This document shows, piece after piece, positions 1 through 33,190 of a DNA stretch of 33,190 nucleotides. Location: the NCBI GenBank assembly GCA_042576345.1, contig JBHPCE010000003.1, positions 1-33,190 of the forward strand. The letters are read 5' to 3'. Position 1 is the stretch's first letter, and the number at the start of each line of letters is the position of its first letter. The translations under genes and the position numbers were made by a program. The stretch comes from Candidatus Babelota bacterium. Lineage in GTDB: Bacteria; Babelota; Babeliae; Babelales; GCA-2401785. Under the pieces are notes generated by a model. It saw nothing but the letters and a program-made list of their open reading frames with translations. It was not told the origin of the DNA and did not search any database.

Positions 1-2
1 TC

Positions 3-1298
3 TCGCTGAAGCCTGGTGATAGAAACTGGGATGCGGGTTTCTCTGACAAAGCCCCACACATACCTCTCGCAGTTAGAGTATCCGAAGGCCCAAATCAACC
101 ATCCTATCTCGTCGACCTCTCCACCGGACAAATTTATTACCAACAATTTCAAAAAAACTGGCCACCGCTTACAAACGCAACACTCGGTAACCAACAACTC
201 AAAAACATGCTGAAAAAACTCAACTCACAAATTGCCAGGCAGAGGCAAGGTGACATGGCACAACAAGTCGCCTCAAACGTGATTATTGCCTTCTCAAATG
301 CTCAGATAAACGCCTTCAAGCCAAAAACAAAAACAAAAGATCTGAAAGCTGGCCAAACAACAATCAAATCAATAGTACAAACCGACCATTTTGTCGTCAA
401 AACACAATCTAAAACATACAGTCTGAATTTCACAAATAATAAAATTTATGAATATGGAAATAACGTGTGGCATGAAAAACAGATACGGCTCCACCCCAAC
501 TTCACAGCCGCAGTACAAGCAAAATTTGCATATTTTAACCCCCAAGAAAAGAAACCAGGAGAAAAGAATGAAGAAAAGAAACCTGCAACAGGGCAAACTG
601 GAACTGAAGGAAAAGGACCCATAGCGCCCGCCAGACAAGTTGTAGGTACAACTTTGATTCAACATGGAACAATTCAAAATACAAAAATTGAATACGAGCT
701 CAGACAAGGCTCGATAGTCGGAGCATTCCAAGACAATCAAGGAAATGGAAATTTCCAATCTGGGTATGCCATTGTAAACGCCTCAAATACTGCAATAAAC
801 GTCGGATCAGGAATGATAGGCGTCACGGCAGCCATAAGAGATACCTTTGGTCAGCCTTTTATTAATACATGTCATAACTTACCCCCAAAAAAGAATACTG
901 AATCTTACGGAACTCAAACCGGCAGACTTTTTGATGGAGAATCACTTACAACAAATCTTAGAGGCCTTAATATTCCCACAGTAAACAATAACAATTTTTA
1001 TGTGATTCATTCTACAGCTTCAGGCGGCAAAATCAAAGAAGCCTACCAAAGCGCAATGAAAGAAGTTGAACAACACAAGATTACTCACGTTGCATTTCCT
1101 GCACTCGGAGCAGGAGTGTATGCAAGTGGCCCACAATCTTTCAATATCGGAACTGTAACCGTGGCCAATTATATTCAAAAAAATCATTTAAACCCGCCAA
1201 ACCTCCAAAGAGTAATTTTTGTCGGATTAGACTCTACAGCGATTGACAAATGGAAAAAGGCTTTGCAAACGGCCAATATTTATAAGCCAGCTAAATAA
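3..1298 (+). CDS. 5'-truncated large modular protein with a C-terminal macro (ADP-ribose binding/hydrolase) domain
   Basis: Frame 3 is open from the window edge (SLKPGDRNW...NQQLKN) into ORF 207..1298, so ATG 207 is probably internal. The C-terminal ~200 aa carry macro motifs YELRQGSI, AIVNASN, GSGMIGVTAAI, VIHST and VAFPALGAGVY (canonical forms AIVNAAN, GGGVxxAI, VIHAVGP, IAFPAISTGIYG). Confidence 0.8.
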   Translation, partial: SLKPGDRNWDAGFSDKAPHIPLAVRVSEGPNQPSYLVDLSTGQIYYQQFQKNWPPLTNATLGNQQLKNMLKKLNSQIARQRQGDMAQQVASNVIIAFSNAQINAFKPKTKTKDLKAGQTTIKSIVQTDHFVVKTQSKTYSLNFTNNKIYEYGNNVWHEKQIRLHPNFTAAVQAKFAYFNPQEKKPGEKNEEKKPATGQTGTEGKGPIAPARQVVGTTLIQHGTIQNTKIEYELRQGSIVGAFQDNQGNGNFQSGYAIVNASNTAINVGSGMIGVTAAIRDTFGQPFINTCHNLPPKKNTESYGTQTGRLFDGESLTTNLRGLNIPTVNNNNFYVIHSTASGGKIKEAYQSAMKEVEQHKITHVAFPALGAGVYASGPQSFNIGTVTVANYIQKNHLNPPNLQRVIFVGLDSTAIDKWKKALQTANIYKPAK

Positions 1299-1316
1299 AA
1301 GAAATGAGGAGATTTT

Positions 1317-2324
1317 ATGAAAAACAGTAACAAAACTTTAAAAATCTTGGCACTCTTTTTGTCTTTACACATTTTCACTTTTGCAATGGAGGAGGAAACG
1401 CAAACACCTCACGATGCACAAATAAAGACCATCACCCTAAAAGAGCTCGCTAAAATGGAACATCTTACCAGGCAAGGCAAGCTTCCACTAACTGTGTGTA
1501 AAGTAGAAACAGACTTTACAGGACTTCATGAGCAATTCAGAAAACTTCAAGAAAAAACACTTTTTGAAGAAGAAGAAGAAGAAGAAGAAGAAGACGACGA
1601 CGACGACAAAGAATTTAAAAATCTTGAAGCACGTTTCAAAGCTCTTCAACAAAAAAGCCCAAGGAAAAGAGAAGAAGAAGAAGACGACGACGACAACGAC
1701 GACAAAACGTGTTTTGGAATCAACAGCCTTCTTGTCCGCGTCAAAGACAACACCGTTGAACATTACAAACAAAGAATCTTTCAACCAGACTGGAGGTGGC
1801 ACACTTTAAACGCAGAGCATGGAAAACAAATCTTGATGCGCGTTATGGCAGAAATGTCAACTGAATGGGCAAAAAAGCAGATAAATAAGCATGCCCAAGA
1901 AAACAAAAATAAAAATATAGTGGAAAAATGGAAAAGGAATTTTTACAACAGCGGCAACACAGGAGAAGCAGAAACAGCATTTCACCTCACTCAAGCTGGC
2001 AGACACAAAATTATGTATGTTGCCCTTTAAAACCTTTTTTTAAAAATCACACCAACGCAAGTTTCAAGATTTCATAAAATAGCCGACAATTCGTTCTTTT
2101 CCGCACTTTCACCAGCAGAAGTTGTTGTGACCTTGCACAGGCTGCTTTTACATGTGGATGGCGCACAGCAACCTGAACGATTGAAAAGTCTATTGAGCAC
2201 AATGATGGGACTTCCAGAAGCCACAGAAATTGTAGAAAAGATGCTCGAGGAGAAAAAAGAAGAAGAATTTATGGATGTTGAAGAGGCTGAAAAAATCGTA
2301 CAAGGATTGTTGCAAGAAAAATAA
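1317..2324 (+). pseudogene. Secreted protein sharing an ~160-aa domain with the N-terminus of the giant ORF; interrupted by an in-frame TAA at 2028-2030
   Basis: GAGGAG RBS and signal-peptide-like N-terminus (MKNSNKTLKILALFLSLHIFTFA). ORFs 1317..2030 and 2127..2324 are in the same frame. Homology to the giant ORF continues across the stop: YVAL*NLFLKITPTQVSRFHKI vs YIALQNLFLEMTLRQVSRFQKI. Confidence 0.8.
1566..1607 (+). repeat. (GAA)9(GAC)5 trinucleotide tract encoding E9D5; a shorter copy lies at ~1671-1703
   Basis: Read directly from the sequence. Confidence 0.95.
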
Positions 2325-2355
2325 CAGGAAGATTGATTTTATGGGCTCACCATAA

Positions 2356-2391
2356 ATTTTACCGGCATTTTATCGGCATTTTATCGGCATT
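2356..2391. repeat. 11-bp direct repeat ATTTTAYCGGC x3, a candidate operator upstream of the wHTH gene
   Basis: attttaccggc-attttatcggc-attttatcggc-att in the 2325-2468 intergenic region, with ~one helical turn periodicity. The repeat is seen directly; the operator role is inference. Confidence 0.75.
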
Positions 2392-2468
2392 CAAGCTTAA
2401 CTTTTTCACATTTTATGGGCATAATGAGCTATCAAAATCGATGTTAAATTATTTTGAAATTCAAGCAC

Positions 2469-2792
2469 ATGAAAGAAAATTTTAAACCGATTTATGAACC
2501 AAATCAAAAAATAGCAGATTACCTCATACCCATTGAGGCGGCAAAAGAAAAATCAAAACTTATGCGAAAGCTGGACCCTAGACAACGAAAGGCTCTTGAA
2601 CTATTTATGGAGTTCGAACTTGTCACCAGCAAGCAAATTGGCGAATTGTTTGGATTCAAGCCTCGCACAAGCTCAGCATTATGCAAAAAATGGGTTGAAG
2701 CTGGATTTCTTAAGGTTGCGGACAAAAGTTTTAAAACCAGAAAATACTCCCTTGCAGACAAATTCGAAGTTCTTGTGGATACAAACCCTTGA
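2469..2792 (+). CDS. Small winged-HTH protein, probably an internally deleted Fic-family gene
   Basis: LDPRQRKALELF...VTSKQIGELFGFKPRTSSALCKKWVEAGFL...TRKYSL is a wHTH. The N-terminus FKPIYEPNQKIADYLIPIEAAKEK resembles, from memory, the start of Fic-wHTH proteins. No HPFxDGNGR motif is present. ATG 2469 is preferred over TTG 2454. Confidence 0.6.
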   Translation: MKENFKPIYEPNQKIADYLIPIEAAKEKSKLMRKLDPRQRKALELFMEFELVTSKQIGELFGFKPRTSSALCKKWVEAGFLKVADKSFKTRKYSLADKFEVLVDTNP

Positions 2793-2870
2793 GCAAAGTC
2801 ACATAAGCTGAATAAGCTTTCTGAGCAACACTTAAAGCAATGTACGTACAAAAGTTTTTGGGAGGGCTTA

Positions 2871-4337
2871 GTGAAAAATCTAAGAAATAAACACCTTGCA
2901 GTGACATCTCTGCTTTCTTCTGCCCTCCTTTTTTTATCGCCATCACTGCTCTCTTACACCCATTCGAACAAAACATTCATAATGTTGCGTCCACCTGGCC
3001 GTGAGATTCCCACAGAAAAAGTCACGTGGTATCACTCGCAGCGCAACGCCGATAACCTCAAAAATTGTTCAAAGGGCGGAGCTTTGCAAATCACCGCTTT
3101 TTACAAGAGGTCTCATGACGCCGACGACATGGGAAAATATTTTGCCATACGCGAGAAAAATACATTTAGCTACGGCGTTGGAAGCAATTTCCCATACCTT
3201 GCAACGGAAGATTTGATACACGACAACCAAGAATCGCGAGGAAATCTCACAGGCGAGCTGACAATGAAACCAACGCGAAGCATAGAAGGCCTACGGATCT
3301 CGTATTACAAAACGCTCAAGGACGGTTACTTTACCAAAGGCAATGTTCCAATTTTACGCGTCAGGCACCATCTTCACGAAAAAACAGCCAGTGAGACAAA
3401 AGTTGGAACGGCAGGACTTTTGGATCTTCTTTCTGGATCTTACTCCCACGCACTTTCTCTTGCTGACGGCGACGCACAAAGCGCCCTTGAGTACAGCAAA
3501 ATTGATGGCGAGCAAAAAGGTGATTTTGGCTTGGGCGACGTCGACCTTACGCTGGGTCGCCGACTTTTGGATGAAGAACTTTTCGACTGCTCCGTTTATG
3601 CCAGGCTCACACTTCCGACAAGCAACGAGCCAACGGGTAAATTTTTATTCGAGCCAATTCGAGGAAACGGAAAACACTGGGAACTGGGCGTTGGGCTAGA
3701 CGCCTCGTTTGACCTGTGGTCCGATGAACAGTCTCACATTGAGTTGCTTTTCAACGTTGATGTTGCATACACCTTTGCGGCAAACGAAAAACGCACATTT
3801 AACTCAAACGTGGACATCAAAGTTGTACCACCCTGGTCTCGGTACATGCTCATCGGTGAAAACGGAAAACAGGGCCTGCAGCCCTTGGCAAATATTTCTA
3901 CAATTTCAGCAAAAGTCTCACCCGGCTTTCAGAGCGAAGCAATTTTGACCGTCGGTTACCGCACAGAACACATTGCCATAGACGTTGGCTACGACATGTA
4001 CGCCAGAGAAAGCGAAACCATATCCATAAAGGATTGGACAGAAGATCGCTATGCATTCACTCATGCAACGGCATATTCCACACAGGACAACTTTTTGGAT
4101 GTCGACACGCATTATCTTTCTGGAATCGACAAAAGTACAATCGACAAGGCTGAACTGGACACAGCAGGAGCTTCCACACCAGCCAGTCTGACCCACGGCA
4201 TTTTTGCAGGTATTGGCTATCTTGCAGAAGACCGTGGACCGTTCATGGGCGGCATTGGAGCTTCTTATGAATGGGCACGAGAAAATTCGGCCGTTACATC
4301 TTTTTCTATTTGGGCCAAAGTCGGCGTAACTTTTTGA
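2871..4337 (+). CDS. Secreted protein, probable outer-membrane beta-barrel
   Basis: GGAGG RBS before the GTG, a signal peptide, many amphipathic beta-strands (GLGDVDLTLG, WELGVGLDASFDLW, IDVGYDMY, GIGASYEW) and a terminal beta-signal-like SIWAKVGVTF. Confidence 0.6.
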   Translation: MKNLRNKHLAVTSLLSSALLFLSPSLLSYTHSNKTFIMLRPPGREIPTEKVTWYHSQRNADNLKNCSKGGALQITAFYKRSHDADDMGKYFAIREKNTFSYGVGSNFPYLATEDLIHDNQESRGNLTGELTMKPTRSIEGLRISYYKTLKDGYFTKGNVPILRVRHHLHEKTASETKVGTAGLLDLLSGSYSHALSLADGDAQSALEYSKIDGEQKGDFGLGDVDLTLGRRLLDEELFDCSVYARLTLPTSNEPTGKFLFEPIRGNGKHWELGVGLDASFDLWSDEQSHIELLFNVDVAYTFAANEKRTFNSNVDIKVVPPWSRYMLIGENGKQGLQPLANISTISAKVSPGFQSEAILTVGYRTEHIAIDVGYDMYARESETISIKDWTEDRYAFTHATAYSTQDNFLDVDTHYLSGIDKSTIDKAELDTAGASTPASLTHGIFAGIGYLAEDRGPFMGGIGASYEWARENSAVTSFSIWAKVGVTF

Positions 4338-4355
4338 GATTTATAGAACACAACA

Positions 4356-5594
4356 TTAAGAAAACGCTTGTTTCAATGTTCTACGTATGTCGCGATTAAA
4401 TATTGCGCTAAACTTTTCCATAAAGCCGTTTGAGTCTGCGTATTGCTCACCGCCATCGAAAGCAGCAACCATTGAAACAAAAAACATTATAGAAAGCGGA
4501 AGGGCGAGGAAACCCATGAGCTTTATCTTTTCACGCTTGCGTTTTTTTGATAATTCTTCTTTAGACAAGCCTCTTAACTCTTTTCTCGCCTTGGCTCTTC
4601 CATTTTTTGTCATACTTTTAAAATTATAGATCAAATATCCCAAAATAGAACCAAGTCCGGCACAACAGATCCACGCAGCTGGAGACTGCATGAAATTCCA
4701 AAAATCTTTGGACTTCAAAACCTCACCTCGTTTAACAGGTTTTACGACATTTGAAGCATATGGTTCTTCTATTTTAACGGCCTTGGGAACCTCTGTATCA
4801 CTTCCACAAAATTCCCACACAGTCTTCTCTTGATCAAAAATATATTTTCTACCTTGAAATTCAAACGTCAAATTATTGTCAGCCTTAACCCAACCGAGAT
4901 CAATCAAATCTTCAGATGTAGCCTCCCTTGAACCACCATCAACAGTAAATGCAGCTCCTTTTTCAAAACGTTCAATCACCTCCTTTCCATTGAGCTTTTT
5001 TTCAATTTCTCCCCCAAAATACCCCCACAAATCACCCTCTGGGTCTTTGTAGTAGCGAGCTCCAATTCTTTCATCACTAATAAACCAAGAAACACCGCTA
5101 GCGATCTCTTGTTTTGATGATGAGGGACTTCTTCGTCTTTTGCACAACAAAGATAACCTCTTTCTGGCTCTCGCATCTCTAATAACGGCATGCATTATCT
5201 CACTATCATGCCCTGAAATAACCTCGCCAACTGCTCTGTCACCAAACTCTGAATCGCAACATTTACGCCATTTCCCGTCTGAACACCAGACAACCTTATC
5301 GTTGTTAAAATATCCCTGTAGAGTTCCGAGAAACGATGCCAAAATCGAATCCACAAGAACATCCGGGACCCTCGTCCGACTCGACTTAACAGATTCTAGG
5401 ATATCTGCGATTTTTAAAACAGCATCCCTTGCTCTATTTTCCTCCAGAATACGTTGATCTCTTCGAGATCCAAGTGGTTTACCCATATCATCAACCAAAA
5501 CAAATTCATCTCCAGGATTATACATAGCCAGCAAAGAATTGCTCAGGCTGCACAATGTCAAAAATATTGATGTATACAAAAAAAACGCTTTCAT
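4356..5594 (-). CDS. Hypothetical secreted protein with two C-terminal TM segments; related to the adjacent 682-aa protein
   Basis: Likely start ATG 5594 (MKAFFLYTSIFLTLCSLSNSLLA, signal peptide), 4 nt after the upstream stop. Contains YYKDPEGDLW and KYIFDQEKTVW motifs. Two hydrophobic segments are separated by a basic linker. Confidence 0.7.
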   Translation of the reverse strand: MKAFFLYTSIFLTLCSLSNSLLAMYNPGDEFVLVDDMGKPLGSRRDQRILEENRARDAVLKIADILESVKSSRTRVPDVLVDSILASFLGTLQGYFNNDKVVWCSDGKWRKCCDSEFGDRAVGEVISGHDSEIMHAVIRDARARKRLSLLCKRRRSPSSSKQEIASGVSWFISDERIGARYYKDPEGDLWGYFGGEIEKKLNGKEVIERFEKGAAFTVDGGSREATSEDLIDLGWVKADNNLTFEFQGRKYIFDQEKTVWEFCGSDTEVPKAVKIEEPYASNVVKPVKRGEVLKSKDFWNFMQSPAAWICCAGLGSILGYLIYNFKSMTKNGRAKARKELRGLSKEELSKKRKREKIKLMGFLALPLSIMFFVSMVAAFDGGEQYADSNGFMEKFSAIFNRDIRRTLKQAFS

Positions 5595-5598
5595 TGAC

Positions 5599-7647
5599 CT
5601 ATCCACGCCATGGCTCCCCGAAATCCCACTTTTGGTCAAAAGGAATTTTCCTCAAAACTCCCACAAGAGCTACCATTCCGGACAATGTTATAGAAACTCT
5701 CTTTGCAAAACTCATATTTAAGTACATCTCACGCTTAACACCTTCAAATGACGGATTTCGAAAACCTTTTTTTATTAACCGTTTTTTTGCGTTGTAGTAT
5801 TCATTAAGTAGAAGAAAAGACGCAACAGTGGCACCTCCACATAAAGCTAGCGTAGATCTATTATTGAAAAACAACCAGAACAGCTTTTTAGGTAGCTTTT
5901 TCATTTCGAAATAATCTTCAGATTCCTTCTCATGATCAACAGCACTGTCGTCATCTACTCCTACCTCGTCTTCAACTCCTATCTCAGAATCATCCTCAGA
6001 GCTACTATCAACTTCTTCATCATGGCCGAAATGAAACCGGCTATCTACATGATCGTCGGGAAAAGCTCCCTCCCTTGCCCGATCAAAATCCACACTAGAA
6101 TCACTCTCACTCACATGTTCCGGCGGCGTTACATGTGAAGTAGGCTCCATATGAGGTATACCCTCCTCTTCATTGTAAAGATCCGGGGACCGTCTAGGGG
6201 AAACCAAATGCGTTAGATGTGAAAACGGTTTTATAGGGAGAATAGATAATCTACGAACATCTTGTGCGATTAACGCTCTCTTAACCCACTCATCGGTATT
6301 GTTATCCTCATCTCTCCATTTCAAATCATCAGCCTCAGGCAATCTAAACTCTTTCGGAATCCATCGACGGATTTCTGAATACCTCGAACTAGGTTTTCCT
6401 GAGCTCGATTTATCTTCTCTTTTTTCAGATCTTTCTCTTGATAAAATAAGCCTCTGAAATTCGTCCATCAAACTACCAGCCTCATGGTCAGAAAGTTTCT
6501 CAAACGAGCTTGATTCACCATAGTAAGGCAGGTGACTAAAATCCTCCTTCTTCCACAACACATCATCTGGATCACGATAATATTTATTCCCGTTATGCGT
6601 AAAAAAAAGAAAGTCGGAATCTTCCCTTCCCAAAATTTGATCGTCCGTCGAAGACTTCAAATCGCTTTCACAAAAAGCAACTCTTGCTCGTTCCTTCCGT
6701 AAAATATCAACACCACTCCCGTACAAACTACACGAATCTGAAGAAAAATTTTTTCCAAAATGGTCTGTACACCACACATCTCCATCTTTGTCAAAAAAGT
6801 ATCTTCCAGCCCCCAGAAATAAAGAAAACCCTTTCGCCCTTGGGAACGAAAGCTCTGTGTCTGAAAATATTTGTTCAGATTTTAATAATTCGCTATGTAA
6901 CTCCATGTTACGACGCTCATCTTCAATAAACTCTTTAATATCTTTTGGGCTAGCAGGTTTAAAAGGACCTCCACGGGAAGATCGCTTCCACCATGTACCA
7001 TTTTTTGGATTCTCACTGTTCAAAAAAAGTTGAAAAACTTGTCCACCACCTCTTTCTTCAATCACCTTTGGTCCAACATATGGCATAATACACGAATCCA
7101 AAATCGCATCTGGAACCTTTTCCCAATTAGCAGAGATATCATCTCGAATATTTTCTAAGGTGAAAAACTCCTTGCGTGAAACACCAAATCTTGTAATTGA
7201 CTCGAAATACTCTTTTATTTTCTGTTGTTCCTTAGCGGTTTCCTGAATATTTTTGGCTTCTTCTTCCGAAACACTCTTCCATGCACTACGCATACCAGTT
7301 TGCTGAAAAAAATAAAACTCTCCATTCCATTTAATTAGTCTAGGTTTTTGGAGTCCTTTTTTCGGTTCCCACAACTCTGTCTCGACAATTCCTCCAACTT
7401 TCTTAGAAAAAACCAAATCTGAAAAAATCCCATGTGTGGCTACCTCTTCTGAATATGCATCTTCTCCTAAATCACCTGTGCTTCTAATAAACTCTTCATT
7501 ATCAAATCTCCAAGAAATACCCCCAAGATCCACAGTTTGGCCGGCCCTAAGATCTTTAATGTAGCTATCTACATGCTCAAAAAGTTGACCTTGCGACCAT
7601 AGCCCCGGCGCAAGAAGCGACAATAAAATAATAGCCTTAACATTCAC
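5599..7647 (-). CDS. Hypothetical secreted protein with repeated beta-hairpin motifs, an acidic linker and two C-terminal hydrophobic segments
   Basis: 682-aa ORF with signal peptide MNVKAIILLSLLAPGLWS, motifs RYFFDKDGDVW and KYYRDPDDVLW, and a D/E/S-rich tract before the hydrophobic C-terminus. Confidence 0.75.
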   Translation of the reverse strand: MNVKAIILLSLLAPGLWSQGQLFEHVDSYIKDLRAGQTVDLGGISWRFDNEEFIRSTGDLGEDAYSEEVATHGIFSDLVFSKKVGGIVETELWEPKKGLQKPRLIKWNGEFYFFQQTGMRSAWKSVSEEEAKNIQETAKEQQKIKEYFESITRFGVSRKEFFTLENIRDDISANWEKVPDAILDSCIMPYVGPKVIEERGGGQVFQLFLNSENPKNGTWWKRSSRGGPFKPASPKDIKEFIEDERRNMELHSELLKSEQIFSDTELSFPRAKGFSLFLGAGRYFFDKDGDVWCTDHFGKNFSSDSCSLYGSGVDILRKERARVAFCESDLKSSTDDQILGREDSDFLFFTHNGNKYYRDPDDVLWKKEDFSHLPYYGESSSFEKLSDHEAGSLMDEFQRLILSRERSEKREDKSSSGKPSSRYSEIRRWIPKEFRLPEADDLKWRDEDNNTDEWVKRALIAQDVRRLSILPIKPFSHLTHLVSPRRSPDLYNEEEGIPHMEPTSHVTPPEHVSESDSSVDFDRAREGAFPDDHVDSRFHFGHDEEVDSSSEDDSEIGVEDEVGVDDDSAVDHEKESEDYFEMKKLPKKLFWLFFNNRSTLALCGGATVASFLLLNEYYNAKKRLIKKGFRNPSFEGVKREMYLNMSFAKRVSITLSGMVALVGVLRKIPFDQKWDFGEPWRG

Positions 7648-7690
7648 CTAAAACCCCTTTCGCAAAATACATTATTAAAAGTATGGCGAG

Positions 7691-7718
7691 AGTTTAAAAA
7701 AATATATTTTTTTGTAAA
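7691..7718 (-). promoter_or_regulatory. Possible sigma70 promoter TTTACA-N16-TAAACT overlapping an 18-bp palindrome (A7-TATA-T7, 7696-7713)
   Basis: The minus strand reads tttaca-aaaaaatatatttttt-taaact, ~45 nt upstream of the 7647 start. The AT-rich context makes chance matches likely. Confidence 0.3.
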
Positions 7719-7738
7719 GAAGAAATTTTAGAAACCTG

Positions 7739-9421
7739 CTACTGGACCATGAAAAAATTGTTTTCAAAGTCCCAGGTCACAAAAGCCATCTCAGGACTGT
7801 ACCATTTTTCAGAAATCGTTATCAAAACATCAAAAGCACGGCCATTTTTACTCTTTAAAACCTCCAGAGTTCCCATGGTAAACGAAAACTTCCTCCCAAA
7901 CGGGTCGTGCGTACAAATCCATATTTTTTCCGGAGTATCTATTGAAATTCGTACTTTCTTACCATCAATACTGATATCAATTTTAGCGTCACTAGGCACT
8001 TTAAGCTCTTCTAGCGCTGTATGTATCTCTTTGCAGCAAACGTTCATCTGTGGATCGTGGTACACAGGATCCGCGTCATCCTTACGATAGATCCAAACAG
8101 CTTGTGCAGCCCCGGGACATGGAATCAACTCCTTTGGCACACCCACAAAGCAAATTGGTCTTCCCAAAAGCCTCTTATCTTCGGCCAAAGCTTTGAAAAC
8201 GTTATCAACAGAAACAAAGTACCTTTCTCTCGCCTTCGTACTTTCCATACAAAATATAAATCCGGCAACCAAGATCGTAATCCAATATCCACAAAAAATC
8301 ATTCGATTTTCGTACCACTTAAATCGACGTACAGAAGCCATACCAAGGCCAACGGCAGCTACCAAAAAAGGAATCCCTAGGTATAAATACCTTGCTTGAT
8401 GTGTAATTAAAATTGCTGGCCAAGAAAAAAATAAAAATCCAGAACCAATAAAAATCATATCCCTTTTACGATTTGATTTTACAAAAACATAAAGAATCCA
8501 GCTCAAAACTGCCAACACCAAAAGGCTTTTTGAAAATCTGTTTCCACCTGGAACAAAGGACAAACCCAAAGCGTCCACAACGAGAGTGACAAGGTCAAAA
8601 AACCGAAAACTCAACCTGTGCAAAAAATCCAAAGGCCTTAAAAGCATGTAATCAGAATTTGACGCGAGCGGGTACACCAAAAGTCTGAAAAACAAATTGA
8701 TTGCCACCACACCAAAGTAAGGCATTGAAACAAACAAAGATTTAACGACATTTTTCTTGATCGGCCAAATATCGCTGTCAAAATAAAATGGTAGCATACA
8801 AAAAAGCCACACCGGAAAAACGATTGTCGCTTCATGAACAAAAAGCACAATCGCAAAACACAAAATCGAAAAAATATACCAAAAAACACGTTTCTCATTA
8901 AAAAAACGTCTCAAAAACAAAATTGAAAGCCCAAGACCAAGAAAAGCCACGCTGTAGGTCTGCATAACAAATCTGCCTATAAACATCCCCATCATCGGAT
9001 AAACAACAAAAACCATAGACCCAAAAAAAGCGAACAAAAGAGGCATTATGAGAGATAAAATATAAAACAGCAAGGCCCCACAAGCCGAATGAAGCGCCAT
9101 AGAAACCAGAAAGTACGCATGAGGATTATTAGGACCAAAAAAATAAACTTCTGCTGCATACATCACCAACGCAAGCGGCCTGTACATAACTCCAAAAAAC
9201 GTCCACTCTGTGTCATCACGCATGTTTGAAGGTAAAATTGAGCGATCGTTAGGATTCGTTGTGAAAAAATCGGCAATATCCGAAACCGACTTTATGCTAC
9301 CGGCATGAACCGCACCGTAATCGTCGTCAAAAAAACGCCAATCTTTGTACGGAACTGTCCAGTAAAGGAATGAAATGCAAAAAACAAGACTCGCAATAAA
9401 AAACCGTTTGAGCATAACCAA
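7739..9421 (-). CDS. Polytopic GT-C-fold glycosyltransferase (ArnT/PMT/TMTC/GtrII-like)
   Basis: About 10-12 TM segments, an acidic DDD motif after TM1 (FFDDDYG), a YRPL motif, RYLY near the last TMs and a soluble C-terminal domain. Confidence 0.75.
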   Translation of the reverse strand: MVMLKRFFIASLVFCISFLYWTVPYKDWRFFDDDYGAVHAGSIKSVSDIADFFTTNPNDRSILPSNMRDDTEWTFFGVMYRPLALVMYAAEVYFFGPNNPHAYFLVSMALHSACGALLFYILSLIMPLLFAFFGSMVFVVYPMMGMFIGRFVMQTYSVAFLGLGLSILFLRRFFNEKRVFWYIFSILCFAIVLFVHEATIVFPVWLFCMLPFYFDSDIWPIKKNVVKSLFVSMPYFGVVAINLFFRLLVYPLASNSDYMLLRPLDFLHRLSFRFFDLVTLVVDALGLSFVPGGNRFSKSLLVLAVLSWILYVFVKSNRKRDMIFIGSGFLFFSWPAILITHQARYLYLGIPFLVAAVGLGMASVRRFKWYENRMIFCGYWITILVAGFIFCMESTKARERYFVSVDNVFKALAEDKRLLGRPICFVGVPKELIPCPGAAQAVWIYRKDDADPVYHDPQMNVCCKEIHTALEELKVPSDAKIDISIDGKKVRISIDTPEKIWICTHDPFGRKFSFTMGTLEVLKSKNGRAFDVLITISEKWYSPEMAFVTWDFENNFFMVQ

Positions 9422-9485
9422 CCCTCTTCCACATAAAAAAAGATGTTATACCCAGTAAAAGCCAAATATCTCCATTACACAACCG

Positions 9486-12400
9486 CTATTTTTTCTTTTC
9501 CTCTTTCTTCTCTTCCACTGGGTTAACATTGGTAAGTGTGTAAAGTATTAAATTGATGCCTTCGCGATCAAGGCGTCCCCCAGGTTGCTCTTTAGATTTA
9601 TTTTTTGAGTTCATGACGACCACGGAGTAGCTGTCATTATTTTTCGTAAAGCTAGCCGTGTACCAGTGACCTCCTTCGAAGATGATGGCGACAACAGGTG
9701 TTCCTGCATGGAATGATTTTAAGATTTGGGCGTATTGGGTGATGACTCCAAAATTGGTTATCATTTGGGCGGATGGTGTGGGTTTAGCCAGGATGAATGA
9801 AAGACCTGTGCTTTGATTTACGTTTCCAATTTCAACAAAAAATAATCTTTCATTTTCTTTAAGTTCAAAGTGAATCATTTGTTTCTGTAAGGCTTCCTTG
9901 TTAGCCATCCAAATTGGTTTCACTTCAAACCCTTTAAGTTCCGCCCATGAGGATTGTCCTTTATGTTCATTCAAAAGCAGCCGTGCCTGATAAAGTGCGT
10001 GAGTTCCGCATGTTTCCATGTTATCGCCCTGGTATGGTACAGGGAGTTGAGTGGCGGTGTATTTAGGAGTTTGAAGTTGTTTTTGATTTGCGCCTGTACC
10101 AAGCGCCATTGTTGAAACTTCAATTGATTTGAGACCGAGATTAAGAGCTGTGGGCATAATTTGTCGTTGTGGCCAGTGTACCATGTTGTGATCCAGGAAG
10201 AGCATCACGGCATAGCCATCTGTGCGAAAATCTAAATCTTGGTACTGACTTCCATCCCAGTGATAAAGCTTTGTGCCGTTCGTTGACATTTTGACAGAGG
10301 TTGCAGGGTGGTTGCCTCTTGGCTTGAGCATTGGAACTTGGAAGTAATAGTGGCCATGAAGTTGTGCAAAATCTTTGAAATTGAAGTGTGGTAGGGAGTT
10401 CACACTGAGAGTTTCTCTAAGACTCCCTCGGTCTTGTGCATTTCCAAAAAGTTGTGCTAGGTGTTGATCGTTATAATCTTGAAAGTTTTTCTTTTGTCCT
10501 GAATTGTCTGTGAACCATTTTTTCAAATTCTCTGTTTGAACTGCAGAGATCGATTTTTCTATAACTTGGAGGTTGTCTGGTGTGGCTTTTGCGGAAAGGT
10601 TTTTCTTCTGACTATGGCTATAGACACTTTTCGCATTGTCATCTCCTGTTCTCCGAATTTCCAGAATTCCATCCTGTCTAAGGTTCACATGGACACCACC
10701 AGCGTCAAAAGACCATTTTCCTGGTTGTTTTTTTGCAGAAAAGTCGTTGAATGTTGGGGCAAACGAGAGGTTGTTTGTTGTTGATACTATTTTCAGTGCG
10801 TTTTCAAGAAGTTGTTGTTCTTGTGCTTGAGGTTGAGGCTGCTGAGGTTGTGGTTGGGGCTGCTGAGGTTGTTGCTGTTGCTGTTGTTCTTGTGGCTGTT
10901 GTTGCTGTTGCGGAGCGGGTGGTTTCTTTCCTTTAACTCCAACGGTTTTTCTTTTCAGTATTGCGAGGGTTTCTGGTGATAGTTTGCCGAGGATGGTTAA
11001 ATTTTCTTCCCATTGCTGTGATTTGTGTATTTCTCCACTGGCCAGGTAAACAACTACTTGATCCTCATCATCATAAAAATGAACTGTTTTACTTTCTCCG
11101 TTGAATCTCCAGTCTCCTGGTTTGCTCATTTGTTCCAGCACCTTATTTGCCCAGCTTTTGTGCCTTTCGATGAATTTTTCTACAATCGTTAGCTCAAATT
11201 TTTTCAGATCTATAATATTTATATCCAAAATTGGGTCTTGGCTTAGGTCCTTGCCAGCAAAAACGACCTCTGCCCTTGTATTATTAGGATTGGTGAGTCT
11301 GTATATTTGTAGTGAATAATCTTCTTCAAGGTTGACATATATTTTCTGTCTATCATACCACCAGGTATTCCTTGTTGTGTTATTTTTTTTCGGCTGTGAA
11401 CTGATTACAATTCGTAATGCATTTGATAATAGATGTTTATCACGTTTTTCCTGAGTCAAATATTGAACTTTCCCTTGTATTGCTTTTTTGAAAGATTTGC
11501 TAAGATTTAATGAGTATTCTGTGTCGAGTATTTTATTGTCTATTGATGACACATTTGTTACGTTTTTATATGTGTGGTAAATTTTACTACAATCGTTAAT
11601 TTTTATTACAAATACTGTTGGCATCTTACTTAATTTAGGAATTTTAATCATGAAGTAAGAGGAGTCGGATGCAGTATGCCAGTCTTTAAGAGGTTCCTCT
11701 GGTTTGAGATTGTGGGTGTGTGGATGAGCAATTGAAATTGTGTATAAAGTCCTTCTTATTAAATCAGTGAACTCTTGTCGTATAAAATTTGCGAATGCTT
11801 GTTGCATCGCTTTCAATTCTTGTGAAGGATTTTTTTGTTCCATGTTGAGTTCTTGCCAATTTCCACTGGTGGAAGTACTGTATTGAAATATTGGAAACAT
11901 CGAATACCTCATGATTGTACTTAGAGGAATTCTCATTTTATCTTTTACAATGTGAAGGTACATATCAGTAAAATACAGGCTATTTACTAATGACAATCCC
12001 TGAAAATGTGAATACTTACTTGCTTCAAGTGTTTTAGTGGCATCTTTTAAAATTTGTTTGAGTTTCTCCGTTTGCTCTGCATGTGGTTTTTGCTTCTTAT
12101 AAGGGGTGATTTGAAATTCTGTTTTTATGCCAGTTTCTGGCGCCCATTCTTCTTCTTCTTCTTTCTTTTTTTCTTCTTTTTTAGGCTTCTTTTCTTTTTC
12201 TTCTTTAAAATGCAGAAATTTTCCTCTAATAAAAAAGTATCCAGATTCCCACCAGTTTTTATGTAGCGTAATGCCGGTATCACTGAACTCTGGCCATGAG
12301 CCTTGTGATTTTGTTGAAACAAAAACTTTTCCATCATTCACACTGATTTTGTAGTGATAATCTTCTGACTTGTGGGCTACGATGATGTGGCCGCTTGTTA

Positions 12401-14747
12401 CATATCTACCTGTAATCATCACCTGGCCTTTTTGAAGTTCTTTATGATCTGAAACTGTGACTAGCTTATCGGTTTTGGTGCTTGCGAGTTGGATGAGGCA
12501 GTGTCGTAGACGAGGGGCGTGATTATCACCGTGTGGAGTCAGTTTTTCAAGTAATCCTTTGAATGTGGTATCATCAAGTGCTTTTTTTGTATCGATCCAT
12601 TTGTAATCACTACCAGGAGGTGTTTTTGCGTACACCATTATAGCTTTTGTTGCTAAATTTGCGTAAAACATTTCATAATTTTCTACTTCCACTACTACGG
12701 ATGATCGTTCCTCTTTCTTTAAATAGGAAGTTCTCCATTGCGGAAATTGGTCTTTAATGCTTCCATCTTGCTGGTACGTGATGCTTTCGAATGAACTAAC
12801 TGCTTCAGCAAAATATTTTTCTTCCTGAGTTGGTGGTCTTTTGGGTTGAGGCGGAGATTTGGGTTGAGACCCGGGCGAAGGTTGTGGCTGTGGTTGTGTG
12901 CCAAATTTTGCAGTTCCGCATATTTGGCACGTATTATTACCTGAAGGATTTATGAAGGTACATGCTGAACAAGCCCAACGGAATGCGGCTGCCGAGCCAG
13001 ATATTGTTTTTTCTATACCCCCGAGAGTTTCATCAGCGACCGTGATTTGAAGTTCTCGAGAACTTGAGCCTTTAATGTGAAAAACTTTTCCTCGTCGGGC
13101 TGAGCTTGATCTATGGATTGCAATAATGCTACTGTCTTCAAGTTTTACATGAACTCCATATTTATCGTACGACCATGTGCCTGGCGCAGCTTTTTGTCCG
13201 AAAGCTCCAAAAGTATGATATTCTACAAGTTTATTTCGATCATTAAATATTGCTGATGATTTTCCAATGAGTTCTTGATCTGTTTCTTCTTTCGATTTTG
13301 GCACTAGTGGAGATTTAGGTTTAGGTTTGGCTCGTTCCACAGCTCTTATGTTGGTTTCGATTGTTTTAAGTTGTTCTTTAGTGGCTAGTGTGGTTAAGGT
13401 GACCGGTTGTGAGTATTCTTGTTGGCCTAAACTTTTATGTTTTGCAACCAATCCGGCATTTTTGTTGTCAGAAAAGTTTCTTTCAATCGACACAACAGTT
13501 GTATCGCTAACTTTTGCGAGAAATTGTGTGGCGTTGTAGCTCCAGTTCGAAATTTTTTCTTGAAACAAATCTTGTGCGCTTTTATATCCCTGAATTAAAT
13601 TATTTTGATTTGAAGAATGTTGAACTGCTTGTGTAATGAGGTCTTTTTCATATTTTTCAATTGCGGTTTTGATGCTTGAAGATTGTTGGTCTGTTGCCTT
13701 TATATTTTGTCGATTTATAAAGAAAACAATTGATTTGCTATAGCTTCCTAACGGTGCTAGAGACATGGAAACCATATTGCCGGATGTAAGTTTTGCATGT
13801 ACGAAGTTGCCAGCATATGTCCATTGAGAGTTTTGAAGTTGGTCTTTTGTTGCCCACTCTTGCATATTTTTGTTGTTTGAAATGATGCTAATTGCTTCTT
13901 GGATCATCAATTGTTGCGGTTGCTGAGGAACTGGAACAGCAGGCTCGTCAGGCACCACAGCTGGCTCGTCAGGAACCACAGCAGGCTCGTCAGATTCTGG
14001 GTGTTCTCGTTCTTTCTTTGTACTTTTTTCGCGCTTCAGTTTTGCTTCCTCTGGTGGTGGTTGGCCTGGGCCGGGTGGTGGTTTTTTTTGCACAGCGGTT
14101 AGAATTTGATCGATGTTGGGAATTTGTGTTGCGCCAGTGATGTAAGAAAGAAGTCTGCTCAGGGTTACAACAACTTCGGCTGGTGGAAGTGCAGAGAAAA
14201 ACGATGTGCCTTCAATTTTTTGGAATCTTGAAACCTGCCGTAATGTCATCTCTAAAAAAAGATTTTGTAGGGCAATGTAAAGTATTTCTTGTCCACCAAT
14301 CGTAGTACTGTGAAACACTGGTTTTTCTTCTTCGGTTGAACCACTCTGAAAAAATTTAGTTTTCCATTGCTTCACAAGATTTTGCTGTGTTTTATCTTCT
14401 GCGTGGGCTTTGATTTGCTCTGTTGCCAGTGCAATGGACATTTCTGCCATGATGCGCATCAAAATTTGTTTTCCGTGTTCTTCATTTAAGGTGTGCCACC
14501 TCCAATCTGGTTGGAAAATTCTTTTTTTGTAGTGTTCGACGGTGTTTTGTTCACCGACACGGACGAGAAAATCGTTGATTCCGATGTATGTGTGGCCATC
14601 TTCAACTTTGTGTGTGAGTGTGAAGTTGCTTTTGCGGACGCTGGCCTCAAGTTGTCCAGGGTCCACTACAGATGCGCCTTGCGCTGTAAAGAATTTTATG
14701 GTGAGTGACAAGGTTAGGATTATGATTTTTATAGTTTTATTTGCCAT
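9486..14747 (-). CDS. Giant secreted modular protein (putative effector): shared N-terminal domain, ~95-aa repeats, NZF zinc finger and a C-terminal Josephin-like cysteine protease
   Basis: Likely start ATG 14747 (MANKTIKIIILTLSLTIKFFTAQG, signal peptide); the ORF track starts at TTG 14798. Contains WACSACTFINPSGNNTCQICGT, C-terminal YQGDNMETCGTHAL...GGHWYTA...VVVMNS, and P/Q-rich linkers. Confidence 0.85.
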   Translation of the reverse strand: MANKTIKIIILTLSLTIKFFTAQGASVVDPGQLEASVRKSNFTLTHKVEDGHTYIGINDFLVRVGEQNTVEHYKKRIFQPDWRWHTLNEEHGKQILMRIMAEMSIALATEQIKAHAEDKTQQNLVKQWKTKFFQSGSTEEEKPVFHSTTIGGQEILYIALQNLFLEMTLRQVSRFQKIEGTSFFSALPPAEVVVTLSRLLSYITGATQIPNIDQILTAVQKKPPPGPGQPPPEEAKLKREKSTKKEREHPESDEPAVVPDEPAVVPDEPAVPVPQQPQQLMIQEAISIISNNKNMQEWATKDQLQNSQWTYAGNFVHAKLTSGNMVSMSLAPLGSYSKSIVFFINRQNIKATDQQSSSIKTAIEKYEKDLITQAVQHSSNQNNLIQGYKSAQDLFQEKISNWSYNATQFLAKVSDTTVVSIERNFSDNKNAGLVAKHKSLGQQEYSQPVTLTTLATKEQLKTIETNIRAVERAKPKPKSPLVPKSKEETDQELIGKSSAIFNDRNKLVEYHTFGAFGQKAAPGTWSYDKYGVHVKLEDSSIIAIHRSSSARRGKVFHIKGSSSRELQITVADETLGGIEKTISGSAAAFRWACSACTFINPSGNNTCQICGTAKFGTQPQPQPSPGSQPKSPPQPKRPPTQEEKYFAEAVSSFESITYQQDGSIKDQFPQWRTSYLKKEERSSVVVEVENYEMFYANLATKAIMVYAKTPPGSDYKWIDTKKALDDTTFKGLLEKLTPHGDNHAPRLRHCLIQLASTKTDKLVTVSDHKELQKGQVMITGRYVTSGHIIVAHKSEDYHYKISVNDGKVFVSTKSQGSWPEFSDTGITLHKNWWESGYFFIRGKFLHFKEEKEKKPKKEEKKKEEEEEWAPETGIKTEFQITPYKKQKPHAEQTEKLKQILKDATKTLEASKYSHFQGLSLVNSLYFTDMYLHIVKDKMRIPLSTIMRYSMFPIFQYSTSTSGNWQELNMEQKNPSQELKAMQQAFANFIRQEFTDLIRRTLYTISIAHPHTHNLKPEEPLKDWHTASDSSYFMIKIPKLSKMPTVFVIKINDCSKIYHTYKNVTNVSSIDNKILDTEYSLNLSKSFKKAIQGKVQYLTQEKRDKHLLSNALRIVISSQPKKNNTTRNTWWYDRQKIYVNLEEDYSLQIYRLTNPNNTRAEVVFAGKDLSQDPILDINIIDLKKFELTIVEKFIERHKSWANKVLEQMSKPGDWRFNGESKTVHFYDDEDQVVVYLASGEIHKSQQWEENLTILGKLSPETLAILKRKTVGVKGKKPPAPQQQQQPQEQQQQQQPQQPQPQPQQPQPQAQEQQLLENALKIVSTTNNLSFAPTFNDFSAKKQPGKWSFDAGGVHVNLRQDGILEIRRTGDDNAKSVYSHSQKKNLSAKATPDNLQVIEKSISAVQTENLKKWFTDNSGQKKNFQDYNDQHLAQLFGNAQDRGSLRETLSVNSLPHFNFKDFAQLHGHYYFQVPMLKPRGNHPATSVKMSTNGTKLYHWDGSQYQDLDFRTDGYAVMLFLDHNMVHWPQRQIMPTALNLGLKSIEVSTMALGTGANQKQLQTPKYTATQLPVPYQGDNMETCGTHALYQARLLLNEHKGQSSWAELKGFEVKPIWMANKEALQKQMIHFELKENERLFFVEIGNVNQSTGLSFILAKPTPSAQMITNFGVITQYAQILKSFHAGTPVVAIIFEGGHWYTASFTKNNDSYSVVVMNSKNKSKEQPGGRLDREGINLILYTLTNVNPVEEKKEEKKK
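9520..10050 (-). other. Josephin-like papain-fold protease domain (putative deubiquitinase)
   Basis: Q-x6-C-x2-H-x-L (Cys codon 10008-10010), HW (His codon 9666-9668) and NS (Asn codon 9609-9611) occur in the same order as Josephin Q..C.xHxL / HW / NS. Confidence 0.6.
10805..10920 (-). repeat. Low-complexity poly-Q/P linker (CAA/CAG/CCT-rich)
   Basis: Encodes PAPQQQQQPQEQQQQQQPQQPQPQPQQPQPQAQEQQ. Confidence 0.85.
12912..12977 (-). other. RanBP2/NZF-type C4 zinc finger with the TF/hydrophobic ubiquitin-binding signature
   Basis: Exact match to W-x-C-x2-C-T-F-x-N-x6-C-x-I-C. Confidence 0.85.
13931..13995 (-). repeat. 21-bp tandem repeat x~3 encoding (DEPAVVP)n
   Basis: SDEPAVVPDEPAVVPDEPAVPVP; ggctcgtcag recurs every 21 nt. 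Confidence 0.9.
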
Positions 14748-14845
14748 CGCTTTCTCATGGTTTTTTAGGGGGATTACAGTTAAATTAAAATATCTCAAAT
14801 TTTAAAATCAATACTCTATTGTTTGTTAAAAATATTGAAATTACT

Positions 14846-15820
14846 CTAAAACCTTGTTGTTATAAATTCTCTCTCACCACCTTCTCTGTACAAGTGAAAA
14901 TTCTCGGAAAACCATTCGAACGCCGAAGCAAGACCTTCACCAAGCGAATATTTTGGTTCCCATTCCAGATATTTTCTGGCCTTTGAAATGTCTGCGCAAC
15001 AAGAACTGTTGTTCAAATTGTTGTCCCCTGCACACGAACTCCAGTGGGCATTAATACTTTTGCCCAAAATCTTTTCAACTTCACCAACAAAATCTATCAC
15101 CCGAGTAGAAATCCCTGTTCCACAGTTGAAAATGTTTTGTCCCTGCGGTTTACGCCTTGCAACACTGATAAACATGTCTACAACATCGTTTATGTATACA
15201 AAGTCTCTTGTTGCCTGAGGAGACAAAAGAAGCACAGGAACATGCCGAAAAACACTGGCAAAAACCGCTCCCAAAAGTTTGGAACGAGACTCATAATCTC
15301 CAAAAACGCAAAATGGACGTACCACATAAATTGGTAGCCCTGTAACCTGAGCCTCTCTGATACAGTACGCCGTAGATGCAACTTTTGAAACACCGTAATG
15401 GGTCAAAGGGCTTGTTGTCTCTTCTTCTCTGATGTAACCCGACCTAAATCCATATTCTTCACAGGTACCTGCTGTTACAAAACTTTCGAACCCAACCTTT
15501 TTGCAGGCCTCTAGAAGATTTACAATTCCGTGAAAGTTGTACTCATAAATCTTCTTGATATCCTTCTGGTAAAGTCTTTTACCATAACCTCCTGTGTTGA
15601 AAATCAAGTTAGGACTTATAGACTGCAAAACAGACTTTACAGTATCAGCCTCTAAAAGACTCACTCTGTGAATATCAACTTTGTAAAAATATTCATGTAG
15701 ACGCCAAATATCGTCGTCTGGCTCAATTAAAACGTGAACTTCGTCACCTTGCCCCACCAACCTACGAACTATGCTGGCACCGACAAAATTGCCACCGCCA
15801 ACAACAAGACATTTGCTCAT
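14846..15820 (-). CDS. NAD-dependent epimerase/dehydratase (extended SDR)
   Basis: VVGGGNFVG Rossmann motif, YGVSK catalytic motif, RDFVYINDV and FNCGTG. Confidence 0.92.
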   Translation of the reverse strand: MSKCLVVGGGNFVGASIVRRLVGQGDEVHVLIEPDDDIWRLHEYFYKVDIHRVSLLEADTVKSVLQSISPNLIFNTGGYGKRLYQKDIKKIYEYNFHGIVNLLEACKKVGFESFVTAGTCEEYGFRSGYIREEETTSPLTHYGVSKVASTAYCIREAQVTGLPIYVVRPFCVFGDYESRSKLLGAVFASVFRHVPVLLLSPQATRDFVYINDVVDMFISVARRKPQGQNIFNCGTGISTRVIDFVGEVEKILGKSINAHWSSCAGDNNLNNSSCCADISKARKYLEWEPKYSLGEGLASAFEWFSENFHLYREGGEREFITTRF

Positions 15821-16770
15821 GGACGGTTCCCCCTACTTCGCTTGCACAAGACTCTATCAACAACATACGGAGGTCGCGCTTTCACCTCTCTAAATATTCT
15901 AATTAAATATTCGGCTATAACACCAATCGCCAAAAGTTGGACTGTCCCCAAAAACAGCATCGCCATCAACAAAGTAAAAAAGCCTCTCGGCGCCTCTGTT
16001 GTAAAGGCAAAATATAAATAAAAAAATAAAGCAATAAAGGTAAGCGCCGCGGCAGCCATAGCAATGCCGGACACAAGTTCTAAAGGCTTGTAAGAAAAAT
16101 TTACAACGGCATCCTTTGCAACGCGCATATATCCTAAAAAGCTAAACCCAGTATCACCTTTTTCTCGCTCTGGACGATCATATTTAACTCCAGTCTGCTT
16201 AAAACCTGCCCAAGCCCTTAAGCCCCTTATAAAAACATCTTTTTCGGGAAGTGATGTTATAATGTCTACAACTCGCCGATCCATCAACCCAAAAGCCCCC
16301 GCATTAAGTGGAAAATCTATGAAAGAAAGTTGCCTCATGATTTTGTAAAAACATACATAACCAATTCTTCTTATCAATGTTTCTTTCCGTTTACCCCGAA
16401 TTCCATAAACAACTTTGTACCCCTCTTCCCACTTGTGTAGAAAATCTTCTATGAGCTCAGGCGGATCTTGAAGGTCGGCATCTACCAAGACAACCGCATC
16501 ACCGCAAGCCTCTTTCATCCCAGCAAACAAAATCGGTTCAGGACCATCAAAATTGCGGGACATCAGTATAACCTTGACTCGTGAATCTTTATCAACTAAT
16601 TTTTGGTAATTTTTTTCAGAGCCATCTGTACTACCATCATCAACAAAGAGCAGCTCAAGCTCATAAGGTAATTTTGTGAACACAGAAGCTATGCGGTTGT
16701 AAACTTCGGATAAGTTTTCTCGTTCGTTATAACATGGAACAACCACAGAAATTAGCTTCTTTTCTCTCAC
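15817..16770 (-). CDS. GT2 polyprenol-phosphate glycosyltransferase (GtrB/DPM1-like)
   Basis: SVVVPCYNE, VDDGSTD, SRNF, DADLQDPPE, two C-terminal TMs and RPPYVV. Confidence 0.93.
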   Translation of the reverse strand: MREKKLISVVVPCYNERENLSEVYNRIASVFTKLPYELELLFVDDGSTDGSEKNYQKLVDKDSRVKVILMSRNFDGPEPILFAGMKEACGDAVVLVDADLQDPPELIEDFLHKWEEGYKVVYGIRGKRKETLIRRIGYVCFYKIMRQLSFIDFPLNAGAFGLMDRRVVDIITSLPEKDVFIRGLRAWAGFKQTGVKYDRPEREKGDTGFSFLGYMRVAKDAVVNFSYKPLELVSGIAMAAAALTFIALFFYLYFAFTTEAPRGFFTLLMAMLFLGTVQLLAIGVIAEYLIRIFREVKARPPYVVDRVLCKRSRGNRP

Positions 16771-17039
16771 AACCTCTCTCCCAAAAGTCTATAGCGCAAA
16801 ACAATCGGCTTGAAATTGTAAAAACAAATTTTTGTGTTGAGGTGAAAAAAGAGTACAGAAAATTCTAAAAAATCTGTACGGTAACCAGACAGAAATGGAA
16901 ACATACACCCAAACATCGCATACGTTCCTCAAGCAAAATTAAAGACCAACACCGAAATGCTAAAAAGCACCACCGGATGTGATGTTATCATAAAGCACTT
17001 TTTAAGCAAGGCCAGGAAACTTACAAAAAATATCTGTCA

Positions 17040-17768
17040 TTACAACTTTTTCCGATTACACACCACGTGAGCATGATGTGCTCCAAAAGGAAGCCAAGAA
17101 ATATATCGCTCCAAAGGTCTAAACATTCGCGCAAAACGAGGAAAAAAACAATAAAAAAAAGTTTTCACACTACCATAATTTTTCAAAATTTTTCTCGCAT
17201 AAAGCGGGTAAAGCATTTTTGCACTTTGATCCAACGGATGCGTTTTAAAAACATAGTGAGCAATTGGATTTAAGGGATTAATATCGAACAAAATAAATAC
17301 ACCATCTTTCTTCAAAACTCTAAATATTTCATCCAACCAATGCCTGTGTTCACAAAAGGGAATATGATGGAAAACACCAGCCGCAAAAATCATCTCAAAT
17401 TTAGAGTCTTCGTATGGAACCACTTCCCTATCAATGACAGAAAATGAAATATCAGAAAAATGTTTTTGCGCCGCCTCAATACTTTCCAAAGATGGATCGG
17501 TGCCAAAAACACGCGCTTTTGGGAAATATGACCTCATGTACGAGGTCATAAGTCCATCACCACAACCGTAATCCAAAACACTGAAATTACGATCCTTGAA
17601 CTCCGGAAGCCAAAGGCTCAATTTTTGAACTTTGTATAAGGCAAAATATTCCGAAGTTTCTCCAGACAGCCACAGCAACTTATCCTGCTTTTGCCTGTAT
17701 CCATGCACAAATTCATCAAATTCGAATCTGCACCGGTGCTTTCTCTCTTTCTCTTTTTCCCCCTGCAA
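17040..17768 (-). CDS. Class I SAM-dependent methyltransferase
   Basis: VLDYGCGDG motif I, VFHHIP and RVLKKDG. Confidence 0.9.
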   Translation of the reverse strand: MQGEKEKERKHRCRFEFDEFVHGYRQKQDKLLWLSGETSEYFALYKVQKLSLWLPEFKDRNFSVLDYGCGDGLMTSYMRSYFPKARVFGTDPSLESIEAAQKHFSDISFSVIDREVVPYEDSKFEMIFAAGVFHHIPFCEHRHWLDEIFRVLKKDGVFILFDINPLNPIAHYVFKTHPLDQSAKMLYPLYARKILKNYGSVKTFFYCFFPRFARMFRPLERYISWLPFGAHHAHVVCNRKKL

Positions 17769-17782
17769 AGCCCCACTTCTCC

Positions 17783-18823
17783 CTAAAGCAAAACTCTCTC
17801 ATCATCAGACTCTTCCATAGATGACACAATATCCTTGACATGCTCAACACTATCTTTATGAACAACCAATGTCACATCAGACGTCTCCACCAAACACAAA
17901 TCATCCGTACCACAAAAAACTACCGTTTTGGCCCCAGCACGGGCCAAATTGCCTTGTCCCTTAAAGCTAAAAACCTTTGTTGTTTCAGAATTTTCTTTTT
18001 CGGCTGACAGAAAGGAGTATAGATTTCCAACATCGTTCCACCCACAATCACATTCAACCAACATCAAATTGTCGGCTTTCTCTGCAATGGCATTATCAAA
18101 AGAAATCTGTGGAACAGAGTTATAATTTCCTCCACCAAGAATCGCTTCTTCTACACTGTCCCAAAGCTGTGGAGCCTTTTCTTTTGCCGTTCCTACAATC
18201 GTTGAAACTCTTCCAACATAAATGCCAGTATTCCAGTAAACATTACCACCGACAATCAAATCCTTCGCCATTTTTCTGTCAGGCTTTTCCAAAAACTTTG
18301 TTACTGAAAAACATTCTTGAAAATCTTCATTATCTTTAATCCTGACATATCCATATCCCGTCTTGGGACTGTCGGGCTTCACACCTAAAAGAACAATGGA
18401 ATTACACTGCCGCGAACATTTTACTGCCCGATTTAGTGATTCCCTAAATTTTTCATCGTCACTAACAACGTGATCAGATGGAAGGAAAACAATTACAGGA
18501 TCACTGTCTCTAACGCAAGACTTATTCAAAAGTCTGGCGCAACTTAAAAGCATTGCTCCAGCAGTATTTCTTGCCTCTGGTTCACGTATAAAAATATCAA
18601 TATTCCTGTACAGTAAATCTTCGGTAAAGGGAAAGTAGTACGGAGGAGCCACAACCCCCATACGGTTTTCGTCAGAAAGTAAAGGTAAAATCCTATCGAT
18701 GGTGCTTTCCAAAAGCATTTTACCACCAGAAAATCTAAGAAATTGCTTTGGTTTTTTCTTCCTGCTAATCGGCCACAGACGTTTTCCACCACCACCAGAA
18801 AGAATCACAAAGTAAACTTCCAT
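17783..18823 (-). CDS. manC: Mannose-1-phosphate guanylyltransferase
   Basis: ILSGGGGKRLWPISR..PKQF, EPEARNTA, PSDH, TGYGY, FLEKP, WNTG and WNDVG; no cupin/PMI domain. Confidence 0.92.
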   Translation of the reverse strand: MEVYFVILSGGGGKRLWPISRKKKPKQFLRFSGGKMLLESTIDRILPLLSDENRMGVVAPPYYFPFTEDLLYRNIDIFIREPEARNTAGAMLLSCARLLNKSCVRDSDPVIVFLPSDHVVSDDEKFRESLNRAVKCSRQCNSIVLLGVKPDSPKTGYGYVRIKDNEDFQECFSVTKFLEKPDRKMAKDLIVGGNVYWNTGIYVGRVSTIVGTAKEKAPQLWDSVEEAILGGGNYNSVPQISFDNAIAEKADNLMLVECDCGWNDVGNLYSFLSAEKENSETTKVFSFKGQGNLARAGAKTVVFCGTDDLCLVETSDVTLVVHKDSVEHVKDIVSSMEESDDERVLL

Positions 18824-18871
18824 TTATCAGCTCCGAAAAACTCAAGCCACTATTTCGATTTCCACATGACG

Positions 18872-20800
18872 TCATTGGATAGCAATAAGATTAAAATATG
18901 TCCATGCCCTCACAGCCCCCAAATATCGTCCACCTAACATCCAGCTGTTCAAAAGAGCCCTAGACTTGCCTGATTTTACTCGGTTGGAAAGATTGCAAAA
19001 ATTTTTGAAAAAATTTTTTTTATTTTTTAGCCAGGAATCTATCGGCACACCAAAACCAACTTTTCTTCTGTATATCACATCATTTTGCAAAAGCCCTTCT
19101 GCTGCCTTTTTAAGCACAAATTTTCTACCACCCAAACCAAGCTTAAACTTTGAGGGAATATTTAAGACAAATTCAACCAATTTATGGTCTAGAAATGGCA
19201 CTCGAGCCTCAACGCCGTTGGCCATGGACATTTTGTCTGCACGCATCAAAAGCAGTTCAGGCAATCTTTGCTTGAGCTCTAGGTATGTCATTTTTTGACA
19301 AAAATCTGACTCAGGAAACTTTCTCGATATCCTAGACATGTGGTAATCGATGTTAGAGTAACTCGCTAAATCCTGCCTTATTCCACTGAAAATCATGGAT
19401 ACGACAGAATCACTTTCTTCCATTGACGCAAAAACACCTAAATATCTTTTGTCACGATCAGAAAGTGCGGTTGCGCCTCCCCAAAAAATTTCTCTTCCCA
19501 AAGACCAATTTTTCAGACAATGCTCAACCCAAGAATCTTTAGTTAAAGCACTCCTAAAAGCCTTATGAATTGGAAATTTTAAAGCATTTGGCATCCAACA
19601 AAGAGCTCCGTTCAGAAACCTGTCCGCACAGTACATTTTTTTATAGAAATCGTATCCCATAAAAAGCTCATCTGCACCCTCACCAACTTGCACAACGGGC
19701 ACACCACATTCGCGAGCCATTTTGGTAACAAAGTAAAATGGAATGCAAACTGGATCTGCAAGAGGTTCATCAAGCTGATAAACCATTTTTTCGAAAAAAT
19801 TAAAGGCCTTAATTTCGTCGATAACAATTTCGTAATGTTCCGTTCCAAAATGCTTAGCAACTCTTTTTGCCCAACTTCTTTCATCCCTTCCCTTGCTGCC
19901 TTCGATGTGTATGTTAAAAGTCTTTATTTTGGCGGAATTTTGGGCCATCAAACCCACAAGAAAACTTGAGTCTAGTCCACCAGAAAGAAGTGCTCCCACA
20001 GGAACATCAGACAAAAGCCTCTTTTTTACAGATTCTTTCAGCAGATTCCGAACACCGCTTACACAAAAATCCAAACTTTCAAAATCTTTTTTCCCGTTTT
20101 TTTCTATTGCAGATAACGGTGAATACCATTCCTCAAAAATGGGCTCACATTCATATTTTACCCTACATAAAAAACCGGCTGGAAGTTTGTAAATTCCTCT
20201 GAAAATCGTTAAAGGCCCTGGAGTAACCATAAACGTTAAATACTTTTCCACAGCCGACTCAGAAAACTCACGCTTTATCCAATTTAATTCCCATAAAGCC
20301 TTAATTTCGGAAGCAAAACTAAGTTTTTGTCCTTGCAAAGAAAAGTACAGCGGCTTTACACCAAATCTGTCTCTTGCCAAAAAAAGCTCGCGAGATCGAG
20401 AATCAAAAATTGCAAATGCAAACATGCCATCGAGATGATTCAGACAATCAGCTCCCCACTCAAGATAAGCATTAACAACGCTCTCTGTATCAGAATTTGT
20501 GGTATATCTATGGCCAAAAGATTCTAATTCAAATTTCAACTTTGGATGATTATAAATTTCTCCATTAAAAACTATTGTTATAGCCCCATCTTGAGAATGA
20601 AAGGGCTGCCCTGCTTTTTCGGAAAGATCCTGAATACTAAGCCTTCTGTGCGCAAATCCAACCCCACACTTTTCACTTACCCAAACGCCACTTCCGTCGG
20701 GTCCACGATGTGCCATTTTCTGTTGCATTGCATCCAAAAGATTTTTAGCATTGTCAGGAAATCTTCCCTGAAGACAATAAAAACCGGCTATCCCACACAC
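18872..20800 (-). CDS. asnB: Asparagine synthase (glutamine-hydrolysing)-family amidotransferase, likely sugar amidation
   Basis: MCGIAG N-terminal nucleophile, HRGPDG, HRRLSI, NGEIYN, SDTE, RDRFGVKPL, LSGGLDSS, GEGADELF and EARVPFLD. Confidence 0.93.
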   Translation of the reverse strand: MCGIAGFYCLQGRFPDNAKNLLDAMQQKMAHRGPDGSGVWVSEKCGVGFAHRRLSIQDLSEKAGQPFHSQDGAITIVFNGEIYNHPKLKFELESFGHRYTTNSDTESVVNAYLEWGADCLNHLDGMFAFAIFDSRSRELFLARDRFGVKPLYFSLQGQKLSFASEIKALWELNWIKREFSESAVEKYLTFMVTPGPLTIFRGIYKLPAGFLCRVKYECEPIFEEWYSPLSAIEKNGKKDFESLDFCVSGVRNLLKESVKKRLLSDVPVGALLSGGLDSSFLVGLMAQNSAKIKTFNIHIEGSKGRDERSWAKRVAKHFGTEHYEIVIDEIKAFNFFEKMVYQLDEPLADPVCIPFYFVTKMARECGVPVVQVGEGADELFMGYDFYKKMYCADRFLNGALCWMPNALKFPIHKAFRSALTKDSWVEHCLKNWSLGREIFWGGATALSDRDKRYLGVFASMEESDSVVSMIFSGIRQDLASYSNIDYHMSRISRKFPESDFCQKMTYLELKQRLPELLLMRADKMSMANGVEARVPFLDHKLVEFVLNIPSKFKLGLGGRKFVLKKAAEGLLQNDVIYRRKVGFGVPIDSWLKNKKNFFKNFCNLSNRVKSGKSRALLNSWMLGGRYLGAVRAWTYFNLIAIQ

Positions 20801-22971
20801 AAGTCAAACTTTCGTAAGTCTTTACGGTCAAAAATGTGAAAACCGCCTCCCAAACGAGCAAGTCTGTTAACTTGCAAACTCATTTCAGTCGCACAAATTA
20901 TTCTGAAAATATTTTTTTTATTTTCTTCATCAAATTTTCTACTGAAAAAAGCCTTCAAGACTTCTGTGTGTCCTTTATCTTGAAACGAAGTTTTTTCATC
21001 ACAATCATTTTCAAAACCGTAACTACGCAAAGATAAAAAGTCATTCATAGCAATCGATTTTCCGTCGAAAAAGATTTCCATACGCTCCTTGGGCGTTTTA
21101 AGGCTCCCAACGGAAGTGTAGGTCAAATTCGCAACCGATCCATCTTGAAACGAAAAGTTTGCACAAAAATTCTCGGAAAAGGTGCTGTTTGGGAAAGCCT
21201 TGTTTGCCACAGCAACAGAAACAGATGTCGGCATTGATTTTGTCAAAACCAAAAAAAGCTCAAAAATATGACATGCTTCTCCGATAATTCTCCCGCCATT
21301 TCTTGGATCTTCGAGCCAATGATTTTTCGGAATTTGCCCCACATTCATCCTGTAATCAATTACAATCGGCCCTGACCGCTCCTCAAGACAATCTAGAGTT
21401 TTAGAAATGAATGGAGAGTGGGAACGGTTAAAATCAACGCAGTATCTAAAATCGTTATTTTCATCAAAAAAAGCCCTCAGCTCCCTAAGTTCGTCAAAAG
21501 TTACAGCAGCAGGCTTCTCACAAAATACAGTTTTTCCCGCTTTCATCGCCGATAACGCCTGGTTTGTATGAAACCGATGTGGCGTTGCTACAATCACCGT
21601 ATCAATTGAATTATCCAACAAAACATCGTCATAATTTGTCGTAAAATTCGGAATATTGAACTGCCTGGAAAAATTAAGTGCACCGTCTGCCGATCTTCCA
21701 ACAACACAACTAACATTTACATCTGAAATGCTATTTAAAATCGGCAAAAGTTTGGTTTTTGCAAAACCCCCAGCACCAACAATGGCAACATTAAAAGTAT
21801 CCTTTTTATGCGTAAAATTAGTTTTCTTTCCAAGCTTCATTGATTTGGGGACAAAAGCCTTGTCCATGTAAGAAAAAACTATTCCGATTGGCTTTTCTTT
21901 TTTCAAATAATCGTAAGCGTTGGAAGCCTTTTCTAAAGAAAATTCCTTGGAAATAAGTGGAAGAACATCTAACTTTCCATTTTCTATTAAATCCAATGCA
22001 AATTTCATATTTCTATTTTCTGTCCAGCGTACAAACTCATAGGGATAATCGAGCCCAGCATCCTCGTATTTCCAATCATATCTTCCTGGCCCATAAGAAC
22101 ATGAAATTAAAAGGTCCAATTCCTTTTGGTAAAACAAATCCCTAGAAAAATCCAATTTTACATCACCGATAACAACAACCTTGCCTCGACGCCTGGTGAA
22201 TTCAATGGCCTTGTCCACAACTTTGCCACTTTGTGAAGACGCCGTGATTATGGTGACATCAACACCTTTACCCTCAGTTTCTCGCTCCAAATTTTCTTTA
22301 TTTTTTTTATCTACAGCTTTAAAACATTTCGTACACCCAAGCTTTTTTCCAATATCCAAACGCTCTTTTTCCAAATCAATTCCAAAAACTCTGCACCCAG
22401 CAATTTTTAGCATCTGAACTGTTAAAAGCCCAACCAACCCCAAACCAATCACACAAACATTGTCTCCGAGCGAAACACCAGCCCTGCGAACTCCCTGCAT
22501 TGCAACTGCGGCCATTGCCACAACACTCGTTTCTCTGAGATTTTTTGTGGAATTCAGCCTCACAACCAAATTTTTAGGAACAACGACAAATTCACCATGA
22601 ACAGCAAATCCAGAACCAGCACAGGTAACCCAATCACCGGCCGAAAAGCTTGAATTAAAAGACGCTTTGACCACTTGCCCAGAACACGAGTATCCAACAC
22701 AAAAACTTTTTTTAAGAGCACCCTTGATCATAGATGCGGCATAAAAAATACCGTTGTCACGTAAAGCTCCAAACACTTTTGTAGCCGAAGTTTTAAAACT
22801 ACCAAAAACTTTACTGAAAATAGATCTACTCGAAGACCTTACCGTCGCCGCCTCTGTGCCAGAACTTATGAATGAATAATGCACTCTCACAAGAACCATG
22901 CCATCAGACAGAGGAGGTATCGATACATTCTTTACGCTTATCTTCCCCTTTGTCACAAAGACTTGTTTCAT
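20788..22971 (-). CDS. Bi-domain oxidoreductase (MDR alcohol-dehydrogenase-like plus Gfo/Idh/MocA)
   Basis: SFISSGTE, GYSCSG, GLGLVG, SYGPGRYD and RWTENRN, followed by IVGAGGFA, FCEKP, FNR and GGRIIGEACH. Start placed at MKQVF (22971). Confidence 0.9.
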   Translation of the reverse strand: MKQVFVTKGKISVKNVSIPPLSDGMVLVRVHYSFISSGTEAATVRSSSRSIFSKVFGSFKTSATKVFGALRDNGIFYAASMIKGALKKSFCVGYSCSGQVVKASFNSSFSAGDWVTCAGSGFAVHGEFVVVPKNLVVRLNSTKNLRETSVVAMAAVAMQGVRRAGVSLGDNVCVIGLGLVGLLTVQMLKIAGCRVFGIDLEKERLDIGKKLGCTKCFKAVDKKNKENLERETEGKGVDVTIITASSQSGKVVDKAIEFTRRRGKVVVIGDVKLDFSRDLFYQKELDLLISCSYGPGRYDWKYEDAGLDYPYEFVRWTENRNMKFALDLIENGKLDVLPLISKEFSLEKASNAYDYLKKEKPIGIVFSYMDKAFVPKSMKLGKKTNFTHKKDTFNVAIVGAGGFAKTKLLPILNSISDVNVSCVVGRSADGALNFSRQFNIPNFTTNYDDVLLDNSIDTVIVATPHRFHTNQALSAMKAGKTVFCEKPAAVTFDELRELRAFFDENNDFRYCVDFNRSHSPFISKTLDCLEERSGPIVIDYRMNVGQIPKNHWLEDPRNGGRIIGEACHIFELFLVLTKSMPTSVSVAVANKAFPNSTFSENFCANFSFQDGSVANLTYTSVGSLKTPKERMEIFFDGKSIAMNDFLSLRSYGFENDCDEKTSFQDKGHTEVLKAFFSRKFDEENKKNIFRIICATEMSLQVNRLARLGGGFHIFDRKDLRKFDLCVG

Positions 22972-24265
22972 GCTCCTTTTTCTCCCAAAAATCGCTGCCA
23001 AAATTACCTAACCGATACAAAAAACCGGTCGGATCAATTACTTTTTTCCCATCTAACGCACTTTTTCTAAGTATTTTAAATTCCTTATGCGGCACCAAAA
23101 TCAAAACAATATCAGAACATTTAATGCCCATAAAAAAATCAACAACAACTTTTAATCCATGCATCTCTAAAACAGAAGTTTCTAAGTTCGGCTCACAAAC
23201 TTTGACATGACAAAGAGATTTTTTCTCACTTAGATTTTTTGCGATTTTTAGCGACGGTGACTCTCTTAGATCGTCAACATCGGGCTTATATGTAACCCCT
23301 AAAACAAGAACTTTTGGCAACCGCTCGAACTTTGAAAAAAAACTTTTACATAAGGTCTCGGCCTGATTACACAACCTTATTGGCACATCGTCATTAAGCC
23401 TTCTGGCAGATTTAATAAGCTCGGTTTTTTCAGGAAAAGCATTAACTAAAAACTGTGGATCAACTGCAATGCAGTGCCCCCCAACTCCAGGCCCGGGACG
23501 TAAAATATTAATTCTGGGATGATGATTAGCCAATTCTATCACGCGATGCGTGTTAATTTTTGCCTCACCACACATTTGAGCAACTTGATTTGCAAAAGCA
23601 ATTTGAACATCTCTACAACTATTTTCTACAAGCTTTACCATCTCTGCTGTCTCTAGATCTGTCTCATGTAAATCGCCTTTTGAAAAAGCTTTATAGAAAA
23701 AACAAGCTTTTCTTGCACACTCCCTTGTAAAACCACCTATGACACGATGGTTTTCTACAAGCTCCTTTGAAATGGCCCCTGGAATAACTCTTTCTGGACA
23801 ATGGGCAACAAAGAAATCTTTTCCAACCTTTAACCCACTTTTTTGTTCAATTTTTTTTGCCAAAATTCGGGTAACCCCCACAGGAACGGTAGATTCTAGA
23901 ATCACAACATTGCCAGGTCTTATCACTTTTGAAACATTTTCCGCTGCACCAAAAACAGCACTAAGATCAACTTTTCCATTTTTTAGAGGAGTTGGGACAC
24001 AAATTAAAAAATAATCCGCCGGCTCTAATATTTTCCCCACTGAAAAAACACCATTTTTTAGAACATCTTTGAGAAAATCGTTTAACTCTTCTTCCAAAAG
24101 AATCGAACTCGAGTTATTTATCTTCTCGATTCTCTCTTTGCTGATGTCTTGTCCATAAACACGAAAATCCGATTTCGCTGCGATTACAGCTGTTGGAAGC
24201 CCTATGTACCCAAGACCAATTACGGAAACACTTCTAAAGTCCCTCAGAACTGGTTTAAAGCACAT
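22904..24265 (-). CDS. wecC: UDP-N-acetyl-D-mannosamine dehydrogenase (nucleotide-sugar dehydrogenase)
   Basis: IGLGYIGLPTA, CVPTP, ESTVPVG, HCPERVIPG, KLVEN..RDVQIAFAN, PGPGVGGHCIAVDP and YKPDVDDLRESP. Confidence 0.9.
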   Translation of the reverse strand: MCFKPVLRDFRSVSVIGLGYIGLPTAVIAAKSDFRVYGQDISKERIEKINNSSSILLEEELNDFLKDVLKNGVFSVGKILEPADYFLICVPTPLKNGKVDLSAVFGAAENVSKVIRPGNVVILESTVPVGVTRILAKKIEQKSGLKVGKDFFVAHCPERVIPGAISKELVENHRVIGGFTRECARKACFFYKAFSKGDLHETDLETAEMVKLVENSCRDVQIAFANQVAQMCGEAKINTHRVIELANHHPRINILRPGPGVGGHCIAVDPQFLVNAFPEKTELIKSARRLNDDVPIRLCNQAETLCKSFFSKFERLPKVLVLGVTYKPDVDDLRESPSLKIAKNLSEKKSLCHVKVCEPNLETSVLEMHGLKVVVDFFMGIKCSDIVLILVPHKEFKILRKSALDGKKVIDPTGFLYRLGNFGSDFWEKKEHETSLCDKGEDKRKECIDTSSV

Positions 24266-24285
24266 AGAAATTCACTTCGAAACCA

Positions 24286-25437
24286 TTAAAAGCAAGATGG
24301 AAACTTACTTTGGAGAATACGTACAATTCGCGGCGAAGCAAGACCATCACCAAAAACGCTTTTAGAAACACCTTTGAAGGACGTAATTTTATCTGGAGAA
24401 CAAAATTGCTCCAATGCACTCAAAATTTTGTTTTCATCAAAACCCGTTAAACAAATCAATCCGTCCGAAATGCCCTCTGTTCGCTCTGTCACTTCTCTGA
24501 CACAAACAACTCTTTTTCCCAAACTCACACCTTCCTCCTGAAGCCCTCCAGAATCGGTCACAATGCAAGTTGACATCGACAGAAGGTAAACCATATCAAC
24601 GTACGCAAGAGGGTCGCACAACAAAATCCTGTCACAAAATCGGTTGGTTTTTAACCAAGAAGAAGTATCTTTTACATTGGGATTTGGATGCCTTGGATAC
24701 ACAACAGAAATATCCTTATTTTCAGCAACAAAATCTCCAATAACGTGGCATGCTCTTTTAATTCCGCCATCAAAGCCCTCGCGTCTATGAAGCGTGAGAA
24801 CGACAATCTTTTGACCATTTCCTGAGTTTTCTTCGACAAAATCCTTAACAAAATCAGAAACCTTTAGCGTTCCATCCTCAATTCTTTCCAAAACATTTTT
24901 TAGTGCATCGACAACTGTATTTCCAACCTTAAAAACACAAGATTCGTCAACACCTTCAGAAAATAAATTTTGTAGAGCAATTTCTGTTGGAGCAAAATGC
25001 AAAGAGCTAAAAATCCTCAACGCCTGCCTGTTGGCCTCTTCTGGAAACGGAGACGATAAAACCCCAGTTCGCAAACCAGCTTCAACATGAGCCACAGGTA
25101 TTTTGAGCAAAAACGCTGACATTCCCGCACACAAAGCCGTTGCCGTATCTCCCTGAACAACAACCAAAGCAGGCTTAACTTTTTTGTAGATGTTTTGAAA
25201 CTGAGATAAAAGTTTGCAGGACAAATCAACCAAAGACTGGCCAGGAACCATCACATCCATTTTAAAGTCAGGCTCAATTCCGAATACTTTTAAGGCTTGT
25301 TTTGATAAGTTTGCCTGTTGAAAAGACGCACAAGCAGAAACCTTTGCACCAACCTCTTTTAGAGCAAAATAAACCGGAGCCAGCTTTATTACCTCCGGCC
25401 GAGATCCCATAACAACTAAAATCCCTCCGGCCTGCAA
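24286..25437 (-). CDS. wecB: UDP-N-acetylglucosamine 2-epimerase (non-hydrolysing)
   Basis: GSRPEVIKLAP, VQGDTAT, HVEAGLRT, SPFPEE, GNTVVDAL, TLHRRE and TDSGGLQEE. TTG 25437 follows a GGAGG RBS. Confidence 0.93.
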   Translation of the reverse strand: MQAGGILVVMGSRPEVIKLAPVYFALKEVGAKVSACASFQQANLSKQALKVFGIEPDFKMDVMVPGQSLVDLSCKLLSQFQNIYKKVKPALVVVQGDTATALCAGMSAFLLKIPVAHVEAGLRTGVLSSPFPEEANRQALRIFSSLHFAPTEIALQNLFSEGVDESCVFKVGNTVVDALKNVLERIEDGTLKVSDFVKDFVEENSGNGQKIVVLTLHRREGFDGGIKRACHVIGDFVAENKDISVVYPRHPNPNVKDTSSWLKTNRFCDRILLCDPLAYVDMVYLLSMSTCIVTDSGGLQEEGVSLGKRVVCVREVTERTEGISDGLICLTGFDENKILSALEQFCSPDKITSFKGVSKSVFGDGLASPRIVRILQSKFPSCF

Positions 25438-25456
25438 TCGCCATCCTCCCAACGGA

Positions 25457-26200
25457 TTATGCAAAAATAATCCACTTGATTAACTGCCACAACGATATCA
25501 CTGTACAAGTTATCAGAATTAACACCGAAACAACTTTCAAGAACATCACTCTCGCCTTTTTTCTCTCTACTTTCACCCTTTCCAACCAGTCTTTTAAATG
25601 CCAATCGGTATAATGAACTCTTCCCGTCACGTAGTCTTCATAGTACCATTCCATTCTACTTGCCGCTTTGGGAAGCTCAAACTTTTTATATATCTTTAAG
25701 CCATCAAGCAAAGTTTCTCTTGCAGAGCTAAATTTATAACACCTTAATAAATCGCAAGCTAAATTTAATCGAACATTTATCCAAGTTGGTTCTAGTTGCA
25801 GTGCCTTTTCCAAATAATGAATAGACTTTCCGACATCGTTATTATCACTAAATAAAATCGAAAGCATGTAATTGCAGTCAACTCTGTTAGGGTCTAACGC
25901 TAACGCTTTTTCTACCAATTCGCGTTCTTTGGTAGGGTCCCCGAGTAACACATAATCTGCATATGCCCTCCAAAAAAGAGCGTCAACATTGTTTGGATCA
26001 ACATGTATCGCTCTGTCCAACGGCGGAAAAGCTAGCTTATCATCTTCAGATGCATCAAGATACAAAACACCTTTTTGGATAAGAAGATCTACATCATCAG
26101 GATTTTCTTTTAATTTCTTTTCCAGCTCATCCAACAAGGCATAATCTTTTTCCGTTCCAAAGCGCAGTATCACGCCACCGCTCTTACCTCTAATTATCAA
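25457..26200 (-). CDS. TPR protein with C-terminal TM anchor (array member 8; putative immunity)
   Basis: TPR helices (NPDDVDLLIQKG, DPNNVDALFWRA, EPTWI), YYEDYVTGR and a hydrophobic tail. TTG 26200 was chosen by homology with the 29875 start. Confidence 0.85.
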   Translation of the reverse strand: MIIRGKSGGVILRFGTEKDYALLDELEKKLKENPDDVDLLIQKGVLYLDASEDDKLAFPPLDRAIHVDPNNVDALFWRAYADYVLLGDPTKERELVEKALALDPNRVDCNYMLSILFSDNNDVGKSIHYLEKALQLEPTWINVRLNLACDLLRCYKFSSARETLLDGLKIYKKFELPKAASRMEWYYEDYVTGRVHYTDWHLKDWLERVKVERKKARVMFLKVVSVLILITCTVISLWQLIKWIIFA

Positions 26201-26247
26201 AAGATCCCCCAAGCTCCTCTAATTCATCTTTCATCTCTTTCAACCAA
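26155..26247. repeat. ~90-bp duplicated gene-junction segment, second copy at ~29830-29921
   Basis: tccaaagcgcagtatcacgccaccgctcttacctctaattatcaaa...tcatctttcatctctttcaacca vs tccaaagcgcagtattacgccaccaatcttccctctaattatcaaa...tcatctttcatttcttccaacca. Confidence 0.9.
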
Positions 26248-26249
26248 CA

Positions 26250-26972
26250 TCACTTCCCTCGCCCAGCACGCATTTTATTAATTTTTTCAATTTTAAATTT
26301 CATCGACTTGTCCAGTTCCATAGTACGTCCAGTTATGTAAAATTCTATGTATTCTTCCATAATGGAGGCATCCGAAGCAATCTCAATTTCCTCTGGATGT
26401 GACTGGACGTAATAGGCCAAATCTTCAGCTTCGTCAAGTCGACCTTGAGCCATAAACTTGCTAATCAATTTCACTTTTAAAAAAGGCCAAAACGGTTCAA
26501 GTTTTATTGCAATTTCCAGGTGCTTAACCGCACGCTCTACATCATCCTCAATGTAACAAACAATATCTGAAAGCAGAGAGTGACAGTCTGCTCTTTTATC
26601 ATCAATACTCAGGGCCAGAGTCAACATATCTATTGCCTGAAACATTTCAGCAATCAAATGGTATTGGGCCTCAGAAAACCAAAAAAGAGCATCAACATTA
26701 CGAGGCTCTAATTTAAGCGCCTGCTCAAAACATTTGATTGTATTGTCTACGTCCTCAAAGACATGGAAATATAAAAAGCCCTTTTCAACAAAAGCTTTTA
26801 CATTCTTGGGATTGACAGCAAGAACTTCATCCAATTCAGAAATTCTCTCAATCCCTCTATTAACTATTCCTATCTTCCCTCTCCCCCAAAGAAACTCATA
26901 TGTAAATAATAAACTACATTTGTCTACAAGAAATCGTACCCAATAGAATGTTAATTTTTGCCACGTGTTCAA
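26250..26972 (-). CDS. TPR protein, soluble (array member 7); true start uncertain, probably downstream
   Basis: NPKNVKAFVEKGFL, EPRNVDALFW, RADCH, EPFWP and YIEFYITGR. Confidence 0.82.
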   Translation of the reverse strand: MNTWQKLTFYWVRFLVDKCSLLFTYEFLWGRGKIGIVNRGIERISELDEVLAVNPKNVKAFVEKGFLYFHVFEDVDNTIKCFEQALKLEPRNVDALFWFSEAQYHLIAEMFQAIDMLTLALSIDDKRADCHSLLSDIVCYIEDDVERAVKHLEIAIKLEPFWPFLKVKLISKFMAQGRLDEAEDLAYYVQSHPEEIEIASDASIMEEYIEFYITGRTMELDKSMKFKIEKINKMRAGRGK

Positions 26973-27014
26973 CTAAACCATTTACAATAAATTCGCGCAT
27001 TACTTATTAAAAAT

Positions 27015-27731
27015 TTAAAGAAACTTGTATAAAATTATTGTTAATAATGCAACGAATAATGCGATAACAAATACGCAAAACCTACTAAGATACCCCTCAG
27101 GGATTTCCCCTATCTTCTCTAGAACTTTTTCAAAATCCTGCCTTGAATACTCTGTACGTCCTGTGATATGGTCTTCGAAATAAACTGCGATTTCATCGGC
27201 ATCCTGAGGCAATTCCAGAAATTCGCACAAATTCAAACCATCCTCAGCTACTTTTTTAGCTTCGGCAAATTCAAATCTGTTCATCAATCTTCCTATAAAC
27301 CTCATTCTAGGACCAGGCCAAGACGGCTCTAGCCGAATTACCATTCTGGAATGATACTTCACCTTAGAAAAATTTCTGGAAAGATTCTCTGAATATATCT
27401 CTGTTAAAAGATCATGACAATCGGCGCGATTGGGATCTATTTTTAACGCCTTTTCAAGTAACGATATTTCTTTTAGATCATCCCCCACAAGGTGATAATC
27501 TATTTTTGCAAGCCAAAAAAGTGCATCCACATTATCAGGCTCTAATTCTAGAGCCTTTTCTAAAGGTGGAATAGCCTGCTTATCATCTTCAAAATAATCA
27601 AAAAACAAAAAGCCCTTCTTTACTAATAGTGCCGTATTTTTTAGGTTTCTTTTAAATTCTTCATTTAATCTTGCTATAAATTTTAAACACTCAGAATCAC
27701 TGTAAAAAACATAATTATTAGACATTGACAA
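27015..27731 (-). CDS. TPR protein with C-terminal TM anchor (array member 6)
   Basis: KKGFLFF, EPDNVDALFWLA, DPNRADCH, EPSWP, YFEDHITGR and tail FCVFVIALFVALLTIILY. Confidence 0.85.
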   Translation of the reverse strand: MSMSNNYVFYSDSECLKFIARLNEEFKRNLKNTALLVKKGFLFFDYFEDDKQAIPPLEKALELEPDNVDALFWLAKIDYHLVGDDLKEISLLEKALKIDPNRADCHDLLTEIYSENLSRNFSKVKYHSRMVIRLEPSWPGPRMRFIGRLMNRFEFAEAKKVAEDGLNLCEFLELPQDADEIAVYFEDHITGRTEYSRQDFEKVLEKIGEIPEGYLSRFCVFVIALFVALLTIILYKFL

Positions 27732-27736
27732 GTTCC

Positions 27737-29875
27737 CTACTTGGCCAAAGCATCCTTAACAACTTCTTCTATTTCTCTGGCCAACTTTGTAATCCAATCG
27801 TGATTTCTTTTTTCCAGGGCCCTTGCATAATACTGCTTTGTTTTCTCACTAAATGACATTTTCTTTAAATTTTTAGATTTTTGAATAGCCTCATTTAAAT
27901 GATGCTGTGCCTTCTCAATATCAAATTCTTCATGCAAAAAATAATTTCCCATATTTATGTGTGGTGCTATCCAAGACGGGTTCTTTTCCAGATCCCTTTC
28001 GATCGAATACTCATGCCATTTCCGCCACCCTCTGTACAAACCCTCAACAGCACAAATCATTAAATTTTGATACTCAAGATTCTCTTCATCGATAATGAGA
28101 GCCCTTTCCAAAACCTCCTTAGCGCTTTGTGCATCACCACGACCATAAAGATGTGTCCACGCAAGCCAATAATAAGCCTCAATATTAATATTTTTATCAA
28201 TTTCGATAGCCCTTTCTAATGCAGGACCAGCTTCTCTCGGGCCTTCGAAAACAACTGCGCATAAAGCCCCAAATTCGACTAATGCACCAACATCTTTTGG
28301 ATTACTCCTTAGGTGTTCACTCAAAATATTATATCTTTCCAAATCCCCAGAAGATCCAAGCTCCATGGACAAATCAAATCCATAGTATTTACTGTTATAA
28401 TCACATCCAAAAAAAACCTTCCTTACAAGATTGCTGAAAATACCAACTAATGAACTATTGTAACTATGACCCTTATAATTGATATCACGAGAAAGAATTG
28501 GAATGAGACAAGAGTGATCATATTTTAGTCTAAATTTCTTATAATATCTTTCCATGCATTGTTTGAACTTTATCCGTTCCAGCCCATATTCAATATCTCG
28601 GGCAATTTCAACAGCCCTGCCCGCACCTGCAAAATCTCGTAATAAAAGCCTGTGTTTGCCAATCATGATATGCGACACTAACCACCCTGGATGTTTTTCT
28701 TTCACCATCAATATACTCTCTGCGTTTTTTTCTACATTCCAAAGAAACTTTCGTTCAAAAATTCTGACCATCATGATCTGGAGCTCATAACATTTTCCAT
28801 CTAACCGAAGGGCCTTTTCCAGTATCTTTATTGCTCTTTCCAAATCTATTGGATGTAAGTAAAAGAGTGTTACAACCAACCAAAAATGAGCTTCAATATT
28901 TTTAGGCTCAATTTCAAGGGCACGATTCAAAGCTTTTTTTACTTCCCTAGAACCCTCGAAAATAACCGAACATAGGGCTCCAAATTCAACTAACGCATCT
29001 ACATCATCAGGATTTTTATTGAGATGCGACTTCAATTCTTCAAAACGGTCAACATCTTCATACCAACCAAGATGCATCTTTAAACTAACGAGCTTTTCCT
29101 CTTCCCTCCGTCTTCTTTCTTCAATTTTGTCCTCTCCATCAGCTGATATTGATTTGTAACTGTAAGTAGTATCTCTTTCTGAACTCTTTTTCCAAAAACT
29201 CATTTTTCTTAGCATTGATTTAACAACACCAATATCCGAATTTCGCTCTTTGGCTTCAATAACCGAAGAAAGAATATATGCACCTGAAACTTCTACCAAA
29301 GCTTCCATAAAAATTCTGTAATATCTCTCTGTTCTTCTGCTGTAAAATCTTTTTTTTACCAGCAAATCTTCTAGCCTGTACGCATCTCTCAAAGCACATT
29401 TTGCACCACTAATGTTATTGTGATGTAAAAATGCGTGCCCAAGGTTTATATAAGAAGCAACAAATGACGGATATTTTTTAACATAATCAATTGCCAACTC
29501 AATCTGTACGTCGTGAACAAGGTCTATGGCTTTAGCCAGAAGATATTGTGTATCAAAATTATCTATATCGAGTAAAACAGCTTTCTCTAGATACTTTTTG
29601 GCACTCCCACCATCAGAACAGTCAAATAAATACGTTCTACCAATCCAGTAGTATGCCTCAATATTCTTATCATCCAACTCTATAGCTTTTTTCAAAGCTA
29701 TAATCGCGTCTCCAGGCCCTTCGAAAACAACGGAACACAATGCTCCAAATTCAATCAACGCATCCACATCATCAGGATTACGCTCTAGATGCTCATCAAG
29801 TTCGTATAAACGAGCCTTTTCCTCCAAGGATCCAAAGCGCAGTATTACGCCACCAATCTTCCCTCTAATTATCAA
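27737..29875 (-). CDS. TPR protein made of three fused array units (array member 5)
   Basis: NP.DV.AL.EFGALC.V.FEG occurs three times, each followed by NIEA[YH][YF]W. Confidence 0.85.
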   Translation of the reverse strand: MIIRGKIGGVILRFGSLEEKARLYELDEHLERNPDDVDALIEFGALCSVVFEGPGDAIIALKKAIELDDKNIEAYYWIGRTYLFDCSDGGSAKKYLEKAVLLDIDNFDTQYLLAKAIDLVHDVQIELAIDYVKKYPSFVASYINLGHAFLHHNNISGAKCALRDAYRLEDLLVKKRFYSRRTERYYRIFMEALVEVSGAYILSSVIEAKERNSDIGVVKSMLRKMSFWKKSSERDTTYSYKSISADGEDKIEERRRREEEKLVSLKMHLGWYEDVDRFEELKSHLNKNPDDVDALVEFGALCSVIFEGSREVKKALNRALEIEPKNIEAHFWLVVTLFYLHPIDLERAIKILEKALRLDGKCYELQIMMVRIFERKFLWNVEKNAESILMVKEKHPGWLVSHIMIGKHRLLLRDFAGAGRAVEIARDIEYGLERIKFKQCMERYYKKFRLKYDHSCLIPILSRDINYKGHSYNSSLVGIFSNLVRKVFFGCDYNSKYYGFDLSMELGSSGDLERYNILSEHLRSNPKDVGALVEFGALCAVVFEGPREAGPALERAIEIDKNINIEAYYWLAWTHLYGRGDAQSAKEVLERALIIDEENLEYQNLMICAVEGLYRGWRKWHEYSIERDLEKNPSWIAPHINMGNYFLHEEFDIEKAQHHLNEAIQKSKNLKKMSFSEKTKQYYARALEKRNHDWITKLAREIEEVVKDALAK

Positions 29876-29876
29876 A

Positions 29877-30524
29877 CTATCCCTCGAGTTCCTCTATCTC
29901 ATCTTTCATTTCTTCCAACCACTCTTTATCAATACCTGCCCTACCTGTAACACAATTTTCATAGTATGAATCATAATCAGTCTTAATTTCTGGTTTTATA
30001 GTTTTATTCACTGTACACATTGCTTGCTTTATTTCTTTTCTAGCCTCATCCAATCTCCGCTCCTTAATCAGATAACGGATTAAGGAAATTCTTGGAAATG
30101 GCCAATTAGGCTCTAATTCTATAGCCTTCTTATAATGATTTTCTGCCAGTGTTTTTTGGTTAAATTCATAATATAATATTGATGCTAAGAAGGTATGACA
30201 ATCTGCCCTGAAAGGGTCTATCTTTACTGCCTCCTCTAATACCGTTCGTGTTTTATTTTCATCACAAAACTCATGATAATATGTTTTAGCAAGCCAAAAG
30301 CGAGCTTCAGTATTATCAGGTTCTAACTCAATAACACGGCCCAAACATTCCGTAGCCTCTTCAGGACTCATAAATGGGCCACCGATGCACAAAAATCCTT
30401 TTTCTAAAAGAGCTTCAACATCGTCATGGTTATCACTAATCCTTTTTTCTAAAACTTGCATTCGCTCATTTTGCTTTGCACTCCCGCGCCCTCTGCGCCC
30501 AAAGTGCTTTTCACTGTAATTCAT
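29877..30524 (-). CDS. TPR protein, soluble (array member 4)
   Basis: DDVEALLEKGFL, EPDNTEARFWLA, DPFRADCH, EPNWP and YYENCVTGR. Confidence 0.85.
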   Translation of the reverse strand: MNYSEKHFGRRGRGSAKQNERMQVLEKRISDNHDDVEALLEKGFLCIGGPFMSPEEATECLGRVIELEPDNTEARFWLAKTYYHEFCDENKTRTVLEEAVKIDPFRADCHTFLASILYYEFNQKTLAENHYKKAIELEPNWPFPRISLIRYLIKERRLDEARKEIKQAMCTVNKTIKPEIKTDYDSYYENCVTGRAGIDKEWLEEMKDEIEELEG

Positions 30525-30547
30525 TAGCCATATTAATTACTCTGAAC

Positions 30548-31255
30548 TTATGTAAAAACAGCCCACTTAATTAACTGCCACAGGAAAATGGCCGCACAAA
30601 TTGCCAGCACAAATTTCAATATAAACTTTGAAACTATCGCCCTCACCCTCTTTTCCTCTGCGTCCACCCGCTCCAACCAGTCTTTTAAATGCCAATCGGT
30701 ATAATGAACTCTTCCCGTCACGTAGTCTTCATAGTACCACTCCATCCTACTTGCCGATTTGGGAAGTTCAAACTTTTTATATATCTTTAAACCATCAAGC
30801 AAAGTTTCTTTTACAGCTATAAAGTCACAACACCTCAAAAACTCATCAACCAATTTTATCCTAACATATATCCACGTTGGCTCTTGTTTCAGTGCTTTTT
30901 CCAAATAATGAATAGACTTGTGTGGATCGCTGTCTCTAAAGACTGTTGAAATAATAGAATTGCAGTCAGCTCTGTCAGGATCTATTGACAAAGCTTTTTC
31001 CAACAACTCACGTCTCTTTACATCGTCACCAAGTAAAGCCAAATCTGCATATGCCCTCCAAAAAAGTGCATCAACATTCTTTGGATCAATCTGTATCGCT
31101 CTGTCCAGCGGCGGAAAGGCCATTTCATCATCTTCAAATGCATCGAGACACAAAAAACCTTTTTGGATAAGAAGATCTACATCATCAGGATTTTCCTTCA
31201 GCTGCTCTTCTAACTTATTCAATAATACGCAACACTTTTCTGTTATAGATATCAT
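30548..31255 (-). CDS. TPR protein with C-terminal TM anchor (array member 3); close paralog of 25457..26200
   Basis: The start MISITEK overlaps the upstream stop as ATGA (31252-31255). It shares ETLLDGLKIYKKFELPK.ASRMEWYYEDYVTGRVHYTDWHLKDWLERV with member 8. Confidence 0.85.
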   Translation of the reverse strand: MISITEKCCVLLNKLEEQLKENPDDVDLLIQKGFLCLDAFEDDEMAFPPLDRAIQIDPKNVDALFWRAYADLALLGDDVKRRELLEKALSIDPDRADCNSIISTVFRDSDPHKSIHYLEKALKQEPTWIYVRIKLVDEFLRCCDFIAVKETLLDGLKIYKKFELPKSASRMEWYYEDYVTGRVHYTDWHLKDWLERVDAEEKRVRAIVSKFILKFVLAICAAIFLWQLIKWAVFT

Positions 31256-31962
31256 GAAAAGATATTCCAAATTACCATGAAAATAGTAGTAACCACTAAA
31301 ATAGCACTCAAGAAAAAATACCAAATTCTTCTGTGTATCCTTTTGAGGCAAACATTAAAATCGTACTTTGTGTAATAGGCCCTTCCGGTAACAAAATTTT
31401 CTATGTAAAAAGTCTTCCTATCCGCATCCACAGGCAACTTAAATTCATTGAATAGCCTTAAGCCTTCCAACGTTTCGGATCTAGCCTTAAGCAAACGAAA
31501 ACTCATTATTAAAAGATCGACAAACCAAAGGCGAATATTTGGCCAATTTGGCTCCAAACGCACAGCTTTCTCTAAATTTTCCAAACACCCACTGCTAAAC
31601 CCTTCAATGGAAAACAAAACAGACGCTAAAAGATAACGACAATCGGCACGATTTGGATCAACCTTCAAAGCTCTTATTAAAAACTTTTCAGCGGAACTCA
31701 TATCACCGATACAGTAAAAATGCATACTTGCAAGCCAAAATAAAGCATCGATATTATTTGGATCAAGCTCAATAGCCTTTCTTAAAGCGGGTTCAGCCTC
31801 ACCGTCATCCTCAAAAATTGTTACACATAAAAAGCCCTTTTCGATTAGCAAGTCCACATTATTAGGCTCATTTGACAATCGCTTATTAATACTCTGCAAA
31901 TACCTATGGTCTTCTACACTTCCGAATCTTCTGTCAGCAACCATATCTTCTATATATCCCAA
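31252..31962 (-). CDS. TPR protein with C-terminal TM anchor (array member 2)
   Basis: RFGS, NVDLLIEKGFL, DPNNIDALFWLA, DPNRADC, EPNWP, YIENFVTGR and a hydrophobic tail. Confidence 0.85.
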   Translation of the reverse strand: MGYIEDMVADRRFGSVEDHRYLQSINKRLSNEPNNVDLLIEKGFLCVTIFEDDGEAEPALRKAIELDPNNIDALFWLASMHFYCIGDMSSAEKFLIRALKVDPNRADCRYLLASVLFSIEGFSSGCLENLEKAVRLEPNWPNIRLWFVDLLIMSFRLLKARSETLEGLRLFNEFKLPVDADRKTFYIENFVTGRAYYTKYDFNVCLKRIHRRIWYFFLSAILVVTTIFMVIWNIFS

Positions 31963-31980
31963 ACATTAGGAAAGAGTATT

Positions 31981-32670
31981 TTACCTTCTCCAAAATAAAA
32001 ATTTCTTGAAAAAACTATAAATCCAATGAAAAATCCGATGAAAAAATGATTTTTCCCTACTAACCCTCAAATCCCTAAGTAAACTCGACAAATCATTTTT
32101 TGTATAATGCCCAATACCTGTAACATGCAGTTTATAAAATTCATCCATAAACAGATATTTGGGCTTGAACACAAGGCCTATTTCATCTAATCTCAAACCA
32201 TCGTTTAAAATGTTTTCCGCCATTCCACTAAAACCAAACTCTGCAAGGATATTTGCAAACCTAATCCTTTGTCCAATCCAATATGGCTCAATCTTTATAG
32301 CCCTCTTCATATAAATAATTGCTTTTAAAAAACTCACAATTCTGTTTTGCGTTAAAAAAAATAAAATTTCAGCCAACAAAGCAATACACTCTACGCCATT
32401 TTTATCTATTTCTAGGGCTTCTTCAAGCACATCTTTTGCCTTATAAACGTCTCCATATCCATTGTAATAAACATTTGCCAAAAGAAACCGTGCGTGAATA
32501 TTTTTTTTATCTAACTTAATAGCTTTTATGATTGCAGATGCAGCTTCGGAAGGCTTTTCAAGATCGTAAAATAGCAAAAACCCCTTTTCTAAAAGTAATA
32601 AAAGATCAGCTCCGTCTTTTAGCAATTTTTTATTGATAAGATCCAAACGTGCTAATCCACTTTTGTTCAT
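31981..32670 (-). CDS. TPR protein (array member 1; candidate cognate immunity)
   Basis: LLEKGFLL, KNIHARFLLA, EPYWI, FYKLHVTGI and an aromatic/amphipathic tail. It starts ~40 nt after the toxin-like ORF stop. Confidence 0.82.
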   Translation of the reverse strand: MNKSGLARLDLINKKLLKDGADLLLLLEKGFLLFYDLEKPSEAASAIIKAIKLDKKNIHARFLLANVYYNGYGDVYKAKDVLEEALEIDKNGVECIALLAEILFFLTQNRIVSFLKAIIYMKRAIKIEPYWIGQRIRFANILAEFGFSGMAENILNDGLRLDEIGLVFKPKYLFMDEFYKLHVTGIGHYTKNDLSSLLRDLRVSREKSFFHRIFHWIYSFFKKFLFWRR

Positions 32671-32709
32671 AATTCAACAAATCCTCATCATACATTCATC
32701 ACTCAACCA

Positions 32710-33189
32710 TTAACGAAAATAGCAAATACCATCAATAAACATTGTACCTATATAAATTTGATATCTATGCAAACCCATAAACCTATGAATGATATTACTA
32801 GATAACAACGGATCTATGTGTTTCACTGCCCCCCTTATCACAACGGGATAGCCATTTATAATTCTACATAATTCATAACCACCATTTTCCGCTATTTTTC
32901 CTAGATTCCACGCACTTCTCGCAATACCTACAAATGCATCAGAAACTTCCTTTGTCATTGTCATCATTTGATCTCTCTTAGGATTATCTAAAAGTCTAGT
33001 TGTTTCACTCAATAAATGGAGCCTATGTTTAGCGGCTCCAATTATGTGATCCCACTTATAGCTTTTTAAAACTCTCATTGGCTTATCAACTATTTCCAAA
33101 ATATATTCCTTACATTTTACTCCTTGTCCACCAACCTCCCTAGCTCCCTCAGAAACACGCATAATCTCAGTATGATTTGGATTTAGTAG
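32710..33189 (-). CDS. C-terminal part of a larger protein; putative polymorphic toxin tip (Ntox35-like RNase)
   Basis: The frame is open to the window edge (LLNPNHTEI-MRVS...). WDHIIGAAKH gives an H plus KH motif, followed by PVVIRGAV and IGTMFI near the C-terminus. Confidence 0.5.
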   Translation of the reverse strand, partial: LLNPNHTEIMRVSEGAREVGGQGVKCKEYILEIVDKPMRVLKSYKWDHIIGAAKHRLHLLSETTRLLDNPKRDQMMTMTKEVSDAFVGIARSAWNLGKIAENGGYELCRIINGYPVVIRGAVKHIDPLLSSNIIHRFMGLHRYQIYIGTMFIDGICYFR

Positions 33190-33190
33190 A

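Follow-up and report, generated by a model that had tools for sequence, protein, structure and literature searches.

Candidate exported, modular, effector-like proteins sharing an N-terminal head domain in a Babelota genome

Two genes on opposite strands of one contig from a Candidatus Babelota bacterium share a domain behind similar N-termini and differ downstream of it, raising the question of what this domain does and what kind of proteins it heads. The window analysed here is the whole of that contig (C3; JBHPCE010000003.1, 33,190 nt) of assembly GCA_042576345.1, which is 62% complete, and absences within the genome are to be read accordingly. The reading we favour, with our confidence evenly poised between acceptance and doubt, is that the locus encodes modular, effector-like proteins of one paralogous, lineage-specific family, exported through Sec and directed at the host. 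The features on which the argument draws are collected in Table 1.

Table 1. Features of the window, with positions counted from its first nucleotide.
Feature	Position	Strand	Basis or remark
3' part of macro gene, 431 codons, open at 5' end	3..1298	+	ORF cut by contig start
Short copy as translatable, 237 aa, P0005 in protein database	1317..2030	+	ORF
Head domain, short copy	1698..2204	+	HMM E 1.9e-81; TAA inside, domain spans stop codon
In-frame TAA, CAA (Gln) in long copy	2028..2030	+	codon alignment; one-base C-to-T difference
Post-stop continuation, same frame, last third of head domain and acidic helical tail	2031..2324	+	HMM E 5.9e-21, profile positions 114-168
Long gene, 1753 aa, P0002	9486..14747	-	ORF
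C-terminal papain-fold cysteine peptidase domain, predicted DUB/UbL protease	9489..10139	-	motifs, weak fold matches
Scaffold module 5	10479..10835	-	leave-one-out E 1.7e-17
Scaffold module 4, most divergent	11118..11456	-	leave-one-out E 0.004
RanBP2/NZF-type zinc finger (W-x-C-x2-C-T-F-x-N-x6-C-x2-C)	12903..12980	-	PF00641 E 8.4e-5
Scaffold module 3, end running into zinc finger	12921..13274	-	leave-one-out E 3.1e-13
Scaffold module 2	13275..13640	-	
Scaffold module 1 (helix, W-x-Y...V-H-x-K-L...I-x-R strands, helix)	13641..13928	-	leave-one-out value inflated
Head domain, long copy	14082..14600	-	HMM E 1.7e-81; residues 50-222 of P0002
Signal-peptide-like N-terminus, long protein (MANKTIKIIILTLSLTIKFFTAQG...)	14676..14747	-	hydropathy

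The head domain and its four copies

A preliminary description of the window had noticed a repeated domain at about 1713-2190 (+) and 14135-14590 (-). Our HMM recovered it in both places with the slightly wider boundaries of Table 1, and the two copies are identical at 99 of 170 residues (58%; BLASTP, E 7e-63), whereas beyond this head domain no segments of the short and long proteins align by BLASTP except the signal peptide, at E 0.063. Two further copies lie in tandem on another contig of the same genome, C21 (tblastn E down to 3.9e-12; HMM E 2.9e-77 and 5.4e-70), so that the genome holds four head-domain genes and the domain is not confined to the window pair. The four proteins measure 237 (truncated), 418, 598 and 1753 aa, with the domain at residues 50-222 of the longest and 74-237, 54-228 and 128-237 of the others. 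They follow a common layout of signal-peptide-like N-terminus, variable linker, head domain of about 170 aa, low-complexity linkers and downstream parts that differ from one protein to the next, in keeping with the earlier statement that the domain heads proteins with different C-terminal parts. In all four, no other folded unit comes between the signal peptide and the head.

The two window genes start with similar basic-then-hydrophobic stretches, MKNSNKTLKILALF... and MANKTIKIIILTL..., which are identical at 11 of 22 positions (BLASTP). According to a hydropathy check, each of the four proteins has a basic n-region and a hydrophobic h-region and no further TM-like segment; in the long protein, the first 10 residues include two K/R and the maximum 12-residue hydropathy of 2.32 is reached from residue 6. 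These values fit the similar signal peptides described earlier for both genes, here as predictions. After Sec export the proteins would presumably leave the cell; the genome has two secretin matches, both on contig C10. For Chromulinavorax destructans, a cultured member of the Dependentiae, the published description reports signal peptides in 44% of CDS, with ORFans and putative effectors enriched among them, and proposes Sec and vesicles as delivery routes (PMC6561590).

The AF2 model of the long copy (pLDDT 80.1, pTM 0.75) runs through four strands, two helices, five strands and two helices. By this model the head domain is a folded, mixed alpha/beta unit whose halves look like duplicates of one 'beta-meander plus helix' unit. 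When the first beta-meander was made into a sub-HMM, this matched the second half of the head domain of P0003 itself (E 0.015) and a partial ORF neighbouring on C21 (domain E 0.13, whole-sequence E 0.019), both sub-threshold and the top two such matches among 3772 ORFs; the first unit also recurs weakly at residues 337-371 of P0004 (HMM domain 2, conditional E 0.0019). As the preliminary description had it, the domain is unrecognised: Pfam and Atlas returned no match, fold searches gave none above noise, and in these searches it resembled no known binding domain. Where a polymorphic family to be tabulated across Dependentiae had been envisaged, the head domain was found in one of 261 genomes of the phylum and in 4 of 1,835,955,588 representative proteins, all four from this genome, and a scan of genome contigs gave no match. 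That the family is known from a single 62%-complete assembly counts against the favoured reading.

Against the long copy, identity of the C21 paralogs is just 23-25%, with conserved positions mainly in the core, and the residues invariant in all four domains are mostly core-type hydrophobics. Residues of this type would suit a docking surface, but equally a module whose role is structural alone. For the window pair, the differences in DNA had been judged by eye to be largely synonymous, which is only partly right: synonymous sites are saturated (pS 0.62, dS about 1.3), dN is 0.25 before the stop codon of the short copy, omega is about 0.19 before it (110 codons) and about 0.25 after it (45 codons), and nucleotide identity is 65% over 196 aligned codons. 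The head domain has evolved under purifying selection, at an omega of about 0.2.

We suggest that, at the N-terminus of the mature protein, the head domain may serve all family members as a docking module; export or anchoring at the bacterial envelope would be its most likely role, judged solely by its fixed position directly behind the signal peptide. A more specific version, which follows the preliminary description, makes it a dedicated export or translocation signal of the TPS-like or polymorphic-toxin trafficking kind and has it define a polymorphic effector family with exchangeable tips (DUB, macro) on a shared scaffold; this appears unlikely to us. The constant position in four of four members and the differing downstream parts agree with it, as does a protease domain that is mobile among three genes; yet an enzyme tip can be demonstrated in one member alone, a search of the 62%-complete genome for a TpsB/ShlB-type transporter gave none, the predicted fold is unlike the beta-helix of the TPS domain, conservation among the paralogs lies mainly in the core, and the family is known from one genome alone.

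The interrupted short copy and the neighbouring macro gene

The short copy had been described as almost stand-alone. It is instead interrupted by the in-frame TAA, which turns ...YIALQNLFL... of the long copy into ...YVAL*NLFL..., and the product, consisting of a signal-peptide-like N-terminus, an acidic E/D-rich linker and the first two thirds of the head domain, stops mid-domain at residue 237. Perfect repeats, (GAA)x9.7 at 1566-1594 and (GAC)x5 at 1593-1607, lie within the linker, and a strong Shine-Dalgarno-like GAGGAG is placed 7-12 nt upstream of the ATG. TAA ends more genes in this genome than any other stop codon (146 of 294 ORFs of at least 300 aa), and we therefore take it as a true stop. 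The frame nevertheless remains open and homologous for 97 more codons, a length over which 0.05% of mononucleotide shuffles stay open, and among the 45 residues that follow the stop 31 match those of the long copy. No ATG, GTG or TTG with a ribosome-binding site lies nearby after the stop, the first in-frame ATG being at about 2205.

Because a single TAA, the main stop codon, stands against CAA and the frame behind it is open and conserved, the short copy is probably no adaptor but either a relic that lost its function recently or a truncated product, in agreement with the relic proposed earlier as one option. That it is functional, either as a 237-aa adaptor or competitor or as an intact gene of 336 codons in which the TAA reflects a misassembly or a strain polymorphism, strikes us as rather unlikely. 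The GAGGAG and a post-stop frame as conserved as the part before it would suit a working gene, but the stop interrupts the predicted fold within its second sheet, between strands, uses the genome's standard codon and has no start codon with a ribosome-binding site close behind it.

Upstream of the short copy, at a distance of 18 nt and on the same strand, lies the 5'-truncated macro gene; as contig and window are one and the same, its N-terminus falls outside both. The macro domain reported here earlier was recovered: a MacroD-like domain at about nt 774-1124 (ORF residues 258-374) matches PF01661 at E 9.1e-11 and 42.2 bits, against a cut-off of 22, with human MACROD2 as the nearest solved chain (E 2e-4). 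The accompanying claim that this gene and the long one have similar modules found no support, as phmmer over the 3772 genome ORFs of 60 aa or more found no similarity between the macro ORF and the long protein. At the end of C21, a 3'-truncated ORF with a signal-peptide-like start bears a weak resemblance to the head domain and could be the missing N-terminus of the macro gene. Together with the position of the macro gene directly upstream of the short copy, this would favour the head as an export signal with exchangeable tips; the link is weak, however, as the two contig ends do not overlap and the resemblance reaches HMM E 0.16 and hhalign P 0.012.

The long protein, its scaffold and its C-terminal protease domain

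The long protein, put at about 1750 aa before and at 1753 aa here, begins with the signal peptide and the head domain and goes on with linkers rich in Pro and Gln, five scaffold modules, an NZF finger, other stretches without assignment and a C-terminal cysteine peptidase domain. Leave-one-out values for modules 1 and 2 are inflated because seed windows overlapped. The module, of about 120 aa, is as private to this genome as the head domain. The zinc finger scores 22.2 bits, under the PF00641 cut-off of 27, with its Cys4 pattern read directly in the sequence, and its T-F...I residues presumably constitute a ubiquitin-binding signature.

In a genome of the same genus (G076), the syntenic site lacks the long gene: an epimerase gene (53% identical) is followed there, after 61 nt, by a membrane-protein gene (55% identical). 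This fits recent lineage-specific expansion and would also suit a reading in which the head has no separate role, being the slowest-evolving beta-meander/helix pair of a fast-evolving surface or adhesin-like repeat family, with the short copy as a decaying duplicate. The internal duplication in the head, the weak recurrence in P0004 and the restriction of the whole family, scaffold modules included, to one genome point the same way. We nonetheless hold this to be improbable, given that profile-profile comparison finds no relationship between the head domain and the W-x-Y scaffold module (probability 0.08%) and that the window pair is far more alike in the head (58%) than elsewhere in both proteins.

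The DUB-like protease with which the long protein was said to end stands as a papain-fold-like domain with Cys, His-Trp and Asn-Ser (Q-G-D-x4-C-G...G-G-H-W...N-S; Cys/His/Asn), but fold matches are weak and no curated family fits. The model is of moderate confidence (pLDDT 71.3). Among the structural matches listed, most are papain-fold cysteine peptidases, including several bacterial and viral DUBs, and CE-clan effectors, among them PopP2, CidB DUB, SseL and RickCE, make up most of the top Foldseek rows; none of these values rises out of the noise (Z <= 5.0, Foldseek E >= 0.055). The domain has no sequence match to any solved chain and reaches no Pfam cut-off; the best curated score, 18.8 bits for Peptidase_C48 against a cut-off of 20.7, belongs to one distant relative and not to the window's own domain, a distant relative from G162 matched the His/Asp half of PF02902 (E 0.0016), and an hhalign comparison with three of the phylum's C48 domains was not significant (P 0.065).

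G-H-W is invariant in six of six aligned protease domains and, by eye, also present in P0006 and P0007. PMC7391069 reports a 477-fold enrichment of the His-[FYW] motif among DUBs and Gly-Gly UbL proteases; within the CE clan, the motif does not separate DUBs from acetyltransferases. The invariant His-Trp 'gatekeeper' supports a candidate DUB or UbL protease, yet no curated family fits. Such a domain would act on host proteins and strip them of ubiquitin or a ubiquitin-like modifier, and the NZF finger may assist the long protein in binding ubiquitin.

Two paralogs of the protease domain, on contigs C4 and C19, are both without a head domain, so that the domain occurs in three genes of this genome and is mobile between architectures; weak matches are found in 3 other genomes of the phylum. 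The C4 paralog has six calmodulin-binding IQ motifs (PF00612, E 4.8e-33). It also contains a zinc-finger-like CxxC...CxxC stretch, read by eye and not reported by Pfam. The proposal of interchangeable PTM-eraser tips accordingly finds no support: a demonstrable enzyme tip is present in just one of four members, the protease sits in two headless genes as well, and the macro protein is at most a possible carrier of a head domain.

The eukaryote-directed downstream domains (NZF, DUB-like protease, IQ motifs in the protease paralog), together with a head that is compact, folded and under purifying selection, would also agree with a head that targets or localises the protein in the host, bringing downstream modules to the same membrane, organelle or protein while the signal peptide alone governs export. 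This, too, we consider unlikely, as the head shows no similarity to known binding domains and a targeting module would not need the strict N-terminal position seen in all members.

Comparison with known systems

TpsA exoproteins and CdiA-type polymorphic toxins consist of a signal peptide, an N-terminal TPS domain, long repeats and a variable C-terminal tip. The favoured family of effector-like proteins shares this order of parts, from signal peptide through N-terminal domain and repetitive scaffold to variable end. It differs in its predicted alpha/beta head without Pfam match, in the missing ShlB/TpsB match in the 62%-complete genome, and in tips that are directed at eukaryotes instead of being antibacterial toxins, with no immunity gene evident.

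The H-W...D/N-S and Q-x-x-x-x-(D/T)-C-G elements of the protease domain, which we take to match C48 motifs, show their likeness when set beside canonical C48 domains of the phylum. CE-clan effector proteases (SseL, RickCE, ChlaDUB, CidB, YopJ/PopP2) resemble the domain in these motifs, in the His-Trp gatekeeper and in filling the top Foldseek rows; they differ in that the CE clan (Ulp1/Peptidase_C48-like) has the order His-Asp-Cys, whereas here Cys is N-terminal to His, the order of papain (CA clan). DUBs with Cys before His, namely the Josephin-like clippases BpJOS and PcJOS, viral-tegument-like DUBs, herpesvirus M48 and TssM, share Gln...Cys...His-aromatic...Asn/Asp, and their structural rows cover most of the domain at Z 3.7-4.6, the noise range for the tool.

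The putatively host-directed tips on which the favoured reading draws comprise the NZF finger, the DUB-like protease, the IQ motifs of the protease paralog on C4 and the macro domain next door to the short copy. The last resembles MacroD-type proteins such as human MACROD2 in its Pfam Macro match and nearest solved sequence, and differs in lying C-terminally in a larger protein.

Also comparable is C. destructans, whose description, in the passages considered, highlights ankyrin-repeat proteins and secreted hydrolases and mentions no head domain, W-x-Y module or protease of this type, but which likewise combines a small host-dependent genome with many Sec-signal proteins without relatives and with eukaryote-like interaction domains (PMC6561590). 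The family is real, seen in one genome alone, and ordinary in kind: lineage-specific, secreted and effector-like.

Head-domain copies, scaffold modules and fold

The locus codes for part of a lineage-specific family of modular proteins, predicted to be exported by Sec, that combine a new, folded and selectively constrained head domain with a private scaffold module, and one member of the family carries predicted ubiquitin-directed parts. All data derive from an assembly of 766,731 bases in 57 contigs with an estimated completeness of 61.8%, of which the window is all of contig C3. The preliminary description had read the locus as an exported effector family with interchangeable PTM-eraser tips, and both gene starts that it had assigned, those of the short and the long copy, were borne out. 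When the short gene was read through an internal stop and compared with the long protein using BLASTP, the domain that had been described as repeated in the two genes showed 99 identities over 170 positions (E 7e-63), and the HMM located it in both. Together, the BLASTP and HMM matches of the two window copies show that the repeat is real and far beyond chance. The N-terminal hydrophobic segments of the two copies are also alike (11 of 22 residues identical, E 0.063 in BLASTP).

Using tblastn and the HMM, we found two further copies in tandem on contig C21 of the same genome, in P0003 (418 aa) and P0004 (598 aa), whose head domains are 23-25% identical to that of the long copy and in neither of which any Pfam family was matched. 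Four copies thus exist instead of only the two in the window, all of them in one genome. The domain occupies residues 50-222, 74-237, 54-228 and 128-237 in the four proteins and is the first folded unit behind a basic-then-hydrophobic N-terminus in every one of them. A simple hydropathy and charge check found the Sec signal-peptide pattern (basic n-region, 10-15-residue hydrophobic h-region, polar c-region), with cleavage as a prediction only, in 4/4 members, and hydropathy gave no second TM-like segment in any of them. Across the phylum, the HMM detected the head domain in one of 261 genomes, the source genome, and not in the same-genus genome, which is 68% complete; among 1,835,955,588 representative proteins it was present in four, all from the source genome. 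Among 797 candidates of a word-indexed search of proteins of 973-3098 aa, for which residues 40-260 of the long copy served as query, the query protein was the sole match; a scan of genome contigs with the head domain produced 120 pattern matches of which none was confirmed, and the ESM Atlas gave no usable match. Since the domain was not found outside the source genome, the tabulation of C-terminal domains across Dependentiae that the preliminary description had envisaged was impossible.

The scaffold module, a W-x-Y repeat unit of ~110-125 aa with five copies in the long protein and one in P0004, consists of a helix, strands with W-x-Y...V-H-V-K-L...I-x-R and a helix with L..IE..I. Leave-one-out HMM searches scaled to 3772 ORFs recovered four of the six copies with E values of 3.1e-13, 1.7e-17, 3.9e-6 and 0.004, and the values of the remaining two seeds are inflated because these overlap each other. 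Like the head domain, the module was found in 1/261 phylum genomes, the source genome. That the two are the same unit was unsupported (hhalign probability 0.08%). Both specific domains, head and scaffold, are new and currently confined to one incomplete assembly. Low-complexity DNA encodes two linkers of the long protein: a 21-bp tandem repeat (x2.8) yields PDEPAVV repeats directly after the head domain, and imperfect CAG/CAA-type repeats yield a poly-Gln/Pro stretch before scaffold module 5.

An AlphaFold2 (AF2) monomer model of the head domain, which had been proposed as a check and was built on the four-row alignment, reached a pLDDT of 80.1 and a pTM of 0.75, with four strands, two helices, five strands and two helices in this order; the invariant columns of the alignment are mainly core residues. 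The homodimer prediction scored 0.01, which speaks neither for nor against a dimer. Foldseek against the PDB returned no match at E <= 0.001, with weak rows including PUR-alpha and MRP1/2 (E ~0.1, TM 0.15-0.18), while the best hit of an exhaustive (wide) VIA search had Z 5.3 and that of a second look was PURA over 54 residues (Z 4.1). As all Foldseek and VIA scores lie within the stated noise of the tool, we left the fold unassigned; the PUR/Whirly-like beta-beta-beta-beta-alpha resemblance, with PURA at Z 4.1 and a Foldseek E of ~0.1, belongs to the same noise range. A sub-HMM of the first beta-meander had its best three matches among 3772 ORFs, all sub-threshold, in the C-terminal half of the head domain of P0003 itself (E 0.015), in a partial ORF located at the C21 contig edge (domain E 0.13, whole-sequence E 0.019) and in an internal P0004 segment (E 1.1). 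This pattern suggests that the head domain arose when a "beta-meander plus helix" unit, which recurs in the family, was duplicated internally.

Positions of features in the window (contig C3) and at related loci
Feature	Position	Strand	Remarks
Macro-domain gene, 5'-truncated	C3:1-1298	+	ORF 3-1298
Short copy (P0005)	C3: from 1317	+	
GAA and GAC arrays of short copy	C3:1566-1607 and 1670-1705	+	acidic linker
Head domain, short copy (HMM)	C3:1698-2204	+	
In-frame TAA of short copy	C3:2028-2030	+	
Next TAA in the same frame	C3:2322-2324	+	
11-bp repeat	C3:2356-2391	+	spacer downstream of short copy
488-aa ORF	C3:2871-4337	+	
Orphan ORF, first	C3:4356-5639	-	
Orphan ORF, second	C3:5599-7647	-	
Long copy (P0002)	C3:9486-14747	-	1753 aa
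Peptidase domain	C3:9489-10139	-	last ~220 residues of P0002; motifs Q-G-D-x4-C-G...G-G-H-W...N-S
CAG/CAA-type repeats	C3:10827-10911	-	
21-bp tandem repeat	C3:13936-13993	-	
Head domain, long copy (HMM)	C3:14082-14600	-	
TPR-repeat ORFs	C3:25457-32670	-	eight consecutive ORFs
Partial ORF	C21:1-765	-	255 codons, 3'-truncated
Peptidase paralog (L009)	C4:12806-15043	+	745-codon ORF; signal peptide, protease, six IQ motifs, C-terminal hydrophobic segments
Empty site for long gene (L101)	G076:C40, 11011-13798		three tandem membrane-protein paralogs present instead

The interrupted short copy and the truncated macro-domain gene

The short copy carries an in-frame TAA, missed in the preliminary description, at the position of a CAA (Gln) codon of the long copy within the conserved ...Y(V/I)AL-Q-NLFL... 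stretch; the translatable product has 237 aa (P0005 in the protein database) and ends mid-domain. Beyond this stop the frame remains open for 97 more codons, which only 0.05% of mononucleotide-shuffled versions of the segment achieve, and it is identical to the long copy at 31 of its first 45 residues. Of the 294 ORFs in the genome with at least 300 aa, 146 end in TAA, its commonest stop, by which recoding of the short-copy TAA is excluded and stop-codon REASSIGNMENT is ruled out. Given that TAA is a true stop and that the frame behind it is open and conserved, the stop would either have arisen very recently or be an artefact of the assembly or the strain, and the most likely status of the short copy is that of a newly disrupted relic. 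We also computed dN/dS by the Nei-Gojobori method and obtained an omega of ~0.19 over the 110 domain codons before the stop and ~0.25 after it. The earlier impression that the DNA differences are largely synonymous holds only in part; the synonymous sites between the window copies are saturated (pS 0.62). Saturated synonymous sites together with a low omega point to an old duplication, with purifying selection on both copies for most of the time since. A promoter and terminator scan around the short copy remained at shuffle level, with five promoter-like sites versus 3.5 +/- 1.6 and no terminators. The acidic linker of the short copy (E9D5, E4D4NDD) is encoded by perfect (GAA)x9.7 and (GAC)x5 arrays, which are in frame and could vary in length, and the spacer downstream contains the 11-bp unit ATTTTATCGGC repeated x3.3.

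The ORF at the start of C3 contains a Macro domain (PF01661, residues 258-374; 42.2 bits versus a gathering score of 22, E 9.1e-11), in which VNASN and ALGAGVY, read by eye, presumably represent the macro signature motifs. Its closest solved sequence is MACROD2 (E 2e-4), a similarity that would fit either an ADP-ribose hydrolase ("eraser") or a domain that only binds ADP-ribose. The macro ORF has no detectable similarity to the long protein; its N-terminus lies off the contig and was not found in a metagenome scan with the ORF. A partial ORF runs off the start of C21 directly downstream of the P0003 and P0004 genes, in the orientation that would lead on into the beginning of C3. It contains a signal-peptide-like segment and weakly resembles the head domain (HMM E 0.16, hhalign P 0.012, sub-HMM whole-sequence E 0.019), values that are only suggestive of a fifth family member. 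The partial ORF and the macro ORF may be one gene; no sequence overlap exists between the ends of C21 and C3, and their join is for this reason put forward as a hypothesis only.

Probable zinc finger and predicted C-terminal peptidase of the long protein

The long protein contains a probable RanBP2/NZF-type finger with a clear W-x-C-x2-C-x3-N-x6-C-x2-C pattern (PF00641, E 8.4e-5, 22.2 bits and thus under the cut-off of 27), the T-F...I residues of which may represent the ubiquitin-binding NZF signature. Its C-terminal domain has two paralogs in the same genome, one on contig C4 and one, an ORF of 1247 codons, on contig C19, and the head domain is missing from both. The IQ calmodulin-binding motifs of the C4 paralog match PF00612 (E 4.8e-33), and a zinc-finger-like CxxC...CxxC stretch was read by eye in the same protein, whose domain combination is strikingly eukaryote-like. 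Weak relatives of the peptidase domain were found in three other phylum genomes (4/261 in total), and a word-indexed search for longer proteins with this domain returned P0002 and the database proteins P0006 and P0007 only (3 of 6732 candidates).

G-H-W is invariant in all six aligned peptidase domains and recurs in P0006 and P0007, which places an aromatic residue directly after the catalytic His, the gatekeeper criterion given by Hermanns et al. 2020 (PMC7391069). That paper reports a 477-fold enrichment of this feature among DUBs and Gly-Gly UbL proteases, notes that the His-aromatic motif does not separate DUBs from CE-clan acetyltransferases, and describes the fold of the CE clan as papain-like with a circular permutation. 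An AF2 model of the domain is of moderate quality (pLDDT 71.3, pTM 0.76). Foldseek returned no match to it at E <= 0.001, its top rows being mostly the CE-clan effectors PopP2, CidB DUB, SseL, RickCE and AvrA; most rows listed by VIA are papain-fold cysteine peptidases, several DUBs among them, and none exceeds Z 5.0, while a PDB sequence search gave a single chance-level row (E 0.23). Motifs and model together indicate a papain-fold Cys/His/Asn peptidase, probably a DUB or a UbL protease.

Peptidase_C48 of the CE clan was considered as its family. The window peptidase, its relatives at loci L006, L007 and L008, P0006 and P0007 have H-W...D/N-S and Q..x..(D/T)-C-G motifs that resemble Ulp1/C48, and the Cys motif resembles that of C48 when set beside the canonical C48 domains of the phylum. 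C48 enzymes have the order His, Asp/Asn, (Gln), Cys, whereas here the Cys motif precedes His: in the six aligned domains, P0006 and P0007, Q...C-G lies ~110-250 residues N-terminal of G-H-W...[N/D]-S, and no conserved Cys follows N/D-S. Pfam matched Peptidase_C48 in one of the six members (E 0.0011) and no family in the window's own domain; the one matching member, a distant relative from the phylum genome G162, aligned with the His/Asp half of Peptidase_C48 (PF02902) at E 0.0016 with 18.8 bits versus a gathering cut-off of 20.7, P0006 and P0007 showed no match to it, and an hhalign comparison with three canonical C48 domains from the phylum was not significant (P 0.065). The residue order that defines C48 is absent and its gathering score is not reached; membership was rejected, and the peptidase was left without a family assignment. 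From its motifs, the peptidase family may consist of CE-like enzymes whose catalytic residues are ordered as in papain. This small family, in which a His-Trp gatekeeper and C48-like motifs in papain order occur together with NZF and IQ partners, is a candidate new type of DUB or UbL protease and the most tangible experimental lead.

Genomic context, export and relation to known systems

The long gene lies between an epimerase gene and a gene for a polytopic membrane protein, whose orthologs in the same-genus genome G076 (53% and 55% identical, respectively) are 61 nt apart with nothing between them. Its absence from this syntenic site implies a gain in the source lineage or a loss in the G076 lineage. 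Elsewhere in the window, eight ORFs of 215-712 aa all match TPR-repeat models (NCBIfam) and form a tandem paralog expansion. The 488-aa ORF has a signal-peptide-like start, a C-terminal ...VGVTF and the look of an outer-membrane beta-barrel, matches no Pfam or NCBIfam family and has three paralogs in the genome (two on contig C1, one on contig C35; phmmer E 4e-43 to 2e-28). The two orphan ORFs that follow have signal-peptide-like N-termini, repeated short Y-x-x-D...W hairpin-like motifs, weak mutual similarity (E 0.017) and no Pfam family, and close to the C-terminus of the first lies a TM-like segment.

Dependentiae are widespread protist parasites, and we know of no established route by which they deliver proteins into their hosts. 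A fixed head domain behind a signal peptide, joined to a ubiquitin-directed tip, would offer a concrete construct for tests of export and host targeting. The source genome has two secretin matches and, at 61.8% completeness, no match to a ShlB/TpsB-type transporter (ShlB/FhaC, PF03865). A TPS domain is a right-handed beta-helix; the head domain was rejected as such, since its AF2 model shows two short beta-meanders, each followed by helices (four in total), and it has no Pfam match. In the cultured Dependentiae member Chromulinavorax destructans, signal peptides occur on 44% of CDS, a set with an excess of ORFans and putative effectors for which Sec export and vesicles have been proposed as routes (PMC6561590); a signal peptide on an orphan sequence is therefore the norm of the phylum and no special mark. 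That the head domain serves export or translocation and is joined to exchangeable eraser tips is a possible reading, drawn from its position and from a single enzyme-tipped member. A bolder version, in which the head domain would dock to an undescribed route that carries large Sec-exported proteins over the outer membrane and displays enzyme tips to the host, the macro member would be split between C21 and C3 in a five-gene tandem array and the peptidase would be an un-permuted, Ulp1/C48-like link between clans CE and CA, strikes us as improbable.

The reach of the finding is limited because all members are known from one incomplete assembly and neither the head domain nor the scaffold module has relatives elsewhere. 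Polymorphic toxin and effector systems combine one trafficking domain with alternative enzymatic tips across many loci or strains; the present family comprises four members in one genome, with differing downstream parts and one enzyme tip, and the searches returned no relatives from other genomes for comparison. Its kind is already known: it is one of the orphan, secreted, effector-like paralog families of host-dependent bacteria in which eukaryote-like domains are shuffled.

Follow-up and report, generated by a model that had tools for sequence, protein, structure and literature searches.

Gene content at the end of contig C3

The window, that is, the whole 33,190-nucleotide stretch of DNA analysed here, is the entire contig C3 of an assembly of 767 kb that is 62% complete. 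An ORF of 159 codons, on the minus strand and open at the edge, lies at the end of the contig and is followed by eight paralogous TPR genes in the same direction. A sequence-only reading of this DNA had described an edge ORF with the motifs HI-x4-KH, VVIRG, and IGTMFI, followed by eight co-oriented and tightly packed TPR paralogs with 10 units. The motifs are present in the ORF at 32710–33189, its frame is open at the window edge, and the description of the array was borne out by Pfam TPR matches, by tblastn, and by the gaps between neighboring ORFs (−4 to 42 nt). The locus comprises the following features:

32710..33189, minus strand: putative Ntox35-like toxin tip ORF, 159 codons, open at the contig end; domain at approximately residues 25–153
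33025..33048, minus strand: codons of the predicted catalytic helix, H48 to K54-H55, with H-x6-H spacing
31981..32670, minus strand: TPR gene 1, 229 aa; the most divergent unit, on a long branch in a quick tree
31252..31962, minus strand: TPR gene 2, 236 aa; C-terminal membrane anchor at approximately 31255–31326 (hydropathy 2.42)
30548..31351, minus strand: TPR gene 3, 267 aa from the first TTG; C-terminal anchor at approximately 30551–30637 (hydropathy 2.39)
29877..30524, minus strand: TPR gene 4, 215 aa; no anchor
27737..29875, minus strand: TPR gene 5, 712 aa; three units in one polypeptide of the poly-immunity type
27015..27731, minus strand: TPR gene 6, 238 aa; C-terminal membrane anchor at approximately 27018–27083 (hydropathy 2.69)
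26250..26972, minus strand: TPR gene 7, 240 aa from the first TTG; no anchor
25457..26212, minus strand: TPR gene 8, 251 aa; C-terminal membrane anchor at approximately 25460–25549 (hydropathy 2.43)

TPR genes 2 and 3 share an ATGA stop/start overlap at 31255–31252, and the ATG at 31255 is a likelier start for gene 3 than the first TTG. A UDP-GlcNAc 2-epimerase gene adjoins TPR gene 8. The tip ORF has an in-frame ATG at 33162, with nine codons between this ATG and the contig end; because the frame is open by only these nine codons, the ORF may be the 3′ part of a longer gene, or it may be a free-standing cassette of 150 codons. No clear ribosome-binding site was seen at the ATG, and scans for promoters and terminators stayed at chance level (27 found versus 26.7 expected; 5 versus 5.3). 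In a search for the missing upstream part of the gene, no other contig overlapped the C3 end (k = 21–127), and the last 600 bases of C3 had no other match anywhere in the assembly.

The TPR family

Each of the eight TPR genes exceeds the curated cut-off of at least one of the Pfam families TPR_17, TPR_19, TPR_11, and TPR_14. The genes match one another far beyond chance (tblastn E 1e-8 to 1e-102), and genes 3 and 8 are 68% identical. The family HMM delimits three domains in gene 5 (residues 6–227, 262–489, and 491–706); in a quick tree with SH-aLRT support, unit a of this gene groups with the TPR gene beside a full-length toxin on contig C27. The TPR proteins had been read as lacking signal peptides, and none of the eight showed an N-terminal signal-like hydrophobic stretch by eye or in a Kyte–Doolittle scan. 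Four of them (genes 2, 3, 6, and 8) end in a strongly hydrophobic stretch, with a 19-residue mean hydropathy of 2.39–2.69. These hydrophobic C-termini had gone unmentioned in the earlier reading. Immunity proteins against cytoplasmic nucleases rarely carry membrane anchors, which counts against the immunity function that we propose below.

The family HMM finds 24 domains in 18 ORFs on nine contigs of this genome. At E ≤ 1e-10, the match counts are 19 in the present genome, nine in a congener (G001), and at most three in each of the other 149 genomes of the order that were searched. Of the 10 family ORFs outside C3, seven sit at contig ends or close to them, and breaks in this assembly tend to fall within these repeated genes. 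The member on contig C13 has a lipoprotein-type N-terminus. A scan of a genome collection with four TPR units returned a Chloroflexi TPR hit, which was weak (26% identity) and named no relative.

The putative toxin tip and Ntox35

Against PF15534 (Ntox35, gathering score 23.6 bits) the window tip stays below the cut-off, and no Pfam family matched it at E ≤ 1. A six-frame scan of the genome with PF15534 at E ≤ 10 gave two hits, neither of them on C3, C27, or C56, and neither the tip nor the carrier proteins matched NCBIfam. A single relative, a 164-aa protein (E 1.1e-4), was found among 1.84 billion representatives, and the C-terminus of an 885-aa ORF on C27 carries the same motifs as the window tip. 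A profile of these three tips finds a 624-aa ORF in the congener and matches a 1782-aa protein (E 2.3e-5) of a related genome, G155; Pfam assigns the tip of this protein to Ntox35 (E 1.6e-12).

Comparison of five window-type tips with 28 Pfam-positive Ntox35 tips of the phylum in hhalign gave a probability of 96.1% (E 3.4e-9, 72 columns). With the window tip and its 164-aa relative only, the value was 95.1%, and with the window tip alone 42.7%; controls with a reversed target and two unrelated alignments gave 0.1–0.3%. No ORF in this genome was matched at E ≤ 10 by plain HMMs of the Pfam-positive tips, whether built on all 28 or on the 18 of subfamily ii (see below). Because HMMs of Pfam-positive tips alone match nothing here, the link between the window tip and Ntox35 rests on the reverse search and the profile–profile comparison. 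Both histidines are invariant in the 33 aligned tips (33/33), and the motif H48 plus K54-H55 is present in the window tip; its spacing (H-x6-H) exceeds that of the G155 Ntox35 tip (H-x5-H) by one residue. Judged by these alignments, the window tip is a divergent relative of Ntox35 and not a member of the Pfam family. The Ntox35 identity proposed in the earlier reading, for which an HMM check was run, thus holds at the level of a divergent relative (hhalign 96.1%) and fails as a PF15534 match.

Other searches yielded no further relatives. Word-index searches in the 'near' and 'longer' modes returned the window tip itself only, and likewise for the G155 tip; a metagenome scan with the tip profile gave 91 pattern matches, of which none was confirmed. 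A 2788-aa representative (E 2.7e-6, 17 stretches) was dropped on inspection, as a 31-residue piece had matched repetitive low-complexity sequence. Phage-portal fragment clusters retrieved from the ESM Atlas (0.94; 135/256 shared features) were treated as chance (pLDDT of the Atlas model 0.35), and this result is perhaps a 'fragment' signal.

An AlphaFold2 (AF2) model of the tip built with the family alignment (pLDDT 80.7, pTM 0.70) predicts helices followed by a three-stranded sheet, the BECR fold being defined by an N-terminal helix and a sheet of four strands; a first model from a two-row alignment (pLDDT 43.8) was unusable. Foldseek found no match to the model at E ≤ 0.001. The best VIA-align score (Z 4.8) is under the level that the tool treats as trustworthy, and 10 of the best 12 rows, at weak Z of 3.9–4.8, are chains of CDI or toxin–antitoxin complex entries; the alignment with BrnT (3u97_A) is likewise weak (Z 3.4, rmsd 3.1, 63 aligned). 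Complex prediction for the tip with TPR gene 1 gave no answer (score 0.00) and is evidence neither way.

Carrier proteins of related toxins

A HINT-like end and a hydrophobic segment are common to the paralogs on contigs C27, C56, and C1, which differ in their C-termini. Ending in H-N-G at the C-terminus is a typical feature of HINT domains. No carrier scored above the gathering score of the pretoxin HINT family PF07591 (27.7 bits); there were sub-threshold hits at the expected place in the C53 toxin of the congener (residues 43–144; E 0.003, 18.3 bits) and in the C1 ORF (E 0.0099, 15.5 bits), and none in the C27 toxin. The HINT-like region matched neither Hint_2 nor any of the PDB sequences. 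Full-length window-type toxins begin with Sec-type signal peptides, as the toxins of the congener do. In the main protein of G155, no Pfam family other than Ntox35 was above cut-off, and no two-partner secretion domain was detected.

Linkage of tips and TPR genes

PF15534 is above cut-off in 24 of the 261 genomes of the phylum, which makes Ntox35-type toxins common in these reduced-genome parasites. We examined the Ntox35 loci of other genomes for 30 of 42 matches; two were dropped for stops, which left 28 tips. Directly downstream of 17 of these 28 tips (from 30 of 42 matches) lies an ORF of the TPR family, which has 211–251 aa and starts between −36 and +18 nt from the tip stop. The match of these 17 ORFs to the HMM of the window TPR family covers nearly their whole length (E 7e-7 to 2e-19). 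The other 11 tips, from the same 30 of 42 matches, comprise one with a partial TPR-family match and 10 without a match. The pairing follows tip type: among the matches examined (30 of 42), a TPR gene comes after 17 of 18 tips of subfamily ii versus 0 of 10 of subfamily i, and the 17 TPR-followed tips are spread over 16 different genomes. Judged by position, the candidate immunity gene is directly downstream of the tip and tip-type-specific.

Four of the six TPR loci in the congener follow an ORF matched by the tip profile; the fifth follows an ORF that resembles toxin tips by eye, and the sixth begins at a contig end. In the present genome, tips on C3, C27, and C56 and a truncated 90-aa tip on C10 are each followed by TPR-family genes, a pair in the case of C10. 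The expectation from the earlier reading that homologs of this TPR family follow toxin tips was thus upheld in the 17 of 28 tips (30 of 42 matches), in the congener, and at these four loci. TPR-family loci with no tip in the available sequence occur in genomes G037 and G066 and on C6, C13, C22, and C57 of this genome, which counts against an immunity function.

In G155, the main Ntox35 tip is followed by a TPR-like gene that aligns with the window TPR family in hhalign (96.1%, E 2.8e-9, 197 columns). Two orphan modules are also present, one of which has a different tip and then a CdiI_ImmP immunity gene (E 1.9e-29). As placed in the sequence, the TPR-like gene holds the same slot as the CdiI immunity gene in a textbook toxin locus.

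Comparison with known systems

A polymorphic toxin with a poly-immunity locus is an already known kind of system, and TPR immunity families are already published for toxins with this fold. Ntox35 is a predicted BECR-fold RNase with conserved H and KH (PMC3482391, Table 2); the sequence-only reading had likewise described it as a predicted RNase with these residues. The Ntox35 toxin of the Staphylococcus aureus S8-Ntox35 system is reported to kill Listeria, and its H205A substitution to abolish killing (bioRxiv 10.1101/2025.07.24.666436). Like Ntox35, the window tip has H and KH on a predicted N-terminal helix followed by a predicted small beta-sheet, has paralogs in which the tip is at the C-terminus of multi-domain proteins that are probably exported, and has a small gene directly 3′ of it. 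Unlike Ntox35, it lacks a Pfam match and has one extra residue between the two histidines and a longer helical insert. Its carriers also differ, having a Sec signal and a HINT-like module in place of the BetaH domain with S8 peptidase of the S8-Ntox35 system.

TPR immunity families paired with BECR toxins are described for Gram-positive bacteria (PMC9424270). Compared by the description given there, TPR-Imm1 to TPR-Imm4 of the S8 polymorphic toxin system resemble the window family in being TPR solenoids without signal peptides directly after BECR-fold tips; the window family differs in its size (~210–250 aa), conserved C-terminal motif, phylum, amplification to 24 units, and partial tail anchoring. 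Tandem paralogous immunity-type genes also form the homogeneous poly-immunity loci of PMC3482391 (section 39), and fused units as in its poly-immunity proteins occur in the 712-aa gene, on C57, C10, and C56, and on C53 of the congener. The loci described in that source usually have no toxin gene, whereas the window array is headed by a tip. The G155 locus resembles CdiA-CT/CdiI and Rhs loci with orphan toxin–immunity modules (PMC3150448): the 1782-aa main gene is followed by immunity genes and orphan modules, in which the pre-tip region recurs with other tips. It differs from CdiA-CT/CdiI in that no two-partner secretion domain was detected, and carriers in the genus of the window are much shorter.

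Proposed function and alternative explanations

We consider it probable that the end of C3 is a polymorphic toxin locus, composed of an Ntox35-type predicted RNase tip and a TPR immunity array. A toxin with TPR immunity had been the interpretation of the sequence-only reading, and comparative genomics largely sustains it through tip homology and tip–TPR linkage. From these observed sequence relationships and gene linkage we infer RNase activity, binding, neutralization, an export route, and a target. The window tip is probably the end of an exported protein of 470–890 aa, by analogy with the C27 paralog and the toxins of the congener, and the full toxin would consist, in order, of a signal peptide, a pretoxin-HINT-like self-cleaving module, a hydrophobic segment, a linker, and the tip; alternatively, the ORF may be a free-standing orphan cassette. 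The eight TPR genes would belong to an immunity family that partners such tips throughout the phylum. By position, TPR gene 1 is probably the cognate immunity gene, whose product would bind the tip and block its active site in the cytoplasm of the producer. The other seven genes (nine units, including one triple fusion) would make up a poly-immunity array of the homogeneous type that protects against related tips from other strains, with the four tail-anchored units held on the cytoplasmic side of the inner membrane.

The same gene pairing would suit any binding partner and not only an inhibitor, so the TPR proteins could instead be helpers of the toxin, such as export chaperones, adaptors, or activation partners. 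Small TPR proteins serve as secretion chaperones in other systems, and tail anchors would put these proteins at the membrane, the site of export. We find such a role unlikely, however: full-length toxins have Sec-type signal peptides and need no dedicated chaperone, eight genes with 10 units behind a single tip fit immunity hoarding better, and 24 units versus four detected tips in the genome are unlike one chaperone per client. The CdiI-type immunity gene in the equivalent slot of the neighboring G155 orphan module also argues against helpers. That the TPR family is instead an expansion of eukaryote-like repeat effectors against the protist host, next to an unrelated or decayed tip ORF, appears very improbable to us. 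TPR and ankyrin proteins of the phylum are interpreted as host-interaction factors in PMC4776705, the TPR expansion is lineage-specific, and one member has a lipoprotein signal. However, the window copies lack N-terminal signal peptides, the window tip has the predicted catalytic residues in an intact frame, and a TPR gene directly follows 17 of 18 tips of one subfamily in 16 genomes (30 of 42 matches examined).

The locus could also be purely defensive, with the tip a silent orphan cassette and the array protecting only against toxins of other strains. Consistent with this are the tip's own ATG nine codons from the contig end, which has no clear ribosome-binding site, the truncated or orphan tips known on C10 and in G155, and the large excess of immunity units over tips; excess immunity in general is interpreted as a 'cheater' strategy in PMC3482391. 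Against it, the stretch before the tip domain looks linker-like by eye, as in the full-length paralog, and contigs tend to break in these repeated genes (seven of 10 family ORFs outside C3 at or close to contig ends); we judge a silent tip to be improbable. This alternative differs from an active toxin locus only in the expression of the window copy.

Implications

A literature search found no report of polymorphic toxins in Dependentiae; the Dependentiae papers listed mention neither contact-dependent systems nor Rhs, and PMC6561590 mentions neither toxins nor immunity. Ntox35-type toxins of the phylum gain a candidate partner family, as the 2012 catalog lists none for Ntox35 (PMC3482391, Table 2). 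These findings also caution that the expanded TPR families of intracellular bacteria may not all be host effectors.

On a broader and considerably more tentative view, which we think may well be wrong, parasites across the phylum (obligate, with protist hosts and genomes of ~1 Mb) would be engaged in an arms race of Ntox35-type RNases and TPR immunity. In this genus, it would have escalated to two dozen units (~2% of the assembled DNA), with membrane-anchored and fused forms intercepting the toxin at the inner membrane. In that case, parasites living together in one host cell or host population would kill one another, and part of the 'eukaryote-like repeat effectors' in these genomes would be antibacterial immunity. 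Competition among co-infecting intracellular bacteria, as the sequence-only reading suggested, is speculation. The tail-anchored and triple-fused TPR units provide material for the study of how a repeat scaffold diversifies toward toxin variants.

Organization of the window locus

The window spans all of contig C3, which comes from an incomplete genome assembly (G000; 766,731 bases, 57 contigs, 61.84 per cent complete), and all genes of the locus lie on its minus strand. The main features of the window are as follows.

32710-33189, minus strand: tip ORF (candidate C-terminal toxin domain), open at the contig end
down to 25457, minus strand: eight co-oriented ORFs 3' of the tip, numbered 1 to 8 from the tip onward
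31255-31252, minus strand: 4-base ATGA overlap between TPR genes 2 and 3
4356-14798, minus strand, and 2871-4337, plus strand: five large ORFs (427, 682, 560, 1770, and 488 aa) without a Pfam family at E<=1e-5
3-1298, plus strand: Macro-domain ORF (E 9.1e-11) that runs off the opposite contig end

What the sequence-only reading had observed here was confirmed as a whole: the ORF with its quoted motifs (HI-x4-KH, VVIRG, and IGTMFI), the eight tightly packed TPR genes, and their ten units, a count that follows from one match to the family HMM in each of seven ORFs and three in a 712-aa ORF (gene 5). All eight array genes pass curated Pfam cut-offs for TPRs and match each other with E 1e-8 to 1e-102 (tblastn). 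Their junctions range from the ATGA overlap, where the gene 2 stop and the likely start (ATG) of gene 3 share bases, a classic sign of translational coupling, up to 42 bases. The tip ORF has an in-frame ATG at 33162, just nine codons from the open contig end, with no clear ribosome-binding site in front of it, and promoter and terminator pattern scans stayed at chance level. A feature absent from the sequence-only reading is a hydrophobic C-terminal stretch in TPR genes 2, 3, 6, and 8 (19-residue mean hydropathy of 2.39-2.69), which would fit a membrane anchor. A sugar-nucleotide and polysaccharide gene cluster adjoins the array on its downstream side.

Linkage of the TPR family to predicted toxin tips in the phylum

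The strongest result of our analysis is the linkage of this TPR family to such tips, which the sequence-only reading had proposed to check. Of 261 genomes from the phylum, 24 have a match to Pfam Ntox35 (PF15534) that passes the cut-off. We surveyed 30 of the 42 PF15534 matches listed (L031-L060) and dropped two with stops interrupting the frame (n = 28). At 17 of these 28 loci, a frame of 211-251 aa starts between -36 and +18 bases from the tip stop and matches the window TPR HMM nearly end to end; the other 11 comprise one locus with a partial match and 10 without a match. The Ntox35 tips at these loci fall into two subfamilies. Members of one carry a tail of 13-24 residues beyond the Pfam match and have a TPR gene in 17 of 18 cases. 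Members of the other end right after the Pfam match, and because none of these ten tips has a TPR family gene downstream, this tail-less subfamily must have another partner.

Homologs of the window's own, Pfam-negative tip type show the same arrangement. In a congener (G001), four of six TPR loci follow an ORF matched by the tip profile (E 2.4e-10 to 8.7e-18), one of these being a split ORF of 82 aa; a fifth locus follows a 577-aa ORF that is similar by eye and has no tip-profile match, and the sixth begins at a contig end. Window-type tips also precede a TPR gene in two other genomes, G014 and G053 (E 3.4e-8 and 7.3e-9). At the TPR loci of G037 and G066, a search of the 1.5-kb flanks found no tip.

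Relationship of the window tip to Ntox35

Taken on its own, the window tip is nearly an orphan. It matches nothing in Pfam at E<=1 and nothing in NCBIfam, a word-index search among similar-length and longer proteins returned only the tip itself, and a six-frame scan of G000 with the Ntox35 model at E<=10 left it untouched. The direct comparison with the Ntox35 HMM that the sequence-only reading had proposed therefore came out negative. As a single sequence, the tip matched none of 60 related genomes. An exhaustive search of 1.84 billion representatives yielded one credible relative, a protein of 164 aa (E 1.1e-4); a 2788-aa match from that search was discarded by inspection as repetitive sequence.

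Further relatives come from G000 itself, in which an informative upstream gene is present at three other TPR loci (contigs C27, C56, and C10). The 885-aa ORF of C27 starts with a signal-peptide-like stretch. After it come a region with an H-N-G end, a hydrophobic segment, an extended linker, and a tip-like C-terminus that shares a helix motif and strand motifs with the window tip; the end of the ORF is overlapped by a TPR family gene. On C56, a 5'-open ORF with a C27-like H-N-G end, a hydrophobic segment, and a related tip is followed by a two-unit TPR gene, and on C10 a truncated C56-type tip of 90 aa is flanked by a secretin gene on one side and a further two-unit TPR gene on the other. A profile of all aligned tips matches exactly four ORFs of G000, those of the window, C27, C56, and C10 (E 1.5e-18 to 0.0021).

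A bridging profile of the window tip, the 164-aa relative, and the C27 C-terminus, searched over the 261 genomes, matches two genomes besides G000. In G001, it matches a 624-aa ORF followed 17 bases on by a TPR family gene, and in G155, from another family of the same order, a 1782-aa protein. The latter is the product of the main gene of a textbook polymorphic toxin locus (L027; contig C4, 268000-286000), with the following genes in order along the strand.

first: main gene with a signal peptide and a Pfam Ntox35 tip (E 1.6e-12, 48.4 bits)
second: TPR-like gene of 225 aa, full-length match to the profile of the window TPR family (hhalign 96.1%, E 2.8e-9, 197 columns)
third: orphan module repeating the pre-tip hydrophobic region with a different tip, then a CdiI_ImmP gene (E 1.9e-29)
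fourth: second TPR-like gene
fifth: second orphan tip, Ntox35-like (E 3.7e-4), shortened and adjoining a transposase-like ORF
last: third TPR-like gene

Five window-type tips were compared with an alignment of 28 Pfam-positive tips, all drawn from other genomes in this phylum.

Table. hhalign probabilities for comparisons with the alignment of 28 Pfam-positive tips, and for controls.
Five window-type tips: 96.1%, E 3.4e-9, 72 columns (His helix through strands)
Window tip and 164-aa relative: 95.1%
Window tip alone: 42.7%
Reversed target (control): 0.3%
Two unrelated alignments (controls): 0.1% and 0.2%

Against the Ntox35 link counts that plain HMMs built from the Pfam-positive tips alone match no ORF of G000 at E<=10. 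Both His residues are invariant in the 33-row tip alignment, with a spacing one residue longer in the window's type than in the G155 tip; an S. aureus Ntox35 toxin is reported to depend on one of the two His residues (bioRxiv 10.1101/2025.07.24.666436). The AF2 model from this alignment (pLDDT 80.7, pTM 0.70) has helices followed by three strands. Foldseek found nothing significant with it. In VIA-align, 10 of the 12 top rows come from entries for complexes of contact-dependent-inhibition or toxin-antitoxin proteins, with Colicin D and BrnT further down, and all of these have Z of 3.4-4.8, which by the tool's own account may reflect a mere common arrangement. We therefore regard the window tip as a divergent relative of Ntox35 and not as a member of the Pfam family.

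Amplification of the TPR family

At E<=1e-10, the TPR family has 19 matches in G000, nine in G001, and at most three in any of 149 other genomes of the order, many of the latter being partial matches in long, unrelated TPR proteins. Its 24 HMM domains in G000 are spread over 18 ORFs and nine contigs. Seven of the 10 ORFs outside the window are at or near contig ends, which suggests that the assembly tends to break at these repeats.

A quick tree, with SH-aLRT as its sole support measure, places the units of G000 and G001 together in one clade (support of 99), separate from the clade of genes that partner canonical Ntox35 tips (99). The window units are deeply diverged from one another, genes 3 and 8 excepted, and unit one of the triple gene clusters with the TPR gene adjacent to the C27 toxin (96). 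The three-unit proteins of G000 and G001 correspond in part: the second units share one supported clade (98) and the third units another (99), while no grouping is seen for the first.

Relation to known systems

The interpretation of the sequence-only reading is supported for the architecture and the family relationships. The locus is best assigned to an already known kind of system, a polymorphic toxin with poly-immunity; poly-immunity loci and proteins have both been described (PMC3482391, sections 38, 39, and 46). In Table 2 of that work, Ntox35 appears among the predicted BECR-fold domains, with H and KH as its motif and no immunity family listed. Four TPR immunity families, of which the window family may be one, and pairing of BECR domains with TPR-like families, are described in PMC9424270. 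TPR proteins of the phylum have been interpreted as host-interaction factors (PMC4776705), and our literature searches on polymorphic toxins in this phylum found no paper. What makes the locus notable is its TPR partner family, how far that family has been amplified in a reduced genome, and the presence of anchored and fused units.

By likeness to studied polymorphic toxins, we propose an activity, a binding partner, an export route, and a target for the tip. It would be exported on a carrier, released, and cleave RNA in the recipient cell. In the producer, the adjacent TPR protein would bind the tip and cover its His helix; extra units would neutralize variant tips arriving from other strains, in the case of the anchored ones perhaps at the membrane.

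Carriers and further loci outside the window

A HINT-like module in the carrier proteins has weak support. PT-HINT matches a G001 toxin (E 0.003) and an ORF of contig C1 (E 0.0099) where it would be expected but under its cut-off, and the other tests (C27 against PT-HINT; Hint_2; PDB sequences) gave nothing. Four further loci were noted in G000.

C1:2-3314 (L061): carrier with a HINT-like end, a hydrophobic segment, and a different C-terminus, then three paralogous genes of ~200 aa without a Pfam match
C6:23959-27722 (L003): the C1-type ~200-aa family again, with two stand-alone genes and two fusions in which it forms the N-terminal half and a TPR family unit the C-terminal half
C13:19535-20521 (L005): TPR family member whose N-terminus resembles a lipoprotein signal, a hydrophobic stretch followed by Cys
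C10:1284-9304 (L004): truncated tip and TPR pair directly after the secretin gene (Pfam Secretin, E 1.6e-30)

The fusion proteins of C6 look like mixed poly-immunity proteins. By its signal, the C13 protein would be located outside the cytoplasm, in contrast to the other family members. On C10, a second secretin paralog lies 2 kb beyond, and the pair recalls the two gspD copies reported for the phylum (PMC4776705).
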